From contig NW_027362768.1 of NCBI RefSeq assembly GCF_046119375.1, positions 311,798,001-311,862,000 of the forward strand: a DNA stretch of 64,000 nt, given 5' to 3'. The notes beneath the pieces are model-generated. The model searched no databases. It was not told the DNA's origin and worked only from the letters and a program-made list of their open reading frames with translations. The translations under genes and the position numbers were made by a program. How positions within the stretch are numbered: position 1 is the first letter of the stretch; every line of letters starts with the position of its first letter. The stretch is from Phyllobates terribilis. Its lineage: Eukaryota. Below are positions 1 to 64,000 of this stretch, in pieces.

Positions 1-121
1 CATTTGATTAAGTATTGTGAGCGTCGTGTAAGTAAAGAAAAAAAAGGTCAGTTACGCCCGTATAGCTTGTATACGCTCTGCAGGAGTATTTCTTTCTGGG
101 AGTACTACTCTGCAGGGAGAT

Positions 122-3100
122 TTGATTGAATTTCAGGTATTTGTGGATTGTGATTCAACACTTAATGTGATTAATAAAGGGTTTTTGGAAAACCTTAAAT
201 TGAAATCCAAACCTTTGTCATCACCTATTTCTGTGATTGCAATTGATAACACTCCTTTTGAAATGTATTACTCACAAGACTACTGCATTTTCCCTCACTA
301 TCAATGGAGTTCACCAAGAAATTTTGGACTTGGTTGTTTTAGATAATTTACCCTCTCCAGTTCTAAGATTGCCTTGGTTAAAACCGTACAATCCTTTATT
401 GGACTGGTCTACTAATGTGATTAAGTCTTGGAATCTGAAGTGCTATGATAAATGTTGTAATGGTCGCATTGCGGCTGTGGAAAAAGGTGAATTACCTGTA
501 CCTATTCAAGATTTTTGGAGTGTTATTTTTGGAGGAGGAGTCGCAAGTTTTACCTCCTCATAGGGATTATGATTGCGCCATTGAGTTTGTTCCGGGAGCT
601 GCTCTTCCCAAGAGTCGCTTGTTTAATCTGACTATCCCTGAAAGAAAGACCTTGGAGGAGTACATACAGACTAGCCTGGCCGCTAGTCACATTAGACCTT
701 CTAAGTCGCCTGTGGCAGTTGGATTTTTCTTTGTTAAAAAAAAGGACGGCCGTTTACGTCCATGTCTGGATTTTTGTGAAATTAATAAGATTACCGTACG
801 CAATTCCTACACTTTGCCGTTAATTCCTGACTTGTTTAACCAGTTAGTGGGGGCCAAGTGGTTCTCCAAATTTGATCTCCGGGGGGCATACAATTTGTTT
901 CGAGTGAAGGAGGGTGATGAATGGAAAACTGCTTTTAACACTTCAGTAGGTCATTTTGAGAATCTGGTGATGCCTTTTAATCTTACCAATGCACCTGCAT
1001 TTTTTCAGAACCTTATTAATGACATCCTGAGACCTTTGATTGGTAAGAATGTGGTTGTGTATTTGGATGACATTTTGATTTATTCACCAGATCTAGAGTC
1101 CCATTGACAGAGTGTACGTGAAGTTTTACAGTTATTGAGTGATAATTCACTCTTTGCTAAGCTGGAGAAATGTGAGTTCGCTGTGCAGAAAATTAGTTTT
1201 TTGGGCTACATTGTCTCCAGCGAGGGCTTTGAGATGGACCCTGTGAAGGCTCAGGCTGTGCAGGAATGGCCTAGGCCTGTTGGTTTGAAATCTATACAGA
1301 GATTTTTGGGTTTTGCCAATTATTACAGGAAATTTATTAAGAATTTTTCTGTAATTGTTAAACCTCTAACCGATCTCACCAGGAAAGGTGCGAATACGGC
1401 CCAGTGGACTACTGAGGCCATTGAAGCGTTTGAGTATCTCAAAGAGATACTGCCCCTATCCTTATGCAGCCTGATGAGACCAAGCCTTTTTTGGTCGAGG
1501 TCGATGCTTCATCAGTGGGGGTCGGAGCAGTTTTGTCTCAGAACAAGGGTGGAGTACATCCTTGTGCCTTCTTTTAGAAAATTTTTTCGGAAACCGAACT
1601 GAATTATGATGTTGGAAATCAGGAGTTGCTGGCTATTAAACTTGCGTTTGAACATTGGCGTCATTTTTTGGAAGGCGCTAGATTTCCTATTCAGGTTTTC
1701 ACAGATCATAAGAATTTGATTTATCTGGATGCTGCCAAGTGTTTGAATGCTCGTCAAGCTAATTGGGCACTTTTTTTTCTCGGTTTCATTTCTCTGCTAC
1801 CTATATCCCTGGTACTAAGAATGTTAAAGCTGATGCTTTATCTCGCAGCTTCTCTCCTACGGTCGGTGGCGAGGAGGAGGAGAGCATTTTACAGAAAGGA
1901 GTTGTGGTGGCGGCATTGGACTCAGTTTTGGAGGATGGGATTCTGAAAGCTCAAGATGATGCTCCATCTAACACTCCCCATGGGAGGTTGTTCGTGCCTA
2001 GAGCCTTTAGGAGAGATTTGTTTGTGGAGTGTCATGAGTCTCGGTTGGCCGGTCATCCAGGAATTTCTGAGACTAAGAGACTTATCAGTCACAGTTTTTG
2101 GTGGCCTGGATGGCAGAAGGAAGTCATCAAGTGGGTGCATGAGTGTACTGTGTGTGCTAGGTCAAAGGCTTCACATACTCCTGCTGCGGGGTTGCTTTGC
2201 CCTCTGGAGGTTCCTAGTGCGCCTTGGACGCATCTCACAATGGATTTTATTACTGATCTTCCTGTGTCCGAGGGTTTTACTGTCATCTGGGTTGTCGTGG
2301 ACCGTTTTAGTAAGATGTGTCATTTGGTTCCATTCATTAAATTGCCCTGCGCCAAGACACTCGCTAAGGCGTTTGTTAAGGAGATTGTCAAGCTCCATGG
2401 CGTTCCCACAGATATTGTTTCTGATAGAGGACCTCAGTTTGTGGCTCGCTTTTGGCGTGCTTTTTGTGACAGGTTGGGAGTCCATTTGTCATTTTCGTCT
2501 GGTTATCATCCTGAGTCTAATGGACAGACAGAAAGAAAGAACCAGGATGTTGAACAGTTTTTGCGTTGTTTTGTGGCGGACAATCAAGAGGTGTGGTCTG
2601 AGTTTCTGCCTCTCGCAGAATTTGCTCTTAACAATCATACATCCTCCTCTGCTGGGTGTTCTCCTTTTTTTTGTTGTACTGGGAGACATCCGTCTTTTGG
2701 TTCGTTCTCCAAATTGGGGTTGGCGGTGCTGGAGGAGGAGAATTTTTCTGGTGATTTGGAGAGAGTTTGAACTAATGTACGTTGCAACCTTCAAGAGGCT
2801 AACAAGAAGTCCAAGAAGTATTTTGACAGGAAACGTAAGGAGTCTTTGTTTACTGTGGGTGACATGGTTTGGTTGTCCTCGAATAACCTACGGTTGAGGA
2901 TTCCCTCTAAAAAACTGGGTCCTAAGTTTGTGGGTCCATTTAAAGTGCTTCAGGTTGTTAACCCATCTGCTGTTAGGTTGGATGTCCCTACTTCCTGGAA
3001 GATTAATCCTGTGTTTCATATTTCCTTGTTGAAAAAGGCTGATGTATCTGATAGGGACGCCACTGTCACAGTTCCTCCTGTGGTGGAAGACGGCGATTAT

Positions 3101-3292
3101 GAAATTTCTCGTATCTTGAATTCTAGCTGGCATAGAGGGAGATTACAGTATCTTGTCTCCTGGAAGGGTTTCGGTCCCGAAGATAACTCCTGGGTTAGGA
3201 CGGATGATGTCTCTGCTCCTAGGCTTGTTAAAGCTTTCCACAGGAGGTTTCCGGATAGGCCTGGGCCTGGAGGATCCGGAGGATCCTCATAA
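122..3292 (+). pseudogene. Disrupted Gypsy pol (PR-RT-RH-IN-chromodomain)
   Basis: Split over ORFs 122-346, 445-1107, 1135-1602, 1626-1946, 1763-2770 and 2846-3292 by stops and frameshifts. Confidence 0.92.
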
Positions 3293-3304
3293 AAGAGGGA
3301 GTAC

Positions 3305-3739
3305 TGTTAGAACCCTCCTGTTTGTTTTTTTCCATCTTGTGTTTTGCGGTCACGTGACCATCTGCCTTTATATTCCAGCTCCGCCCTTGTGGCTGTGCTG
3401 GACTTCAGTGTTTGACTGTTTCTCTAGCCTGGTGCTTCGGTGCCTTTCTCTTTCAAGTTCGCTTGGCCCTCTGGGACCTCTAGTACATTTTTGTCTGTTT
3501 GTCTTTTTGTGTTCTGCAACAAGTTCTCTGTTTAGGAGATGTCCAATTTTCGTCCCAGTCCTTAGTTCTTTTAGGGATTCCTCCCTTAATTCTATAGGTC
3601 TTCGTTCAGACTAGCCGAGGACTAGGCTGGTCTGTTCACTAGGAACAGGTAGCCCGCTACATCGTAGGGATTCAGCTTAGTCTTACTGTAGGGACAGCTT
3701 TCCCTTATCTTTCCTTAGTACATGTTGCAGATCATAACA
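3305..3739 (+). repeat. 3' LTR of family A
   Basis: TG...CA ends, preceded by the PPT; matches the LTR at 28051-28483. Confidence 0.92.
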
Positions 3740-4049
3740 CTATGTGCTGCTGAGCCTCCGGGCGTCTGATGGGGCCAGGAGACCTGCAGTCTCCTGCCCT
3801 CCGGTTTCTGCTGCTGGGCCTTCAGTGCCCCACAACCTCAGACTCCGGTGTCTGGTTCTTCTATGCTCCTCTTCGCTGTCCTGTATTCAACTCCTCTCAC
3901 TAACTCTAACTAACCCCGCCTCCAGATTCCAGTTGCTAAGGGGAGGAGCTCCCCTTGCTGGTCTGGAGCCAGGAAAGTGTTGCATGCTAGTATACCTGAC
4001 TAGGGGACCCCTGCTTGCTTCCAGGCATGGCATCACCTCTTGTGAGGGA

Positions 4050-4500
4050 GGCAATGCCACTGTGGCAACCGGACCCCTGGGGTGCCACACAAGCACTTGT
4101 TATGTTGGAGGATGAGTATGTGGGAGCGCCAGTGCACACGGTCAGAAGACCAAAGCAGGACATGTCAGATAATGATGAAACTCAGTTGCCAGCTGCATCA
4201 TTTTTCTACAGTATGGAGACTGTCAAGGAGGGCAGGGTTGAGGTGTTGGTGGACGCTGATGCTGGTGTTGAAGAGGTCCTAGACCCCACATGGAGCTGAG
4301 GCCTTCCTAGTGATGTGCGTAGCTCGGAGGAAGAACAGGTGGCCACGCTGCCACAGCAGCACAGCAAAAGAGGGAGCAGGGTACAAAGGCACAGCGGGCA
4401 GCCCCTAGCCAGTACGTCGGCTGCTACTGCACATGGCGCCGCTGAAATTAGCACACCGAAGTCAGCTCAAAAGAGCTCTCTGGCGTGGCATTTCTTCAGG
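4050..4500 (+). pseudogene. hAT transposase N-terminal remnant
   Basis: Acidic DETQL...DPTW segment and SSLAWHFF (start of a BED finger) parallel DETQL...DPTW...SSRVWNFF in the transposase at 51344-54339. Confidence 0.6.
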
Positions 4501-6059
4501 GAGATAAAAACTCCTTGCAGATGTTTTCCTTGGTTGAATTTGAACACAGGACCCCAGCACTCCAAAGCTGCAGTGCTAACCACAGAGCCACCATCCTGCC
4601 CTGCCTTTTCCACCAATACCACCACGTCCACCACATACTCCACTTGAACCTGTTCCTCCTGGTTCAAGATTCTTATTTTTTATTTCTGCTCTGCTCAGTG
4701 TAGGGACAGGACGCAGCTGTAGTGAAGGACAGGTTTTGCGTGTGCGCAGTTTAAAAAAAACACTCTCTATGTGTAATCTGCGTCAAGCCGTTCAGGTGAA
4801 CTGATTTTTTCTCTCTCTACGATGGTATTCTTTAACCCATGTCTGTGTGAGTACTTTGCCAAAAACCGCTGCGTGTATTCTTTAACACATATCTGTGGGA
4901 GAACTTTGCCAAAAGCCGCTGTGTGTATTCTTTAACTCATATCTGTGGGAGTACTGTGCCTTTAAGCCACTATGTGTACTCTGCAATTTTGCCTGTGGGA
5001 TTAATGTGTTCCATTGTTTGGGTTTGAAATTTTTAATCAGTTTTCTCAGGGAAATGTGAAAACATGCTCTGTCTGTGAAATTTGTCATCAGCTTCTGTGG
5101 GTTAAATGTGTAAACATGCTATCTCTGTGAAATTTTTAACTGGACTGCCAGTAGAAAGCCTCACCGCGGAGTGCCAGCTCGATCAAAGATCATACTACCA
5201 GCTTTTCATTGGCGGCATTTGTAACATACTCTACTGGAGCAGACATTTTTCAGCTCTGGGGGTACGGTGCCCCATTGTTTGGGTGTGAAATTTTTCATCA
5301 GCTTTCTCAAGGAAATGTGAAAACATTTACTGTAATCTTATGTGGGACTATTGTTCCCCATGCTCTGGGGCTAAATTTTTGTAACTTTTTCTGTGGGGGT
5401 TTTGTGCACCATGCTCTGTGGCTGAAATTTCAAGGGCCCAATAAAAAAGGTTGCATAATCGTTTAATCCAGACTGGTGCTAAAGGCCCAGGCGTGGTTGC
5501 TTGCTTTGAACAGTAATTTTTTCAAGGTAAACGCTTTGAGATTCAGGACCTACTATGTTTTCCTTAGATGCATTTGCAGTACAAACAGTACTGTAGCATA
5601 CATTTTTTAACATTTGGGATATCATGCCCCATGCTCTGTGGCTGAAATTGTTAAACTTCTTCTGTGGTGCTTTTGTGCACCATGCTCTGTGGCTGAAATT
5701 TTTAATAATCTTATGTGAGGGTATTATTCCCCATCCTCTGTGGGTGAAATTTGAATCAGCTTCTGTAGGGGTACTTTGCCCTATGGACTGGGGTGAAGTT
5801 TGTAAGCTGCTTTTGTGGGGATACTCTCCCCATGCTCCGTGGGTGACATTTTTAACTTGGACTGGTGGTAGCAAGCCTCCGTCTCTGTGGGGGCACTGAT
5901 AAAATTTTTATGTTATTCATTCACTTCATATTTTACCTTGATTGCTGTGGTGAAATAACCCCTTTAAGTCATTTTCCTATTCACCTTTGTTTGCAGGGCA
6001 ATTGTCCTCCTCTTACACCCATTTTTCTTCCTTTTGCAGCCCCCTAGCCCTTACTCTGA

Positions 6060-6195
6060 CCGTTACAGCACTGAAGTTCGGGTCACCATTGACTTAATTG
6101 GCGTCCGGGGTCAAGTTCGGGTCCTGAACCGGACTTTTTAAAAAGTCCGGATGAACCCAGCGAACCCGAACATCCGACAGGTTCACTCATCACTA
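6060..6195 (+). mobile_element. Right terminus of a hAT-like DNA transposon
   Basis: Subterminal GTTCGGG/CCCGAAC motifs ending in CACTCATCACTA, whose reverse complement resembles the hAT left end TAGTGTTGAGCG at 49779. Confidence 0.6.
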
Positions 6196-6281
6196 TAAAT
6201 GAGGCCTCAGTTACTTCTGCAACAGCTGTTGCTATAATTACAGACTTTAGAGCGACTTATCAGTTGCCCCACCTTCACGAC

Positions 6282-6868
6282 TGTTAAAGGACGAGTTTCC
6301 CTCCAAAAATATCAGTTATTAATGGGGGACTCTCCTACACCTCTATTGAGGTCCGATATTAATTTTTAACATCAAACTTGACTATTAATAATTAATATCC
6401 ACTAACGTTATCTGTGCCTTATACTATATACCAACTGAGACAAAACCGTGTGCTAATAAAAGGTATTTATTACACAAAAGTCTACAGTTAATATACTACT
6501 ATTTATCCCACTAACACAGTACACAATAATAATAACAATATACAATTCCCAATTACCTATTTTCCACCCATGTTTCCTAATCACTCATGCGGCCCACCCA
6601 ACTATACTAACTTTCCCTATATATATATACAGATACAAGGATATCAATATCTAGGAGGGTTAGTACAGGGTATGTAGGGCTAGTAAGTAAAGAGTTACAG
6701 GGGAAGAGAGATACTCAGCCATGTGTTGTTCTGTCCATGTCTCCAAGAGTCCAAAAACGGCTAGCACATGAGTGCTCTGGGGTTTTAAGTCCAGCACAGG
6801 AAATGATGTATTATTCCCCGCCCACTGGCTAAGGTCTTTGTTCATGTCCAACCATACTCGCAAAACCA
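6282..6868 (-). repeat. 3' LTR of element C
   Basis: Minus strand reads TGGTTTTGCG...CCTTTAACA; nearly identical to 17506-18093. Confidence 0.8.
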
Positions 6869-7254
6869 GTTCTTCCCTGCCGTTCACCGTAATCTAACGT
6901 CTCCATCCATAGAAAACACCTGGCTTCTTTCTTGGTCTTTAATCAAAGTTTTTTTTTTGTCATCAAAGTCTTTTTTTTTTTTTCGTCTTTCCTTGGTTCT
7001 GGCAATCTTCAGGTATCCGCCTATCCCAGAGCCATCATTCTCAGACTCTGGACTGGCTTTCACCCTCACAGTCCATAGGTCGGCCAACATCATCTCGTTT
7101 ACACCCCTCACCTTGCCAGACTTTCCGTTACTCTCCGACAGCTTGTTTCCGCTGGATTTTGAGTATGTCTGGCGTGATGAGACTGCTGGGTGTCACAGTC
7201 TGTAGTTGGGCCTCACAGCATTCTTTCAGCGGAGGCACGACTCTCTTCAGGGAC

Positions 7255-7348
7255 GACTTTGCCTTTGCTCAGGAACGATTTTGCCTTTGCTCAGGAACGA
7301 CTTTGCCTTTGCTCAGGAACAACTTTGCCTTTGCTCAGGAACAACTTT
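7255..7348. repeat. 22-bp minisatellite, about 4 copies
   Basis: Unit (G/A)ACTTTGCCTTTGCTCAGGAAC repeated in tandem. Confidence 0.9.
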
Positions 7349-8110
7349 GAGTGTTGATTAAAGAAGATCGCTGAGGCGGTTCCTCCATGAATAGATACGT
7401 AGATCTTTACTAGGCAGGTCAGAATTTCTCGAGTAGGGAGTGATGTCAAAATACCTAAGTAGACTGCGGGGAGAAACACCGTCTGATTCTAACAGACATT
7501 CAATCCATCCCTTACGAACTTCACAATAGCTAGGGTTAAAGTGGCAAATACCTTATAAAGTGAGGGGACCTGTCCCTAGAGAACCTAACTCTATTTCCCC
7601 ATTCACACACACAATACAATTCCATTGCAAAATAAGCTTTTGGTTTGAATACATATAGAGACTTGAGCTAAAATAGCATGTATTCTAACTGATCCATAGA
7701 GCACATGCAGATCATTGACCCATGTATAATTGGAGTAACTACCGGCTGCAAGTGCATGAACACCGTTACATGAACACACTTATTGTGGACTGAGTATGTC
7801 CATGCACAGGTAGTTCTGCATTTACACCTAAAGTGTCTATATGTACACATATGGAATTTCAGTATACAGTAAAACTCAAATTTATATTAAATTATATATA
7901 CACAATAAATATTGGATTCGGGGTAAAGGACTGTGTTTGTCTTATGTCCTTAACCCCTGTCTCTGGCTGAGCTCATGGTGCTTAGCCTGACTTCTGTGCA
8001 GTTGGGCAGACAGTCTTTTGATCCTCCTGCAAATCAGAAACAGTCCAATATATAAGATTACGACCAGGAGGCAATGACTGGAAGAGGCAGCTTTGGGGCT
8101 TTATTACAGT

Positions 8111-9034
8111 TGTAACGGGTCTGGGAGGCGGAACCTCTGAGCAACTTATACAAGGGGGCGGTCCTTGTAATGAAGCGGGTGGCGACCAGGGAAGACAGGC
8201 AGGTAGTCACAGCAGGTGACCGGGACAGTCTCTGGGTAAACGGGCAGGAGGTCACGGCAAGTGACCGGGACAGTCTCTGGGTAAACGGGCAGGAGGTCAC
8301 AGCAAGTGACCGGGGCAGTCTCTGGGTGAACGGGCAGGAGGTCACGGCAAGTGACGGCGGAGCCTCCAGGTAGGCTAACAGGCAGGTAGCAGATGAGCGC
8401 TCCCAGGTGAGCGGGCAAGAGTCTCTGGACTGGCAGGTGGTCACAGCACGTGACGGCGGAGCCTCCAGGTAGGCTAACAGGCAGGTAGCAGATGAGCGCT
8501 CCCAGGTGAGCGGGCAAGAGTCTCTAGACTGGCAGGTGGTCACAGCACGTGACGGCGGAGCCTCCAGGTAGGCTAACAGACGGGTAGCAGGTGAGCGCTC
8601 CCAGGTGAGCGGGCAAGCTGGTCCATAGACAGACTGACAGATGTCGGAAGGCAGACCGTCGGACCTCAGGCTAGCAAGCAGGTAAGCGGATAACAGGCAG
8701 GAATCAGACAGCAAACTGGCAGGAAACTGGCAGGTAACTGGAAACGGGACCTGAGGGCTGAAGCAGAGTAGTGAACAGTGCAACAACATTGCTCGGGCAC
8801 CTCCATTTTGGAGGAGGTGCCTTATATATGGTGAAGTCCTCCGGCCATTGGCCGGGGACTCCTTAGGACGGCGCGCGCGGCCCCTTTAAGAGGGAGGGAG
8901 CGCGCGCCCTAAGCACCGTGGCCGGGAAGGAGCGCGCGCTGCCAGCAGAGCGGGAGGAGGACGCCGGGCTCGGAGCGGAGAGGTGAGGGGAACAGCGTCC
9001 CTGCCTAGCAGAGGGCAGGGACGCCGACGCTACA
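8111..9034 (-). repeat. 3' LTR of family B
   Basis: Preceded on the minus strand by a G-rich PPT (plus strand 9035-9065); contains 99-bp and 45-bp internal tandem repeats. Confidence 0.95.
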
Positions 9035-12000
9035 GTACCCCCCCCTTTAGGCCCCCCCTTTTTTAGGCCAGACAGAAATTTAGCAAGGATGAGAGGGGCA
9101 TGGATGTTCTCCCGGGGCTCCCACGTTCTCTCTTCAGGACCAAACCCCTTCCAATCTACTAGAAAAAAGGTCTTTCCTCTTACCCTTTTTGTGGCCAGAA
9201 TGTTCTCTACCTCAAACTCGTTTTCAGCGGAAACCGGAGCAGGAGGCGTACCTGTAGACTTGGAAAAAGAGTTAAGTACCACGGGTTTGAGGAGAGATAC
9301 ATGGAAGGAGTTAGGGATCCGCAAGTTGGCCGGGAGTTTCAATTTATAGGCCACCGGGTTGATCTGACTGATGACCTCCAGAGGACCGATGAACCGAGGC
9401 CCTAACTTATAGGAAGGAATCTTGAGCCGGACATACTTGGACGAGAGCCAGACCTTATCCCCTGGACGGAATTGAGGAGGATCCAGACGTTTTTTGTCAG
9501 CATGTCTTTTCATACGCTCGGACGACTGAAGGAGTGCAGACCGGGTACTCTCCCTCATGGAGGAAAATTTGTTAACAAGAGATTCCGCAGCCGGATTATC
9601 CACCGAGGTGGAGACGGGAAATGGGATCCGAGGATGCTGACCGAAGACTACAAAAAACGGGGATTCGGAGGAAGATTCGCTCTCGTGATTGTTGTAAGAG
9701 AATTCGGCCCATGGCAGGAGATCCACCCAGTCAGAATGGTGGGCATTAACGAAGTGCCGGAGGTAACTGGTCAGGATCTGATTGATCCGCTCCACTTGAC
9801 CATTAGACTGTGGGTGGTAAGCGGAGGAGAAGTCCAGGGTGACGTCTAGCAATTTACAAGTGGCTCTCCAGAAACGTGAGGTGAACTGTACCCCACGATC
9901 CGACACGATGTGGAGGGGCAGGCCATGAAGACGGAAGATGTGGCGGATAAAGTCTTTAGCCAGCTCGGGTGCAGACGGGAGGCCTGGCAGGGGAATAAAG
10001 TGAGCCATCTTGGAAAAGCGGTCAGCGACCACCCAAATGACCGTACAACCGGCAGAGACGGGGAGATCAGTTATGAAGTCCATAGCAATATGCTGCCAGG
10101 GGGCAGCAGGCACAGGAAGCGGAAGGAGGCGACCGGCTGGCAGGTGTCTCGGGACTTTGTTGCGGGCGCAGGACACACAGGCAGAAACAAAGTCTATTAC
10201 GTCCTTGTGCAGGGTAGGCCACCAGTAGTGCCGGGTAATAAGCTGGAGGGTCTTTTTCTGACTGGCGTGGCCAGCTAGTTTAGACGAATGGCCCCAGTGT
10301 AGGATCTTCTCCCGATCAGGTACTGAAACGAACGTCTTACCGGGAGGGAGACGATTTAGACTCACAGGAGCCACCTGCATTACTCTGGCGGGATCGATGA
10401 TATGTTTAGGTTCTTCCTCGAGATCGGACACCAGAAAGGATCGGGACAAGGCGTCTGCTTTGATGTTTTTGTCAGCCGGGCGAAAATGAAGAACAAAATC
10501 AAAGCGAGCAAAAAACAAGGACCACCGGGCTTGGCGCGGGTTAAGTCTCTGGGCATGCTGGAGGTAAGCCAAGTTCTTGTGGTCAGTGTAAACTATTACC
10601 GGGTGAAGAGCCCCCTCGAGTAGGTAACGCCACTCCTCCAATGCCAGCTTGATGGCCAATAACTCTCGGTCTCCTATGGAATAGTTGCGCTCAGAAGAGG
10701 AGAAGAGTTTGGAGAAGAAGCCACAAGTTACCATTCTCCCGGAAGACGATTTTTGGGTAAGTACCGCTCCGGCTCCAGAGGAGGAGGCGTCAACTTCCAG
10801 GAAGAACTGCTTGTTGCCGTCCGGGCGATGCAGCACCGGGGCGGAAGAGAAGGCCTGTTTTAAGGAAAGAAAGGCCTCCTCTGCTTCGGACGGCCACTCT
10901 CTGGGATTAGTGCCCTTACGGGTGAGCGCGGAAATTGGGGGCAGTCCGGGAAGAGAAGTGCGGTATGAAGAGGCGGTAGTAGTTGGCGAAGCCCAGGAAC
11001 CACTGAATAGCCTTCAACCCCTCCGGTCGAGGCCATTTCTCGATGGCAGACAGTTTCTCTGGATCCATTCGGAGGCCGGTCTGAGAAATAATGTAGCCCA
11101 AAAACGGAAGCGAGGTCTGCTCAAAGAGGCACTTCTCATATTTAGCGAAGAGGAGATTCTGCCTGAGCCTGAGCAGGACCTGACGAACATCTCTCCGGAT
11201 CTCCAGACTCACCGGAGGGAAGACCAAGATGTCGTCCAGGTACACCACTACGCAGGAGTAGAGAAGGTCCCGGAAGATGTCATTTACCAACTCTTGAAAG
11301 ACGGCAGGAGCATTACAGAGACCAAAGGGCATTACCAGATATTCATAGTGGCCGTCCCGGGTGTTGAATGCAGTCTTCCATTCATCCCCCTGACGGATAC
11401 GGACCAGGTTGTACGCCCCACGGAGGTCCAGTTTGGTGAAGATTCTAGCCCCCCTCAGACGATCAAATAACTCCGGAATGAGCGGAAGGGGGTACTTATT
11501 CTTCACCGTGATCTGGTTAAGGCATCTATAGTCTATGCAGGGACGGAGAGAGCCGTCCTTCTTTTTAACGAAAAAGAAGCCTGCTCCCGCCGGGGAGGTA
11601 GATTTCCGGATGAATCCCCGGGCCAGATTCTCCTCAATATATTCGGACATCGACCGGGTCTCAGCAGCGGACAATGGATAAATACGCCCACGGGGAGGCG
11701 TAGTACCGGGTAACAGGTCGATAGGACAGTCGTATGGTCTATGAGGGGGTAATGTCTCTGCCTCCTTTTTATTAAAGACATCAGCAAATGACCAATAAGG
11801 AATCGGAAGTCCAGGTAGATTAGTTGGGGTAGGAGAAGGACGGACGGGATGAACGGGAACCAAACAAGTCTTATGGCAGTCCTGTCCCCAACGAAGGACT
11901 TGTCCGGTCTTCCAGTCAAGCACGGGTGCATGTTTCTGGAGCCAAGGTAGGCCTAGTAAGAGGGCGTGAGAGAGTCCAGGCAGAACATGAAAAGAGATGC

Positions 12001-12304
12001 TCTCAGAATGCAGCATTCCCACCTGCAGAGTAATGGATTCGGTGATGAGTTGGATGGGACGTGGTAAGAGGCCCCCTTCCACGGCAGCGACAGATAGGGG
12101 TACAGCCAGAGGTTTGGTGGGAATGCGGTGTTTTTCTACCAAGGACTGTGAAATAAGATTCCCGGCTGCTCCAGAGTCAAGTTGGGCTAGTTCGAAAAAA
12201 CGTTTCTCCCCGCAGATAATTGAGACTGACAGCAGCAGAGATGGAGAGGATTTATTCTTGTCTAGGTCGACCTCTCTGAGCGAACCTAGACACAGGCGTT
12301 TCCC
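9035..12304 (-). pseudogene. Family B pol (PR-RT-RH-IN-chromodomain), with a frameshift near 10850-10920
   Basis: ORFs 10916-12142 (RT) and 8863-10836 (RNaseH-integrase-chromodomain; its tail runs into the LTR). Confidence 0.92.
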
Positions 12305-13235
12305 GACCTCTCCGGGCAGGTACGGATCCGGTGCTCCTTGCTGCCACAGTAGAAGCAGCTCCCCTTGGCACGGCGTAAGTCCTGACGGGTTTTGACCATC
12401 TTGGTCTGGTCGACCTGCATAGGCTCAGGAGAGTGTACCTGGGGAGAAACGGAGGGAGTGACGGGTTTCTGGAAGGTAGGAGCTAGACGTGGAAACCTCC
12501 TCTCACGGGTGACCTCTTTGGCACGCTCCTGGAACCGTAGGTCAATCCGGGTGGCAAGAGTTATTAAGTCATCGAGAGTGGTAGGAATGTCCCGACCGGC
12601 GAGTTCATCTTTAATACGGCCGGACAGACCCTCCCAGAAGACAGACACCAGAGCGTTGTTATCCCAGGCCAGCTCCGAGGCAAGGGTACGGAACCGTATG
12701 GCATATTGGCCCACGGTGAGACTTCCCTGACGGAGGCGTAGCAGAGACGATGCGGATGAGGTCTTCCGTCCGGGTTCGTCGAAGACTTTCCGGAAAGCCG
12801 TGAGAAAGGCAGGCAAGTCGGACACCAGGGGGTCTCCTCTCTCCCATAGAGGATTTAGCCAAGCCAGTGCCTCCCCCGTGAGATGGGACATGATGAAGGC
12901 TACTTTGGCCCGGTCGGAGTTAAACTGGTGGGACAGGAGTTCAAAGTGCAGGGTGCACTGGTTTATGAAGTCCCGAACCAGAGCGGAGTCGCCTCCGAAG
13001 CGAGGAGGTGCAGAAGCCGGGGTCCGGAGCAGGATACCATGGTATTGGTGGGCAGCAGAGCTGCCGGGTTGCGAGTCAAGACACTAGCGGTGGTTGCTGG
13101 TGGAGCAGTCAGAGTGTCCAGGCGAGAATTGACATTCCGCAGGTGACTCAGGATGGACTCCTGTTGGGAACTCTGACGGGAAAGTTCATGACAAAGGTCC
13201 GAGAGCGAGGGAGCTTGGGTGCCACCGGGTTCCAT
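12286..13235 (-). pseudogene. Family B gag with CCHC zinc knuckle, split by a frameshift
   Basis: ORFs 12963-13235 (MEPGG...) and 12286-12891 (...[14 protein letters not shown]). Confidence 0.9.
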
Positions 13236-13248
13236 GGCCCGAGCAAAC

Positions 13249-14174
13249 TGTAACGGGTCTGGGAGGCGAAACCTCTGAGCAACTTATACAAGGGGGCGGT
13301 CCTTGTAAGGAAGCGGGTGGCGACCAGGGAAGACAGGCAGGTAGTCACAGCAGGTGACCGGGACAGTCTCTGGGTAAACGGGCAGGAGGTCACGGCAAGT
13401 GACCGGGACAGTCTCTGGGTAAACGGGCAGGAGGTCACAGCAAGTGACCGGGGCAGTCTCTGGGTGAACGGGCAGGAGGTCACGGCAAGTGACGGCGGAG
13501 CCTCCAGGTAGGCTAACAGGCAGGTAGCAGATGAGCGCTCCCAGGTGAGCGGGCAAGAGTCTCTGGACTGGCAGGTGGTCACAGCACGTGACGGCGGAGC
13601 CTCCAGGTAGGCTAACAGGCAGGTAGCAGATGAGCGCTCCCAGGTGAGCGGGCAAGAGTCTCTGGACTGGCAGGTGGTCACAGCACGTGACGGCGGAGCC
13701 TCCAGGTAGGCTAACAGACAGGTAGCAGGTGAGCGCTCCCAGGTGAGCGGGCAAGCTGGTCCATAGACAGACTGACAGATGTCGGAAGGCAGACCGTCGG
13801 ACCTCAGGCTAGCAAGCAGGTAAGCGGATAACAGGCAGGAATCAGACAGCAAACTGGCAGGAAACTGGCAGGTAACTGGAAACGGGACCTGAGGGCTGAA
13901 GCAGAGTAGTGAACAGTGCAACAACATTGCTCGGGCACCTCCATTTTGGAGGAGGTGCCTTATATATGGTGAAGTCCTCCGGCCATTGGCCGGGGACTCC
14001 TTAGGACGGCGCGCGCGGCCCCTTTAAGAGGGAGGGAATGCGCGCGCCCTAAGCACCGTGGCCGGGAAGGAGCGCGCGCTGCCAGCAGAGCGGGAGGAGG
14101 ACGCCGGGCTCGGAGCGGAGAGGTGAGGGGAACAGCCTCCCTGCCTAGCAGAGGGCAGGGACGCCGACGCTACA
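13249..14174 (-). repeat. 5' LTR of family B
   Basis: Near-identical to 8111-9034; TATATAA at 13966-13960 on the minus strand. Confidence 0.95.
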
Positions 14175-15697
14175 ACAGTCTTCTCCTCATGGCTAAAATA
14201 TGAGAGTAGATGTTTCAGCTCTGTGACAAACACAAGAGGGGTCTTCTGGCATCTCTCAGGGGTATCTGGGTGAAGGTCAAGACTTCTCTCAGGAGTGATA
14301 GGTGTTCTTTAGCACTATGCTCTGCTACATCGATACCTAAAATGGGATTAAGGGAACAATACGCTCCTGGGAGTTCTCCCGGTGCAGTTATTCAACATCC
14401 TGGCACTGGATATCTTCCCTGTCCCAACAACTCCTGTTCCTTTAGGGTGACCTCCCCCTGTTAACCTTCCTCAGCTGCCTAGCAAGTTCCTATTGCATAG
14501 GCAATGCCTTGACTCTCTTGAGCCCCACAAAATGAATGCAATTTTTCTTTAGTATGCTTCTAGTCAATTGCTTCTGATTCCCATACAGACACCCCTTCCA
14601 GTTTTTCACAATACAAAAGAGTAACACACAGCCCTCGCAGCTACTTATTCTCCTATACATAGCTTCAAACAGACTGCACAGAGACAAAGGCTCATCGTGT
14701 ATAGTTGGCTTGAACTAATTCAGGATTTCTGGAGTAACATCCCAGTTTGCCAGCCTCATGCCTCATCATGAAACTGCCCATCCCTGGGTTTGGTACTCCC
14801 CGTTGCCACATACTACCGATTAAGATATGTAGGCAACCACAACCAGCTGGAACTTCAAGGCCTAGGTGCACAATATATACCTATCCACACCTTTCTACCT
14901 ATCTTATTCCATGCCGAAAAACCAGCTCACTTGTAGATATGGCTCTATTATCAAAGGGAAAATGTTAATACACTTAGGAAAACTAAACGTCAAACTAAGG
15001 TTCACTGTTTTAAGTTGTATCCTGCATCAAGATTTAAACAAAACTAGGTTATCCGTCCAAACTTAAAGGTCTAAGCACACAGTATAACACGACACTCCAT
15101 CGTGTACGTCCGTTACCTGTCCATGCTTCTCTGCCTGTCTTAGCTCACGTAATACACCCTTTGTTCAATCCAAAATGCACAGAAAAAAAAAAAACAACAA
15201 ACCATTAACAAATTATCCGACTGAACTTCAAGGCCTAGGAGCACAATATATGCCTGTCCACACCTTTCTACCTATCTTAGTCCATGCAGCAAAACCAGCT
15301 CATCCACGGATGTGGCTCTATTACCAAATGAAAACAAAAACATTCCTGTGATCTGTGCTACTCTTAACCTTATGAATCCTATGGAAAAACTGGAGCTAAA
15401 AATAAAAGTACCAGCAAATAAACCTCATTTACTTGACAGGGGGTCTGATAGAAAACAGAAAACAACCAGCATACTAACAAATCCTGTTATAAATTGCATA
15501 CACATTGAGACCCCTATGAAGCCATTCTGCCACCTGTCTGAGCCTCACAGGTCTAACGATATATTTAAACTGTAAAAGAACAAACCTAGTAAACAACAGA
15601 ACAGTAAAATAAACTAATAAGACAAAACAACTGTATACATATAGAACAGTACAGGTCTGTTAGAAACTCTGCAGATTGAGTTTAAATCAAGGCCTTA

Positions 15698-16951
15698 CTA
15701 GGGAGCAAAATTTACCCTTTCATCCCTTGCTTGTAGTCGGCCATTTTGACACATCTGCACTTGGTGGGGCACATGAGACAGAGAGAAAATACTATTTTGT
15801 CTCTGTAAATGTCTGCTCTCCATGCTGGACTTCTCACAATTAATTCTCCAATGACAATTCCTTGCAATGTGCCCAAAGTGACCACATTTAAAACATTTAA
15901 CAGAGCAATATTTCCTCTCTCTCCTTGTACCTGACAATTTGCAGTACCTGGCAATATGACCTGAGCCATCACAGGCATAACATCTAATGGATGCCATGCT
16001 TGATGTAGGGCCCTTAACAGAACATACTTCCATTTGTCTGGATAGTTTAAACTGTTCCATCACTAGGGATGCACTTTTAACAATTTTACGTTTGCATTTT
16101 CTCATTATTTTACACTTGTCGTTACATTTATTGATTGGATCAAAATTTGATGAAATATTTGATCCATCACTCCCCCCTTTTTGCCCTGCACAGGGCACAA
16201 TTGGTAGAGAATCTGGCCTTGGTCTCAGAGACAAAGAGAAGGCCGGCACCATGTTTGAAAAATCATTGATGATATTTTGCAAATTTTTAATCAATTGGGA
16301 TCTAGTATCAAGATCAACACTCAACTGATTGATTATGGCATCACTAGCTGCTGCCTTGTCCTTAAAAGCTTTGATCTCAGCCTCAGACCGAGTCAGCTGT
16401 GCACCAATATCAAGACAATGATTTTTCATCTCAAGCAGTTGCGATTCAAGCATGCAGATCTGCTCATCTCTATCCATATCACATTTACCATTCCCTGCCA
16501 ATTGTGTCTGTAAGGCACAAACTCTCTGCAAATTTGTTACACAACACTGGCAGTGAAACTTTGGGGGATCTTCCTTACACAGTGAGTCCTCATATACACA
16601 AATCAGTTTTGCTAGCATGTGGAGCCGTTTGCTTGTTTTATTCAAAACAGACAGTCTGTCTATACACATGCTATCATGAGCACATGCTTGCTCCAATAGA
16701 GCAGACCACAGCAATTCTGCAGATTTGGGTGTACTGGGGTGCACTGGGTTAAATTTACTGTGTTTTGCCAAGCATTTCAGGGTGGATAAATCCATACTCA
16801 CTCTTCCTGGAGCCATCACGGTCATCCTCCTTGTCCCTTCTGTGCTGCTTGAAAAAGGTCCTTTTACCTCCGGAACGCCTTTTCCTGACCAGCTGGACTT
16901 TCTCTTGAGAACGACTATGCCTCTTTGGAAGAATGCCTTGGTATAGATCAC
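15698..16951 (-). CDS. Gag-like protein: coiled coil plus two CCHC zinc knuckles (417-codon ORF with a GTG start; first ATG about 42 codons in)
   Basis: CYACDGSGHIARYC and CFKCGHFGHIARNC; central heptad-like region; lies downstream of the PBS in element C. Confidence 0.75.
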   Translation of the reverse strand: MIYTKAFFQRGIVVLKRKSSWSGKGVPEVKGPFSSSTEGTRRMTVMAPGRVSMDLSTLKCLAKHSKFNPVHPSTPKSAELLWSALLEQACAHDSMCIDRLSVLNKTSKRLHMLAKLICVYEDSLCKEDPPKFHCQCCVTNLQRVCALQTQLAGNGKCDMDRDEQICMLESQLLEMKNHCLDIGAQLTRSEAEIKAFKDKAAASDAIINQLSVDLDTRSQLIKNLQNIINDFSNMVPAFSLSLRPRPDSLPIVPCAGQKGGSDGSNISSNFDPINKCNDKCKIMRKCKRKIVKSASLVMEQFKLSRQMEVCSVKGPTSSMASIRCYACDGSGHIARYCKLSGTRRERKYCSVKCFKCGHFGHIARNCHWRINCEKSSMESRHLQRQNSIFSLSHVPHQVQMCQNGRLQARDERVNFAP

Positions 16952-17493
16952 CCCAAATGCTCAAAGATTATAAAGCAAACAGAAAAACGTTAAAAAAAAA
17001 TCAGAAGAAAACAAAAGATTGGGTTCTCTGTTATAGATTTTGTCCCGTGTACAGCTCATGCTGAAAAGCTGTGTCATTCGTCTGAACTTTCAGCGCTCTG
17101 AACACACAGAATTACACAACAGTTCACTCTGTATCAATGTAATCTGTCCATGTCCCCCTGGCCTGATCAGTTCACAAACAATGACCACAAATAATCACAG
17201 AGCAAAACACAAAAAACAAAATCACAACAGTTGGGCCTGGCTCGCCATTGTTAAAAGGGCGAGTTCAAAAGAAAACAAAAGATTGGGTTCTTCTGTTGTG
17301 GATTTTGTACTGTGTATCACTCAGGCTGAAGAGCTGCGTCGCTCATCCGAACTATCAGGGCACCGAACGCACAGAATAGCACAACACTTCACCGTGTATC
17401 AATGCTATCTCTGTCCACGTCCCTCCGGCCTGATCAGCTCACGGACACAGGTCTTCACAGAGTGAAACACGAAAACTAAATCAACAGTTAGGC

Positions 17494-17504
17494 CTGGCTC
17501 GCCA
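17494..17504 (-). promoter_or_regulatory. Primer-binding site, tRNA-Arg(ACG) type
   Basis: Minus strand TGGCGAGCCAG, 1 nt from the LTR end, complementary to the 3' end of vertebrate tRNA-Arg(ACG) (...CTGGCTCGCCA). A second copy lies at 17237-17247. Confidence 0.75.
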
Positions 17505-17505
17505 T

Positions 17506-18093
17506 TGTTAAAGGACGAGTTTCCCTCCAAAAATATCAGTTATTAATGGGGGACTCTCCTACACCTCTATTGAGGTCCGATATTAACTATTAACATCAAA
17601 CTTGACTATTAATAATTAATATCCACTAACGTTATCTGTGCCTTATACTATATACCAACTGAGACAAAACCGTGTGCTAATAAAAGGTATTTATTCCACA
17701 AAAGTCTACAGTTAATATACTACTATTTATCCCACTAACACAGTACACAATAATAATAACAATATACAATTCCCAATTACCTATTTTCCACCCATGTTTC
17801 CTAATCACTCATGCGGTCCACCCAAATATACTAACTTTCCCTATATATATATACAGATACAAGGATATCAATATCTAGGAGGGTTAGTACAGGGTATGTA
17901 GGGCTAGTAAGTAAAGAGTTACAGGGGAAGAGAGATACTCAGCCATGTGTTGTTATGCCCATGTCTCCAAGAGTCCAAAAAAGGCTAGCACATGAGTGCT
18001 CTGGGGTTTTAAGTCCAGCACAGGAAATGATGTATTATTCCCTGCCCACTGGCCTAAGGTCTTTGTTCATGTCCAACCATACTCGCAAAACCT
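17506..18093 (-). repeat. 5' LTR of element C
   Basis: Direct repeat of 6282-6868 with the PBS adjacent; the terminal base differs (AG instead of TG on the minus strand). Confidence 0.8.
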
Positions 18094-19209
18094 GTTTTAG
18101 TACATGGCTGGACATTTTGTTGATCCTGCCCCCAACAGCAGCAAACAGACTGAAACACATAAGGAGATGGGGGCCAATATATACATGTATACTTATCTGC
18201 AAGCATGGCTAGCATGTAGATACATATATACATGTACAACCTAGGACACATCCCTTTACAGCGACTATATGATCATGCAAATATTCAAAGAACATATATT
18301 TTTATATAAGGCTAGACACATGTCGCTATCCGTCTCTCCATTACTTTTTTTGTAGAAAATCAGGACCATATAACAACCTACATATGAATACCAAGGTATT
18401 CACTAGATCACTCACATGAATAGTAAAATACATTTTTATTAAGTACACCTTAAAAAAAGCATATTATGCAACAAGTACACATATATGAGGAATTTAAAGA
18501 GGAAGGATCAAGAAAAGAAAGACAGTGGTGAGTTCTAATGGCTATGGTTAGTATTTGTTACATACAGTATATTCAAAGATGGCTGCCAGACATTTATACA
18601 TATACACAGTCTGTAATTGACCCCCCAAAAAGCAGGCAAAGCCATACTAAATTATTTATTTACAAAGTTTTAAATTATTTTTAACCACTAGATTCTAAAA
18701 AAAAAATCGTTATAAGTTTGCTGCCACCGTATTCTAACTGACCTAAAGAATAATATTGTCAGGCCATTTTTTACCAAATAATGAATGCTGTCATGAATTG
18801 TGTTTTTTTCACCATTTTCCACTTTTGGAATTTTTTTTTCCCATTTTCAGTACATTATATGGTAAAGTGGATGGTGTTATTCAAAACTACAACTCGATCC
18901 GCAAAAAATCAAGTCCTCAAATGACTATGGAAACCAAGAAATAAAAGGATATGGCTCCTGGAAGAAAGGGAGTAAAAAATGAAAGCTCAAAGATAGAAAT
19001 TTTCCCAGTCATTATATCATTAAATAAGTCTGGGGTAGACATATATAAAGTAATTCGGGCAGATAGACCATGAGGTCTATTTATGCCGCCAGCCTTCTAG
19101 CTTTCTTCTGTTCCTATACAGTGCGCACTTTCTAGTGGTAGCTCCACGTAAACAAAATTGTATAATTTTCGTGATATAGCTATACATTTACATATTAGAT
19201 CATGATATA

Positions 19210-20840
19210 CAGTACAGACCAAAAGTTTGGACACACCTTCTCATTTAAAGATTTTTCTGTATTTTCATGACTTTGAAAATTGTACATTCACACTGAAGGC
19301 ATCAAAACTATGAATTAACACATGTGGAATTATATACTTAACAAAAAAGTGTGAAACAACTGAAAATATGTCTTATATTTTAGGTTCTTCAAAGTAGCCA
19401 CCTTTTGCTTTGATGACTGCCTTGCACACTCTTGGCATTCTCTTGATAAGCTTCAAGAAGTAGTCGCCGGAAATGGTTTTCACTTCACAGGTGTGCCCTG
19501 TCAGGTTTAATAAGTGGGATTTCTTGCCTTATAAATGGGGCTGGGACCAACAGTTGTGTTGTGCAGAAGTTAGGTGGATACACAGGTGATAGTCCTACTG
19601 AATAGACTGTTAGAATTTGTATTATGGCAAGAAAAAAGCATCTAAGTAAAGAAAAACGAGTGGCCATCATTACTTTAACAAATGAAGGTCAGTCAGTCCG
19701 AAAAATTGGGAAAACTTTGAAAGTGTCCCCAAGTGCAGTTGCAAAAACCATCAAGCGCTACAAAGAAACTGGCTCACATGAGGACCGCCCCAGGAAAGGA
19801 AGACCAAGAGTCACCTCTGCTTCTGACGATAAGTTTATCCGAGTCTCCAGCCTCAGAAATCGCAGGTTAACAGCAGCTCAGATTAGAGACTAGGCCAATG
19901 CCATACAGAGTTCTAGCAGCAGACACATCTCTACAACAACTGTTAAGAGGAGACTTTGTGCAGCCGGCTTTCATGATAAAATAGCTGCTAGGAAACCACT
20001 GCTAAGGACAGGCAACAAGTAGAAGAGACAAGTTTGGGCTAAAGAACACAAGGAATGGACATTAGACCAGTGGAAATCTGTGCTTTGGTCTGATGAGTCC
20101 AAATTTGAGATCTTTGGTTCCAACCACCGTGTCTTTGTGCGATGCAGAAAAGGTGAATGGATGGACTCTACATGCCTGGTTCCCACCATGAAGCATGGAG
20201 GAGGAGGTGTGATGGTGTGGGGGTGCTTTGCTGGTGACACTGTTGGGGATTTATTCAAAATTTAAGGCATACTGAACTAGCATGGCTGCCACAGCATCTT
20301 GCAGCGGCATGCTATTCCATCCGGTTTGCGTTTAGTTGGACCATCATTTATTTTTCAACAGGACAATGACCCCAAACACACCTCCAGGCTGTGTAAGGGC
20401 TATTTGACCAAGAAGGAGAGTGATGGGGTGCTGCGCCAGATGACCTGGCCTCCACAGTCACCAGACCTGGAACCCAATCGAGATGGTTTGGGGTGAGCTG
20501 GACCGCAGAGTGAAGGCAAAAGGGCCAACAAGTGCTAAGCATCTCTGGGAACTCCTTCAAGATTGTTGGAAGACCATTTCCGGTGACTACCTCTTCAAGC
20601 TCATCAAGAGAATGCCAAGAGTGTGCAAAGCAGTCATCAAAGCAAAAGGTGGCTACTTTGAAGAACCTAGAATATAAGACATATTTTCAGTTGTTTCACA
20701 CTTTTTTGTTAAGTATATAATTCCACATGTGTTAATTCATAGTTTTTTTGCCTTCAGTGTGAATGTACAATTTTCATAGTCATGAAAATACAGAAAATTT
20801 TTTAAATAGGAAGGTGTGTCCAAACTTTTGGTCTGTACTG
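19210..20840 (+). mobile_element. Tc1-like DNA transposon with disrupted transposase
   Basis: TIR CAGTACAGACCAAAAGTTTGGACAC at both ends, TA TSD; ORF fragments with WSDESKF and FQQDNDPKH. Confidence 0.95.
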
Positions 20841-22548
20841 TATGTTCCATGTACAACAGGAAGAAAATCAAAGAAATCATAGAACAGAGAAGAGAAATGG
20901 AGAAAGAGCTGAGCGTGATACAGAAAACTTTGTAAGTGCTTTTTTTTCAGGTAGAGATGATATAAAACCTGTCTGCACATACTATATATCTGTCTATGCT
21001 ACATTTGTGTGATGTCGATGGAAAATGTTGGCAAAGTATTTTGGATGGAGGCCAACGGGTGGAATTTGTTCACTAATGCTCTTCAAATTTCTGGTATTTA
21101 TACATTTACATATGAGATGATGATATATGTTCCATGTACAACAGGAAAAAAAATCAAACAACTGATAGAGAGAATAGAAAAAGAGGAGAAAGAGCTGAAC
21201 GCGGTACAGTAAACTTTGTAAGGGCGTTTTTTTTTCAGGCAGAGATGATATAGAACCTTTCTCCACATACTATATATATGTCTACGCTGAGTTATTATTC
21301 AGTGTGTGAAGGTCATTTCTCAGTTTATGAGGTTTATAGGACACGTGAATAAGATGAATTTTATTTATTTGACTCTTTAAAGAACAGGAAAAATAAAACA
21401 TGGCCCAGCATTTTTATATGGCTCCTTTAGAAAAGCACGAGTTATAATTATAAGTATGTATAGTTTCTATGTATATAGTGTGTGTATGTAAATAGTGTGT
21501 ATATTGTACAATATATAGTGTGTGTATTATACAGTATATAGTGTGTGTATTATACAGTAAATAGTGTGTATGTATACAGTATATAGTGTGTGTATTGTAT
21601 AGTATATTGATAAAAATCAATCATTAGTATTACAAAAAGTCTCAGTGTAACTCTCGCCTAACATACAGGATGATGTCTGTTTCATGTACTATAGAGAGGA
21701 GACGCCAGAAAGATAAAGCAGGAGGAGACAATGAATGAGAAGTTCGTAGTTATGTAAGTGCAGATATTTACTGTTAATATAAGAAGATATAAATGTGTTC
21801 CTATAAGAGAAATGGAACATAGTTGCAACATAATTTATTCTCATCCCTTCCATAACCCATACCCGTCACATTTGTGTGGTTTTCCAATATAAAAAAATGT
21901 GGCCAATGATGAGAAATTGCACAAGGACAGTGACTAGCTTCAGTGGTCCCGCTGGTAGTTGTTAAATTCTGTACTGCAGCAATGAAGTTATCTTGTGAGC
22001 AATGGCTCTTTTATTATTTTACACCATTTTCTTTGTTTTGGTCCTATTATACAAATTCTCTTGAAAATGTCACTGTCTCAATAGTCTTCTGTTTGCCTAT
22101 GAGGCCGTCAGCTATGGGCCGTCAGTACCTCGAGGTCTGTACTTGGACCGCGCTTCACAGACTTCTGAGCAAGGCATTAATGTATTCTAAAACATTGTAG
22201 ACCCTGCAGCCCCGATCTGCATGGCCACTACTAAGTAACAGTCAGATATGCTGCGTAGAGGGAGATATCCTAGCACCACTCATCAATCACTTGTTGCAGG
22301 TTACCATGCGGCATTACAGTTTACATACTCCTAGACTCCTACGGAGGTGCATAAATAGCCCAGTCTATTTGGACCCGTAGAAGCGCCGTAAGGATGTGAA
22401 ATGGCCGTAGTCCACCACACCTCCCCCGCATACCCTCCCTATGCATCCTGCCTCTTGCACTGATGTCCCGTATTGAGCAATAAAGGACGTTGTTTTAGTC
22501 AAAGGCTCGGTGAGTGCTGCTGCCTTTCACTTTACTTTATTTGATATA

Positions 22549-23504
22549 CAGTGCTGTGCAAATTAATTGGGACAAAGCATTTTTTAAGTAAAATCGTAAG
22601 TTGGTCACCAGTCAGTGATTCAAACCAGTTTTAACTGTTTTGAACAGGTGTGAGTGTACAACCTTGAGTAACAAAATGTGGTTTGACTGGTTTTAGTCAG
22701 AAAATAACAGCTAGCTGCCCCCCTCAGCTTTAGTTGAGAGCTTGTTTCTGTGAGGAGTGGTTTAGTGTACTTTTTCTCTCAGTGTGATTCGTGCCTGTAA
22801 AAATGGATGTTACTCCACAGAAGAGGTCTAGAATTATTACTCTTAATGAGCATACAAGTCTGACTGTAAGAAAAATCGCTTCCACCGTTGGTATTGGAAA
22901 ATCTACCGTTTCAAGAATAATTCGCAGACACAATGAAACTGGATCTTTTTCTCCAAAACGAAAAGGGAAATGTGGAAGAAAAAGTAAAACGACACCAAGA
23001 ACTGGGAGCTTATTTCCTGTTGATGGTATGATGAATTCATCCAAATACATAGTCCTTTTAAAACGTTTTATTGTGCCATTCATGCGTAATTTGAAGGGAC
23101 ATTCCAACAAGATTTGGCTCCATGCCACAATTCCAAGTGTGTGAAGAAATCCCTGGTAGAAAATAAAGTAAAAGTGCTGGACTGGCCTGGCAATTCTCCA
23201 GACTTAAATCCTATAGAAAATTTGTGGAGCATTGTGAAGAGACGTCTTGGCAAAATGGACTGTAGAACCAAAGAACGAATGATAAACAGTGCCATACAAG
23301 TGTGGTTCCATGATGAAGAATTGAAGAATTTATGCAAAAACTTGGTAGAATCAATGCCAAAACGCATTGAAAATCTCATATCTGCTAAAGGAGGACATAT
23401 TTCTTACTAAAATTAGTATGTAACCGTGCATTATAACATTTTATTATTAAATATTCAAAAATATGTGTTTTTTTGCTTTGTCCCAATTAGTTTGCACAGC
23501 ATTG
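22549..23504 (+). mobile_element. Internally deleted Tc1/mariner element
   Basis: TIR of about 30 bp CA(G/A)TGCTGTGCAAA.TAATTGGGACAAAGC, TA TSD; N-terminal HTH fragment and C-terminal WPGNSPDLNPIENLW. Confidence 0.92.
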
Positions 23505-23547
23505 TAGGTAACAGTCAGTGTTAGCTAATCAGTGGAGTCTCTTTGGA

Positions 23548-23787
23548 TTCCTTACAATCTGGCAAATTCCTGACTTCCTGAGGATAGCTCATCAATAGCT
23601 TGTGACTGGAATGTACTTTAACATTATTGTTTGTTATATCTCCACTCTATGTAGGAAACTTCCTTACCATCTGGCAACTTCCTTACCATCTTGCAACACT
23701 GTCTGACAACTTCCTTACCATCTGGAAACTTCCTTACCATCAGGCAGCACCATCTAACAACTTTCTTACTATCTAACGTGCGTTTTT
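23548..23787. repeat. Short fragment of the compound CCATCTGGCAAC satellite
   Basis: Same core of about 90 bp and TTCCTTACCATCTGGCAAC subunits as 25411-28050. Confidence 0.85.
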
Positions 23788-24255
23788 GGCTGTGTTTTTG
23801 CCTGCGTTTTGCATGCGTTTTTACACACAAATTAAGCTAGTTGAAGAATAAAATCTTTTTTGATGTCCTTTCCTTGTTCAAACCCTTCTTCATTCTCAGT
23901 TTTGGAAGTGAAAATGCTGAGCATAGAACCTCTGATCCAGCTCTGCGGCCATATCTGCATCTATTACTAATCACAGTAATTGATCTACTGTGTCGTCGCA
24001 CAAATAAGGTAATGTGAAGTATATGTATAGTTTACATGTCTCTTTTTTTTTTGCTGTGGTGTGCAGTAACCAATAGTCTATCTTATAGGAGCAGTCCAGA
24101 AGGCAGAAAAAGATGTGGGTTCACCCAATTATAATGGACCACAGTGAGAAAGGGCACTTCCATGTTTTCCTGTTGCAGGGTACCATGCGGCATTACAGTT
24201 TACATACTCCTAGACTCTTACGGAGGTGCATAAATAGCCCAGTCCATGCAAATAT

Positions 24256-24591
24256 CAAACAAAGTAAAGAGAAAAGCAGCACTCACCGAGTCTTTGAATA
24301 AAACAACTTCCTTTATTGCTCAATACGGGACATCAGTGCAAGCGGCAGGAAGCATAGGGAAGGTATGCAGGGAACGTGTGGTGGACTATGGCCGTTTTGC
24401 AGCCTTCAGGCGCTTCTACTTGGACCTGTAGAAGCGCCTGAAGGCTGCGATACAGCCGTAGTCCACCACACCTCCCCTGCATACCCTCCCTATGCTCCCT
24501 GCCGTTTGCACTGATGTCCTGTATTGAGCAATAAAGGACGTTGTTTTATTCAAAGACTCGGTGAGTGTTGCCTTTCACCTTACTTTGTTTG
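24256..24591. repeat. Long palindrome (arms of about 163 bp, 8-nt loop); possible Penelope-like terminal repeat
   Basis: CAAACAAAGTA...CGCTTCTAC / GTAGAAGCG...TACTTTGTTTG. The right arm alone is also present at about 22370-22548. Confidence 0.8.
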
Positions 24592-25410
24592 CTATAGGTA
24601 ACAGTCATTGTTAGCTAATCAGTGGAGTCTCCATTTGGATTCAGACGTCTGCTTCCCTGGTATTGGGGGCATAGCCTAATGATTGGTCATCTCTATTCTA
24701 CTCTTGGAAAACCCCTTCATCTGTGTGATGTAGGAAATGGACAAATTTTGCAAAGAAAGTGTTTGGGTTTGAGTGAGAAACTGGGAAATTTACTGTCATG
24801 CTCCTGAAAATGAACCTTGTACAAATCCTAATTTCCCCTGTTACTTGGTAATTTACAGGAGATGATATATGTTTCATGTGCTGTAGAGAGGAGACCACGA
24901 AAATGAAGAAGAGGAGACCACCCCAAGACCATGTAAGAGCAGAGATTTACAGAGCAAGCCTTCTAGATGACATAATGATATAGATGATTCCTTCCTACTG
25001 TATATATCTGACTGCAAAGATAGCGGCCATTTATTACTTATCACTCATGCATCTAATTTACCTAATTTTTAAGAGGTTTTGGAAGATTTTTTTTTTACCT
25101 TAAGGGTTCTTTGCTGCCTTAAGACTGGATAGTACCATGTTTGCACAGGTTTCTATTTGGATACTATTCAAAGAAATGACATGCAATTTTTTTTTCCACC
25201 AGGTTTTTCTAAACTTCTTCAAGGAAGAAAAAAAAGCTAAAAAACCCTCCTCATATAAACAACAAAGTGGATTTCCCATAAGAATGAACTGGAATCAAAG
25301 CAGTTAATTTTTGAGGTGGATTTTGGAGAGGATTTGCTTAAAAAAAAATCATCAAAAAATTCTATGTGCACATTCATGATGTAACCAAGTGTTAGCTTTA
25401 GGGCTCGCTC

Positions 25411-28050
25411 ACTTCTTTACCATCTGACAACAACATCTTGCAACTTCCTTACCATCTGGCAACACCATCTAGCAAATTCCTGACATCCTGAGGATAGCTC
25501 ATCAATATCTTGTAACTGGAATGCACTTTAACATTATTGTTTGTTATATCTCCACTCTGTATAGGAAACTTCCTTACCATCTGGCAACATCATCTGGCAA
25601 CATCCTTACCATCTGGCAACACCATCTGGCAACAACATCTCGCGACTTCCTTACCATCTGGCAAATTCCTGACGTCCTGAGGATAACTTATCAATATGTT
25701 GTGACTGGAATGCACTTTAACATTATTGTTTGTTATATCTCCACTCTACATAGGAAACTTCCTTACAATTTGGCACCATCCTTACCATCTGGTAACATCA
25801 TCTGGCAACTTCCTTACCATCTGGCAACACCATCTGGCCCTTTCCTGACATCCTGAGGATAGCTCATCAACAGCTTGTGACTGGAATGCACATTAACATT
25901 GTTTGTTATATCGCCACTCTATATAGGAGCCTTCCTTACCATCTGGCAACGTTCTTACCATCTGGCAACGTCCTTACCATCTGGCAACTTCCTTACCATC
26001 TGGCAACATCATCTGACAGCTTCACTACCATCTGGCAACTTCCTTACCATCTGGCAACATTTAACAACTTCCTTACCATCTGGCAACAACTTCTCGCAAC
26101 TTCCTTACCATCTGGCAACACCATCTGGCAAATTCCTGATCTCCTGAGGATAGCTCATCAATATCTTGTAACTGGAATGCACTTTAACATTATTGTTTGT
26201 TATAGCTCCACTCTGTATAGGAAACTTCCTTACCATCTGGCAACACCATCTAGCAATGTCCTTACCATCTGGCAACACTATCTGGCAACAACATCTCGCA
26301 ACTTTTTTACCATCTGGCAGCAACATCTTGCAACTTCCCTAGCATCTGGCAAATTCCTGACGTCATGAGGATAGCTCATCAATATCTTGTGACTGGAATT
26401 CACTTTAACATTATTGTTTGTTATAGCTCCACTCTACATAGGAAACTTCCTTACCATTTGGCAACGTCCTTACCATCTGGCAACATCATCTGGCAACACA
26501 ATCTGGCAACTTCCTTACCATCTACCAACACCATCTGGCAACTTCCTTACCATCTGGCAACACAATCTGGCAACTTCCTTACCATTTGGCAACATTTAAC
26601 AACTTCCTTACCATCTGGCAACAACATCTCGCAACGTCCTTACCATCTGGCAACACCATCTGGCAAATTCCTGATTTCCTGAGGATAGCTCATCAATATC
26701 TTGTAACTGGAATGCACTTTAACATTATTGTTTGTTATATCTCCACTCTGTATAGGAAACTTCCTTACCATCTGGCAACACCATCTTACAAATTCCTTAC
26801 CATCTGGCAACATCATCTTGCAAATTACTGACATCCTGAGGATCACTCATCAATAGCTTGTGACTGGAATGCACTTTTAACATTATTTTTTGTTATATTT
26901 CCACTCTATATAGGAAACTTCCTTACCATCTGGCAACATCATCTGGCATCGTCCTTACCATCTGGCAACTTCCTTACCATCTGACAACAACATTTCACAA
27001 CTTCCTTACCATCTGGCAACACCATTTGGCCCTTCCTGACGTCCTGAGGATAGCTCATCAATAGCTTGTGACTGGAATGCACATTAACATTGTTTGTTAT
27101 ATCTCCACTCTATATAAGAAACTTCCTTACCATCTGGCAATGTTCTTACCATCTGGCAACGTCCTTACCATCTGGCAACATCATCTGGCAACTTCCTTAC
27201 CATCTGGCAACACCATCTGGCAACTTCCTTACCATCTGGCAACATTTAACAACTTCCTTACCATCTGGCAACAACATCTCGCAACTTCCTTACCATCTGG
27301 CAACAACATCTCGCAACTTCCTTACCATCTGGCAACACCATCTGGCAAACTCCTGATCTCCCGAGGATAGCTCATCAATATCTTGTAACTGGAATGCACT
27401 TGAACATTATTGTTTGTTATATCTCCACTCTGTATAGGAAACTTCCTTACCATCTGGCAACACCATCTGATAATGTCCTTACCATCTGGCAACATCCTTA
27501 CCATCTGGCAACACCATCTGGCAACAACATCTCGCAACTTCCTTACCATCTGGCAGCAACATCTTGCAACTTCCCTAGCATCTGGCAAATTCATGATGTC
27601 CTGAGGATAGCTCATCAATATCGTGTGACTGCAATGCACTTTAACATTATTGTTTGTTATATCTCCACTCTACATAGGAAACTTCCTTATCATTTGGCAA
27701 AGTCCTTACCATCTGGCAACATCATCTGGCAACTTGCTTACCATCTACCAACACCATCTGGCAACTTCCTTACCATCTGGCAACATCATCTGGCCCTTTC
27801 CTGACTTCTTGAGGATAGCTCATCAATAGCGTGTGACTGGAATGCACATTAACATTATTGTTTGTTATATCTCCACTCTATATAGGAAAATTCCTTACCA
27901 TCTGGCAACGTCCTTATCATCTGGCAACTTCCTTACCATCTGGCAACATCATCTGGCAACTTCTTTCCATCTGGCAGCATCATCTGGCATCTTCCTGACC
28001 ATCTGGCAACAACATCTCGCAACTTCCTTACCATCTGACAACAACATTTC
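25411..28050. repeat. Compound satellite, segment 1
   Basis: Conserved core of about 90 bp (TTCCTGAC.TCCTGAGGATAGCTCATCAATA...TATAGGAAAC) followed by a variable number of TTCCTTACCATCTGGCAAC and ACCATCTGGCAAC subunits. Confidence 0.95.
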
Positions 28051-28704
28051 TGTCAGAACCCTCCTGATTGTTTTTTTCCATCTTGTGTTTTGCGGTCACG
28101 TGACCACCTGCCTTTATATTCCAGCTCCGCCCTTTTGGCTGTGCTGGACTTCAGTGTTTGACTGTTTCTCTAGCCTGGTGCTTCGGTGCCTTTCTGTCAG
28201 TTCTTTTGGTCCTTCTGGGACCTTTAGTATCTTTTTGTCAGTTTGTCTTTTTGTGTTCTGCAACAACTTCTCTGTTTAGGAGGTGTCCCATTTTGTCCCA
28301 GTCCTTAGTTCTTTTAGGGATTCCTCCCTTTTTGCTATAGGTCTTCGTTCAGACTAGCCGAGGACTAAGGCGGGTCTGTTCGCTAGGAACAGACAGCCCG
28401 CTACATCGTAGGGATTCAGCTTAGTCTTACTGTAGGGACAGCCTTCCCCTATCTTTCCTTAGTACTTGTTACAGATCATAACAGTAAGTCCAGCCCAAAA
28501 AACTAAAAGGAAAGAAATTCGGGGATCAGTTTGGTTTCCGTCCAGGATTTGACTCAACGCCTGCAGGGATTGTCTTTGGAGGTGGCCGAGCTTCAGCAAC
28601 ACGTGAGTAGCTGTTCTGGAGCGCATTTTGTTTAACCCAAGGTAGGACTGCCTGATGTTTTTTATGGTAAACAGCAAGATTTTTTTTCCTTTAAAAATGC
28701 TTGT

Positions 28705-31700
28705 TTGTTATATTTTCGCTTGAGACCAAGATCCTCTGGGAATGAATCACAGCACATTGGTTTTATTATGTCACTTTTGCGGAGTGAGCCACAGGAGTGG
28801 GCCTTTTCTCTCCAACCTAATGATCCGTGTTTAAGGTCTGTAGAAGAATTTTTTTCTGCTATGGGTCTATTATATGATGATCCTGACCGAGTCTCATCTG
28901 CTGAGGCAGAACTCAGGTGTTTGAATCAGGGGCCAGGTAATGTTGAAAATTATTGCACACACTTCAGGAGATGGGCTTCAAGAGTTAAATGGAATGATCC
29001 TGCGCTGAAATGTTTGTTTCTTGCTGGTCTGAGTGAAAGGGTTAAGGATTTGCTAATTGCATTCCCCGCGCCTGAGACTCTGCAGGATGCCATGCAGTTA
29101 GCTGTTCCTGTGGACAAGAGACTGATGTCCAGGGTAAATGAGGTAAAGACTCCTGTAATGTCAGGTCCTAGTCCCCAGAAAATCTGCTGTGACGGCGGAG
29201 AACCGATGGAGTTTGGAGCGATGTCACTCCGCTCTCAGGAAAGAGACCGGAGGTTCGCCGAGGGATTGTGTCTTCATTGTGGTAAAGCTGACCATTTGAT
29301 TAAGTATTGTCAGCTTCATTTAAGTAAAGAAAAAAAAAATGTCAGGTACGCCCGTATAGCTTGTTTACTCTATGCAGGAGTATTTCTTTCTGGGAATCCT
29401 ACTTTGCAGGAAAATTTGATTGAATTTCAGGTATTTGTGGATTGTGGTTCAACACTTAATGTGATTGATAAAGGGTTTTTGGAAACCTTAAATTGAAATA
29501 CAAACCTTTGTCATCACCTATTTCTGTGATTGCAATTGATAACACTCCCTTGAAATGTATTACTCACAAGGTTGCTGCATTTCCCCTCACTATCAATTGA
29601 GTTCACCAAGAAATTTTGGACTTGGTTGTATTATATAATTTACTCTCTCCGGTCGTTTTAGGTTTGCCTTGGTTAAAACTGCACAATCCTTTACTGGACT
29701 GGTCTACTAATGTGATTAAGTCTTGGAGTCTGAAGTGCTATGATAAATGTTGTAATGGTCGCATTGCTGCTATGGAGAAAGGGGAATTACCTGTACCTAT
29801 TCAAGATTTTTGGAGGTTTTTTTCAGAGGAGGAGTCGCAAGTTTTACCTCCTCATAGGGATTATGTTTGCGCCATTGAGTTTGTTCCTGGAGCTACTCTT
29901 CCCAATAGTCGCTTGTTTAATCTGACTATTCCAGAAAGAAAGGCCTTGGAGGAGTACATACAGACTAGTCTGGCTGCTGGTCACATTAGACCTTCTAAGT
30001 CGCCCGTGGCAGTTGGATTTTTCTTTGTTAAAAAAAAGGACGGCGATTTACGTCCATGTCTGGATTTTCGCAAAATTAATAAGATTACCGTACGCAATTC
30101 CTAGTCATTGCTGTTAATTCCTGACTTGTTTAACAAGTTGGTGGGGGCCAAGTGGTTCTCTAAAATTGATCTCCGGGTGCATACAATTTGTTACGAGTGA
30201 AGGAGGGTGATAAATGGAAAACTGCTTTTAACACACCGGTCTGTCATTTTGAGAATCTGGTGATGCCTTTTGGTCTTACCAATGCACCTGCATTTTTTCA
30301 GAACCTTATTAATGACATCCTGAGACCTTTGATTGGTAAGAATGTGGTTGTGTATTTGGATGACATCTTGATTTATTCACCAGATTTAGAGTCCCATTGG
30401 CAGAGTGTACGTGAAGTTTTGCAGTTATTGAGTGATAATTCACTCTTTGCTAAGCTGGAGAAATGTGAGTTTGCTGTGCAGAAAATTAGTTTTTTGGGCT
30501 ACATTGTTTCCAGCGAGGGCTTTGAGATGGACCTGGTGAAGGTTCAGGCTGTGCAGGAATGGCCTAGGCCTATTGGTTTGAAATCTATACAGAGATTTTT
30601 GGGTTTTGCCAATTATTGCAGGAAATTCATTAAGAATTTTTCTATAATTGTTAAGCCTCTGACCGATCGCACCAGGGAAGGTGTGAATACGGCCCAGTGG
30701 ACTACTGAGGCCATTGAAGTGTTTGAGTATCTCAAAGAGAGGTTCAGTTCTGCCCCTATCCTTATGCAGCCTGATGAGACCAAGCCTTTTTTGGTCGAGG
30801 TCGATGCTTCATCGGTGGGGGTTGGAGCAGTTTTGTCTCTGGAGAACAAGGATTGAGTACATCCTTGTGCCTTCTTTTCGAAAAAATTTTTGGAAACCGA
30901 ACTGAATTATGATGTTGGAAATCAAGAGTTGCTGGCTATTAAACTCACATTTGAACATTGGTGTCATTTTTTGGAAGGCGCTAGATTTCCTATTCAGGTT
31001 TTCACTGATCATAAGAATATGATCTATCTGGATGCTGCGAAGCGCTTGAATGCCCGTCAAGCTAGGTGGGCACTTTTTTTTTCTCGGTTTCATTTTTTTG
31101 TTACCTATATCCCTGGTACTAGCCGATGCTTTATCTCGCAGCTTCTCTCCTACGGTTGGTGCCGAGGAGGAGGAGAGCATTTTACAGGAAGGAGTTGTGG
31201 TGGCGGCTTTGGGCTCCGTTTTGGAGAATGGGATTCTGAAAGCTCAAGATGATGCTCCATCTAACACTCCCCATGGGAGGTTGTTCGTGCCTAGAGCCTT
31301 TAGGAGGGATTTGTTTGTGGAGTGTCATGAGTCTCGGTTGACAAGTCATCCAGGAATTTCGGAGACTAAGAGACTTATCAGTCGCAGTTTTTGGTGGCCT
31401 GGATGGCAGAAGGAAGTCATCAAGTGGATGCATCAATGTACTGTGTGTGCTAGGTCAAAGGCTTCACATACTCCTGCTGTGGGGTTGCTTTGCCCTCTGG
31501 AGGTTCCTAGTGCGCCTTGGACGCATCTCACAATGGATTTTATTACTGATTTTTCTGTGTCCGAAGGTTTTACTGTCATCTGGGTGGTCGTGGACCGTTT
31601 TAGTAAGATGTGTCATTTGGTTCCATTCATTAAGTTGCCCTGCGCCAAGACACTCGCTAAGGCGTTTGTTAAGGAGATTGTCAAGCTCCATGGCGTTCCC

Positions 31701-32474
31701 ACTGATATTGTTTCTGATAGAGGACCTCAGTTTGTGGCTCGCTTTTGGCGTGCTTTTTGTGACAGGTTGGGAGTCCATTTGTCATTTTCGTCTGGTTATC
31801 ATCCTGAGTCTAATGGACAGACTGAAAGGAAGAACCAGGATGTTGAACAGTTTTTGCATTGTTTTGTGGCGGACAATCAAGAGGTGTGGTCTGAGTTTCT
31901 GCCTCTCGCAGAATTTGCTCTTAACAATCATACATCCTCCTCTGCTCGGTGTTCTCCTTTTTTTTGTTGTACTGGGAGACATCCGTCTTTTGGTTCGTTC
32001 TCCAAATTGGGGTCGGCGGTGCCGAAGGAGGAGAATTTTTCCGGTGATTTGGAGAGATTTTGGACTAATGTACGTTGCAACCTTCAAGAGGCTAACAAGA
32101 AGTCCAAGAAGTATTTTGACAGGAAACGTAAGGAGGTTTTGTTTACTGTGGGTGACATGGTTTGGTTGTCCTCGAAGAACCTGCGGTTGAGGATTCCCTC
32201 TAAAAAACTGGGTCCTAAGTTTGTGGGTCCATTTAAAGTGCTTCAGGTTGTTAACCCGTCTGCTGTTAGGTTGGATGTCCCTACTTCCTGGAAGATTAAT
32301 CCTGTGTTTCATGTTTCCTTGTTGAAAAAGGCTGATGTATCTGATAAGGACGCCACTGTCACAGTTCCTCCTGTGGTGGAAGACGGCGAATATGAAATTT
32401 CTCGTATCTTGAATTCTAGATGGCATACAGGGAGACTACAGTATCTTGTCTCCTGGAAGGGTTTCGGTCCCTAA
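28705..32474 (+). pseudogene. Family A gag (CCHC: CLHCGKADHLIKYC) and disrupted pol
   Basis: ORFs 28705-29496, 29616-30104, 30188-30856, 30890-31252 and 31050-32474, with RT YLDD, RNaseH, integrase and chromodomain motifs. Confidence 0.92.
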
Positions 32475-32652
32475 GACAACTCCTGGGTAAGGACGGATGA
32501 TGTCTCTGCTCCTAGGCTTCTTAAAGCTTTCCACAAGAGGTTTCCGGATAGGCCTGGGCCTGGAGGATCCGGAGGATCCTCATAAAAGAGGGGGTACTGT
32601 CAGAACCCTCCTGTTTGTTTTTTTTCCATCTTATGTTTTGCGGTCACGTGAC

Positions 32653-33845
32653 TGACGCGCCCCCTGGGCTGTGGGGTACTCGGTGCCGGGCCGGTCGTTG
32701 CTAGGGGAGATGTCACAGTGGCGGTGACTCGGTCCGTGACCCAGGGCGGTCAATCCAAAGGGGAATATTTAGAGGGGATTTATAGTTTTTATATACAGTT
32801 CGTGACGCCACCTGTGGTATGCGGCTAAAGGGAGCCGCCGCTGCGGAGCAGGCCCTCTGGAGCTGATGTGAATGCAGCAGAGTTGGTTTAGCTCTCCACA
32901 GGTAGAGCTTAGCTCCAGGGCAGTGTAGATGTTGCTGTTATGGTGTAGTTCAGAGGATGGCGAAGATAATGATCACAGAGACAGTAAGGTGCAGTGCTCA
33001 GGGTTTACTCACGGTTTCTTAGACTTCCAGTTACCAGTACTAGAGTAACTTCCCACGGTGTCCTGTGCTTACTTGGGGAGGGGTTCAGCAAACTCCCAGG
33101 TCTCTCCGGAGTGCGTAACTGGACCCCCTTCTGTGTGTTCCTTCTGGCCGTCTCCCTGCACCTCACACCCAATGTCTCAGGCCAGTGGCCGCAGACCTTG
33201 CCATGCAACGTCTTCTCTGTCCCCTGGGTCCTCTATGGCCACCTTTCTGGTGATTAGATGTGGCTTTTGGCTGCAGTACCTGAAATACTGCAGCCTCCGG
33301 TTTCCTAGTTGAGGCTTAAAGAACTCTGCTAGTTTAGGGACCGGTCCCCTCTATGCGACCTGACCCCTCCACCTCCTGGAAGATTCGGGCGTACGGGTGG
33401 CCTCCAGCACTACCCGTACCCCTGGAGTCCCTTCCACGTTCCTGGAGCCTTTCCTGCTCCTCTCTCTCTCCAGTCTTGGGCCTCTCTGGCTAGGCCCTCC
33501 TCCTGAGCAGAGCTCCTGCTCCCTCTACTTCTCCTCTCAGACTTATCTGTCCCTTCAAGATGGCTTCTCTCTTTATACTATTCCTAACAAGTGCTCCCCT
33601 GATTTCCTTCCTCCACCCACACCCACTACATGGTTCCCCCTACTTTTGTTCCCCCCACTCCAGCCAGAGACATGGCTCAGCAGGAAGCGACACATCTTGC
33701 CCCTCCTGCTGGTCTGGAGTAGTGTAGTGTTGGATGCAGGTGTTAGGGTCCCAGGCCGTACTCCTTCCTTACCTGAGAGTGAGATACCACACCTCTGGGT
33801 GAGATGCAGTACCTCTGTGGCAACTGAACCCTCAGGGGCGCCACA
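32653..33845. mobile_element. Solo LTR of a third family inserted in the family A 3' LTR
   Basis: Ends TGACGCGCCCC...GGGGCGCCACA (imperfect inverted TG...CA); 4-bp TSD TGAC at 32649-32652 and 33846-33849; the host LTR resumes exactly after it. Confidence 0.85.
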
Positions 33846-34221
33846 TGACCATCAGCCTTTATATTCCAGCTCCGCCCTTTTGGCTGTGCTGGACTTCAGT
33901 GTTTGACTGTTTCTCTAGCCTGGTGCTTCGGTGCCTTTCTGTCAGTTCGTTTGGTCCTTCTGGGACCTTAGTACCTTTTTGTCAGTTTGTCTTTTTGCAA
34001 CAACTTCTCTTTTTAGGAGGTGTCCCATTTTTGTCCCAGTCCTTAGTTCTTTTAGGGATTCCTCCCTTTTTGCTATAGGTCTTCATTCAGACTAGCCGAG
34101 GACTAAGGCGGGTCTGTTCGCTAGGAACAGGCAGCCTGCTACATCGTAGGGATTCAGCTTAGTCTTACTGTAGGGACAGCTTTCCCCTATCTTTCCTTAG
34201 TACTTGCTGCAGATCATAACA

Positions 34222-35908
34222 ATTTCACAACTTCCTTATCATATGGCAACACCATCTAGGAACATCCTTACCATCTGGCAGCACCAACTGGCAGCTTCCT
34301 TGCCATCTGGCAGCTTCCTTACCATCTGGCAACACCATCTTGCAAATTCCTGCAATCCTGAGGAAGCTCATCAATAGCTTGTGACTGGAATGCACTTTAA
34401 CATTATTTTTTATTATATCTCCACTCTATATAATAAACTTCCTTACCATCTGGCAACACCATCTGCAACGTCCTTACCATCTGGTAACGTCCTTACCATC
34501 TGGCAACACCATCTGACAACTTCCTTGCCATCTGGCAACAACATCTCTCAACTTCCTTACCATCTGGCAACAACATCTCGTAAATTCCTGATGTCCTGAG
34601 AATAGTTCATCAATAGCTTGTGACTGGAATGCATTTTAACATTATTGTTTGTTATATCTCCACTCTATATAGGAAACTTCCTGACCATCTGGCAACGTCC
34701 TTACCATCTGGCAACTTGCCATCTGGCAACTTCCTCTGGTAACTTCCTTACCATCTGACAACAACATTTCACAACTTCTTTACCATCTTGCAACACAATC
34801 TAGCAAATTCCTGACTTCCTGAGGATAACTCATCAATAACATGTGACTGTAATGCACTTTAATATTGTTGTTTGTTATATCTCCACTCTATATAGGAAAC
34901 TTCCTTACCATCAGGCAACACCATCTTACAAATTCCTTACCATCTGGCAACATCATCTTGCAAATTCCTGACGTCCTGAGGATAGCTCATCAATAGCTTG
35001 TGACTGGAATGCACTTTAACATTATTTTTTGTTATATCTCCACTCTATATAGGAAACTTCCTTACCATCTGGCCACATCATCTGGCAACGTCCTTACCAT
35101 CTGGTAACGTCCTTACCATCTGGCAACCTCCTTACCATCTAGCAACTTCCTTACCATCTAGCAACTTCCTTACCGTCTGGCAACTTCCTTACCATCTGAC
35201 AACATCATCTGGCAACTTCCTTACCATCTGACAACAACATTTCACAACTTCCTTATCATCTGGCTAATTCCTGACGTCCTGAGGATAGCTCATCAATATC
35301 TTGTAACTGGAATGCACTTTAACATTATTGTTTGTTATATCTCCACTCTATATAGGAAACTTCCTTACCATCTGGCAACGTCCTTATCATCTGGCAACTT
35401 CCTTACCATCTGGCAGCATCATCTGGCATCTTCCTGACCATCTGGCAACAACATCTCGCAACTTCCTTACCATCTGACAACAACATTTCACAACTTCCTT
35501 ATCATATTGCAACACCGTCTAGCAACATCCTTACCATCTGCCTGCACCAACTGGCAACTTCCTTACCGTCTGGCAGCTTCCTTACCATCTGGCCAATATC
35601 TGACGTCCTGAGGATAGCTCATCAATATCTTGTGACTGGAATGCACTTTAACATTATTGTTTGTTATATCTCCACTCTATATAGGAAACTTCCTTACCAT
35701 CTGGCAACACCATCTGGCAACCTCCTTACCATCTGGCAACTTCCTTACCATCTGACAACATCATCTGGCAACTTCCTTACCATCTGACAACATCATCTGG
35801 CAACTTCCTTACCATCTGGCAACAATATCTTGCAACTTCCTTACCACCTGGCAACACCATCTAGCAAATTCCTGATGTCTTGAGGTTAACTCATCAATAG
35901 CTTGTGAC
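34222..35908. repeat. Compound satellite, segment 2
   Basis: Same units, continuing in register after the Gypsy TSD. Confidence 0.95.
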
Positions 35909-36689
35909 CATAGGCAGATTATAATGAGGGTAATTTGGGCTACCGCCCGGGGCCCGTGGCTCCGGGGACCCCGAGGCTCTGGGGGGCCCCATGAATTGCC
36001 CCCATTATAATCCGCAATCTCATGTGTGTTATCATCGGAGCGGGCCGCAGGCTGTGATGCTGGGCCCTCCCTGTCGCATGACGTCACGCAGAGCAGGACC
36101 CAGCATACACAGTGAGGGCATGTCTGTTCAAAAGCTGTGACTCAATCGCTGACTGGTCTGCCGAAGAGGAGCCGCTCCACCTCCCTCGCTCCCCTGCCTG
36201 AGCTGAGTAGCTGAGCAAGCTGGCTTGTTATGATCTTCTATATAGGCTGGCAGTGCTGCAGTTAGCTCCTCCCCATGAGCGCCCTGATTGGTCCACACTA
36301 GACCCTGCGTCCAAGTGAGCTGCTGCAGCAGAGATTGTGCCTAGACTGTGCCTGGCCTGGACCAATCATCATCAGGCTCATATGTAAGTGCTGCTGGAGC
36401 CAATTTAGTTTTTTTTTTAATGAATTGCAACATATAATGTTACTGTGGGAGTGGAGTGGATGTGATGGGAATAGGGGGAGCTGATTTGGGGTAGAGGGGT
36501 GGGGGGGCACTAGGTGCCTTGTGTACTGAGATTATGTGCAATCTCATGTCATAGCTGCTGTCTGGGGAGGGTGGAGATAGGGAGGTAGGGGCATATTATA
36601 TTTACAGTTTAGAACTTATAATAAGCCCCTGCCTGATAGTATAACAAGCCCCCATACAGAAACTATGGCATGAGCTGCACTGTGTCTAA

Positions 36690-37052
36690 AGGGGTTGTCC
36701 GGTCTAAATCTATAAGTCTGCCGTGACTCTATGTGGCTACAGACATGTGACTCCTTACATTGCGCACTCTGTGAGGATTCACCATTGCCCATATCAGCGA
36801 GTATGCAATTTACATGCACTTGGTCACATTCCAGCTGCGCGGCCTCATACAATACAAGTGTATTGAGCGAGACCGGAAACAGTGTAGGTGGAATGTGGCC
36901 AGGTGTTTGCATATCACATACTTGAGGTCACATGACGACCCGCTCCCTGCACTGGAGAGTCCTGACAGTGCGCTGTGCGAGCAATGTGAGGATTCACAAG
37001 TCTGCAGTCATATAGTCACTGCAGACTTGTATCTGAAGACCAGACAATCCCT
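36690..37052. mobile_element. T2/Kolobok-type palindromic MITE
   Basis: Ends AGGGGTTGTC...GACAATCCCT with TTAA-like flanks and internal inverted similarity. A second left end (TTAA AGGGGTTGTC) at 37096 is cut by the Tc1. Confidence 0.65.
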
Positions 37053-37155
37053 CTAATTGTTTCATAATGAGCAGCTTATTATTTGTATAAAGTTATTAAA
37101 GGGGTTGTCTGGGCTTGGGATAAAAGTCTGCATGTCACTCTACAGTATACATATA

Positions 37156-38785
37156 CAGTACAGACCAAAAGTTTGGACACACGTTCTCATTTAAAGATTT
37201 TTCTGTATTTTTATGACTTTGAAAATTGTACATTCACACTGAAGGCATCAAAACTATGCATTAAAACATGTGGAATAATATACTTAACCAAAAAGTGTGA
37301 AACAGCTGAAAATATGTCTTATATTCTAGGTTCTTCAAAGTAGCCACCTTTTGCTTTGATGACTGCTTTGCACACTCTTCGCATTCTCTTGATGAGCTTC
37401 AAGAGGTAGTCACCGGAAATGGTTTTCACTTCACAGGTGTGTCCTGTCAGTTTTAATAAGTGGGATTTCTTGCCTTATAAATGTGGTTGGGACCATCAGT
37501 TGTGTTGTGCAGAAGTCAGATGGATACACAGCTGATAGTCCTACTGAATAGACTGTTAGAATTTGTATTATGGCAAGAAAAAAGCACCTAAGTAAAGAAA
37601 AACGAGTGCCCATCATTAATTTAAGAAATGAAGGTCAGTCAGTCAGAAAAATTGGGAAAACTTTGAAAGTGTCCCCAAGTGCAGTTGCAAAAACCATCAA
37701 GCGCTGCAAAGAAACTGGCTCACATGAGGACCGCCCCAGGAAAGGAAGACCAAGAGTCACCTCTGCTTCTAAGGATAAGTTTATCCGAGTCAACAGCCTC
37801 AGAAATCGTAGGTTAACAGCAGCTCAGATTAGAGACCAGGTCAATGCCACACAGAGTTCTAGCAGCAGACACATCTCTACAACAACTGTTAAGAGGAGAC
37901 TTTGTGCAGCAGGCCTTCATGGTAAAATAGCTGCTAGGAAACCACTGCTAAGGACAGGCAACAAGCAGAAGAGACTTGTTTGGGCTAAAGAACACAAGGA
38001 ATGGACATCAGACCAGTAGAAATCTGTGCTTTGGTCTGATGAGTCCAAATTTGAGATCTTTGGTTTCAACCACCGTGTCTTTGTGCGACGCAGAAAAGGT
38101 GAACGGATGGACTCTACATGCCTGGTTCCCAACGTAAAGCATGGAGGAGGAGGTGTGATGGTGTGGGGGTGCTTTGCTGGTGACACTGTTGGGGATTTAT
38201 TCAAAATTGAAGGCATACTGAACAAGCATAGCTACCACAGCATCTTGCAGCGGCATGCTATTCCATCCGGTTTGCGTTTAGTTGAACCATCATTTATTTT
38301 TCAACAGGACAATGACCCCAAACACACCTCCAGGCTGTGTAAGGGCTATTTGACCAAGAAGGAGAGTGATGGTGTGCTACTCCAAATGACCTGGCCTCCA
38401 CAGTCAACAGACCTGAATCCAATCGAGATGGTTTGGGGTGAGCTGGACCGCAGAGTGAAGGCAAAAGGGCCAACAAGTGCTAAGCATCTCTGGGAACTCC
38501 TTCAAGATTGTTGGAAGACTATTTCCAGTGACTACCTCTTGAAGCTCATCAAGAGAATGCCAAGAGTGTGCAAAGCAGTCATCAAAGCAAAAGTTAGCTA
38601 CTTTGAAGAACCTAGTATATAAGACATATTTTCAGTTGTTTCACACTTTTTTGTAAAGTATATAATTCCACATGTGTTAATTCATAGTTTTGATGCCTTC
38701 AGTGTGAATGTATAATTTTCATAGTAATGAAAATACAGAAAAATCTTTAAATGGGAAGGTGTGTCCAAACTTTTGGTCTGTACTG
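37156..38785 (+). mobile_element. Tc1-like DNA transposon, same family as 19210-20840
   Basis: Same long TIRs and TA TSD. Confidence 0.95.
37570..38622 (+). pseudogene. Tc1 DD34E-type transposase with a single in-frame stop
   Basis: ORFs 37570-38019 and 38026-38622 are in frame, separated by TAG where the other copy has TGG; motifs WSDESKF, QQDNDPKH, DLNPIEMVW. Confidence 0.92.
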
Positions 38786-39657
38786 TATATAATATATATA
38801 CACACATGCCCCTCAGCCCACTAGTATCCATAGTGTGTGTGTGTGTATATATATATATAATATATTATATATATATATATATGTATATATACTGTATATA
38901 TAATGTTCATTACATATTATCTGCTCACCTATAGAGGATGCCTGGTCAGGTACAGTAGTGGTCGGGCTACATAGGGAAGGTCGACGTGGAGCGGGGGCGC
39001 CATACTGAATCTAGGGTGCCAACCTCCGCTGTCAGGGAGGGAATTGTGAAGGGCAAAACTAGTCCTTATCTCCCCTCATTTCTGCTCTTTTTTTAAATCA
39101 CTGTTTTTCTGTGCAAATGTGTGTGCATTTCTCTCTTTATGTATTGGGGTTTTAAATTAACTAATTAATTAAATATTTTTTTATAGTCTTTGTTATGGTT
39201 TACAAGAATAAGGGCCCTGGTTGATCGCTTTGGTTGTTGATTGAGGGGGCTCATACTGTATATAGGGGGATGTCAGCATACTTAATTGTGCTCAATATTG
39301 TCATACAATTAATATAAAAAAATCATTATAATTAATATTGAGCAAAATTAATTTCTGCCTATTCGTTAAGCCTCCACAACAGTCACTGTCTATCACCACT
39401 GCTCTATTATGTATAGTGCTGTGTTATGTATAGTGCTGTACATAAGGGAAAAATTTGCACGGTGCGCTATGTACGCCACTATCTCTCTCTGTCATTTTTC
39501 ATCTACATATGTGCACCAGAGCACCTGTGTGTTACATGACCTATCACATGATCAATCAAAGGGGATCATGTGACATGTCACGTGACACATCGGGTACCTG
39601 GGAGGGCCCACACCTTCTAAACTTCCCGGGACCCTGGCTACTCTTAATCTACCCCTG

Positions 39658-40247
39658 CTTGTGACTGGAATGCACTTTAACATTATTGTTTGTTATATCT
39701 CCACTCTATATAGGAAATTTCTTTACCATCTAGCAACACCATCTGGTAATTTCCTTACCATCTGACAACACCATTTGGAAACTTCCTTGTCATCTGGAAA
39801 CTACCTTACCATCTGGCAACAACATCTCGCAACTTCTTTACCATCTGGTAACAACGTCTCATAGCTTCCTTACCTTCTGGCAAATCTTGCAAATTCCTGA
39901 CGTCCTGAGGACAGCTCATTAATATCTTGTGACTGGAAAGCACTTTAACACCATCTGGCATCTTGCTTACCATCTGGCAACGACATCTGGCACACTCCTG
40001 ATGTTCTGAAGATAGCTCATCAATATCTTGTGACTGGAATGCACTTTAACATTATTGTTTGTTATATCTCCTCTCTATATAAGAAACTTCCTTACCATCT
40101 GGCAACGTTCTTACCGTCTGGCAACACCATCTGGCAATTGCCTTACCATCTTGTAACTTCCTGACCATCTTGCAACACTGTCTGGCAACTTCCCGACCAT
40201 CTGGCAGCACCATCTGGCAACTTCCTTACGATCTAACGTGCGTTTTT
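39658..40247. repeat. Compound satellite, segment 3
   Basis: Same units after the hAT TSD, ending in ATCTAACGTGCGTTTTT. Confidence 0.9.
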
Positions 40248-40563
40248 TTATGCTTTTTTTATTTGGTTTTATACATAAATTAATGCTTTTTGGAGCTAAA
40301 TAAAGATGATTTGAAAAAAGAAACGTGGGACATCGCTTTAACCCTTGGATTACCGTCAGACCTGGGGTGAGTATATTGGTTAATTTAAATGATTAAAAAA
40401 TGTGTAAGCCATAATCATCAACATTAACAGAAATAAACACTTGAAATAGATCACTCTGTTTGTAATGACTCTATAGAATATAGGCGTTTCACTTTTTGTA
40501 TTGAAGAACTGAAATAAATTTACTTTTTGATGATATTCTAATTTAGTGAGATGCACCTGTATA

Positions 40564-41821
40564 CCGTATTCTTCGGACTATAAGACGCACTTTTTTTCTC
40601 CCAAATTTGGGGGGAAAAGGGGTTGCGTCTTATGGTTCAAATGTAGCACAAATACAGTTGCTCTAGTGCTTACTATGGTGTGGGGCGGAAGCAGTGGCAA
40701 TGGAGCGTGGTCGTGATGCAGGTAGCGGGGTCGCACGGCAGGAAGAGGGATCGCACAGCAGGGATCAGCGGCGACGCCATTAATGCACTATGACCGTCTT
40801 AGACAAGAGCAAGGGTGTCTCCGGTCCAGATCACGTGCTGCAGTGACGTTACTCAAAGGCAGGGCCGGGACAACACAGAACAGTACAGCGCGCAGTCCCC
40901 TTGGCCCTGCCTATTAGTAACGTCACTGGTGATCTGGACCAGAGACCGCCCTCCTTTCACCTGTCTAACACGGCCATAGCGCATTAATAGCGGCAATGGA
41001 GCGTGGTCGCGCTGCAGGTAGCTGGGTCGCACAGCAGGGTGAAGGATCACACAGCAGGGATGAACGGCGCTGTTATGAATTCACTATGGCCACCTTTGCC
41101 AAGAGAAAGGGGGCGGTCTCCGGTCCACATCATGTGCTGCAGTGACATTACTAAGAGGTAGGGCTGGGGGGTGCTGCGCGCTGTACTGTTCTGTGTTGTC
41201 CCGGCCCTACATCTTAGTAACGTCACTGCAGCACGTGATCATGACCGGAGACCGTCCCCTTCCTCCTGGCAAGCGCGGCCATAGTGATTTCATAACAGCG
41301 CCGTTCATCCCTGCTGTGTGATCCTTCACCCTGCTGTGCGACCCTGCTCCCTGCCTAGTCGAGACAAACAGTGAGGCTAGCATTATACTGCAGTTTAAGT
41401 TACAGCACATACTGTAAAACACTGTACCACTGTGGTGAACTATAACTCCCAGCATGCCGTAGAATCTGCAGGACTTGCTAGGAGTTATAGTTCTCAGGGA
41501 AACCACATGACATAAATGTGGAGCCAACTATATCTCCCAGCATGCCATAGAAGCAGCAGGAGGTGCTGGGAGTTATACTTCTCAGGGCAACCAGTTGACA
41601 TAAATGGTACCTATGGACTCTTAAAGAGGACATACCATACGTGGCTGAAGTCATACAGCCAGTACCTGCGGATCGTGCAACATGTATTAGGTGCTGGCTG
41701 TATGACTTCAGCCACGTGTATTATGTTATTAAATATTTTACCACATTTTTTACTTCAAAAGTTTTTTTCCCCTATTTTCCACCTCTAAAACCTGGGTGTG
41801 TCTTATAGTCCGAAAATACGA
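40564..41821. mobile_element. pogo/Tigger-like non-autonomous element with internal inverted repeats
   Basis: TIR CCGTATTCTTCGGACTATAAGACGCAC / GTGTCTTATAGTCCGAAAATACG, TA flanks; inverted blocks at about 41020-41170 and 41200-41345. Confidence 0.8.
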
Positions 41822-42331
41822 TATATTATATTTTACGCCAATTTTTTTTTCAATTTACCTTTAAGTTAATTTGTGCTTTCATTATTAATGGAGTAAAAGG
41901 GTTTATTTTTGGATTGTGTGCTATCATGGTAGCACGAGACCCATTGATTTTCCCAGAAATTCTTAACCAATATAATAAAAACACGTGACACACTAAATTT
42001 GTGGAATAAATAGGCCGTGATGTTTTTATTAAGAGTTACTTTAAATTAATATGAATAGATAAATACCATAAATAGTTTTAATATTATCATCCATAAATTT
42101 TAATACTAGAAAATTATCATAAAACCATATAACAACCAAAAACAAAGAACAACTGCACCCAGCAAAAGCTGGGCGATTATCCACCAGTCAGGACTACAAG
42201 ACCTGCCCCCCCCCCCAACAAAAACATCACAGCCATTTCTCCATAGCATTTTGCAAACCCAAATTAAAAATATTCAGACCTATGTCTGACAAATGTACTA
42301 AATCTCTCCTAAATAAACCTGGCGCAAATAC

Positions 42332-42790
42332 CTATGAATCAGAATATCTGTAAGAAAAACCCCCTCGCAAATTCATAAATTTTTCCATCGATCTATTCAG
42401 TCTTTTCCTCATTTTCTCAAAAAACTTGCTATCTAAACCTGACCAAACTAATCTTGGGACAATTTCTGAATAAACTAAATAAGCATTGGGAAACCAACAT
42501 TTAATTAAAGAAACATCTCTACGCAGTAACCAAAGAAGGTGCAAAGTTTTTAGCTTACCTGTGTCGATTCCACCTTCATGAATTATAATTAAATATGGAT
42601 TTGGCCATAACAAAGATACTTTTTAATTTCATTAGGAACATTTTCCCACCTTAGACCTCTAACACCATACCAGAAAACATTGAAATTTTACAAGATCAAA
42701 AGATAAGTTTTCAGAATAAGACCTCTTGTTTGCCCTCTTCTGGGCCCAATGGATATAAGAATGACCCAGGATCCAGATAACCATTGTACC
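42332..42790 (-). pseudogene. SGNH/GDSL-like hydrolase remnant
   Basis: IWILGHSYIHWAQKRA block followed by IIIHEGGID...LRRD...YSEIVPR (ORF 42332-42613). Confidence 0.75.
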
Positions 42791-42829
42791 TGAGAGATGA
42801 ATATTAAAGTTTAACAATTAATTCTGGTC

Positions 42830-43517
42830 TTACATAAATCTTGTACCAGTTAGATTCCCATCTACCTATCTTTTGTTCTTTCATTCAAACCTAAGATGAT
42901 ATCTTCATTTTCTCCAAACCTAGTTTCAATAAACCTTTTTAAGCACTGCATTGAATTGAAATTTCATAATCGGAATAAGATCAACTTGTATAAATAAAGA
43001 ACCTTTATGAACTGGTCTAATGCGTAACCATTTTATGAGGTTAAAAACCGGGCATAAATTAACATTCTTCAAACTATGTTCCCTAATCCAGCTTCCTTTC
43101 CCCCTTCCGATCTGTTTTTGATCTTTTTATATACACTAGCATAATTATTATTTTTTTTTTTTAAATAATCTCTTCTTACTCTCAAAAGCAGCTCACCAAT
43201 TCTTAACACAGCAAAAAAGCCTATAGAAAAATTTCTCTAAATAAGCAGGCTTCAAAATCATTAAAAGAAGCTTCAGCTAAAACTAAAGAAAGCTTTTGCA
43301 GCAAAACAATAGAAATTGGTCGACTATCATCCGGCGTTGCAAACACTCTACTAAAACCTTTTAAAGCCTGCTTTACAGGAAAAAAATACATATAAAAGGA
43401 AAAAGATGATTTTTTAGAGAACAAATAATTTAAAAATAATAAAACAGATTCTAGTATGATAGGTGAGTTGGGCAAGGGATCCCTTCTTGATCCACTTCTA
43501 AACAAAATGCTTCCCAT
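42830..43517 (-). pseudogene. Tyrosine recombinase remnant
   Basis: Hand translation gives LRIGEL, YIKRSKTD, LCPV and GRWES..Y..YVRP. Confidence 0.8.
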
Positions 43518-43723
43518 TGGTGGCGAGAAAGGACGTTAGCTATTAATTTATTGCCATTCTCTATCAACAAGCTTTTACCTTTATGTTCTGTTTAAGACAA
43601 AAAAACAAAACAAACTAAATGTCAAATTAGTTTTGCTGAGTAAAAACATTTTGAAGTAAGAGTATTCAGTGCTAAAACAACACCTCTATAACCATAATTA
43701 ACAACAGCTTCTGCAAACAAAAT

Positions 43724-45451
43724 TCAGCCCGTCTGAAGAAGCAAAATCAAACTGCCAACAACTGCGTCCATTAAAAAATCTAAAAATTTGTTCCAAACAG
43801 CCATATCTTCTTTTATAGCTTTTGTTGAATGAATATGACATTTTGGAAACTTAATACCTTTCTTGGCATCATACATCCTTCTTCTAAAAATCATACCCAT
43901 AGGGATGATATGAAGAGAAAAATTCAACAATCTTAATACAGACTGAAGCTCTTTAAATGTTGTTTTATAATATACTTTTCAATAAATAAATCCAAAAGAA
44001 CAAAATAATTGGTGACCAGATATCCCTTATTGAATAAAGAACCTATAAATGTGGCTCATGGTCAGTATAAAATGAACATTTATTGAAAAATTCATAAAAA
44101 CACATAAGAAACAATAATACAAAAGAGGAAAAAAGTAAACAGAAAAATGGGCATCTGAGGGTGGGTAGAAGCACTTGGTAAATTCTTGTTGCACTTTGCA
44201 CTTTACCCAAATGATAGTTTCCACATGTGTCTTTACTTAGGCTGGCTTTGGTCATTGTGTGTTTTCTGTACATGATTTTATATATCGATTTATGCTTCTA
44301 CCCACCCTCAGATGCCCATTTTTCTGTTTACTTTTTTCCTCTTTTGTATTATTGTTTCTTATGTGTTTTTATGAATTTTTCAATAAATGTTCATTTTATA
44401 CTGACCATGAGCCACATTTATAGGTTCTTTATACTTTTCAATAAGCCAAGCAATCTACTTAGTTTAACTAAAGGTAATCTACAATCCATTTTCAAGAAGT
44501 CAACTGTGATACCCAAAAATTCCAAGCAATTACAAGGAGAAACCGTCTTTTCTTCTGCTAAAGGTACACCAAACCACTAAGACAATTCTTTAAATCTTAA
44601 TAACTACTTCAAACAATTATCAGAGCCATAATTAGCTATAAACAAAAAGTCGTCTAAATAATGCAAAACCCCTCCCTCCTTTACCTGAAACTGCAAAACC
44701 CAATGTAAAAAAGAACAAAAAGCTTCAAAATAAAAACATGATGAAGAAAAACCCATAGCTAAACTCCTGTCAAAATAAAAATTCCCTTTAAACTGAAAAC
44801 CAAGTGAATTAAAGCCTTTAATATTAACTGGTAACAATCTAAATGCAGATTTAATGTCAGTTATTGCCATCAAAACTTCTTTACCGAACGATTTCAATCA
44901 ACTGCTTGTTCAAATTATGCATATTTGACTGACGACTCTGATTTACTTATCTCGTCATTCAATGAAGCGTCAACAGGAAAAGAGAGATGGTGGATCAAAC
45001 TAAAAGATCCCACGTCCTCTTAAGGTACTACTCCAAGAGGAGATAACCTAAAATTTTGTAATGGAGGAAAAGAAAAAAAAAACCTGATATTCTTCCCATC
45101 TCTATTTCTTTCCTTATCTTTTCTTCAACCGCATTTTCAAATATTTTTTACGGAAGACAAATTTTCCACCCAGCAGCACCCTTTACCAAAAAACTCAGGT
45201 ACATAAAACCCTTTCTTGAATCCTTCAAAAAACAAATCAGCCTTGTCCCGGTTTGGGAACAGCTCGAGCCATAGACACATTCTTTCCAGCATCACTGGCT
45301 TGCACTCTTTTAAAAAGTTCTTTTGATCCTGGTTGCTGCTGATTGGATTGTTCATTCTTTTTGAAACATTTCGACATGGGGTGCATACCCCCTCTGAAAG
45401 AGCACTCATTCCAAAATCTACAGTTGGCTTGCCATTTGCAAGCCGACTCAT
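43724..45451 (-). pseudogene. DIRS/Ngaro RT-RNaseH remnant
   Basis: ORFs 45137-45451, 44604-44897 and 43724-43930; interrupted by an insertion at 43986-44429. Confidence 0.85.
43986..44429. mobile_element. Fold-back insertion with a 15-bp TSD
   Basis: TATACTTTTCAATAA at 43971-43985 and 44430-44444; inverted arms of about 145 bp inside. Confidence 0.75.
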
Positions 45452-47063
45452 TGTAAATTAAGCAAAAACCTCTTTTAGTCATTACAGGAACTGCTGTTCT
45501 GGAAAAACTGTTCCTCTGTAGTAACAATGTTAATCCACAGCCCTACGTCTACACCGCATTTTAGTGAATTATGAACTAAAAGTTTCTGTCTAAACATGTC
45601 TTCATAATTGTACCAGGCCATACCGTCAAAATTGCGGTATGCCTCCAATACAATATACATACATTGGGATAAGCCCGAACACAAATGAGATTTCTTTTCA
45701 CCTAAAAACAGAAGCGTAAATGGAAAAAATCTGAATCCAATTGTTGAAAGATTTAATAACCCCTTTTTTCTTATCATCACTTTCAGATTTTTCCATCCCT
45801 TTTATCCTGCTTAGGATCTCTTAAAGGGAGCAATGAAAAAATGTCTATGTATTTTAAATTCCAAATACGCTCCATAACTTAAATTAAACCCTAAAGGAGA
45901 GATTTCACAAACTAATCCTTCTTTGAGACAAGTCTCAGACACATCAGATCTTTTAGGAACTGATTTGCTAGATCTATCCAAAGAAACATCAGACCTAATA
46001 TTAGATAAAAACTCAGGCTCGTTAAACATGTCAAAAAAATTTCTTTAACTGTCTCTTTAAAAAAGTCTACATTAATATTAGAAGGAGGGACAGACAATGG
46101 CACATAAAATTTCTCTTCTTCACAGCATCTATCTGGTCCTGGGGTACCTGTGATGTCTTCTTCAGCCCTCATAACCTCCTGTAGTGGTGAGCACCGATGC
46201 CGCTAACCTTCTTTAGATCTTGCTGCTTCTTCCTCAGATGATGTATCACTGGCGTCGCACCAGGCACTGGACACTGATGCACTTACTCTTCTTGCACATC
46301 CCCTAGCGACCTGCAGTGACAAAATAGCGCTTACCGCAACTTGTTCTGATGCGTCCGGTCTCTCAAGGATCACCGCTAGTTCACAGACGCTCTTTGCTGA
46401 GGTAACAGATGCCGCCTTATGACGTTCACGATTACGCGACTCGGCCTTCGAACTTACGATAGGCGTTGACATTCTTCTGGATCCGGTCTTTTTCCTGGCG
46501 GTCAACATCGGTGGTGAGTATGCATTACGGCGTCTCCGTTTCCTTTTCAAGTTTAGATAGCTCTGATGCTCGTCCTCAACCGCCACTGCAGAATTCTCTT
46601 CAGGACTTACTTCTTGCTGAAACCCACTTATTCTTCTCTCTTCTTCAGCAATTGATTGAAGATGTTGCTCCTTAAGGCATCTCTTCAGCCAATCTTCCCT
46701 GTTGGCTTCCCTCGCTCTCCTCAACATCTGTTCAATAAGGCTCTCCATCTGTCTTCTTTCTTGATCTGACGGCGAATGCCAGCAGCTGACTGGAACTGTT
46801 GTTTAAATATAAGAGCAAACTCCCGCTCTTTTTGATCCAACCAATCATAACTCTTCAAAAAGACCGTGCAGCATAACTGCCAAGAACCAGTTCAAAGCTG
46901 CTCGTGCCTCAGCACCTACAAGAATAAACTGAACACAACTGTTAATAATATATAACTTTATAAATGAGCTTTAATAAAATGTTCACTTTATAGGGTCTGT
47001 GTGACCATGTATCCCCCATTTTAATATGGCGGGCCCCTCATTCTAATTGTCTTTACTTTTCTC

Positions 47064-47256
47064 GTGAGGTGCACATGTAACGTGATCTGGCAGAAGTTGC
47101 AGCCCATCGTGTGCCTTCCCCAACCGAGAAGACTTGGCTGCAGGTCACAGCAGGCTTTCAGAATGTGGCCAACTTCCCCAACTGCATGGGTGCCGTTGAT
47201 GATGGAAAACGTGTAACGGTTTAGCAGCCACCAAGATCAGGATCACACTTCTTTAA
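47064..47256 (+). pseudogene. PIF/Harbinger transposase fragment
   Basis: Hand translation with frameshifts gives TWLQVTAGFQNVANFPNCMGAVD and PPRSGSHFFN. Confidence 0.75.
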
Positions 47257-48523
47257 CCCCTTTCCGGCCCAAGGCATACTAATACGTATCTGTGCCCTGG
47301 GCCTTATGGGCCAGATACGTATTAGTACGCCTTGGCGATTTTGCCCGCACACGAGATCGCCGCCGATCCCTGCACATTAACTCCCGAAATGCTGCGATTG
47401 ACATCGATCGCAGCATTCCGGTGGCAAGAGGAGGTAAGCGTGATACTTACCTTCTCTGCCGGCGTCCCACGGCGTCTGAGTCCAGTCCCGAATGTTGTCA
47501 TGGTGACCCGATGTCATCATGGCAACATCTTGGTCACCAGGAGGCAGGAAGTTGCTTTGGTCATGCGCAGTGCGCGACCAAAGTAACTTCTCCCTGTGCA
47601 GCCTGGCTGCATAGCACAGGGATGGTACTGCATTCCTGTGCTATACAGCCGATCAGGCTGCAAAAAGTGAAAGTCCCATAGTGGGACAATGTGTAAAAGA
47701 TCAAAAAGTGAAAAAAAAAATAAAAAAAAAAAAATTTGTAAAAATATAATAAAAAAAAAGAAAAAAAAAATAAGAATATATTGTACCCATAAATAAATAA
47801 TCTTATAAAAAAAAAATAAACCAATAAAAGTACACATATTTCGTATCGCCGCGTCCGGAACGACCTGACCTATAAAACTGTCCCACTAGTTAACCCCTTT
47901 AGTGAACACGGTAAAAAAAAAAGAAAGAAACATAAAACGATGCTTTATCATCATACCGCCAATCAAAAAATGGAATAAAGCGCGATCAAAAAGACGAATG
48001 TAAATAAAAATGGTACCGCTGAAAACATAATCTTGTCCCGCAAAAAAACAAGCCACCATGCAGCTCCAACGGCCGAAAACTAAAAAAGTTATAACTCTCA
48101 GAATAAAGTGATGCAAAACAAAGAATAAGGCTGCCTTATCAATTTTACCACACGCAGAACGCCATAAAAAAATAAATAAATAAACAATTCCTGAATTGTT
48201 GGTTTTTGTTTATTCTGCCTCCCAAAAATCAGAATAGAAAGCGATCAAAAAATGGCACGTGCCCGAAAATGGTACCAATAAAAACGTCCTGCAAAAAACA
48301 AGCCATGACATGACTCTGTCGGCCGAAATATGGAAAAATTATAGCTCTCAAAATATGGCGATACAAAAACTAGTCTTTGCAAAAAAAAGGGTTTTTTAGT
48401 GTATGACAGCTGTCAATCATAAAAACCCGTTATGAATCTAATATCGTTGTAATTGCACCGAACCGAAGAATAAAGTCGTCTAATCACTTAAACCGCACAA
48501 GGAATGCTAGAAAAAATAAACTC

Positions 48524-48778
48524 TAGGGTTAGGGTTGTGCTAGGGTTAGGGTTGTGCTAGGGTTAGGGTTGTGCTAGGTTTAGGGTTAAGGTTGTGCTAG
48601 GGTTAGGGTTGGGCTAGGGTTAGGGCTGGGCTAGGGTTAAGGGTGGTCTAGGGTTAGGATTGTGCTAGGCTTAGGGTTCTGCTAGGGTTAGGGTTGTGCT
48701 AGGGTTAAGGTTAGGGTTGGGCTAAGGTTAGGGTTGGGGTTGTATTAGAGTTGGGGTTAGGCTTGTGTTGGGGTTGGG
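48524..48778 (+). repeat. Telomere-like TTAGGG-containing minisatellite
   Basis: TAGGGTTAGGGTTGTGC (17-mer) and variants. Confidence 0.9.
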
Positions 48779-48823
48779 ATTTTTTCAGAAGTAAAGAAAA
48801 AAATGACATGATGATATGGTGAC

Positions 48824-49135
48824 TAATGTTGAGCGCAAGTGCTTGATATTTGACTTTGCATCGGGTGCTTGGGTATGCACTGAGTATAGCGGGTGCTCGA
48901 GTGACATGCTCGAGTCTCCGTCCCATATGTTTTGCAGCTGTTATACAGCAAAAAAAACCATCGCGGGGATTGCCTGCCATGCACGAGCGATCCCCGCATG
49001 TTTTTTTTGGGGTGTCTAATAACAGTGAAACATGCGGGCGGGGACTTAAGCATGTCACTTGAGCACCCGCGATACTTGGTGCATACCTGAGTACCCGATG
49101 CAAACTCAAGTAGCGAGCACTTGCACTCAAGACTA
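48824..49135. mobile_element. Palindromic hAT-family MITE inside element D
   Basis: TAATGTTGAGCGCAAGTGCT...AGCACTTGCACTCAAGACTA; degenerate 8-bp flanks ATGGTGAC / ATGACAAC; orthologous copy at 60892-61191. Confidence 0.75.
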
Positions 49136-50429
49136 ATGACAACTTATTCAATATGATGAACTAATGTTATCAAATTCTGTGTCGTACCACTGGGATCAAA
49201 ATTTTCACTATACCCCTTGATAAAATCTTTGAGGGGTGTAGTTTTCAAAATGGAGTCACTTGGGGGGGGGGTTCCACTGTTTAGGCACATCAGGAACTCC
49301 CCAAACGCAACATGGCGTCCACTAATTATTTGAAACAAATTTTACATTCAAAAAGTCAAATGGCGCTCCTTCCCTTCCGAACCCTGCCGTGCGCCCAAAC
49401 AGTGGTTTTTCCCCACATATGGGTTATCAGCGTGCTCAGGAGGAATTGCACAACAAATTTTGGGGTTCATTTTTTAATGATACCCTTGCGAAAATAAAAA
49501 AATTGGGGTCTAAAGTAACATTTTTGTGAAAAAAAATAAATGTTCATTTTTTTTTCCACATTCCAAAAATTCTTGTGAAGCACCTGAAGGGTTAATAAAC
49601 TTCTTGAATGTGGTTTTGAGCACCTTGAGGGGTGCAATTTTTAAAATGGTGTCACTTTTGGGTATTTTCTGTCATAAAGGCCCCTCAATGTGATGTGGTC
49701 CCTAAAAAAATGATTTTGTAAATTTTGTTGTAAAAATGAGAAATCGTTGGTCAATTTTTAACCCTTATAGCTCCCTAATAGTGTTGAGCGAGCATGCTCG
49801 ACACTGCTCGGTACTCGCCCGAGCATCTCACTACTCGAGATGTTCGTCGAGCACCGAGCATTTCCGGGTTACTCGGGTGGGAGCTCGGGGCAACCCCCTG
49901 CACGTTTGGCACTCTTTGCAGAGCCAATGAACATGCAGGGATTGCCAGCCAGTCAATGTAATGCCGCAGCCATGTTGTTTGTGGGCATTACAGTGATTGG
50001 CTGGCCGCACAGCGTCACCTCGAGTATTTAAAACCGGGCGCCGTCATCTTGGACACAGTCGCTCCGGATCAGACAGTGTAGGGAGAGTGCTGCTGAGTTA
50101 GGGAGAGATATATGGTGCGAAATAGGTAGTGTAGGGTCTCTAAAGCCTGCCAAATCAAACAAACAGTCCTTCTCAGGACTAATATCCATCCCAGATATCA
50201 GGCAGGCAGGCTGTATAGGAGACGCAGTGGTTATACCAACAAACGCTGCATTACAGTCGTGTGTGTTCCTGTTGGTCAAATTGCTAGACTTATCCCCCGG
50301 TCTCAGGGGCCAGGAAAAATTCTTTTTTTTTTCATCTAAATCCTGTATTTTTTTTTTCCTCAGTCAGACTGTACAAATACGCGTCTTATTAACCTTTTGG
50401 TATCCCCCCCCCCCCCCAAAAAAAAAAAT

Positions 50430-51260
50430 GAGTGTGTCTGTGACTGTTCAGACGCCACTATATTTGTTTAAAAGAGTCTGGTGTAGGCCAGAGAAATAGA
50501 ACTGTGGTTTTGCAGTTCCACTGGTCAAATCTCTGTATTATCCTGCGTTAGGCATTTTTTGCCGTAAAAAAACTGTAATAGTGTCTCCCTGACTGTTCAG
50601 ACACAAATATATCTGTTTAAAAGAGTCTGGTGTAGGCCAGAGAAATAGAACTGTGGTTTTGCAGTTCCACGGGTCAACTCTCTGTATTATCCTGCTTTTG
50701 ATATTTTTTCCGTAAACAAAAACTGTAATAGTGTCTCCCTGACTATTCAGACACAAATATATCTGTTTAAAAGAGTCTGGTGTAGGCCAGAGAAATAGAA
50801 GTGTGGTTTTGCAGTTCCACGGGTCAAATCCCTGTATTATCCTGTTCTTGGCATTTTTTGGCGTAAAAAAAACTGTAATAGTGTCTCCCTGACTGTTCAG
50901 ACACAAATATATCTGTTTAAAAAAGTCTGGTGTAGGCCAGAGAAATAGAACTGTGGTTTTGCGGTTCCATGTGTCAAATCTCTGTATTATCCTGCTTTTG
51001 GCATTTTTTGCCGTAAAAAGAAACAGTAATAGTGTCTCCCTGACTGTTCAGACACAAATATATCTGTTTAAAAGAGTCTGGTGTAGGCCAGAGAAATAGA
51101 ACTGTGGTTTTGCAGTTCCACAGGTCAAATCTCTGTATTATCCTGCTTTTGGCATTTTTTGCCGTAAAAAAAATCTGTAATAGGGTCTCCCTGACTGTTC
51201 AGACACAAATATATCTGTTTAAAAGGGTCTGGTGTAGGCCAGAGAAATAGAACTGTGGTT
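50430..51260. repeat. Tandem repeat of about 150 bp, 5-6 copies
   Basis: ACACAAATATATCTGTTT recurs at about 50608, 50758, 50908, 51059 and 51210. Confidence 0.92.
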
Positions 51261-51343
51261 TTCCTCTTCCACGGTTCTAATCTCCTTTTTATTACCCTTT
51301 TTCCATTGATAGTGCGAGTGTAAGCTATTTTACTTAATTTACA

Positions 51344-54339
51344 ATGGGCAAGGCGCGTGGCAAGGGACGTGGAACTGGACTTTCTGGTGATGGTGCGTAT
51401 AGAGGACGGGACCTTTGCCAAGGTGAAAATGTGCCACAACCAACAGCCACATCTTCTCGCTCCCACTTCTTGACCGAATTACTAAGGAAGCTCACTACAA
51501 CACCAGTATTGCGAACTGATCAGTGTGAACAGGTTATTAATTGGATAGCAGATAATTTTTCCAGTTACCTGGGCACCACCACCTCCGGTCTGTCTTCCAC
51601 ACAGTCAAGTTTTAGTAGCCGTGAGTCTTGACCACATACTCCTCCTCACCCTGATGCTTCTTCCTCCCACCATGCCGAGTGTCATCAGACAGCAACTGAT
51701 CCCACAGTTGGACACTCTGAAGAACTGTTCACTGGTCCATTTCCATATTTGTGCCCCTTGTCTGCCCCACTTGAAGTGGTGGAAGAGGAGATCCCATGTA
51801 GCGATGCTCAAATATTTGAACAGCCACTGCCACAGGAAGTCGACGCTGGCAATTTTTCACAAGAGGTGGACGATGACGAGACACAATTGCCACGAAGTAA
51901 GGAGGAGGATCGTGGTGCGCAAGTGGAAGAGGAGGAGGTGGTGGATGATCTAGTAACTGACCCAACGTGGCAGGAGGACACGCAGAGCGAGGCCAGCAGC
52001 ACACAGGGGGAGGGAGGCAGAGTACCCCAACAGGCAGGAAGAAGCAGTGTTGTGGCCGCACACAGAAGGCGGGCAACAGTTCCCCGTAACACCAACACGA
52101 GGGACGTTGCCAGTACAACCGGTAGGTCTTCCAGAGTCTGGAATTTTTTTAAAGACTCTGCTGATAACCCCAAAAAGGCCATTTGTACCACCTGCCATGC
52201 CAGCATCAGCAGGGGTGACAAAACTACCAGCCTGACCACCACCAGCATGATCAGGCACATGTCAGCAAAGCACCCGACTTTGTGGGGCGAACCCCAGGGT
52301 CCATGACCAGTGTCAGCGGGTGTCACCACTGCTTCTTCCGCTGTTGTGCTTGTAATAGAACCCCCTGTTGTGCGTGCAAGGCAATCCCCTGTCCATACTG
52401 CATGCAAAGATGCCCCCTCCTCTCAGTCTTCACTTGTTATAGCAGTTTCTCAAGAAACAGCATCAACGTCCACGTCCCACGGCAGCGTTCAATTGTCCAT
52501 ATCCCAGAGCTTTGAACAAAAGCGCAAATTCACAGCCAACGCCCCACAGGCCACAGTCCTAAATTCGCACATTTCACGACTGCTTGCGTTGGAAATGCTG
52601 CCTTTTAGGCTGGTGGAGACGGAATCCTTCCGCAACCTTATGGTGGTGGCCGTCCCTCGGTACTCGGTCCCCAGCCAACACTATTTTGCCCGGTGTGCCA
52701 TCCCCGCACTACACAAGCACGTGTCCCAAAACATCTGCCGTGCCCTCAACAACGCAGTTCCTGGGAGAGTCCACCTGACAACGGACACATGGACAAGTGC
52801 TTGTGGCCAGGGACGGTACATCTCCCTGACAGCACACTGGGTAAACATAGTGGAAGCCGGGACCTAGTCGGACCTTGGGACTTAACACATCCTCCCCCCA
52901 CCGGGGATTGCGGGCCCTATGTCAGTCAGAGTTGCCCCCACAGTGTACAGCTCCTGAGCATCATCCGCCTCCTCCTCCTCATGTTCAACCTCCATCTCAG
53001 ATATCACCATATCAGTTACAAGCTGGAAGCACTGCTGTACTGCCTCAGCCAAGCGGCAACAAGCTGTGCTGAAACTCATAAGCTTAGGTGATAAACCTCA
53101 CACTGCTTGTGAGTTGTGGACAGCTGTGAAAGAGCAGGCAGATCTTTGGCTGAGACCGCTGAACCTACATCCAGGCATGGTCGTGTGTGACAATGGCCGT
53201 AACCTGGTGGCGGCACTGAGGCGAGGCGAGATCACAAACGTACCATGCCTGGCTCATGTGCTTAACCAAGATGGTGAGTGGCGATGACACCATCATTAGC
53301 GTCAGCATCCCACTTGTCTGTCTTTTGCACCGCTCTCTGCAGAGAATTAAAGAGGAGGCATTGCAGCCAGAGTATGATGAGATGGATCAAGAAGCCGTAG
53401 CGGGCGATTACACACAGCCCAGCCTCATCTCATCCCAACGTGCATTGGGGGACAATGAGGCATTGGAGGAGGAAGAGGAAGAGCAGGAGCTGTTATCATG
53501 CGCTGTAGACGGTAGTACCTGTACAACTGTCATTCCGTCGGTTCAGCGTGGGTGGCCTGAGGACAGGGGGGAGGAGGAGGAGGAGAGCATGGTCAGTCGT
53601 CATCTTGGTGAGGACACGGAAGTCTTGCCCGTTACCAGTCTGGCACGCATGGCTGACTTTATGTTATGCTGCCTTAACCGTGACCCTCGCGTTGTCAAAA
53701 TGTTGGGTGACGGTCATTACTGGTTGGTGACACTTGTAGACCCCCGCTACAAGGAGAACTTTAACTCTCTTATTCCTGAGGTGGAGAGGTCTACAAAAAT
53801 GTGGCAGTACCAGAAGGCCCTTGCTGCAGAACTGTTAAAAAAATTCCCATCTGAACATGCTAGCGGCAGAGGTCACAGTTCGTTGACCAACCAAGGCGTA
53901 CAGGCGAGAGAGACGCAACTCCAATCCAGCAGAGGCAGGGGAACACTGTCAACATTCTGGGACAGTTTTCTGAGAGCCGCCCAGCTTACAGGCCCTGAGG
54001 TGCTTGGTACTCCCACAAGGAGTGGAAAGTTTCAAAAGATGGTGAGGGAGTACCTTGCCAACCGAACCAGCATCCTCTGTGATTCCTCTGTGCCTTTTAG
54101 TTATTGAGTATCCAAGCTGGACACTTGAAATGAACTTGCTCTGTACGCCTTGGAGGTCCTGGCCTGCCCTGGCGCTAGCGTGTTATCGGAGCGTGTTTTT
54201 AGTGCCGCTGGGGGAATTATAACTGATAAGCGCACTCGCCTGCCAACTGACAATGCTGACAAGCTGACCCTTATCAAAATGAACAAGGGCTGGATTGGGC
54301 CAGACTTCTCATCACCACCAAATGACAGCAGAGTAACAT
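51344..54339 (+). pseudogene. hAT transposase (BED finger, DDE core, dimerisation domain), disrupted
   Basis: WNFF..AICTTC..IRHMSAKH, HLTTDTW, VCDNG, CLAHVLN, SERVFSAAG..ITDKRTRL; several stops and an apparent internal deletion after CLAHVLN. Confidence 0.92.
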
Positions 54340-54629
54340 AAAGTCAAATCTACTGTGTTATTTCGGGAGGTGTATTCCCATGCACCGCTTCACACCCACA
54401 CATGGGTATACGCTTCCTCATTTCGGCTGTTTTTTGCTCTTCTCCTTATCCTCAGCCGCCACCACCACTATACCACCAGGGTGACCGTGGTCCGTGTTGC
54501 CAGCATTGCAACTTCCTCCGTCCTAATTTTTTGGCAGCTTTTGCTTGGAAAGCATAGGCAAAGACTATGGGAGACCCACTCCCCAATAATGGGAATAATG
54601 TTTTTAATATGCTGTACTGCATGGCTCTT

Positions 54630-56496
54630 GTAAGGGGCATTAAAATCATCTTGTTAAGCTACTGCGACCTCCACGTCTCTTCCAAGGGGCATTAAAACCG
54701 TCTTGTTAAGCTACTGTGACCTCCACCACTTTTCCAAAGGGCATTGATATTGTCTTTTTATTCCACTGCGACCTCCACCATTCTTCCAAGGGCCATTAAA
54801 ACCGTCTTGTTAAGCTACTGCGACCTCCACGTCTCTTCCAAGGGGCATTAAAACCTTCTTGTTAAGATACTGTGACCTCCATGTCTCTTCCATGGGGCAT
54901 TAAAACCATTTTGTTAAGCTACTGCGACCTCCACCACTTTTCCAAGGAGCATTAAAACCGTCTTGTTAAGCTACTGCGACCTCCACCATTCTTCCAAGGG
55001 GCATTAAAACCGTCTTGTTAAGCTACTGCGACCTCCACCACTTTTCCAAGGGGCATTAAAACCTTCTTGTTAAGCTACTGCAACCTCCACGTCTCTTCCA
55101 AGGGGCATTAAAACCGTCTTGTTAAGCTACTGCGACCTCCACGTCTCTTCCAAGGGGCATTAAAATCGTCTTGTTAAGCTACTGCGACCTCCACCACTTT
55201 TCCAAGGGGCATTAAAACCGTCTTGTTAAGCTACTGCGACCTCCACCATTCTTCCAAGGAGCATTAAAACCATCTTGTTAAGCTACTGCGACCTCCACGT
55301 CTCTTCCAAGGGGCATTAAAACCGTCTTGTTAAGCTACTGCGACCTCCACCACTTTTTCAAGGGGCATTAAAACCTTCTTGTTAAGCTACTGCGACCTCC
55401 ACGTCTCTTCCAAGGGGCATTAAAACCATCTTGTTAAGCTACTGCAACCTCCACCACCTTTCCAAGGGGCATTAAAACCGTCTTTTTAGGCTACTGCGAC
55501 CTCTATGTCTCTTACAAGTGGCATTAAAACCTTCCTGTTAAGCTACTGCGACCTCCACGTCTCTTCCAAGGGGCATTAAAACCGTCTTGTTAATCTACTG
55601 CGACCTCCACCACTCTTCCAAGGGGCAGTAAAACCGTTTTATTAAGCTGCTGCGACCTCCACGTCTCTTTCAAATGGCATTAAAACCATTTTGTTAAGCT
55701 ACTGCGACCTCCAACACTTTTCCAAGGGGCATTAAAACCGTCTTATTAAGCTACTGCGACCTCCACGTCTCTTCCAAGGGGCATTAAAACCGTCTTGTTA
55801 AGCTACTGCGACCTGCACAGCTCTTCCAAGGGGCATTAAAACCGTCTTGTTAAGCTACTGTGACCTCTACCACTCTTCCAAGGGGCATTGATATTGTCTC
55901 TTTATTCCTCTGCGACCTCCACTACTCTTCCAAGGGGCATTAAAACCGTCTTGTTAAGCTAGTGCGACCTCCACCACTTTTCCAAGGGGCATTAAAACCT
56001 TCTTGTTAAGCTACTGCAACCTCCACGTCTCTTCCAAGGGGCATTAAAACCGTCTTGTTAAGCTACTGCGACCTTCACGTCTCTTCTAAGGGGCATTAAA
56101 ACCGTCTTGTTAAGCTACTGCGACCTCCACCACTTTTCCAAGGGGCATTGATATTGTCTTTTTATTCCACTGCGACCTCCACCATTCTTCCAAGGGGCAT
56201 TAAAACCGTCTTGTTAAGCTACTGCGACCTCTACGTCTTTTTCAAGGGGCATTAAAACCGTCTTGTTAAGATACTGCGACCTCCACCACTTTTCCAAGGG
56301 GCATTAAAACCGTCTTGTTAAGCTACTGCGACCTCCACCATTCTTCCAAGGAGCATTAAAACCGTCTTGTTAAGCTACTGCGACCTCCACGTCTCTTCCA
56401 AGGGGCATTAAAACCGTCTTGTTAAGCTACTGCGACCTCCACCACTTTTTCAAGGGGCATTAAAACCTTCTTGTTAAGCTACTACCACCTCCACGT
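54630..56496. repeat. 52-bp satellite, about 36 copies
   Basis: Unit AAGGGGCATTAAAACCGTCTTGTTAAGCTACTGCGACCTCCACGTCTCTTCC. Confidence 0.95.
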
Positions 56497-59209
56497 TGTA
56501 GCGTCGGCGTCCCTGCCTCCTGCTAGGCAGGGACGCTGTTCCCCTCACCTCTCCGCTCCGTGCCCGGCGTCCTCCTCCCGCTCTGCTGGCAGCGCGCGCT
56601 GCTTCCCGGCCACTGTGCTTAGGGCGCGCGTGCGCTCCCCCTCTCTTAAAGGGGCCGCGCGCGCCGTCCTAAGGAGTCCCCGGCCAATGGCCGGAGGGCC
56701 TCACCATATTTAAGGCACCTCCTCCAAAATGGAGGTGCCCGAGCAATGTTGTTGCATAGCCTATCACTCTGCTCCAGCCCTCAGGTCCCGTTACCAGATA
56801 CCTGCCAGTTACCTGCCAGATTCCTGCTTCATACCTGCCTGATACTTGCATTCCTGCGGTCCGACAGTCTACCTACCAGCCCTGCCAGTCTGTCTATGCA
56901 TCTGATTGCCCGCTCACCTGGGAGCGCTCATCTGCTACCTGCCTGCTAGCCTACCTGGAGGCTCTGCCGTCACATGCTGTGACCACCTGCCTGTCCAGAG
57001 ACTCTTGCCCGCTCACCTGGGAGTGTCCACCTGCTACCTGCCTGCTAGTCTACCTGGAGGCTCTGCCGTCACGTGCTGTGACCACCTGCCTGTCCAGAGA
57101 CTCTTACCCGCTCACCTGGGAGCGTCCGCCTGCTACCTGCCTGCTAGCCTACCTGGAGGCTCTGCTGTCACCTGCTGTGACAACCTGCCTGTCCAGAGAC
57201 TCTTACCCGCTCACCTGGGAGCGTCCGCCTGCTACCTGCCTGCTAGCCTACCTGGAGGCTCTGCCGTCACCTGCTGTGACCACCTGCCTGTCCAGAGACT
57301 CTTGCCCGCTCACCTGGGAGCGTCCACCTGCTACCTGCCTGCTAGCCTACCTGGAGGCTTAGCCATCACTTGCTGTGACCACCTGCCTGTCCAGAGACTC
57401 TTGCCCGCTCACCTGGGAGCGTCCACCTGCTACCCGCCTGCTAGCCTATCTGGAGGCTTAGCCGTCACTTGCCGTGACCACCCGCCTGTCCAGAGACTGT
57501 CCCCGTCACTTGCCGTGACCTCCTGCCCTTCTACCCAGAGACTGTCCCCGTCACTTGCCGTGATCTCCTGCCCTTCTACCCAGAGACTGTCCCCGTCACT
57601 TGCCGTGATCTCCTGCCCTTCTACCCAGAGACTGTCCCCGTCACTTGCCGTGACTACCTGCCCGCCTACCCTGGGAGCCACCCTCTTCCTTACAAGGACT
57701 GGCCCTTTGTATCGTTGCTCAGAGGTTCCACCTCCCAGACCCGTTACAGTTTGCTCAGGCCATGGAACCCGGTGGCACCCAAGCTCCCTCGCTCTCGGAT
57801 CTATGTTATGAACTGTCCCGTCAGAGGTCCCAACAGGAGTCCATCCTGAGTCATCTGCGGAATTTCAACTCTCGCCTGGACACTCTGACTGCTCCACCAG
57901 CAACCACCGCTAGTGTCATGACTCGCAGCCCGGCAGCTCCGCTGCCCACCAATACCATGGCATCCTGCTCCGGACCCCGGCTTTCTGCACCTCCTCGCTT
58001 CGGAGGCGACCCCGCTCAAGCTCGGGGCTTCATAAACCAGTGCACCCTGCACTTTGAACTCCTGAGCCACCAGTTTATCTCCGACGGGCCAAAGTAGCCT
58101 TCATCATGTCCCATCTCACGGGGGAGGCACTGGCTTGGCTAAATCCTCTATGGGAGAGAGGAGACCCCCTGGTGTCCAACCTGCCAGCCTTTCTCACGGC
58201 TTTCCGGAAAGTCTTCGACGAACCCGGACGGAAGACCTCATCCGCATCATCTCTGCTACGCCTCCATCAAGGAAATCTCACCGTGGGCCAATATGCCATA
58301 CGGTTCCGTACCCTTGCTTCGGAGCTGGCCTGGTATAACGACGCCCTGGTGTCTGTCTTTTGGGATGGTCTGTCCGGCCGTATTAAAGATGAACTCGCCG
58401 GTCGGGACATTCCTACCACTCTCGACGACTTAATAACTCTTGCCACCCGGATTGACATCCGGTTCCAGGAACGCGCCAAAGAGGTCACCCGTGAGAGGAG
58501 GTTTCCACGTCTAGCCCCTACGTTTCAGAAATCTGTCACTTCTCCCGGTACTTCCCAGGCACACTCACCCGAGCCTATGCAGGTCGACCAGACCAAGATG
58601 GTCAAGACCCGTCAAGAGTTACGCCGAGCCGAGGGGAGCTGCTTCTACTGTGGCAGTAAGGAGCACCGGATCCGTTCCTGCCCGGAGAGGTCGGGAAACG
58701 CCTGTGTCTAGGATCGCTCAGAGAGGTCGCCCTAGACAGAAGTAAACCCTCTCCATCTCTGTTGCTGTCGGTCTCTATCATCTGCGGGGAGAACCGTTAT
58801 TTTGAACTAGCCCAACTTGACTCTGGAGCTGCCGGAAATCTCATTTCTCAGTCCCTGGTAGAGAAATACCGCATTCCCACCAAACCTCTGGCTGTACCCT
58901 TATCTGTCGCTGCCGTGGATGGTGGCCTCTTACCACATCCCATCCAACTCATCACCGAATCCATAACCCTGCAGGTGGGAATGCTGCACTCTGAGAGCAT
59001 CTTATTTCATGTTCTGCCTGGACTCTCTCACGCCCTCTTGCTAGGCCTACCTTGGCTTCAGAAACATGCACCCGTGCTTGATTGGCAGACCGGAGACAGG
59101 ACTCCCGTAAGACTTGTTTAGTTCCCGTCCATCCTGTCCGTCCTTCTCCTACCCCAGCCAATCTACCTGGTCTTCCGGTTCCCTATTGGTCTTATGCGGA
59201 CGTCTTTAA
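56497..59209 (+). mobile_element. Gypsy family B, 5' part (LTR 56497-57748, gag, protease), cut by element D copy 2
   Basis: TGTAGCGTCGG...CCGTTACA LTR; gag ORFs 57762-58097 and 58106-58711; protease DSGA in 58762-59121. Confidence 0.93.
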
Positions 59210-60695
59210 CCCCTTAATAACATCTGACGTACTAATACGCGTCTGTGCCCTGGGACTTAAGAGCCAGACCCGTATTAGTACGTCATGGCGATCGCGCGCG
59301 CACACAGGCTGTGCGGGCGCGATCGCCGCCGGGTGTCAGCTGATTGTCACAGCTGACACCCGGTACTATGTGCAGGGAGCGGTCACGCACCGCTCCCAGC
59401 ACATTAACCCCCGCGATGCTGCGATCGAAGTCGATCGAAGTCGATCGCGGCATTGCGGGGGCAAGGGGAGGTGATCGCCGATACTCACCTCCTCTTCCGG
59501 CTTCCAGCGCAGTCTGCAAAGGCTTCCCGGGTGTTGCCATGACGACCCGATGTCGTCATGACAACATCCGGGTCACCAGAGAGCAGGAAGATTGCTTGGA
59601 CATGCGCAGTGCATCTCCAAGCAATCTTCACACTGTGCACTTCTGACAGCCTTCATGGCATAGGGATGGTGCTCCATTCCTGTGCCATGCAGGCGATCAG
59701 AAAAAAAAAAGTGAAAGTCCCAGAGTGGGACAAAGTAATAAAGTGTATAAACTGTGTGAAAGTGGAAAAAAAAAAAAAAAAAAATGTGCAAAAATATTAT
59801 AAAAAAATAAAAAAAATAATACACCAAAAATAAAAATATAATGTACCCATCAATAAATATTATTATAAAAAAAATAAAAAAAAAACAATAAAAGTACACA
59901 TATTTGGTATCGCCGCGTCCGGAACAACCTGACCTATAAAACTGTCCCACTAGTTAACCCCTTCAGTGAACACGGTAAAAAAAAAAAAAAAAAAACCAAG
60001 CAAAAAACAATGCTTTATCACCATACCGCCAAACAAAAAGTGGAATAACACGCGATCAAAAAGACGCATATAAATAAAAATGATACCGCTGAAAACGTCA
60101 TCTCGTCCCGCAAAAAACAAGCCGCCATATAGCTCCATCAGCCGAAAAATAAAAAAGTTATAGCTCTCAGAATAAAGCGATACTAAAAAATATTTTTTTC
60201 TATAAAAAAGCTTTTATTGTGTATAAGCGCCAAAACATAGAAAAATTATACAAATGTGGTACCGCTGTAAACGTACTGACCCGAAGAGTAAAGCTGCCTC
60301 ATCAATTTTACCACACGCGGAACAGAATAAAAAAAAAAAAAAAAAACAATTCCTGAATTGTTGGTTTTTGTTTATTCTGCCTCCCAAAAATCGGAATAGA
60401 AAGCGATCAAAAAATGTCACGTGCCTGAAAATGGCACCAATAACAACGTCAAGTCATCCCGCAAAAAACGAGCCGTCACATGACTGTCTGCCAAAATTTG
60501 GAAAAATTATAGCTCTCAAAATATGGCGATGCAAAAACTAGATTTTACAAAAAATGCGTCTTTTAGTGTGTGACAGCTGTCAGTCATAAAAACCCCATAT
60601 GATTCTGGCATTGCTGTAATCACACCGACCCGAAGAATAAAGTCGTCTAATCACTTATACCGCACAAGGAACGGCGTCAAAAATAAACTCTTGAG

Positions 60696-60849
60696 TTAGG
60701 ATTGGGCTAGGGTTAGGGCTGGGTTTGGGGCTAGGGTTGTGCTGGGGCTAGGGTTGTGCTGGGGCTAGGGTTGTGCTGGGGCTAGGGTTGTGCTGGGGCT
60801 AGGGTTGTGCTGGGGCTAGGGTTGTGCTAGGGTTAGGGCTGGGGTTGGG
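60696..60849 (+). repeat. Telomere-like minisatellite, second copy
   Basis: GGGCTAGGGTTGTGCTG 17-mers at the position homologous to 48524-48778. Confidence 0.85.
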
Positions 60850-61289
60850 ATTTTTTTCAAAAGTAAGAAAAAAAGATGACGATATGGCGACTAGTGTTGA
60901 GAGCAAGTGCTCGCTACTTGAGTTTGCATCGGGTGCTCTGGTATGCATTTAGTATCGTGGGTATTTGAGTGACATGCTCGAGTCTCTGCCCCATATGCTT
61001 CGCGGCCAAAAAACTTTACGGGGATTGCCTGCCATGCACGAGCGATCCCCGCATGTTTTTTTTTGGGTGTCTAATAACCGTGAAACATGCGGAGCAGGGA
61101 CTCGAGCATGTCACTCGAGCACACGCTGTACATGGTGCATACCTGAGTACCCGATGCAAACTCAAGTAGCGAGCACTTGCGCTCAAGAATAATGAAAACT
61201 TATTCAATATGATGACCTAATGTAAACAAATAATGTGCCGTACCTCTGGGTTCAAAATGTTCACTATACACCTTAATAAAATCTTTGAG

Positions 61290-64000
61290 GGGTATAGTTT
61301 CCAAAATGGGGACACTTGTGGGGGAGCTCCACTGTTTAGGCACATCACGGGCTCTCCAAACGCGACATGGTGTCCGCTAACAAATTGAATGGAAAATCGG
61401 CTCAAATTGTTAGCGGACGCCATGTTGCGTTTGGAGAGCCCCTGTGTGTCCAAACATTGGAGCTCCCCCACAAGTGACCCCATTTTGGAAACTAGACCCC
61501 CCAAGGCACCTATCTAGATGCATAGTGAGCACTTAGAACCCCCAGGTGCTTCACAAATTGATTCGTAAAAATGAAAAAGTGAAAAAAAAAACACTTTTTC
61601 ATTTTTATGAATCAATTTGTGAAGCACCTGGGGTTCCAAGTGCTCACTATGAATCTAGATAGGTGCCTTGGGGGGTCTAGTTTCCAAAATGGGGTCACTT
61701 GTGGGGGAGCTCCAATGTTTGGGCACACAGGGACTCTCTAAATGCAACATGGTATCCGCTAACAAATTAAATGGAAAATCGGCTCAAATTGTTAGCGGAC
61801 ACCACATTGCGTTTGGAGAGCCCCTCTGTGCCCAAACTTTGGAGCTCCCCCACAAGTGACCCCATTTTGGAAACTAGACCCCCCAAGGCACCTTTCTAGA
61901 TGCATAGTGAGCACTTGGAACCCCCAGGTGCTTCACAAATTGATTCGTAAAAATGAAAAAGTGAAAAAAAAAACACTTTTTCATTTTTATGAATCAATTT
62001 GTGAAGCACCTGGGGTTCCAAGTGCTCACTATGAATCTAGATAGGTGCCTTGGGGGGTCTAGTTTCCAAAATGGGGTCACTTGTGGGGGAGCTCCAATGT
62101 TTGGGCACACAGGGACTCTCCAAATGCAACATGATATCCGCTAACAAATTGTCGGCTCAAATTGTTAGCGGATATCATGTTGCATTTGGAGAGTCCCTGT
62201 GTGCCCAAACATTGGAGCTCCTCCACAAGTGACCCCATTTTGGAAACTAGACCCCCCAAGGCACCTATCTAGATGCATAGTGAGCACTTGGAACCCCTAG
62301 GTGCTTCACAAATTAATTCGTAAAAATGAAAAAGTGTTTTTTTTTTCACTTTTTCATTATTACGAATCAATTTGTGAAGCACCTGGGGGTTCCAAGTGCT
62401 CACTATGCATCTAGAAAGGTGCCTTGGGGGGTCTAGTTTCCAAAATGGGGTCACTTGTGGGGGAGCTCCAAAGTTTGGGCACAGAGGGGCTCTCCAAACG
62501 CAATGTGGCGTCCGCTAACAATTTGAGCCGATTTTCCATTCAATTTGTTAGCGGATACCATGTTGCATTTAGAGAGTCCCTGTGTGCCCAAACATTGGAG
62601 CTCCCCCACAAGTGACCCCATTTTGGAAACTAGACCCCCCAAGGCACCTATCTAGATGCATAGTGAGCACTTGGAACCCCTAGGTGCTTCACAAATTGAT
62701 TCGTAAAAATGAAAAAGTGTTTTTTTTTTCACTTTTTCATTATTACGAATCAATTTGTGAAGCACCTGGGGGTTCCAAGTGCTCACTATGCATCTAGAAA
62801 GGTGCCTTGGGGGGTCTAGTTTCCAAAATGGGGTCACTTGTGGGGGAGCTCCAAAGTTTGGGCACAGAGAAGCTCTCCAAACGCAATGTGGTGTCCGCTA
62901 ACAATTTGAGCCGATTTTCCATTCAATTTGTTAGCGGATACCATGTTGCATTTAGAGAGTCCCTGTGTGCCCAAACATTGGAGCTCTCCCACAAGTGACC
63001 CCATTTTGGAAACTAGACCCCCCAAGGCACCTATCTAGATGCATAGTGAGCAGTTGGAACCCCCAGGTGCTTCACAAATTGATTCATAAAAATGAAAAAG
63101 TGTTTTTTTTTTCACTTTTTCATTGTTACGAATCAATTTGTGAAGCACCTGGGGGTTCCAAGTGCTCACTATGCATCTAGATAGGTGCCTTGGGGGGTCT
63201 AGTTTCCAAAATGGGGTCACTTGTGGGGGAGCTCCAATGTTTGGGCACACAGCAGCTCTCCAAACGCAACATGGTGTCGCTAACAATTTGAGCCAATTTT
63301 GCGTTAAATTTGTTAGCGGACACCATGTTGGATTTAGAGAGCCGCTGTGTGCCCAAATATTGGAGCTCCCCCACAAGTGACCCCATTTTGGAAACTAGAC
63401 CACCCAAGGCACCTATCTAGATGCATAGTGAGCACTTGGAACCCTCAGGTGCTTCACAAATTGATTCATACAAATGAAAAAGTGTTTTTTTTTTCACTTT
63501 TTCATTGTTACGAATCAATTTGTGAAGCACCTGGGGGTTCCAAGTGCTCACTATGCATCTAGATAGGTGCCTTGGGGGGTCTAGTTTCCAAAATGGGGTC
63601 ACTTGTGGGGGAGCTCCAATGTTTGGGCACACAGGGACTCTCTAAATGCAACATGGTGTCCTCTAACAAATTTAACGGAAAATCGGCTCAAATTGTTAGC
63701 GACACCATGTTGTGTTTGGAGAGCCGCTGTGTGCCCAAACATTGGAGCTCCCCCACAAGTGACCCCATTTTGGAAACTAGACCCCCCAAGGCACCTATCT
63801 AGATGCATTGTGAGCACTTGGAACACTCAGGTGCTTCACAAATTGATTCATAAAAATGAAAAAGTGTTTTTTTTTTCACTTTTTCATTGTTACGAATCAA
63901 TTTGTGAAGCACCTGGGGGTTCCAAGTGCTCACTATGCATCTAGATAGGTGCCTTGGGGGGTCTAGTTTCCAAAATGGGGTCACTTGTGGGGGAGCTCCA
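61290..64000. repeat. Array of alternating-orientation monomers of about 190 bp (period about 380 bp)
   Basis: Palindromic centres occur every 190 bp or so, and the same short ORFs appear mirrored on both strands. Confidence 0.95.

Follow-up and report, generated by a model that had tools for sequence, protein, structure and literature searches.

The element at 6282-18260 on the minus strand of the window (the whole stretch of 64,000 nucleotides of Phyllobates terribilis analysed here) raises the question of how an LTR element with a gag-like reading frame and no pol is propagated, and whether it brings a capsid of its own. The initial annotation proposed a vertebrate non-autonomous family that keeps its own capsid and borrows Pol, or a Gag under selection, and held gag-retaining elements without pol to be described mainly from plants, although such elements have been published from Xenopus (1a11/xretpos), zebrafish (BHIKHARI) and chicken (ENS-1). 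In this study, we compared the element with its copies in the same genome (family A), with a complete retrovirus that resides beside them (family B, the helper) and with related proteins of other frogs. The reading that we favor, and consider probable by a modest measure, is a helper-dependent satellite whose capsid-less Gag-like protein may serve as an adaptor to the helper Gag.

Results

Anatomy of the window copy

The element extends beyond the range first given for it, and its features are collected in Table 1. The direct repeats described earlier are real (580 identical of 591 alignment columns between 6282-6871 and 17506-18096), but the 5' LTR ends at 18260, not at 18093; LTRs of family A measure ~760-770 bp. 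A 5-bp target-site duplication (TSD), reported as missing, is present and matches at four of five positions, and the alternative of two unrelated solo LTRs is rejected, since this duplication flanks one element. The proposed primer binding site (PBS) for tRNA-Arg was borne out, whereas the purine tract adjoining the 3' repeat is not the polypurine tract (PPT): the family PPT falls in a ~328-bp deletion that also removed ~164 bp from the start of the 3' LTR, and this PPT loss is, as far as seen, confined to the window copy. The single long frame and its two CCHC knuckles (both CX2CX4HX4C, at 15982-15941 and 15895-15854) stand; the frame measures 420 codons between stops, or 375 counted from its first ATG, instead of 417. 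The nested Gypsy element, whose LTRs differ in 7 of 926 columns, is a later insertion; the interior outside it is free of PR, RT and IN, as had been noted, but holds recognizable broken relics of env and of the capsid-coding region. The upstream copy of the duplicated leader is 85% identical to the helper leader vs 78% to the usual family A leader, and the stretch 6867-7609 is, judged by its likeness to the helper, a recombination tract. Contigs from four runs of uncertain type span most of 14175-18300; transcription is not inferable from them.

Table 1. Features of the family A copy, in positions of the window
Feature	Position	Strand	Remarks
Target-site duplication, 5' side (gcgac)	18261-18265		4/5 match to 6277-6281
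5' LTR, TG...CA, 755 bp	17506-18260	-	90.5% to the LTR of copy L007, full length
PBS, 11 nt complementary to 3' end of tRNA-Arg(ACG)	17494-17504	-	
Leader, duplicated	16961-17505	-	second LTR-end + PBS at 17237-17247
ORF, 375 aa, open frame from 16960	15698-16825	-	no capsid domain
Capsid-coding-region relic, broken (stops, frame change), downstream of ORF stop	14631-14842	-	
Env relic, broken, portion preceding Gypsy insertion	14175-14373	-	
Nested Gypsy element	8111-14174	-	TSD ACAGT 8106-8110 / 14175-14179
Env relic, broken, portion past Gypsy insertion (transmembrane/tail end)	7945-8070	-	
3' untranslated region, helper type	6867-7609	-	91.8% to helper vs 77% to usual family A version
3' LTR without its first ~164 bp and without PPT	6282-6871	-	
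Target-site duplication, 3' side (acgac)	6277-6281		pairs with gcgac, 4/5

Copies of family A

Family A is a young family of ~5.9-kb copies with paired TG...CA LTRs, PBS, PPT and TSD all present, and with a single intact Gag-derived ORF. Thirteen of the 18 bounded copies measure 5,862-6,091 bp, and 17 of the 18 are flanked by perfect 5-bp TSDs (window copy, 4/5). No pol was detected in any of 40 sampled, ORF-selected copies, in the interiors of the 18 bounded copies (tblastn), or in 13 copies picked by PPT alone, several of which are incompletely covered within 9 kb. The proposal of a vertebrate non-autonomous family borrowing Pol is supported by this consistent absence, and the objection that the element is a simple deletion derivative of a pol-bearing one is rejected. 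The 40 copies were drawn from ORF matches (the first 30 being the best 30 non-window matches), a choice that biases them toward intact frames; relics of the capsid-coding region are present in 36 of them and of env in 35. First-look candidates numbered 9,236, which is not a copy number, and 113 matches were scored. Exact A-type PPT-LTR junctions amount to 83 vs 18 of the helper type. ORF-less 2-kb derivatives (L088-L091) multiplied too, and Rfam gave zero matches in L007 or L044.

A co-resident retrovirus as helper

The helper is not a Gypsy element but a retrovirus resident in the same genome, with gag, PR-RT-tether-RNase H-IN and env. An autonomous partner sharing both LTR and PBS had been envisaged; the helper has the same 20-nt PBS/leader start as family A, a leader at ~70-77% and a 3' region at ~78% likeness, and a near-identical PPT-LTR junction, but the likeness of the LTRs is confined to their termini and short patches. 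By comparison of motifs the helper appears to be snakehead-retrovirus (SnRV)-like: its Gag has a coiled coil and one knuckle, it has a dual RNase H and env, and pol lies in frame behind the gag stop (in four copies read at fixed coordinates, TGA then pol in three and a shift in the fourth). The best PDB matches of its RT are the Pr125Pol (foamy) and p80 RTs, ahead of Ty3. Compared by eye, its RT motifs also resemble the SnRV rows in the PMC7947760 supplement. A lokiretrovirus was considered as helper and dropped on Env and RT evidence, i.e. ten env proteins and their profile gave no match to PF00523 or F, as a paramyxovirus F-like Env would, the RT of Loki-Xla carries LPFG in place of the helper's LPQG, and 0/4 helper RT motifs occur in the examined portion of the Loki supplement. 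Viral contigs held no relative of the helper RT, and NCBIfam returned coiled-coil noise only. The capsid region of the helper Gag found no PDB sequence match, and a single-sequence fold of the full Gag P0004 was uninformative (pLDDT 39.5); we call this region capsid because an Atlas search with P0154, which is related to helper Gag and comes from X. laevis, led to Retrotrans_gag clusters (top 0.95; structure TM 0.39-0.49).

A Gag-like protein without a capsid domain

In the ORF protein, the N-terminal helices of Gag are followed by a coiled coil (roughly aa 119-198), a linker and the two knuckles; 6 of 43 copies have a changed second knuckle. Its alignment with helper Gag spans the N-terminal ~190 aa at 43% identity, and ~190 further capsid-like residues of the helper are without counterpart. 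The ORF is not a whole Gag, since the capsid domain is absent and survives only as the broken relic downstream, and the earlier description of an "uninterrupted two-knuckle Gag" that keeps its own capsid has to be abandoned. That a whole Gag nevertheless builds the element's own capsid is hardly credible: the uninterrupted frame, the Gag homology and the knuckles would suit it, but nothing in the ORF matches the helper capsid-like region (best E 1.2), the coiled coil and the first knuckle are separated by only ~80 residues of low confidence, and neither a PDB fold search nor an Atlas search with the homologue P0001, over the N-terminal part, gave a capsid match. The ORF model itself is poor (mean pLDDT 57.5, pTM 0.25), and its best, non-significant fold matches are nucleocapsid and Lin28 knuckles.

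Selection on the ORF and homologues in other frogs

The share of synonymous changes is 0.28 among singletons, 0.38 among shared variants and 0.48 among variants in four or more copies, vs an expected 0.24 (p 0.003), an enrichment that supports the suggestion of an ORF under selection; between shared and singleton variants the difference reaches only p 0.04, and a coarser codon test finds none (p 0.36). Shared stops in the ORF are zero, and shared indels number 0/23 in the ORF vs 24/48 in the non-coding interior. Singleton (post-insertion) changes are near neutral and include 11 stops and 18 frameshifts, which places selection before spread and not on inserted loci, and this selection likely operated via the element's own replication. 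It is very improbable that the ORF is a passenger of an element spreading on cis signals only, with a selection signal produced by sampling. The multiplied ORF-less derivatives, the ORF-based sampling and the non-significant codon test would fit such a passenger, but the other five frames have no comparable synonymous excess (at most 0.30 vs 0.48), and the frame and knuckles are kept at ~50% divergence between frogs while the adjacent capsid and env relics are broken.

The capsid-less homologues of other frogs group in a single clade (support 100/99), and all eight knuckle ligands are kept in 4/4 capsid-less frog proteins; no capsid-less homologue from Xenopus was found among ten proteins looked up or in the homologue search. 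A protein conserved across several frog lineages could also restrain the helper as a dominant-negative brake, or be co-opted in host development in the manner of Bik-1/2 Gag or ERNI, under host-level selection. PMC12067270 provides precedents, and the excess of A-type over helper-type junctions is compatible with a brake or co-option, but the near-neutral changes after insertion make it quite unlikely.

Mosaics and primer copies

A/B mosaics are common, and the window copy is one of them. Helper-type 3' tracts with differing ends occur in five A copies (window, L014, L040, L064 and L072), and one insertion present as three duplicates (L074-L076) combines two helper LTRs and a helper leader with an A interior, bounded by a matching 5-bp TSD. 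Co-packaging of family A in helper particles is, in our view, very likely. L077 was set aside as evidence of co-packaging, given its one LTR of each type and its lack of a TSD; DNA-level recombination, which this copy would fit, could be a partial source of the mosaics.

Rare copies hold reverse-copied mature tRNA-Arg(ACG), misread at three expected modified positions: the whole 76-nt tRNA-Arg copy is present at two loci, mismatched solely at 58, 37 and 34, and 48 nt of it at a third. These copies of a mature tRNA, with misreads at modified positions, identify tRNA-Arg(ACG) as the primer.

Discussion

As a helper-dependent satellite, family A would have its pol-less RNA copied inside helper particles, the ORF protein would bind helper Gag via the retained N-terminal/coiled-coil part, and the two zinc knuckles are predicted to hold the element's own RNA. 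A model of the N-terminal part of the ORF protein in complex with that of helper Gag scored 0.56, against 0.00 for the best of three controls, with at least 46% contact agreement across runs and a partner pLDDT of at least 61, which lends weak support. The mark for such models was passed by 51/78 solved and 2/108 mismatched pairs, and the passes at 0.60 or below comprised only 5/78 solved pairs, yet all four passing mismatches. A weak pass between two homologous chains may reflect likeness to a homo-oligomer only; as modeled, the adaptor role is possible but falls short of probable. A protein of the same helper-dependent family that instead serves its own transcript in cis, away from the particle, by chaperoning, exporting or trafficking that RNA, would be compatible with two knuckles, with selection during amplification and with the nucleocapsid and Lin28 fold matches, but the retention of a Gag N-terminal/coiled-coil part so similar to that of the helper and the weak support for the hetero-complex render it unlikely. 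Returning to the adaptor, we tentatively picture an old frog satellite lineage in which Gag may have become a capsid-less adaptor, keeping the coiled coil for helper binding, dropping the shell and carrying two knuckles vs the helper's one, and which may have gained a place for its RNA in helper particles, out-multiplied the helper and traded leader, 3' region and LTRs with it.

Plant TR-GAG elements are of plant retrotransposon origin and have a capsid-bearing Gag; they resemble family A in their LTRs, gag-like ORF and absence of pol, whereas family A has a retroviral origin with an env relic, and no capsid. In Xenopus, the xretpos ORF combines a leucine zipper with a CCHC motif. The X. laevis elements xretpos(L), lambda-olt 2-1 and 1a11 are described, in the available part of PMC4585706, as LTR elements without pol, with one ORF and tens of copies, thought to have lost mobility; xretpos(L) is suggested to be tRNA-Arg primed, and 1a11 encodes a 71-kDa Gag-like protein. 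Compared by description only, xretpos and 1a11 have in common with family A that they are frog LTR elements with no pol and a tRNA-Arg primer (suggested, for xretpos), but that part of PMC4585706 reports no helper, capsid loss or recombination for them, and family A has all three. P0154 computes to 71.8 kDa, close to the 71 kDa of 1a11, and is a lead only.

PMC12067270 describes zebrafish BHIKHARI-1/2 and chicken ENS-1/ERNI as endogenous retroviruses that are gag-only, young and multi-copy; they are non-autonomous, possess a coiled coil at the N-terminus and borrow Pol in trans. As described there, their Gag keeps a capsid domain, unlike the two-knuckle, capsid-less ORF of family A, and BHIKHARI is lokiretroviral with no helper in the reference genome, whereas the SnRV-like helper of family A is present. 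The SnRV clade, or clade Huo, is characterized in PMC2717909, PMC12193657, PMC8922424 and PMC4131045 by a length of ~11 kb, a Gag that has a single knuckle and a coiled coil at its N-terminus, a pol that follows the gag stop in frame, a dual RNase H and env, with SnRV-like elements known in frogs; the helper fits this description in its motifs, but differs in having TGA as its gag stop. Our literature search found no capsid-less satellite of the SnRV clade and no capsid-less Gag that is maintained and has a known helper; Repbase/Dfam and subscription papers, outside its scope, may already name the family.

The gag-only elements known from vertebrates presumably provide a capsid of their own. 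If our reading is true, a selected, cross-species, capsid-less Gag together with its helper in one genome would represent a different parasite strategy, i.e. hijack by adaptor, and a natural system for the role of the SnRV-type Gag coiled-coil N-terminus and the theft of packaging specificity. The genomic copies of a whole modified tRNA primer directly document priming in a retrovirus clade that is unstudied, and family A may also account for the long-unplaced Xenopus xretpos/1a11 elements.

Structure of the window copy

Comparison with 40 genomic copies showed that the LTR of family A, the LTR-element family to which the window copy belongs, is ~760–770 bp long and begins TGTAAAGGG; the 5' LTR of the window copy therefore ends at 18260. 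The LTRs of about 587 bp in the initial annotation hold up as direct repeats, but not in the extent of the 5' LTR, and the TSD reported there as absent is present with one change. A stretch of ~328 bp containing the family PPT and the beginning of the 3' LTR is missing from the window copy. Its single frame (hereafter the ORF), earlier put at 417 codons, spans 420 between stops and 375 when read from its first ATG, and two zinc knuckles are its only Pfam matches.

Features of the window
Feature	Window position	Remarks
Direct repeats (LTRs)	6282-6871 and 17506-18096	minus-strand element; 580/591 aligned columns identical
TSD, 5 bp with one change	acgac 6277-6281, gcgac 18261-18265	flanks of window element
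ORF	15698-16825 (-)	
PBS	17494-17504	
Nested Gypsy element	8111-14174	inserted in window copy; own TSD
Capsid relic, broken	about 14631-14842	after ORF stop; in 36/40 copies
Env relic, broken	both sides of Gypsy insertion	in 35/40 copies
Dispersed repeat, 32-bp period	23458-40290	
52-bp tandem array	54528-56400	
Second, inverted partial copy of nested Gypsy family	56628-59094	87-94% alike
~382-bp repeat with inverted units	61346-63959	

A young family without pol

The 40 copies were the 30 best ORF matches and 10 others, from 113 matches. Both ends could be located by motif in 18, of which 17 have a perfect 5-bp TSD and 13 measure 5,862–6,091 bp. LTR pairs differ by 0–2.5% (14 copies with >700 aligned LTR bases), and family A is therefore young. 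One copy (L007), with identical LTRs and a perfect TSD, lies inside a putative transposase frame (~392-611 and 6556-6814 of that locus), which we take from its motifs to be of Tc1 type. The suspected consistent absence of pol was borne out, none being found in 40/40 copies by blastn or in 18/18 interiors by tblastn. Exact PPT-LTR junctions of family A type number 83, with an ORF match upstream in 70; the remaining 13, fetched as a sample independent of the ORF, all carry 3' sequence of family A type, and no pol was found within the 9 kb read, several of these stretches ending early.

A related retrovirus and its exchanges with family A

A genome search with the full Gag, from which 20 stretches were fetched, identified a helper (family B) with the order gag, TGA, in-frame PR-RT-tether-RNase H-IN, and env; some copies are intact, others broken. 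It has in common with family A the 20 nt from the PBS onward and the PPT-LTR junction, with ~70–77% likeness in the leader and ~78% in the 3' region; the LTRs differ over most of their length. Exact junctions of helper type number 18, some on chimeras. Compared by eye, the motifs of its RT and RNase H are like those in the SnRV (snakehead retrovirus) rows in the supplement of PMC7947760 and unlike Loki-Xla, and its Gag layout agrees with the SnRV description in PMC2717909, so that the helper appears SnRV-like; frogs are already known to hold such elements (PMC4131045). No match was found between helper env and paramyxovirus F. Env relatives at 70–80% occur in six other frog genera, tandem helper-type pieces (L078-L079) have a common partial LTR and the same ~1.1-kb insertion in env, and a Xenopus laevis relative of helper Gag (P0154), at 71.8 kDa, is as large as the 1a11 protein is stated to be.

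Exchange between the families was scored at 133 diagnostic sites. In the window copy and in L014, L040, L064 and L072, helper bases span the larger part of the 3' region and stop at different points on the right, while L024 has a short helper-type tract and L004 almost none. One chimeric insertion combines two helper LTRs, a helper leader and a family A interior with matching TSD; three loci with identical flanks (L074-L076) represent it, duplicated along with its surroundings. Repeated tracts exchanged between sequences ~22% apart are the known outcome of template switching between co-packaged RNAs. DNA-level recombination could also give rise to such mosaics, and one locus, L077, is better explained by it. 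The capsid relic sits behind the knuckles, out of Gag order, and over part of its length shares 85–97% identity with certain helper-type copies; possible explanations are a signal in the RNA that acts in cis or a scar left by recombination.

The primer tRNA

A tRNA-Arg(ACG) gene was located, and the usual PBS matches it over 11 nt. A full 18-nt match occurs at 15 loci, and among the 8 read, the tRNA copy comprises the entire 76-nt mature tRNA in 2, 48 nt in 1 (L084 = L082) and 18–19 nt in 5. Both 76-nt copies, CCA included, are reverse-copied in place of the PBS (L085 at ~1506-1581; L087 = L002:1322-1397), and may descend from one event. Apart from positions 58, 37 and 34, with A34 read as G, they agree with the gene throughout; we take these positions to be the ones that normally carry m1A, m1G and inosine. 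Such copies are direct evidence that modified tRNA-Arg(ACG) primes reverse transcription. In both families the PBS retains 11 matching nt and, behind them, an identical stretch of 9 mismatched bases, even though copies with 18 nt do appear. A ~2-kb mini-element lacking the ORF, composed of an LTR, a tRNA copy of 18–19 nt, 458 bp from the 3' region and a second LTR, is alike in 4/4 such loci read (L088-L091); 7 more of the 15 loci probably hold it, and these loci may be duplicates of one insertion.

A Gag without capsid

Homologues of the ORF are few. They comprise a 377-aa Engystomops protein (48% over 86%) and, among cluster representatives, both fragments and longer proteins belonging to other frogs; in the longer ones an N-terminal ~190 aa in common with the ORF is followed by ~190 residues absent from it. 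In the Atlas this extra region grouped with retroelement capsid families by features (0.95) and structure (TM 0.39–0.49), and nothing in the ORF matched it (best E 1.2), contrary to the earlier reading of a family that keeps its own capsid. The predicted ORF structure (pLDDT 57.5) has short helices together with a single long one at 119-198, beyond which confidence is low, and gave no significant match in a PDB search. By sequence comparison and modelling, the ORF is therefore a Gag minus its capsid, with two knuckles vs one in full Gag. A tree was built from 13 N-terminal domains, omitting the too-short protein P0012; a branch with 100/99 support separates the three capsid-less proteins from all others in it, and these three are ~45–52% identical to one another.

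Selection on the ORF

Variants were counted over the 40 copies, chosen by ORF similarity, plus the window, against an expected synonymous share of 0.24. Singleton changes (81 synonymous, 193 non-synonymous, 11 stops) lie near neutral expectation; the corresponding counts are 27/44/0 (p 0.007) for shared changes and 15/16/0 (p 0.003) for changes in 4+ copies, the synonymous share in the five other frames being <=0.30. Shared indels number 0/23 in the ORF vs 24/48 in the non-coding interior. For the dN/dS check envisaged for gag, pairwise pN/pS came to 0.49, but the codon-level contrast of shared vs singleton variants gave no significant difference (p 0.36). Overall, the counts agree with selection acting on those copies that later spread rather than on loci already inserted.

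A possible adaptor to helper Gag

In the literature searched, which included neither repeat libraries nor the papers that first described xretpos, no capsid-less Gag satellite was found; the portions consulted of PMC12690878, PMC4977317 and 10.1101/2024.07.05.601823 held no information on satellites. Xretpos may be of the same kind. A complex model of the ORF and helper Gag N-terminal parts scored 0.56, against 0.00 for the best control, with contacts agreeing in at least 46% and a partner pLDDT no lower than 61. In the benchmark, 5/78 solved pairs lie at this level, as do all 4 of the mismatched pairs that passed, and the modelled chains are homologous; the model hints at a hetero-complex. 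An RNA-handling role outside the particle, or a brake or host role, seems to us less probable than an adaptor to helper Gag, to which we give somewhat under an even chance. Helper proteins probably package, reverse-transcribe and integrate family A RNA, and the ORF protein is probably required in cis. As an adaptor, its retained N-terminal part could pair with helper Gag and its two knuckles could hold the element's own RNA.

What the first reader, a model, noticed from the sequence alone, without database searches (positions are those of the whole stretch)
61290..64000. Head-to-head/tail-to-tail satellite with flip/flop hairpin loops, grown from a transposon's internal repeat
Seen in sequence: monomers alternate orientation, so the array (over 2.7 kb) is a chain of palindromes. 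Type A centres AAAAGTG-(run)-CACTTTT lie at about 61586, 61969, 62341, 62724, 63107, 63489 and 63871. Type B centres lie at about 61395, 61778, 62155, 62533, 62915, 63295 and 63680. The unpaired loops occur in both orientations. Type A has an A-run left of 62155 and a T-run right of it. Type B reads ...GAAAATCGGCTC left of 62155, is shortened at 62155, is reversed at 62533-63295 and flips back at 63680. The unamplified single-orientation precursor is visible in element D copy 1 (about 49230-49330). Established knowledge: flip/flop loops and alternating concatemers are products of rolling-hairpin replication (parvoviral termini) and of repeated fold-back template switching, whereas ordinary satellites are head-to-tail. 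Inference: this array was built by iterative hairpin-primed copying inside a piggyBac-like element, possibly as a hairpin-ended extrachromosomal intermediate.
Basis: partly seen in the sequence, partly recalled or inferred. Interest (0 to 1): 0.78.

Follow-up and report, generated by a model that had tools for sequence, protein, structure and literature searches.

The report
Transposon-borne tandem repeat of hairpin units
This is an ordinary head-to-tail tandem repeat, carried inside a frog cut-and-paste transposon, whose 382-base unit happens to be a hairpin-shaped pair of inverted halves; the 'flipped' loops come from two later inversions, not from a virus-like hairpin replication.

Summary
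Window 61285-64000 is a 382-bp tandem array (7.1 copies, 93% matches, cut by the window end) made of ~190-bp arms in alternating orientation.

The arms form two classes (X and Y) that alternate strictly. Same-class arms one or more periods apart differ at 2-4 of 178 sites. Mirror partners differ at 10-15 sites, 5 for the one exceptional pair (arms 04/05). So the amplified unit was the already-diverged 382-bp dimer, repeated head to tail, not arm-by-arm hairpin copying.

The loop flips reduce to three polarity switch points and are best read as two inversions between inverted arms. One covers a two-unit block (about 61395-62155). The other is a small segment around the B hairpin at 63680, with breakpoints inside arms 12 and 13.

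The array lies 2.1 kb inside a non-autonomous transposon that inserts at TTAA (piggyBac-like). An empty site in a retroelement confirms its left end.

Satellites with inverted subunits and with polarity switches are known (Tribolium). So is tandem-repeat growth inside frog transposons (Xenopus Xmix/Xstir). This scan has already noted the same 383-bp array in another piggyBac copy of this genome. Low to moderate interest.

The parts
61285..64000 (.). Tandem array, period 382-383 bp, at least 7.1 units, truncated by the window end. Each unit is two ~190-bp inverted arms (X and Y) around loop B (13 nt unpaired) and loop A (A10 or T10).
   Evidence: TRF; centres; inverted pairs; arm alignment; hairpin fold
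61197..61395 (+). arm00: the transposon-backbone arm next to the first palindrome centre. It is orthologous to copy-1 arm 49142-49335 (85% identical) and only 80% identical to the array consensus.
61390..62160 (.). Two-unit block in reversed polarity (A loops read A10, B loops read Y>X), bounded by B centres 61395 and 62154.5. Read as one inversion with breakpoints in the stem next to the loop of arm00 and of arm05.
   Evidence: X-like bodies flank 61395, Y bodies flank 62155; the copy-1 loop matches the X>Y orientation 23/30
62140..62169 (.). Shortened B centre (loop lacks 9 nt). Arms 04 and 05 on either side are both class Y and share two otherwise unique variants in their B-proximal halves.
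62160..63533 (.). Regular units in the polarity inferred to be original (T10 loops, B loops X>Y): arms 05-11 and the start of arm 12.
63534..63827 (.). Largest extent of the local inversion centred on B loop 63680 (smallest extent 63637-63724). Arm 12 is X-lineage at its A end and Y at its B end. Arm 13 is the reciprocal and shares a 1-nt deletion with arm 10.
   Evidence: variable-site table; class painting
59207..61284 (+). Element D copy 2: TTAA target (59207-59210), left end starting CCCCTT at 59211, and 2.1 kb of non-coding backbone up to the array. Its right end lies beyond the window.
   Evidence: empty-site alignment; self-BLAST; no ORF of 150 aa or more; ORFs of 80 aa or more
47254..49775 (+). 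Element D copy 1 (80-83% identical to copy 2 over about 2 kb): TTAA then CCCCTT at 47254-47263, with no array.
49142..49712 (+). Copy-1 counterpart of the array region: two diverged direct arms (49142-49335, 49572-49712) with a weak inverted remnant (49387-49421) between them.
   Evidence: nhmmer; shuffle test

Best explanation
A non-autonomous, TTAA-inserting (piggyBac-like) transposon carries an internal satellite-like tandem repeat. The repeat unit is 382-383 bp and is an imperfect palindrome: an X arm and a Y arm of about 190 bp, inverted about a 13-nt loop (B) and joined to the next unit through a 10-nt A/T run (A). The palindromic dimer arose first, probably by fold-back at short inverted repeats that are still visible in the ancestral-type copy (inferred). 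Its two arms then diverged. The dimer was amplified head to tail by the usual satellite processes, unequal exchange or replication slippage with concerted evolution. This is shown by the class structure of the arms. Because every arm has inverted partners all along the array, exchange between inverted arms later inverted segments. One event turned a two-unit block (about 61395-62155), with breakpoints at homologous, loop-adjacent positions of arms 00 and 05. A second turned only the B hairpin at 63680 together with 40-150 bp of each stem. These two inversions account for all the flipped loops. They work like the flip-flop isomerisation of plastid genomes, not like parvoviral hairpin transfer.
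For: Period-382 array. Two arm classes: within-class mean 6.9 mismatches, between-class mean 12.3 of 178 sites, permutation 12/5000. No arm has its mirror partner as nearest relative; nearest relatives (2-4 mismatches) are same-class arms one or more periods away. Fifteen class-diagnostic columns paint arm 12 as X then Y and arm 13 as Y then X, that is, a reciprocal exchange around loop 63680; arm 05 is Y throughout with an X loop half. In the array-less copy 1 the sequence after the homologous arm matches loop B in the X>Y orientation (23/30; the other orientation aligns only 8 nt). This makes the right-hand polarity ancestral and the left two-unit block, including both boundary loops, the inverted one. 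The array consensus is only 67-68% identical to the flanking arm over its A-proximal half, so the array is not a recent in-situ copy of that arm. The transposon's left end is proven by an empty site: the intact retroelement reads TTAA then its own sequence, while the interrupted copy reads TTAA then CCCCTT. Precedents: inversely oriented subunits and polarity switches in Tribolium satellites (PMC13081366); tandem repeats grown inside Xenopus MITEs (PMC6004289); inversion isomers produced by inverted repeats (PMC7145664).
Against: Arms 04 and 05, which face each other across the shortened loop at 62155, share two otherwise unique variants. This is what a local fold-back copy would give and needs an extra stem-homogenising conversion under the inversion model. 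The breakpoints of the two-unit inversion fall within about 14-20 nt of the loops, which is short for classical homologous exchange. Only about 7 units are visible and the right end of the array and of the transposon is outside the window. No reads are available, so the polarity switches could not be confirmed independently of the assembly.
Confidence: 0.7

Rival explanations
1. The polarity switch at 62155 (only this one) is a fold-back inverted duplication. A nascent strand that had copied arm 04 and loop B annealed to itself through the hairpin stem and copied arm 04 backwards, so the right-hand array is the derived polarity.
For: Arms 04 and 05 are identical over their B-proximal halves, including two unique variants. 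The junction lies exactly in the stem next to the loop, and the loop carries a 9-nt deletion.
Against: The mirror does not continue. Arm 05's A-proximal half matches arm 07, not arm 04. Arm 08 is not a mirror of arm 01 (11 mismatches). The right part (at least 4.8 units) is longer than the left part (2 units) that would have served as template. The ancestral loop orientation in copy 1 agrees with the right part, not the left.
Confidence: 0.2
2. One reading: the whole array was built by iterative hairpin-primed (rolling-hairpin) copying, perhaps on a hairpin-ended extrachromosomal intermediate. The loop orientations are flip/flop products of hairpin transfer.
For: Strict alternation of arm orientation and loops in both orientations. 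Very stable hairpins. Short inverted repeats at both centre positions in the ancestral-type copy could prime a first fold-back.
Against: The amplified unit is the diverged dimer, not the arm. Switch points lie at different arm positions: loop-adjacent at 62155, and between alignment columns 55 and 159 in arms 12 and 13. The visible 4.8 kb of the element holds no long ORF, so there is no sign of a nickase gene; the listed ORFs were not scanned against protein families.
Confidence: 0.05
3. The polarity switches (not the alternating arms) are assembly or read chimeras in a hard-to-assemble palindromic repeat.
For: Palindromic arrays are prone to fold-back chimeric reads and misjoins. No reads could be examined.
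Against: The mirrored parts are not perfect copies: 2% divergence over 386 nt, and arms 04 and 05 differ at 5 sites. The 63680 event is a clean reciprocal mosaic with lineage-specific variants on both sides, which a read chimera would not produce. Earlier notes of this scan report similar arrays at other loci (not verified here).
Confidence: 0.1
4. The monomers are independent insertions of a palindromic MITE, one next to another.
For: Each 382-bp unit looks like a fold-back MITE.
Against: The period is constant at 382-383 bp. There is no host sequence between units and no recurrent TTAA or TA duplication at unit borders.
Confidence: 0.01

Closest known systems
Tribolium satellites with inversely oriented subunits and macro-dyad symmetries (T. 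brevicornis, T. madens; PMC13081366 and Mravinac et al. 2005 as cited in PMC9385698)
   Same: Head-to-tail arrays whose composite monomer is made of inverted subunits. Arrays change polarity at defined inversion sites, giving hairpin or cruciform potential.
   Different: Those are megabase (peri)centromeric satellites unrelated in sequence. This one is a short array inside a mobile element, and its inverted segments are only 0.1-0.8 kb.
Xenopus Xmix MITE with its amplified internal segment Xstir (Hikosaka et al. 2000, 2004, as cited in PMC6004289)
   Same: A frog TTAA-inserting non-autonomous transposon whose internal segment has been amplified into tandem repeats that travel with the element.
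   Different: According to PMC6004289, Xmix belongs to the T2-MITE family with a terminal AGGRR motif (Kolobok). Element D starts with CCC.
Xenopus Tx1D, a non-autonomous piggyBac family (PMC4494074). From memory, unverified here: it carries ~400-bp internal tandem repeats PTR-1 and PTR-2 (Garrett and Carroll 1986, 1989).
   Same: A frog piggyBac-type non-autonomous element with internal tandem repeats of about 400 bp.
   Different: I could neither read those papers nor compare sequences. Whether PTR units are palindromic is unknown to me.
Inversion (flip-flop) isomers generated by recombination between inverted repeats, e.g. plastid genomes (PMC7145664)
   Same: Exchange between inverted copies turns the segment between them. 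This explains loops in both orientations with mosaic arms.
   Different: The events here are fixed in a nuclear repeat. No evidence of coexisting isomers could be sought.
Parvoviral rolling-hairpin concatemers with flip/flop termini
   Same: Alternating head-to-head and tail-to-tail arrangement; asymmetric hairpin loops in two orientations.
   Different: The unit of amplification is the dimer, switch points are not at a fixed site, no long ORF that could encode a nickase lies in the visible part of the element, and the array is chromosomal inside a transposon.

Membership tests
Satellite or tandem repeat with a composite monomer of inversely oriented subunits | Head-to-tail periodicity of the composite (dimer) unit | tested here: met
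   TRF period 382, 7.1 copies, 93% matches
Satellite or tandem repeat with a composite monomer of inversely oriented subunits | Two subunit classes with class-specific substitutions that alternate along the array | tested here: met
   15 diagnostic columns; within-class mean 6.9 against between-class mean 12.3 mismatches; permutation 12/5000
Satellite or tandem repeat with a composite monomer of inversely oriented subunits | High copy number and long arrays genome-wide | not testable with these tools
   Only this window is readable. Earlier scan notes mention 13-kb and 18-kb arrays elsewhere, not verified.
piggyBac-superfamily non-autonomous transposon | Insertion at TTAA with duplication of the target | tested here: inconclusive
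   Left junction: TTAA then CCCCTT in both copies, and an intact retroelement copy shows the uninterrupted TTAA site. The right junction is outside the window, so the duplication is unseen.
piggyBac-superfamily non-autonomous transposon | Terminal inverted repeats beginning CCC | tested here: inconclusive
   Left ends begin CCCCTT. No right end of the form AAGGGGTTAA on the + strand lies in the window.
piggyBac-superfamily non-autonomous transposon | Related autonomous copy with a DDE transposase sharing the ends | not tested
   No transposase ORF in the visible 4.8 kb. Other notes of this scan report piggyBac transposases in this genome.
Rolling-hairpin replicon concatemer (parvovirus type) | Each new arm is a copy of its mirror partner (nested mirror symmetry) | tested here: not met
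   No arm's nearest relative is its mirror partner. Adjacent arms differ at 10-15 of 178 sites, apart from one pair at 5.
Rolling-hairpin replicon concatemer (parvovirus type) | Flip/flop inversions bounded by one fixed nick site at the hairpin base | tested here: not met
   Switch points lie next to the loop (62155) and between arm columns 55 and 159 (arms 12 and 13).
Rolling-hairpin replicon concatemer (parvovirus type) | An HUH nickase (Rep/NS1) encoded or supplied | tested here: inconclusive
   No ORF of 150 aa or more lies in 59207-64000. The ORFs of 80 aa or more there were not scanned against protein families, and the rest of the element is unseen.
Array of independent palindromic MITE insertions | Target-site duplications and host sequence between units | tested here: not met
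   Arms are contiguous, the period is constant, and there is no recurrent TTAA or TA at unit borders.

The most novel reading that the evidence does not exclude
The array is a nucleotide-resolution record of recurrent hairpin- or cruciform-driven rearrangement inside a mobile element. Fold-back at short inverted repeats created the dimer, and later inversions and stem-homogenising conversions start at the hairpin loops. Examples are the loop-adjacent breakpoints at 61395 and 62155, the shared variants of arms 04 and 05, and the 91% against 67% similarity step in arm00. If so, transposon-borne palindromic satellites would be natural hot spots where flip-flop isomers coexist in the germ line or soma.
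Probability: 0.12. Interest if true: 0.55.

Novelty: new member of a known kind. Interest (0 to 1): 0.3.

Why it matters
It gives a worked example of how to tell hairpin-primed copying from ordinary tandem amplification of a palindromic unit. The test asks whether mirror partners or same-class arms are the nearest relatives, and where the polarity switches fall. It also adds a frog case of a satellite-like repeat that rides in a cut-and-paste transposon and is reshuffled by its own inverted arms. It does not point to a new replication mechanism.

Tried and rejected
1. Rolling-hairpin or iterative fold-back growth: rejected on the arm-class structure and the scattered switch points.
2. Independent MITE insertions: rejected, no TSDs and no spacers.
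3. Mirror duplication about A centre 63489.5, suggested by 372-nt arms at 95% complementarity: rejected. The A-proximal parts of arms 12 and 13 keep the regular polarity and lineage variants, so only the B-proximal parts and the loop are turned.
4. Breakage at the tips of two loops followed by re-joining of the flipped fragment: rejected. It would give chimeric loops, whereas the loop at 61395 is complete and simply reversed.
5. Exact-match scan of metagenome contigs with an invariant 27-mer of the arm: 0 hits. No independent copies were obtained.
6. Full-text search for four arm fragments in papers: 0 hits.
7. Rfam on 47000-64000: no family.
8. Papers on Xenopus Tx1 and its PTR repeats are not held. 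The Tx1D comparison therefore rests on one citing sentence (PMC4494074) and on memory.
9. The inverted-arm remnant in copy 1 is weak (E 0.26; 1 of 300 shuffles reach its score) and is treated only as a hint.
10. The large protein searches were not used. The visible part of the element has no long ORF and no claim here rests on a protein.

Full report
**What is in the sequence**

- Window 61285-64000 is reported by Tandem Repeats Finder as one array: period 382, 7.1 copies, 93% matches. It runs off the end of the window.
- Within it, ~190-bp arms alternate in orientation.
- The inverted-repeat search lists 54 arm pairs; the longest is 386 nt at 98% complementarity.
- One unit folds as single-stranded DNA into a single hairpin with a 13-nt loop, -201.8 kcal/mol, z = -37.5 against shuffles.
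- Loop orientations are as described:
  - A loops read A10 at the two centres left of 62155 and T10 at the five to its right.
  - B loops read one way (here Y>X) at 61395 and 61777.
  - The B loop at 62154.5 has the same orientation but lacks 9 nt.
  - B loops are reverse-complemented (X>Y) at 62533, 62916 and 63298, and Y>X again at about 63680.

**What was amplified**

I cut the array at the centres into 13 complete arms plus two partial ones, turned them all to the A-to-B direction and aligned them. The 48 variable columns sort the arms into two classes.

- X arms (01, 03, 06, 08, 10) carry the T-run half of loop A and the GAGCCGATT half of loop B.
- Y arms (02, 04, 05, 07, 09, 11) carry the A-run half of loop A. 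All but arm 05 carry the GAATGGAAA half of loop B.
- The classes also differ at fixed sites inside the stems. Fifteen columns are diagnostic.
- Over 178 stem columns, arms of one class differ by 6.9 sites on average and arms of different classes by 12.3. Only 12 of 5000 label permutations reach this contrast.
- No arm has its mirror partner across a centre as its nearest relative. Mirror partners differ at 10-15 sites, with one exception at 5. Nearest relatives are same-class arms one or more periods away and differ at 2-4 sites, for example 02/04, 03/06, 06/08 and 02/07.

So the unit that multiplied was the 382-bp dimer, after its two arms had diverged. This is a head-to-tail satellite whose unit is a palindrome. 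It is not a product of arm-by-arm hairpin copying, which would make mirror partners the closest relatives.

**What the flipped loops are**

Painting each arm with the diagnostic columns shows exactly three places where polarity changes.

*The pair around B loop 63680*

- Arm 12 is X-lineage at its A end. There it shares variants with arms 10 and 14.
- Arm 12 is Y at its B end, where it shares the loop variant with arm 11.
- Arm 13 is the reciprocal. Its A end resembles arm 11. Its B end is X and shares a 1-nt deletion with arm 10.
- The A loops on both sides keep the regular T10.
- This is a reciprocal exchange between the two inverted arms of one hairpin. It turned the loop plus 40-150 bp of each stem: at least 63637-63724, at most 63534-63827.

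*The switch at 62155*

- Arm 05 is a Y arm in reverse orientation where an X arm is expected, so Y bodies flank that loop.
- At the other end of the reversed stretch, B centre 61395 is flanked by the backbone arm (arm00, X-like or ancestral at the diagnostic sites) and by X arm 01.
- This fits a single inversion of the two-unit block, including both boundary loops, with breakpoints at homologous loop-adjacent positions of arm00 and arm05.

*Independent support*

In the array-less copy 1 of the transposon, the sequence following the homologous arm matches loop B in the X>Y orientation at 23 of 30 positions. The opposite orientation aligns over only 8 nt. The right-hand polarity is therefore ancestral and the left block is the turned one.

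*What remains open*

- Arms 04 and 05 share two otherwise unique variants next to the shortened loop. This needs either a later conversion between the two stems or a local fold-back copy at that hairpin.
- I keep fold-back at 62155 as a rival (0.2). Against it: the mirror does not continue beyond about 100 nt, arm 08 does not mirror arm 01, and the supposed copy is longer than its template.

Exchange between inverted repeats that turns the segment between them is established behaviour. It accounts for the two plastid genome isomers (PMC7145664). Palindromes are also known to drive fold-back and inverted duplication (PMC7999016, PMC3315005).

**Context**

- Both copies begin with TTAA followed by CCCCTT, at 47254 and 59207.
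- Copy 2 interrupts a fragment of an LTR retroelement. The intact relative elsewhere in the window reads straight through the same TTAA. This is an empty-site proof of TTAA insertion and fixes the left end.
- The right end is beyond the window.
- The visible 4.8 kb has no ORF of 150 aa or more and no Rfam match.
- This fits a non-autonomous piggyBac-type element. Membership is not complete, because the right TIR, the target duplication and a matching transposase were not seen.

**Relation to the 'precursor'**

- Arm00 and copy-1 arm 49142-49335 are orthologous backbone (85% identical).
- The array consensus is 91% identical to arm00 over the B-proximal 100 nt but only 67-68% over the A-proximal 95 nt. 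A 19-nt block there fits the second copy-1 arm better.
- Array arms are 92-99% identical to each other. The array was therefore not copied recently from arm00 in place.
- Copy 1 holds two direct arms about 410-430 bp apart with a weak inverted remnant in register between them. This hints that the alternating arrangement is older than the split of the two copies. That point is weak.
- Short inverted repeats sit at the positions of both centres in the ancestral-type sequence. A fold-back origin of the first dimer is therefore plausible, but it is inferred.

**Comparison with what is known**

- Composite satellite monomers built from inversely oriented subunits, and arrays that switch polarity at inversion sites, are documented in Tribolium (PMC13081366; Mravinac et al. 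2005 as cited in PMC9385698).
- Tandem repeats that grow inside a frog TTAA transposon and travel with it are documented for Xenopus Xmix/Xstir (PMC6004289).
- Xenopus Tx1D is a non-autonomous piggyBac family (PMC4494074). From memory it carries ~400-bp internal tandem repeats, but I could not read those papers.
- This scan has already noted the same kind of array on other DNA of this genome. One is a 19-kb piggyBac with a 13-kb array of a 383-bp hairpin unit, judged an ordinary head-to-tail array (s1-211423). Another is a further 'flip/flop' note (s1-241560). I could not read those loci. My own test on this window reaches the same conclusion independently.

**Verdict**

The rolling-hairpin mechanism is not supported. 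The structure is a new member of known kinds: a palindromic-unit tandem repeat inside a transposon, with two inversions mediated by its own inverted arms. The polarity switches still need confirmation by spanning reads.

Noticed in passing
window 59120-59260 and 11720-11860 (- strand): Element D copy 2 is inserted at a TTAA inside a fragment of LTR retroelement family B. The intact B copy shows the uninterrupted site, so D moved after B.
   Followed up: yes
window 48523-48778 and 60697-60838: Both D copies contain a block of 17-bp repeats built from telomere-like TTAGGG variants (consensus about CTAGGGTTAGGGTTGTG).
   Followed up: no
window 60892-61191 and 48819-49140: A hairpin with 105-114-bp arms (81% complementary) lies just upstream of the array region in both D copies, so it is ancestral to the family. 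It is rich in GAGCA and CTCG motifs.
   Followed up: partly
window 47269-47335 and 59225-59285 (also 59287-59363, 59587-59629, 47384-47421, 47605-47650): The first 400 bp of D hold a series of short hairpins (14-24-bp stems). The subterminal one is kept in both copies although its sequence differs, which suggests that the structure matters, perhaps for transposase binding.
   Followed up: no
window 47890-47899 and 59954-59963: A second internal TTAACCCCTT motif lies about 640-750 bp inside each D copy. It could be an alternative or nested left end.
   Followed up: no
window 49776-56500: Right after copy 1, a different element starts with TAGTGTTGAGCG. It contains a 150-bp tandem array (50441-51284, 5.6 copies), an ORF with a BED zinc finger (51749-52306, E 7e-10) and a 52-bp array of 36 copies (54625-56494). 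It looks like a hAT-type transposon with its own internal satellites.
   Followed up: partly
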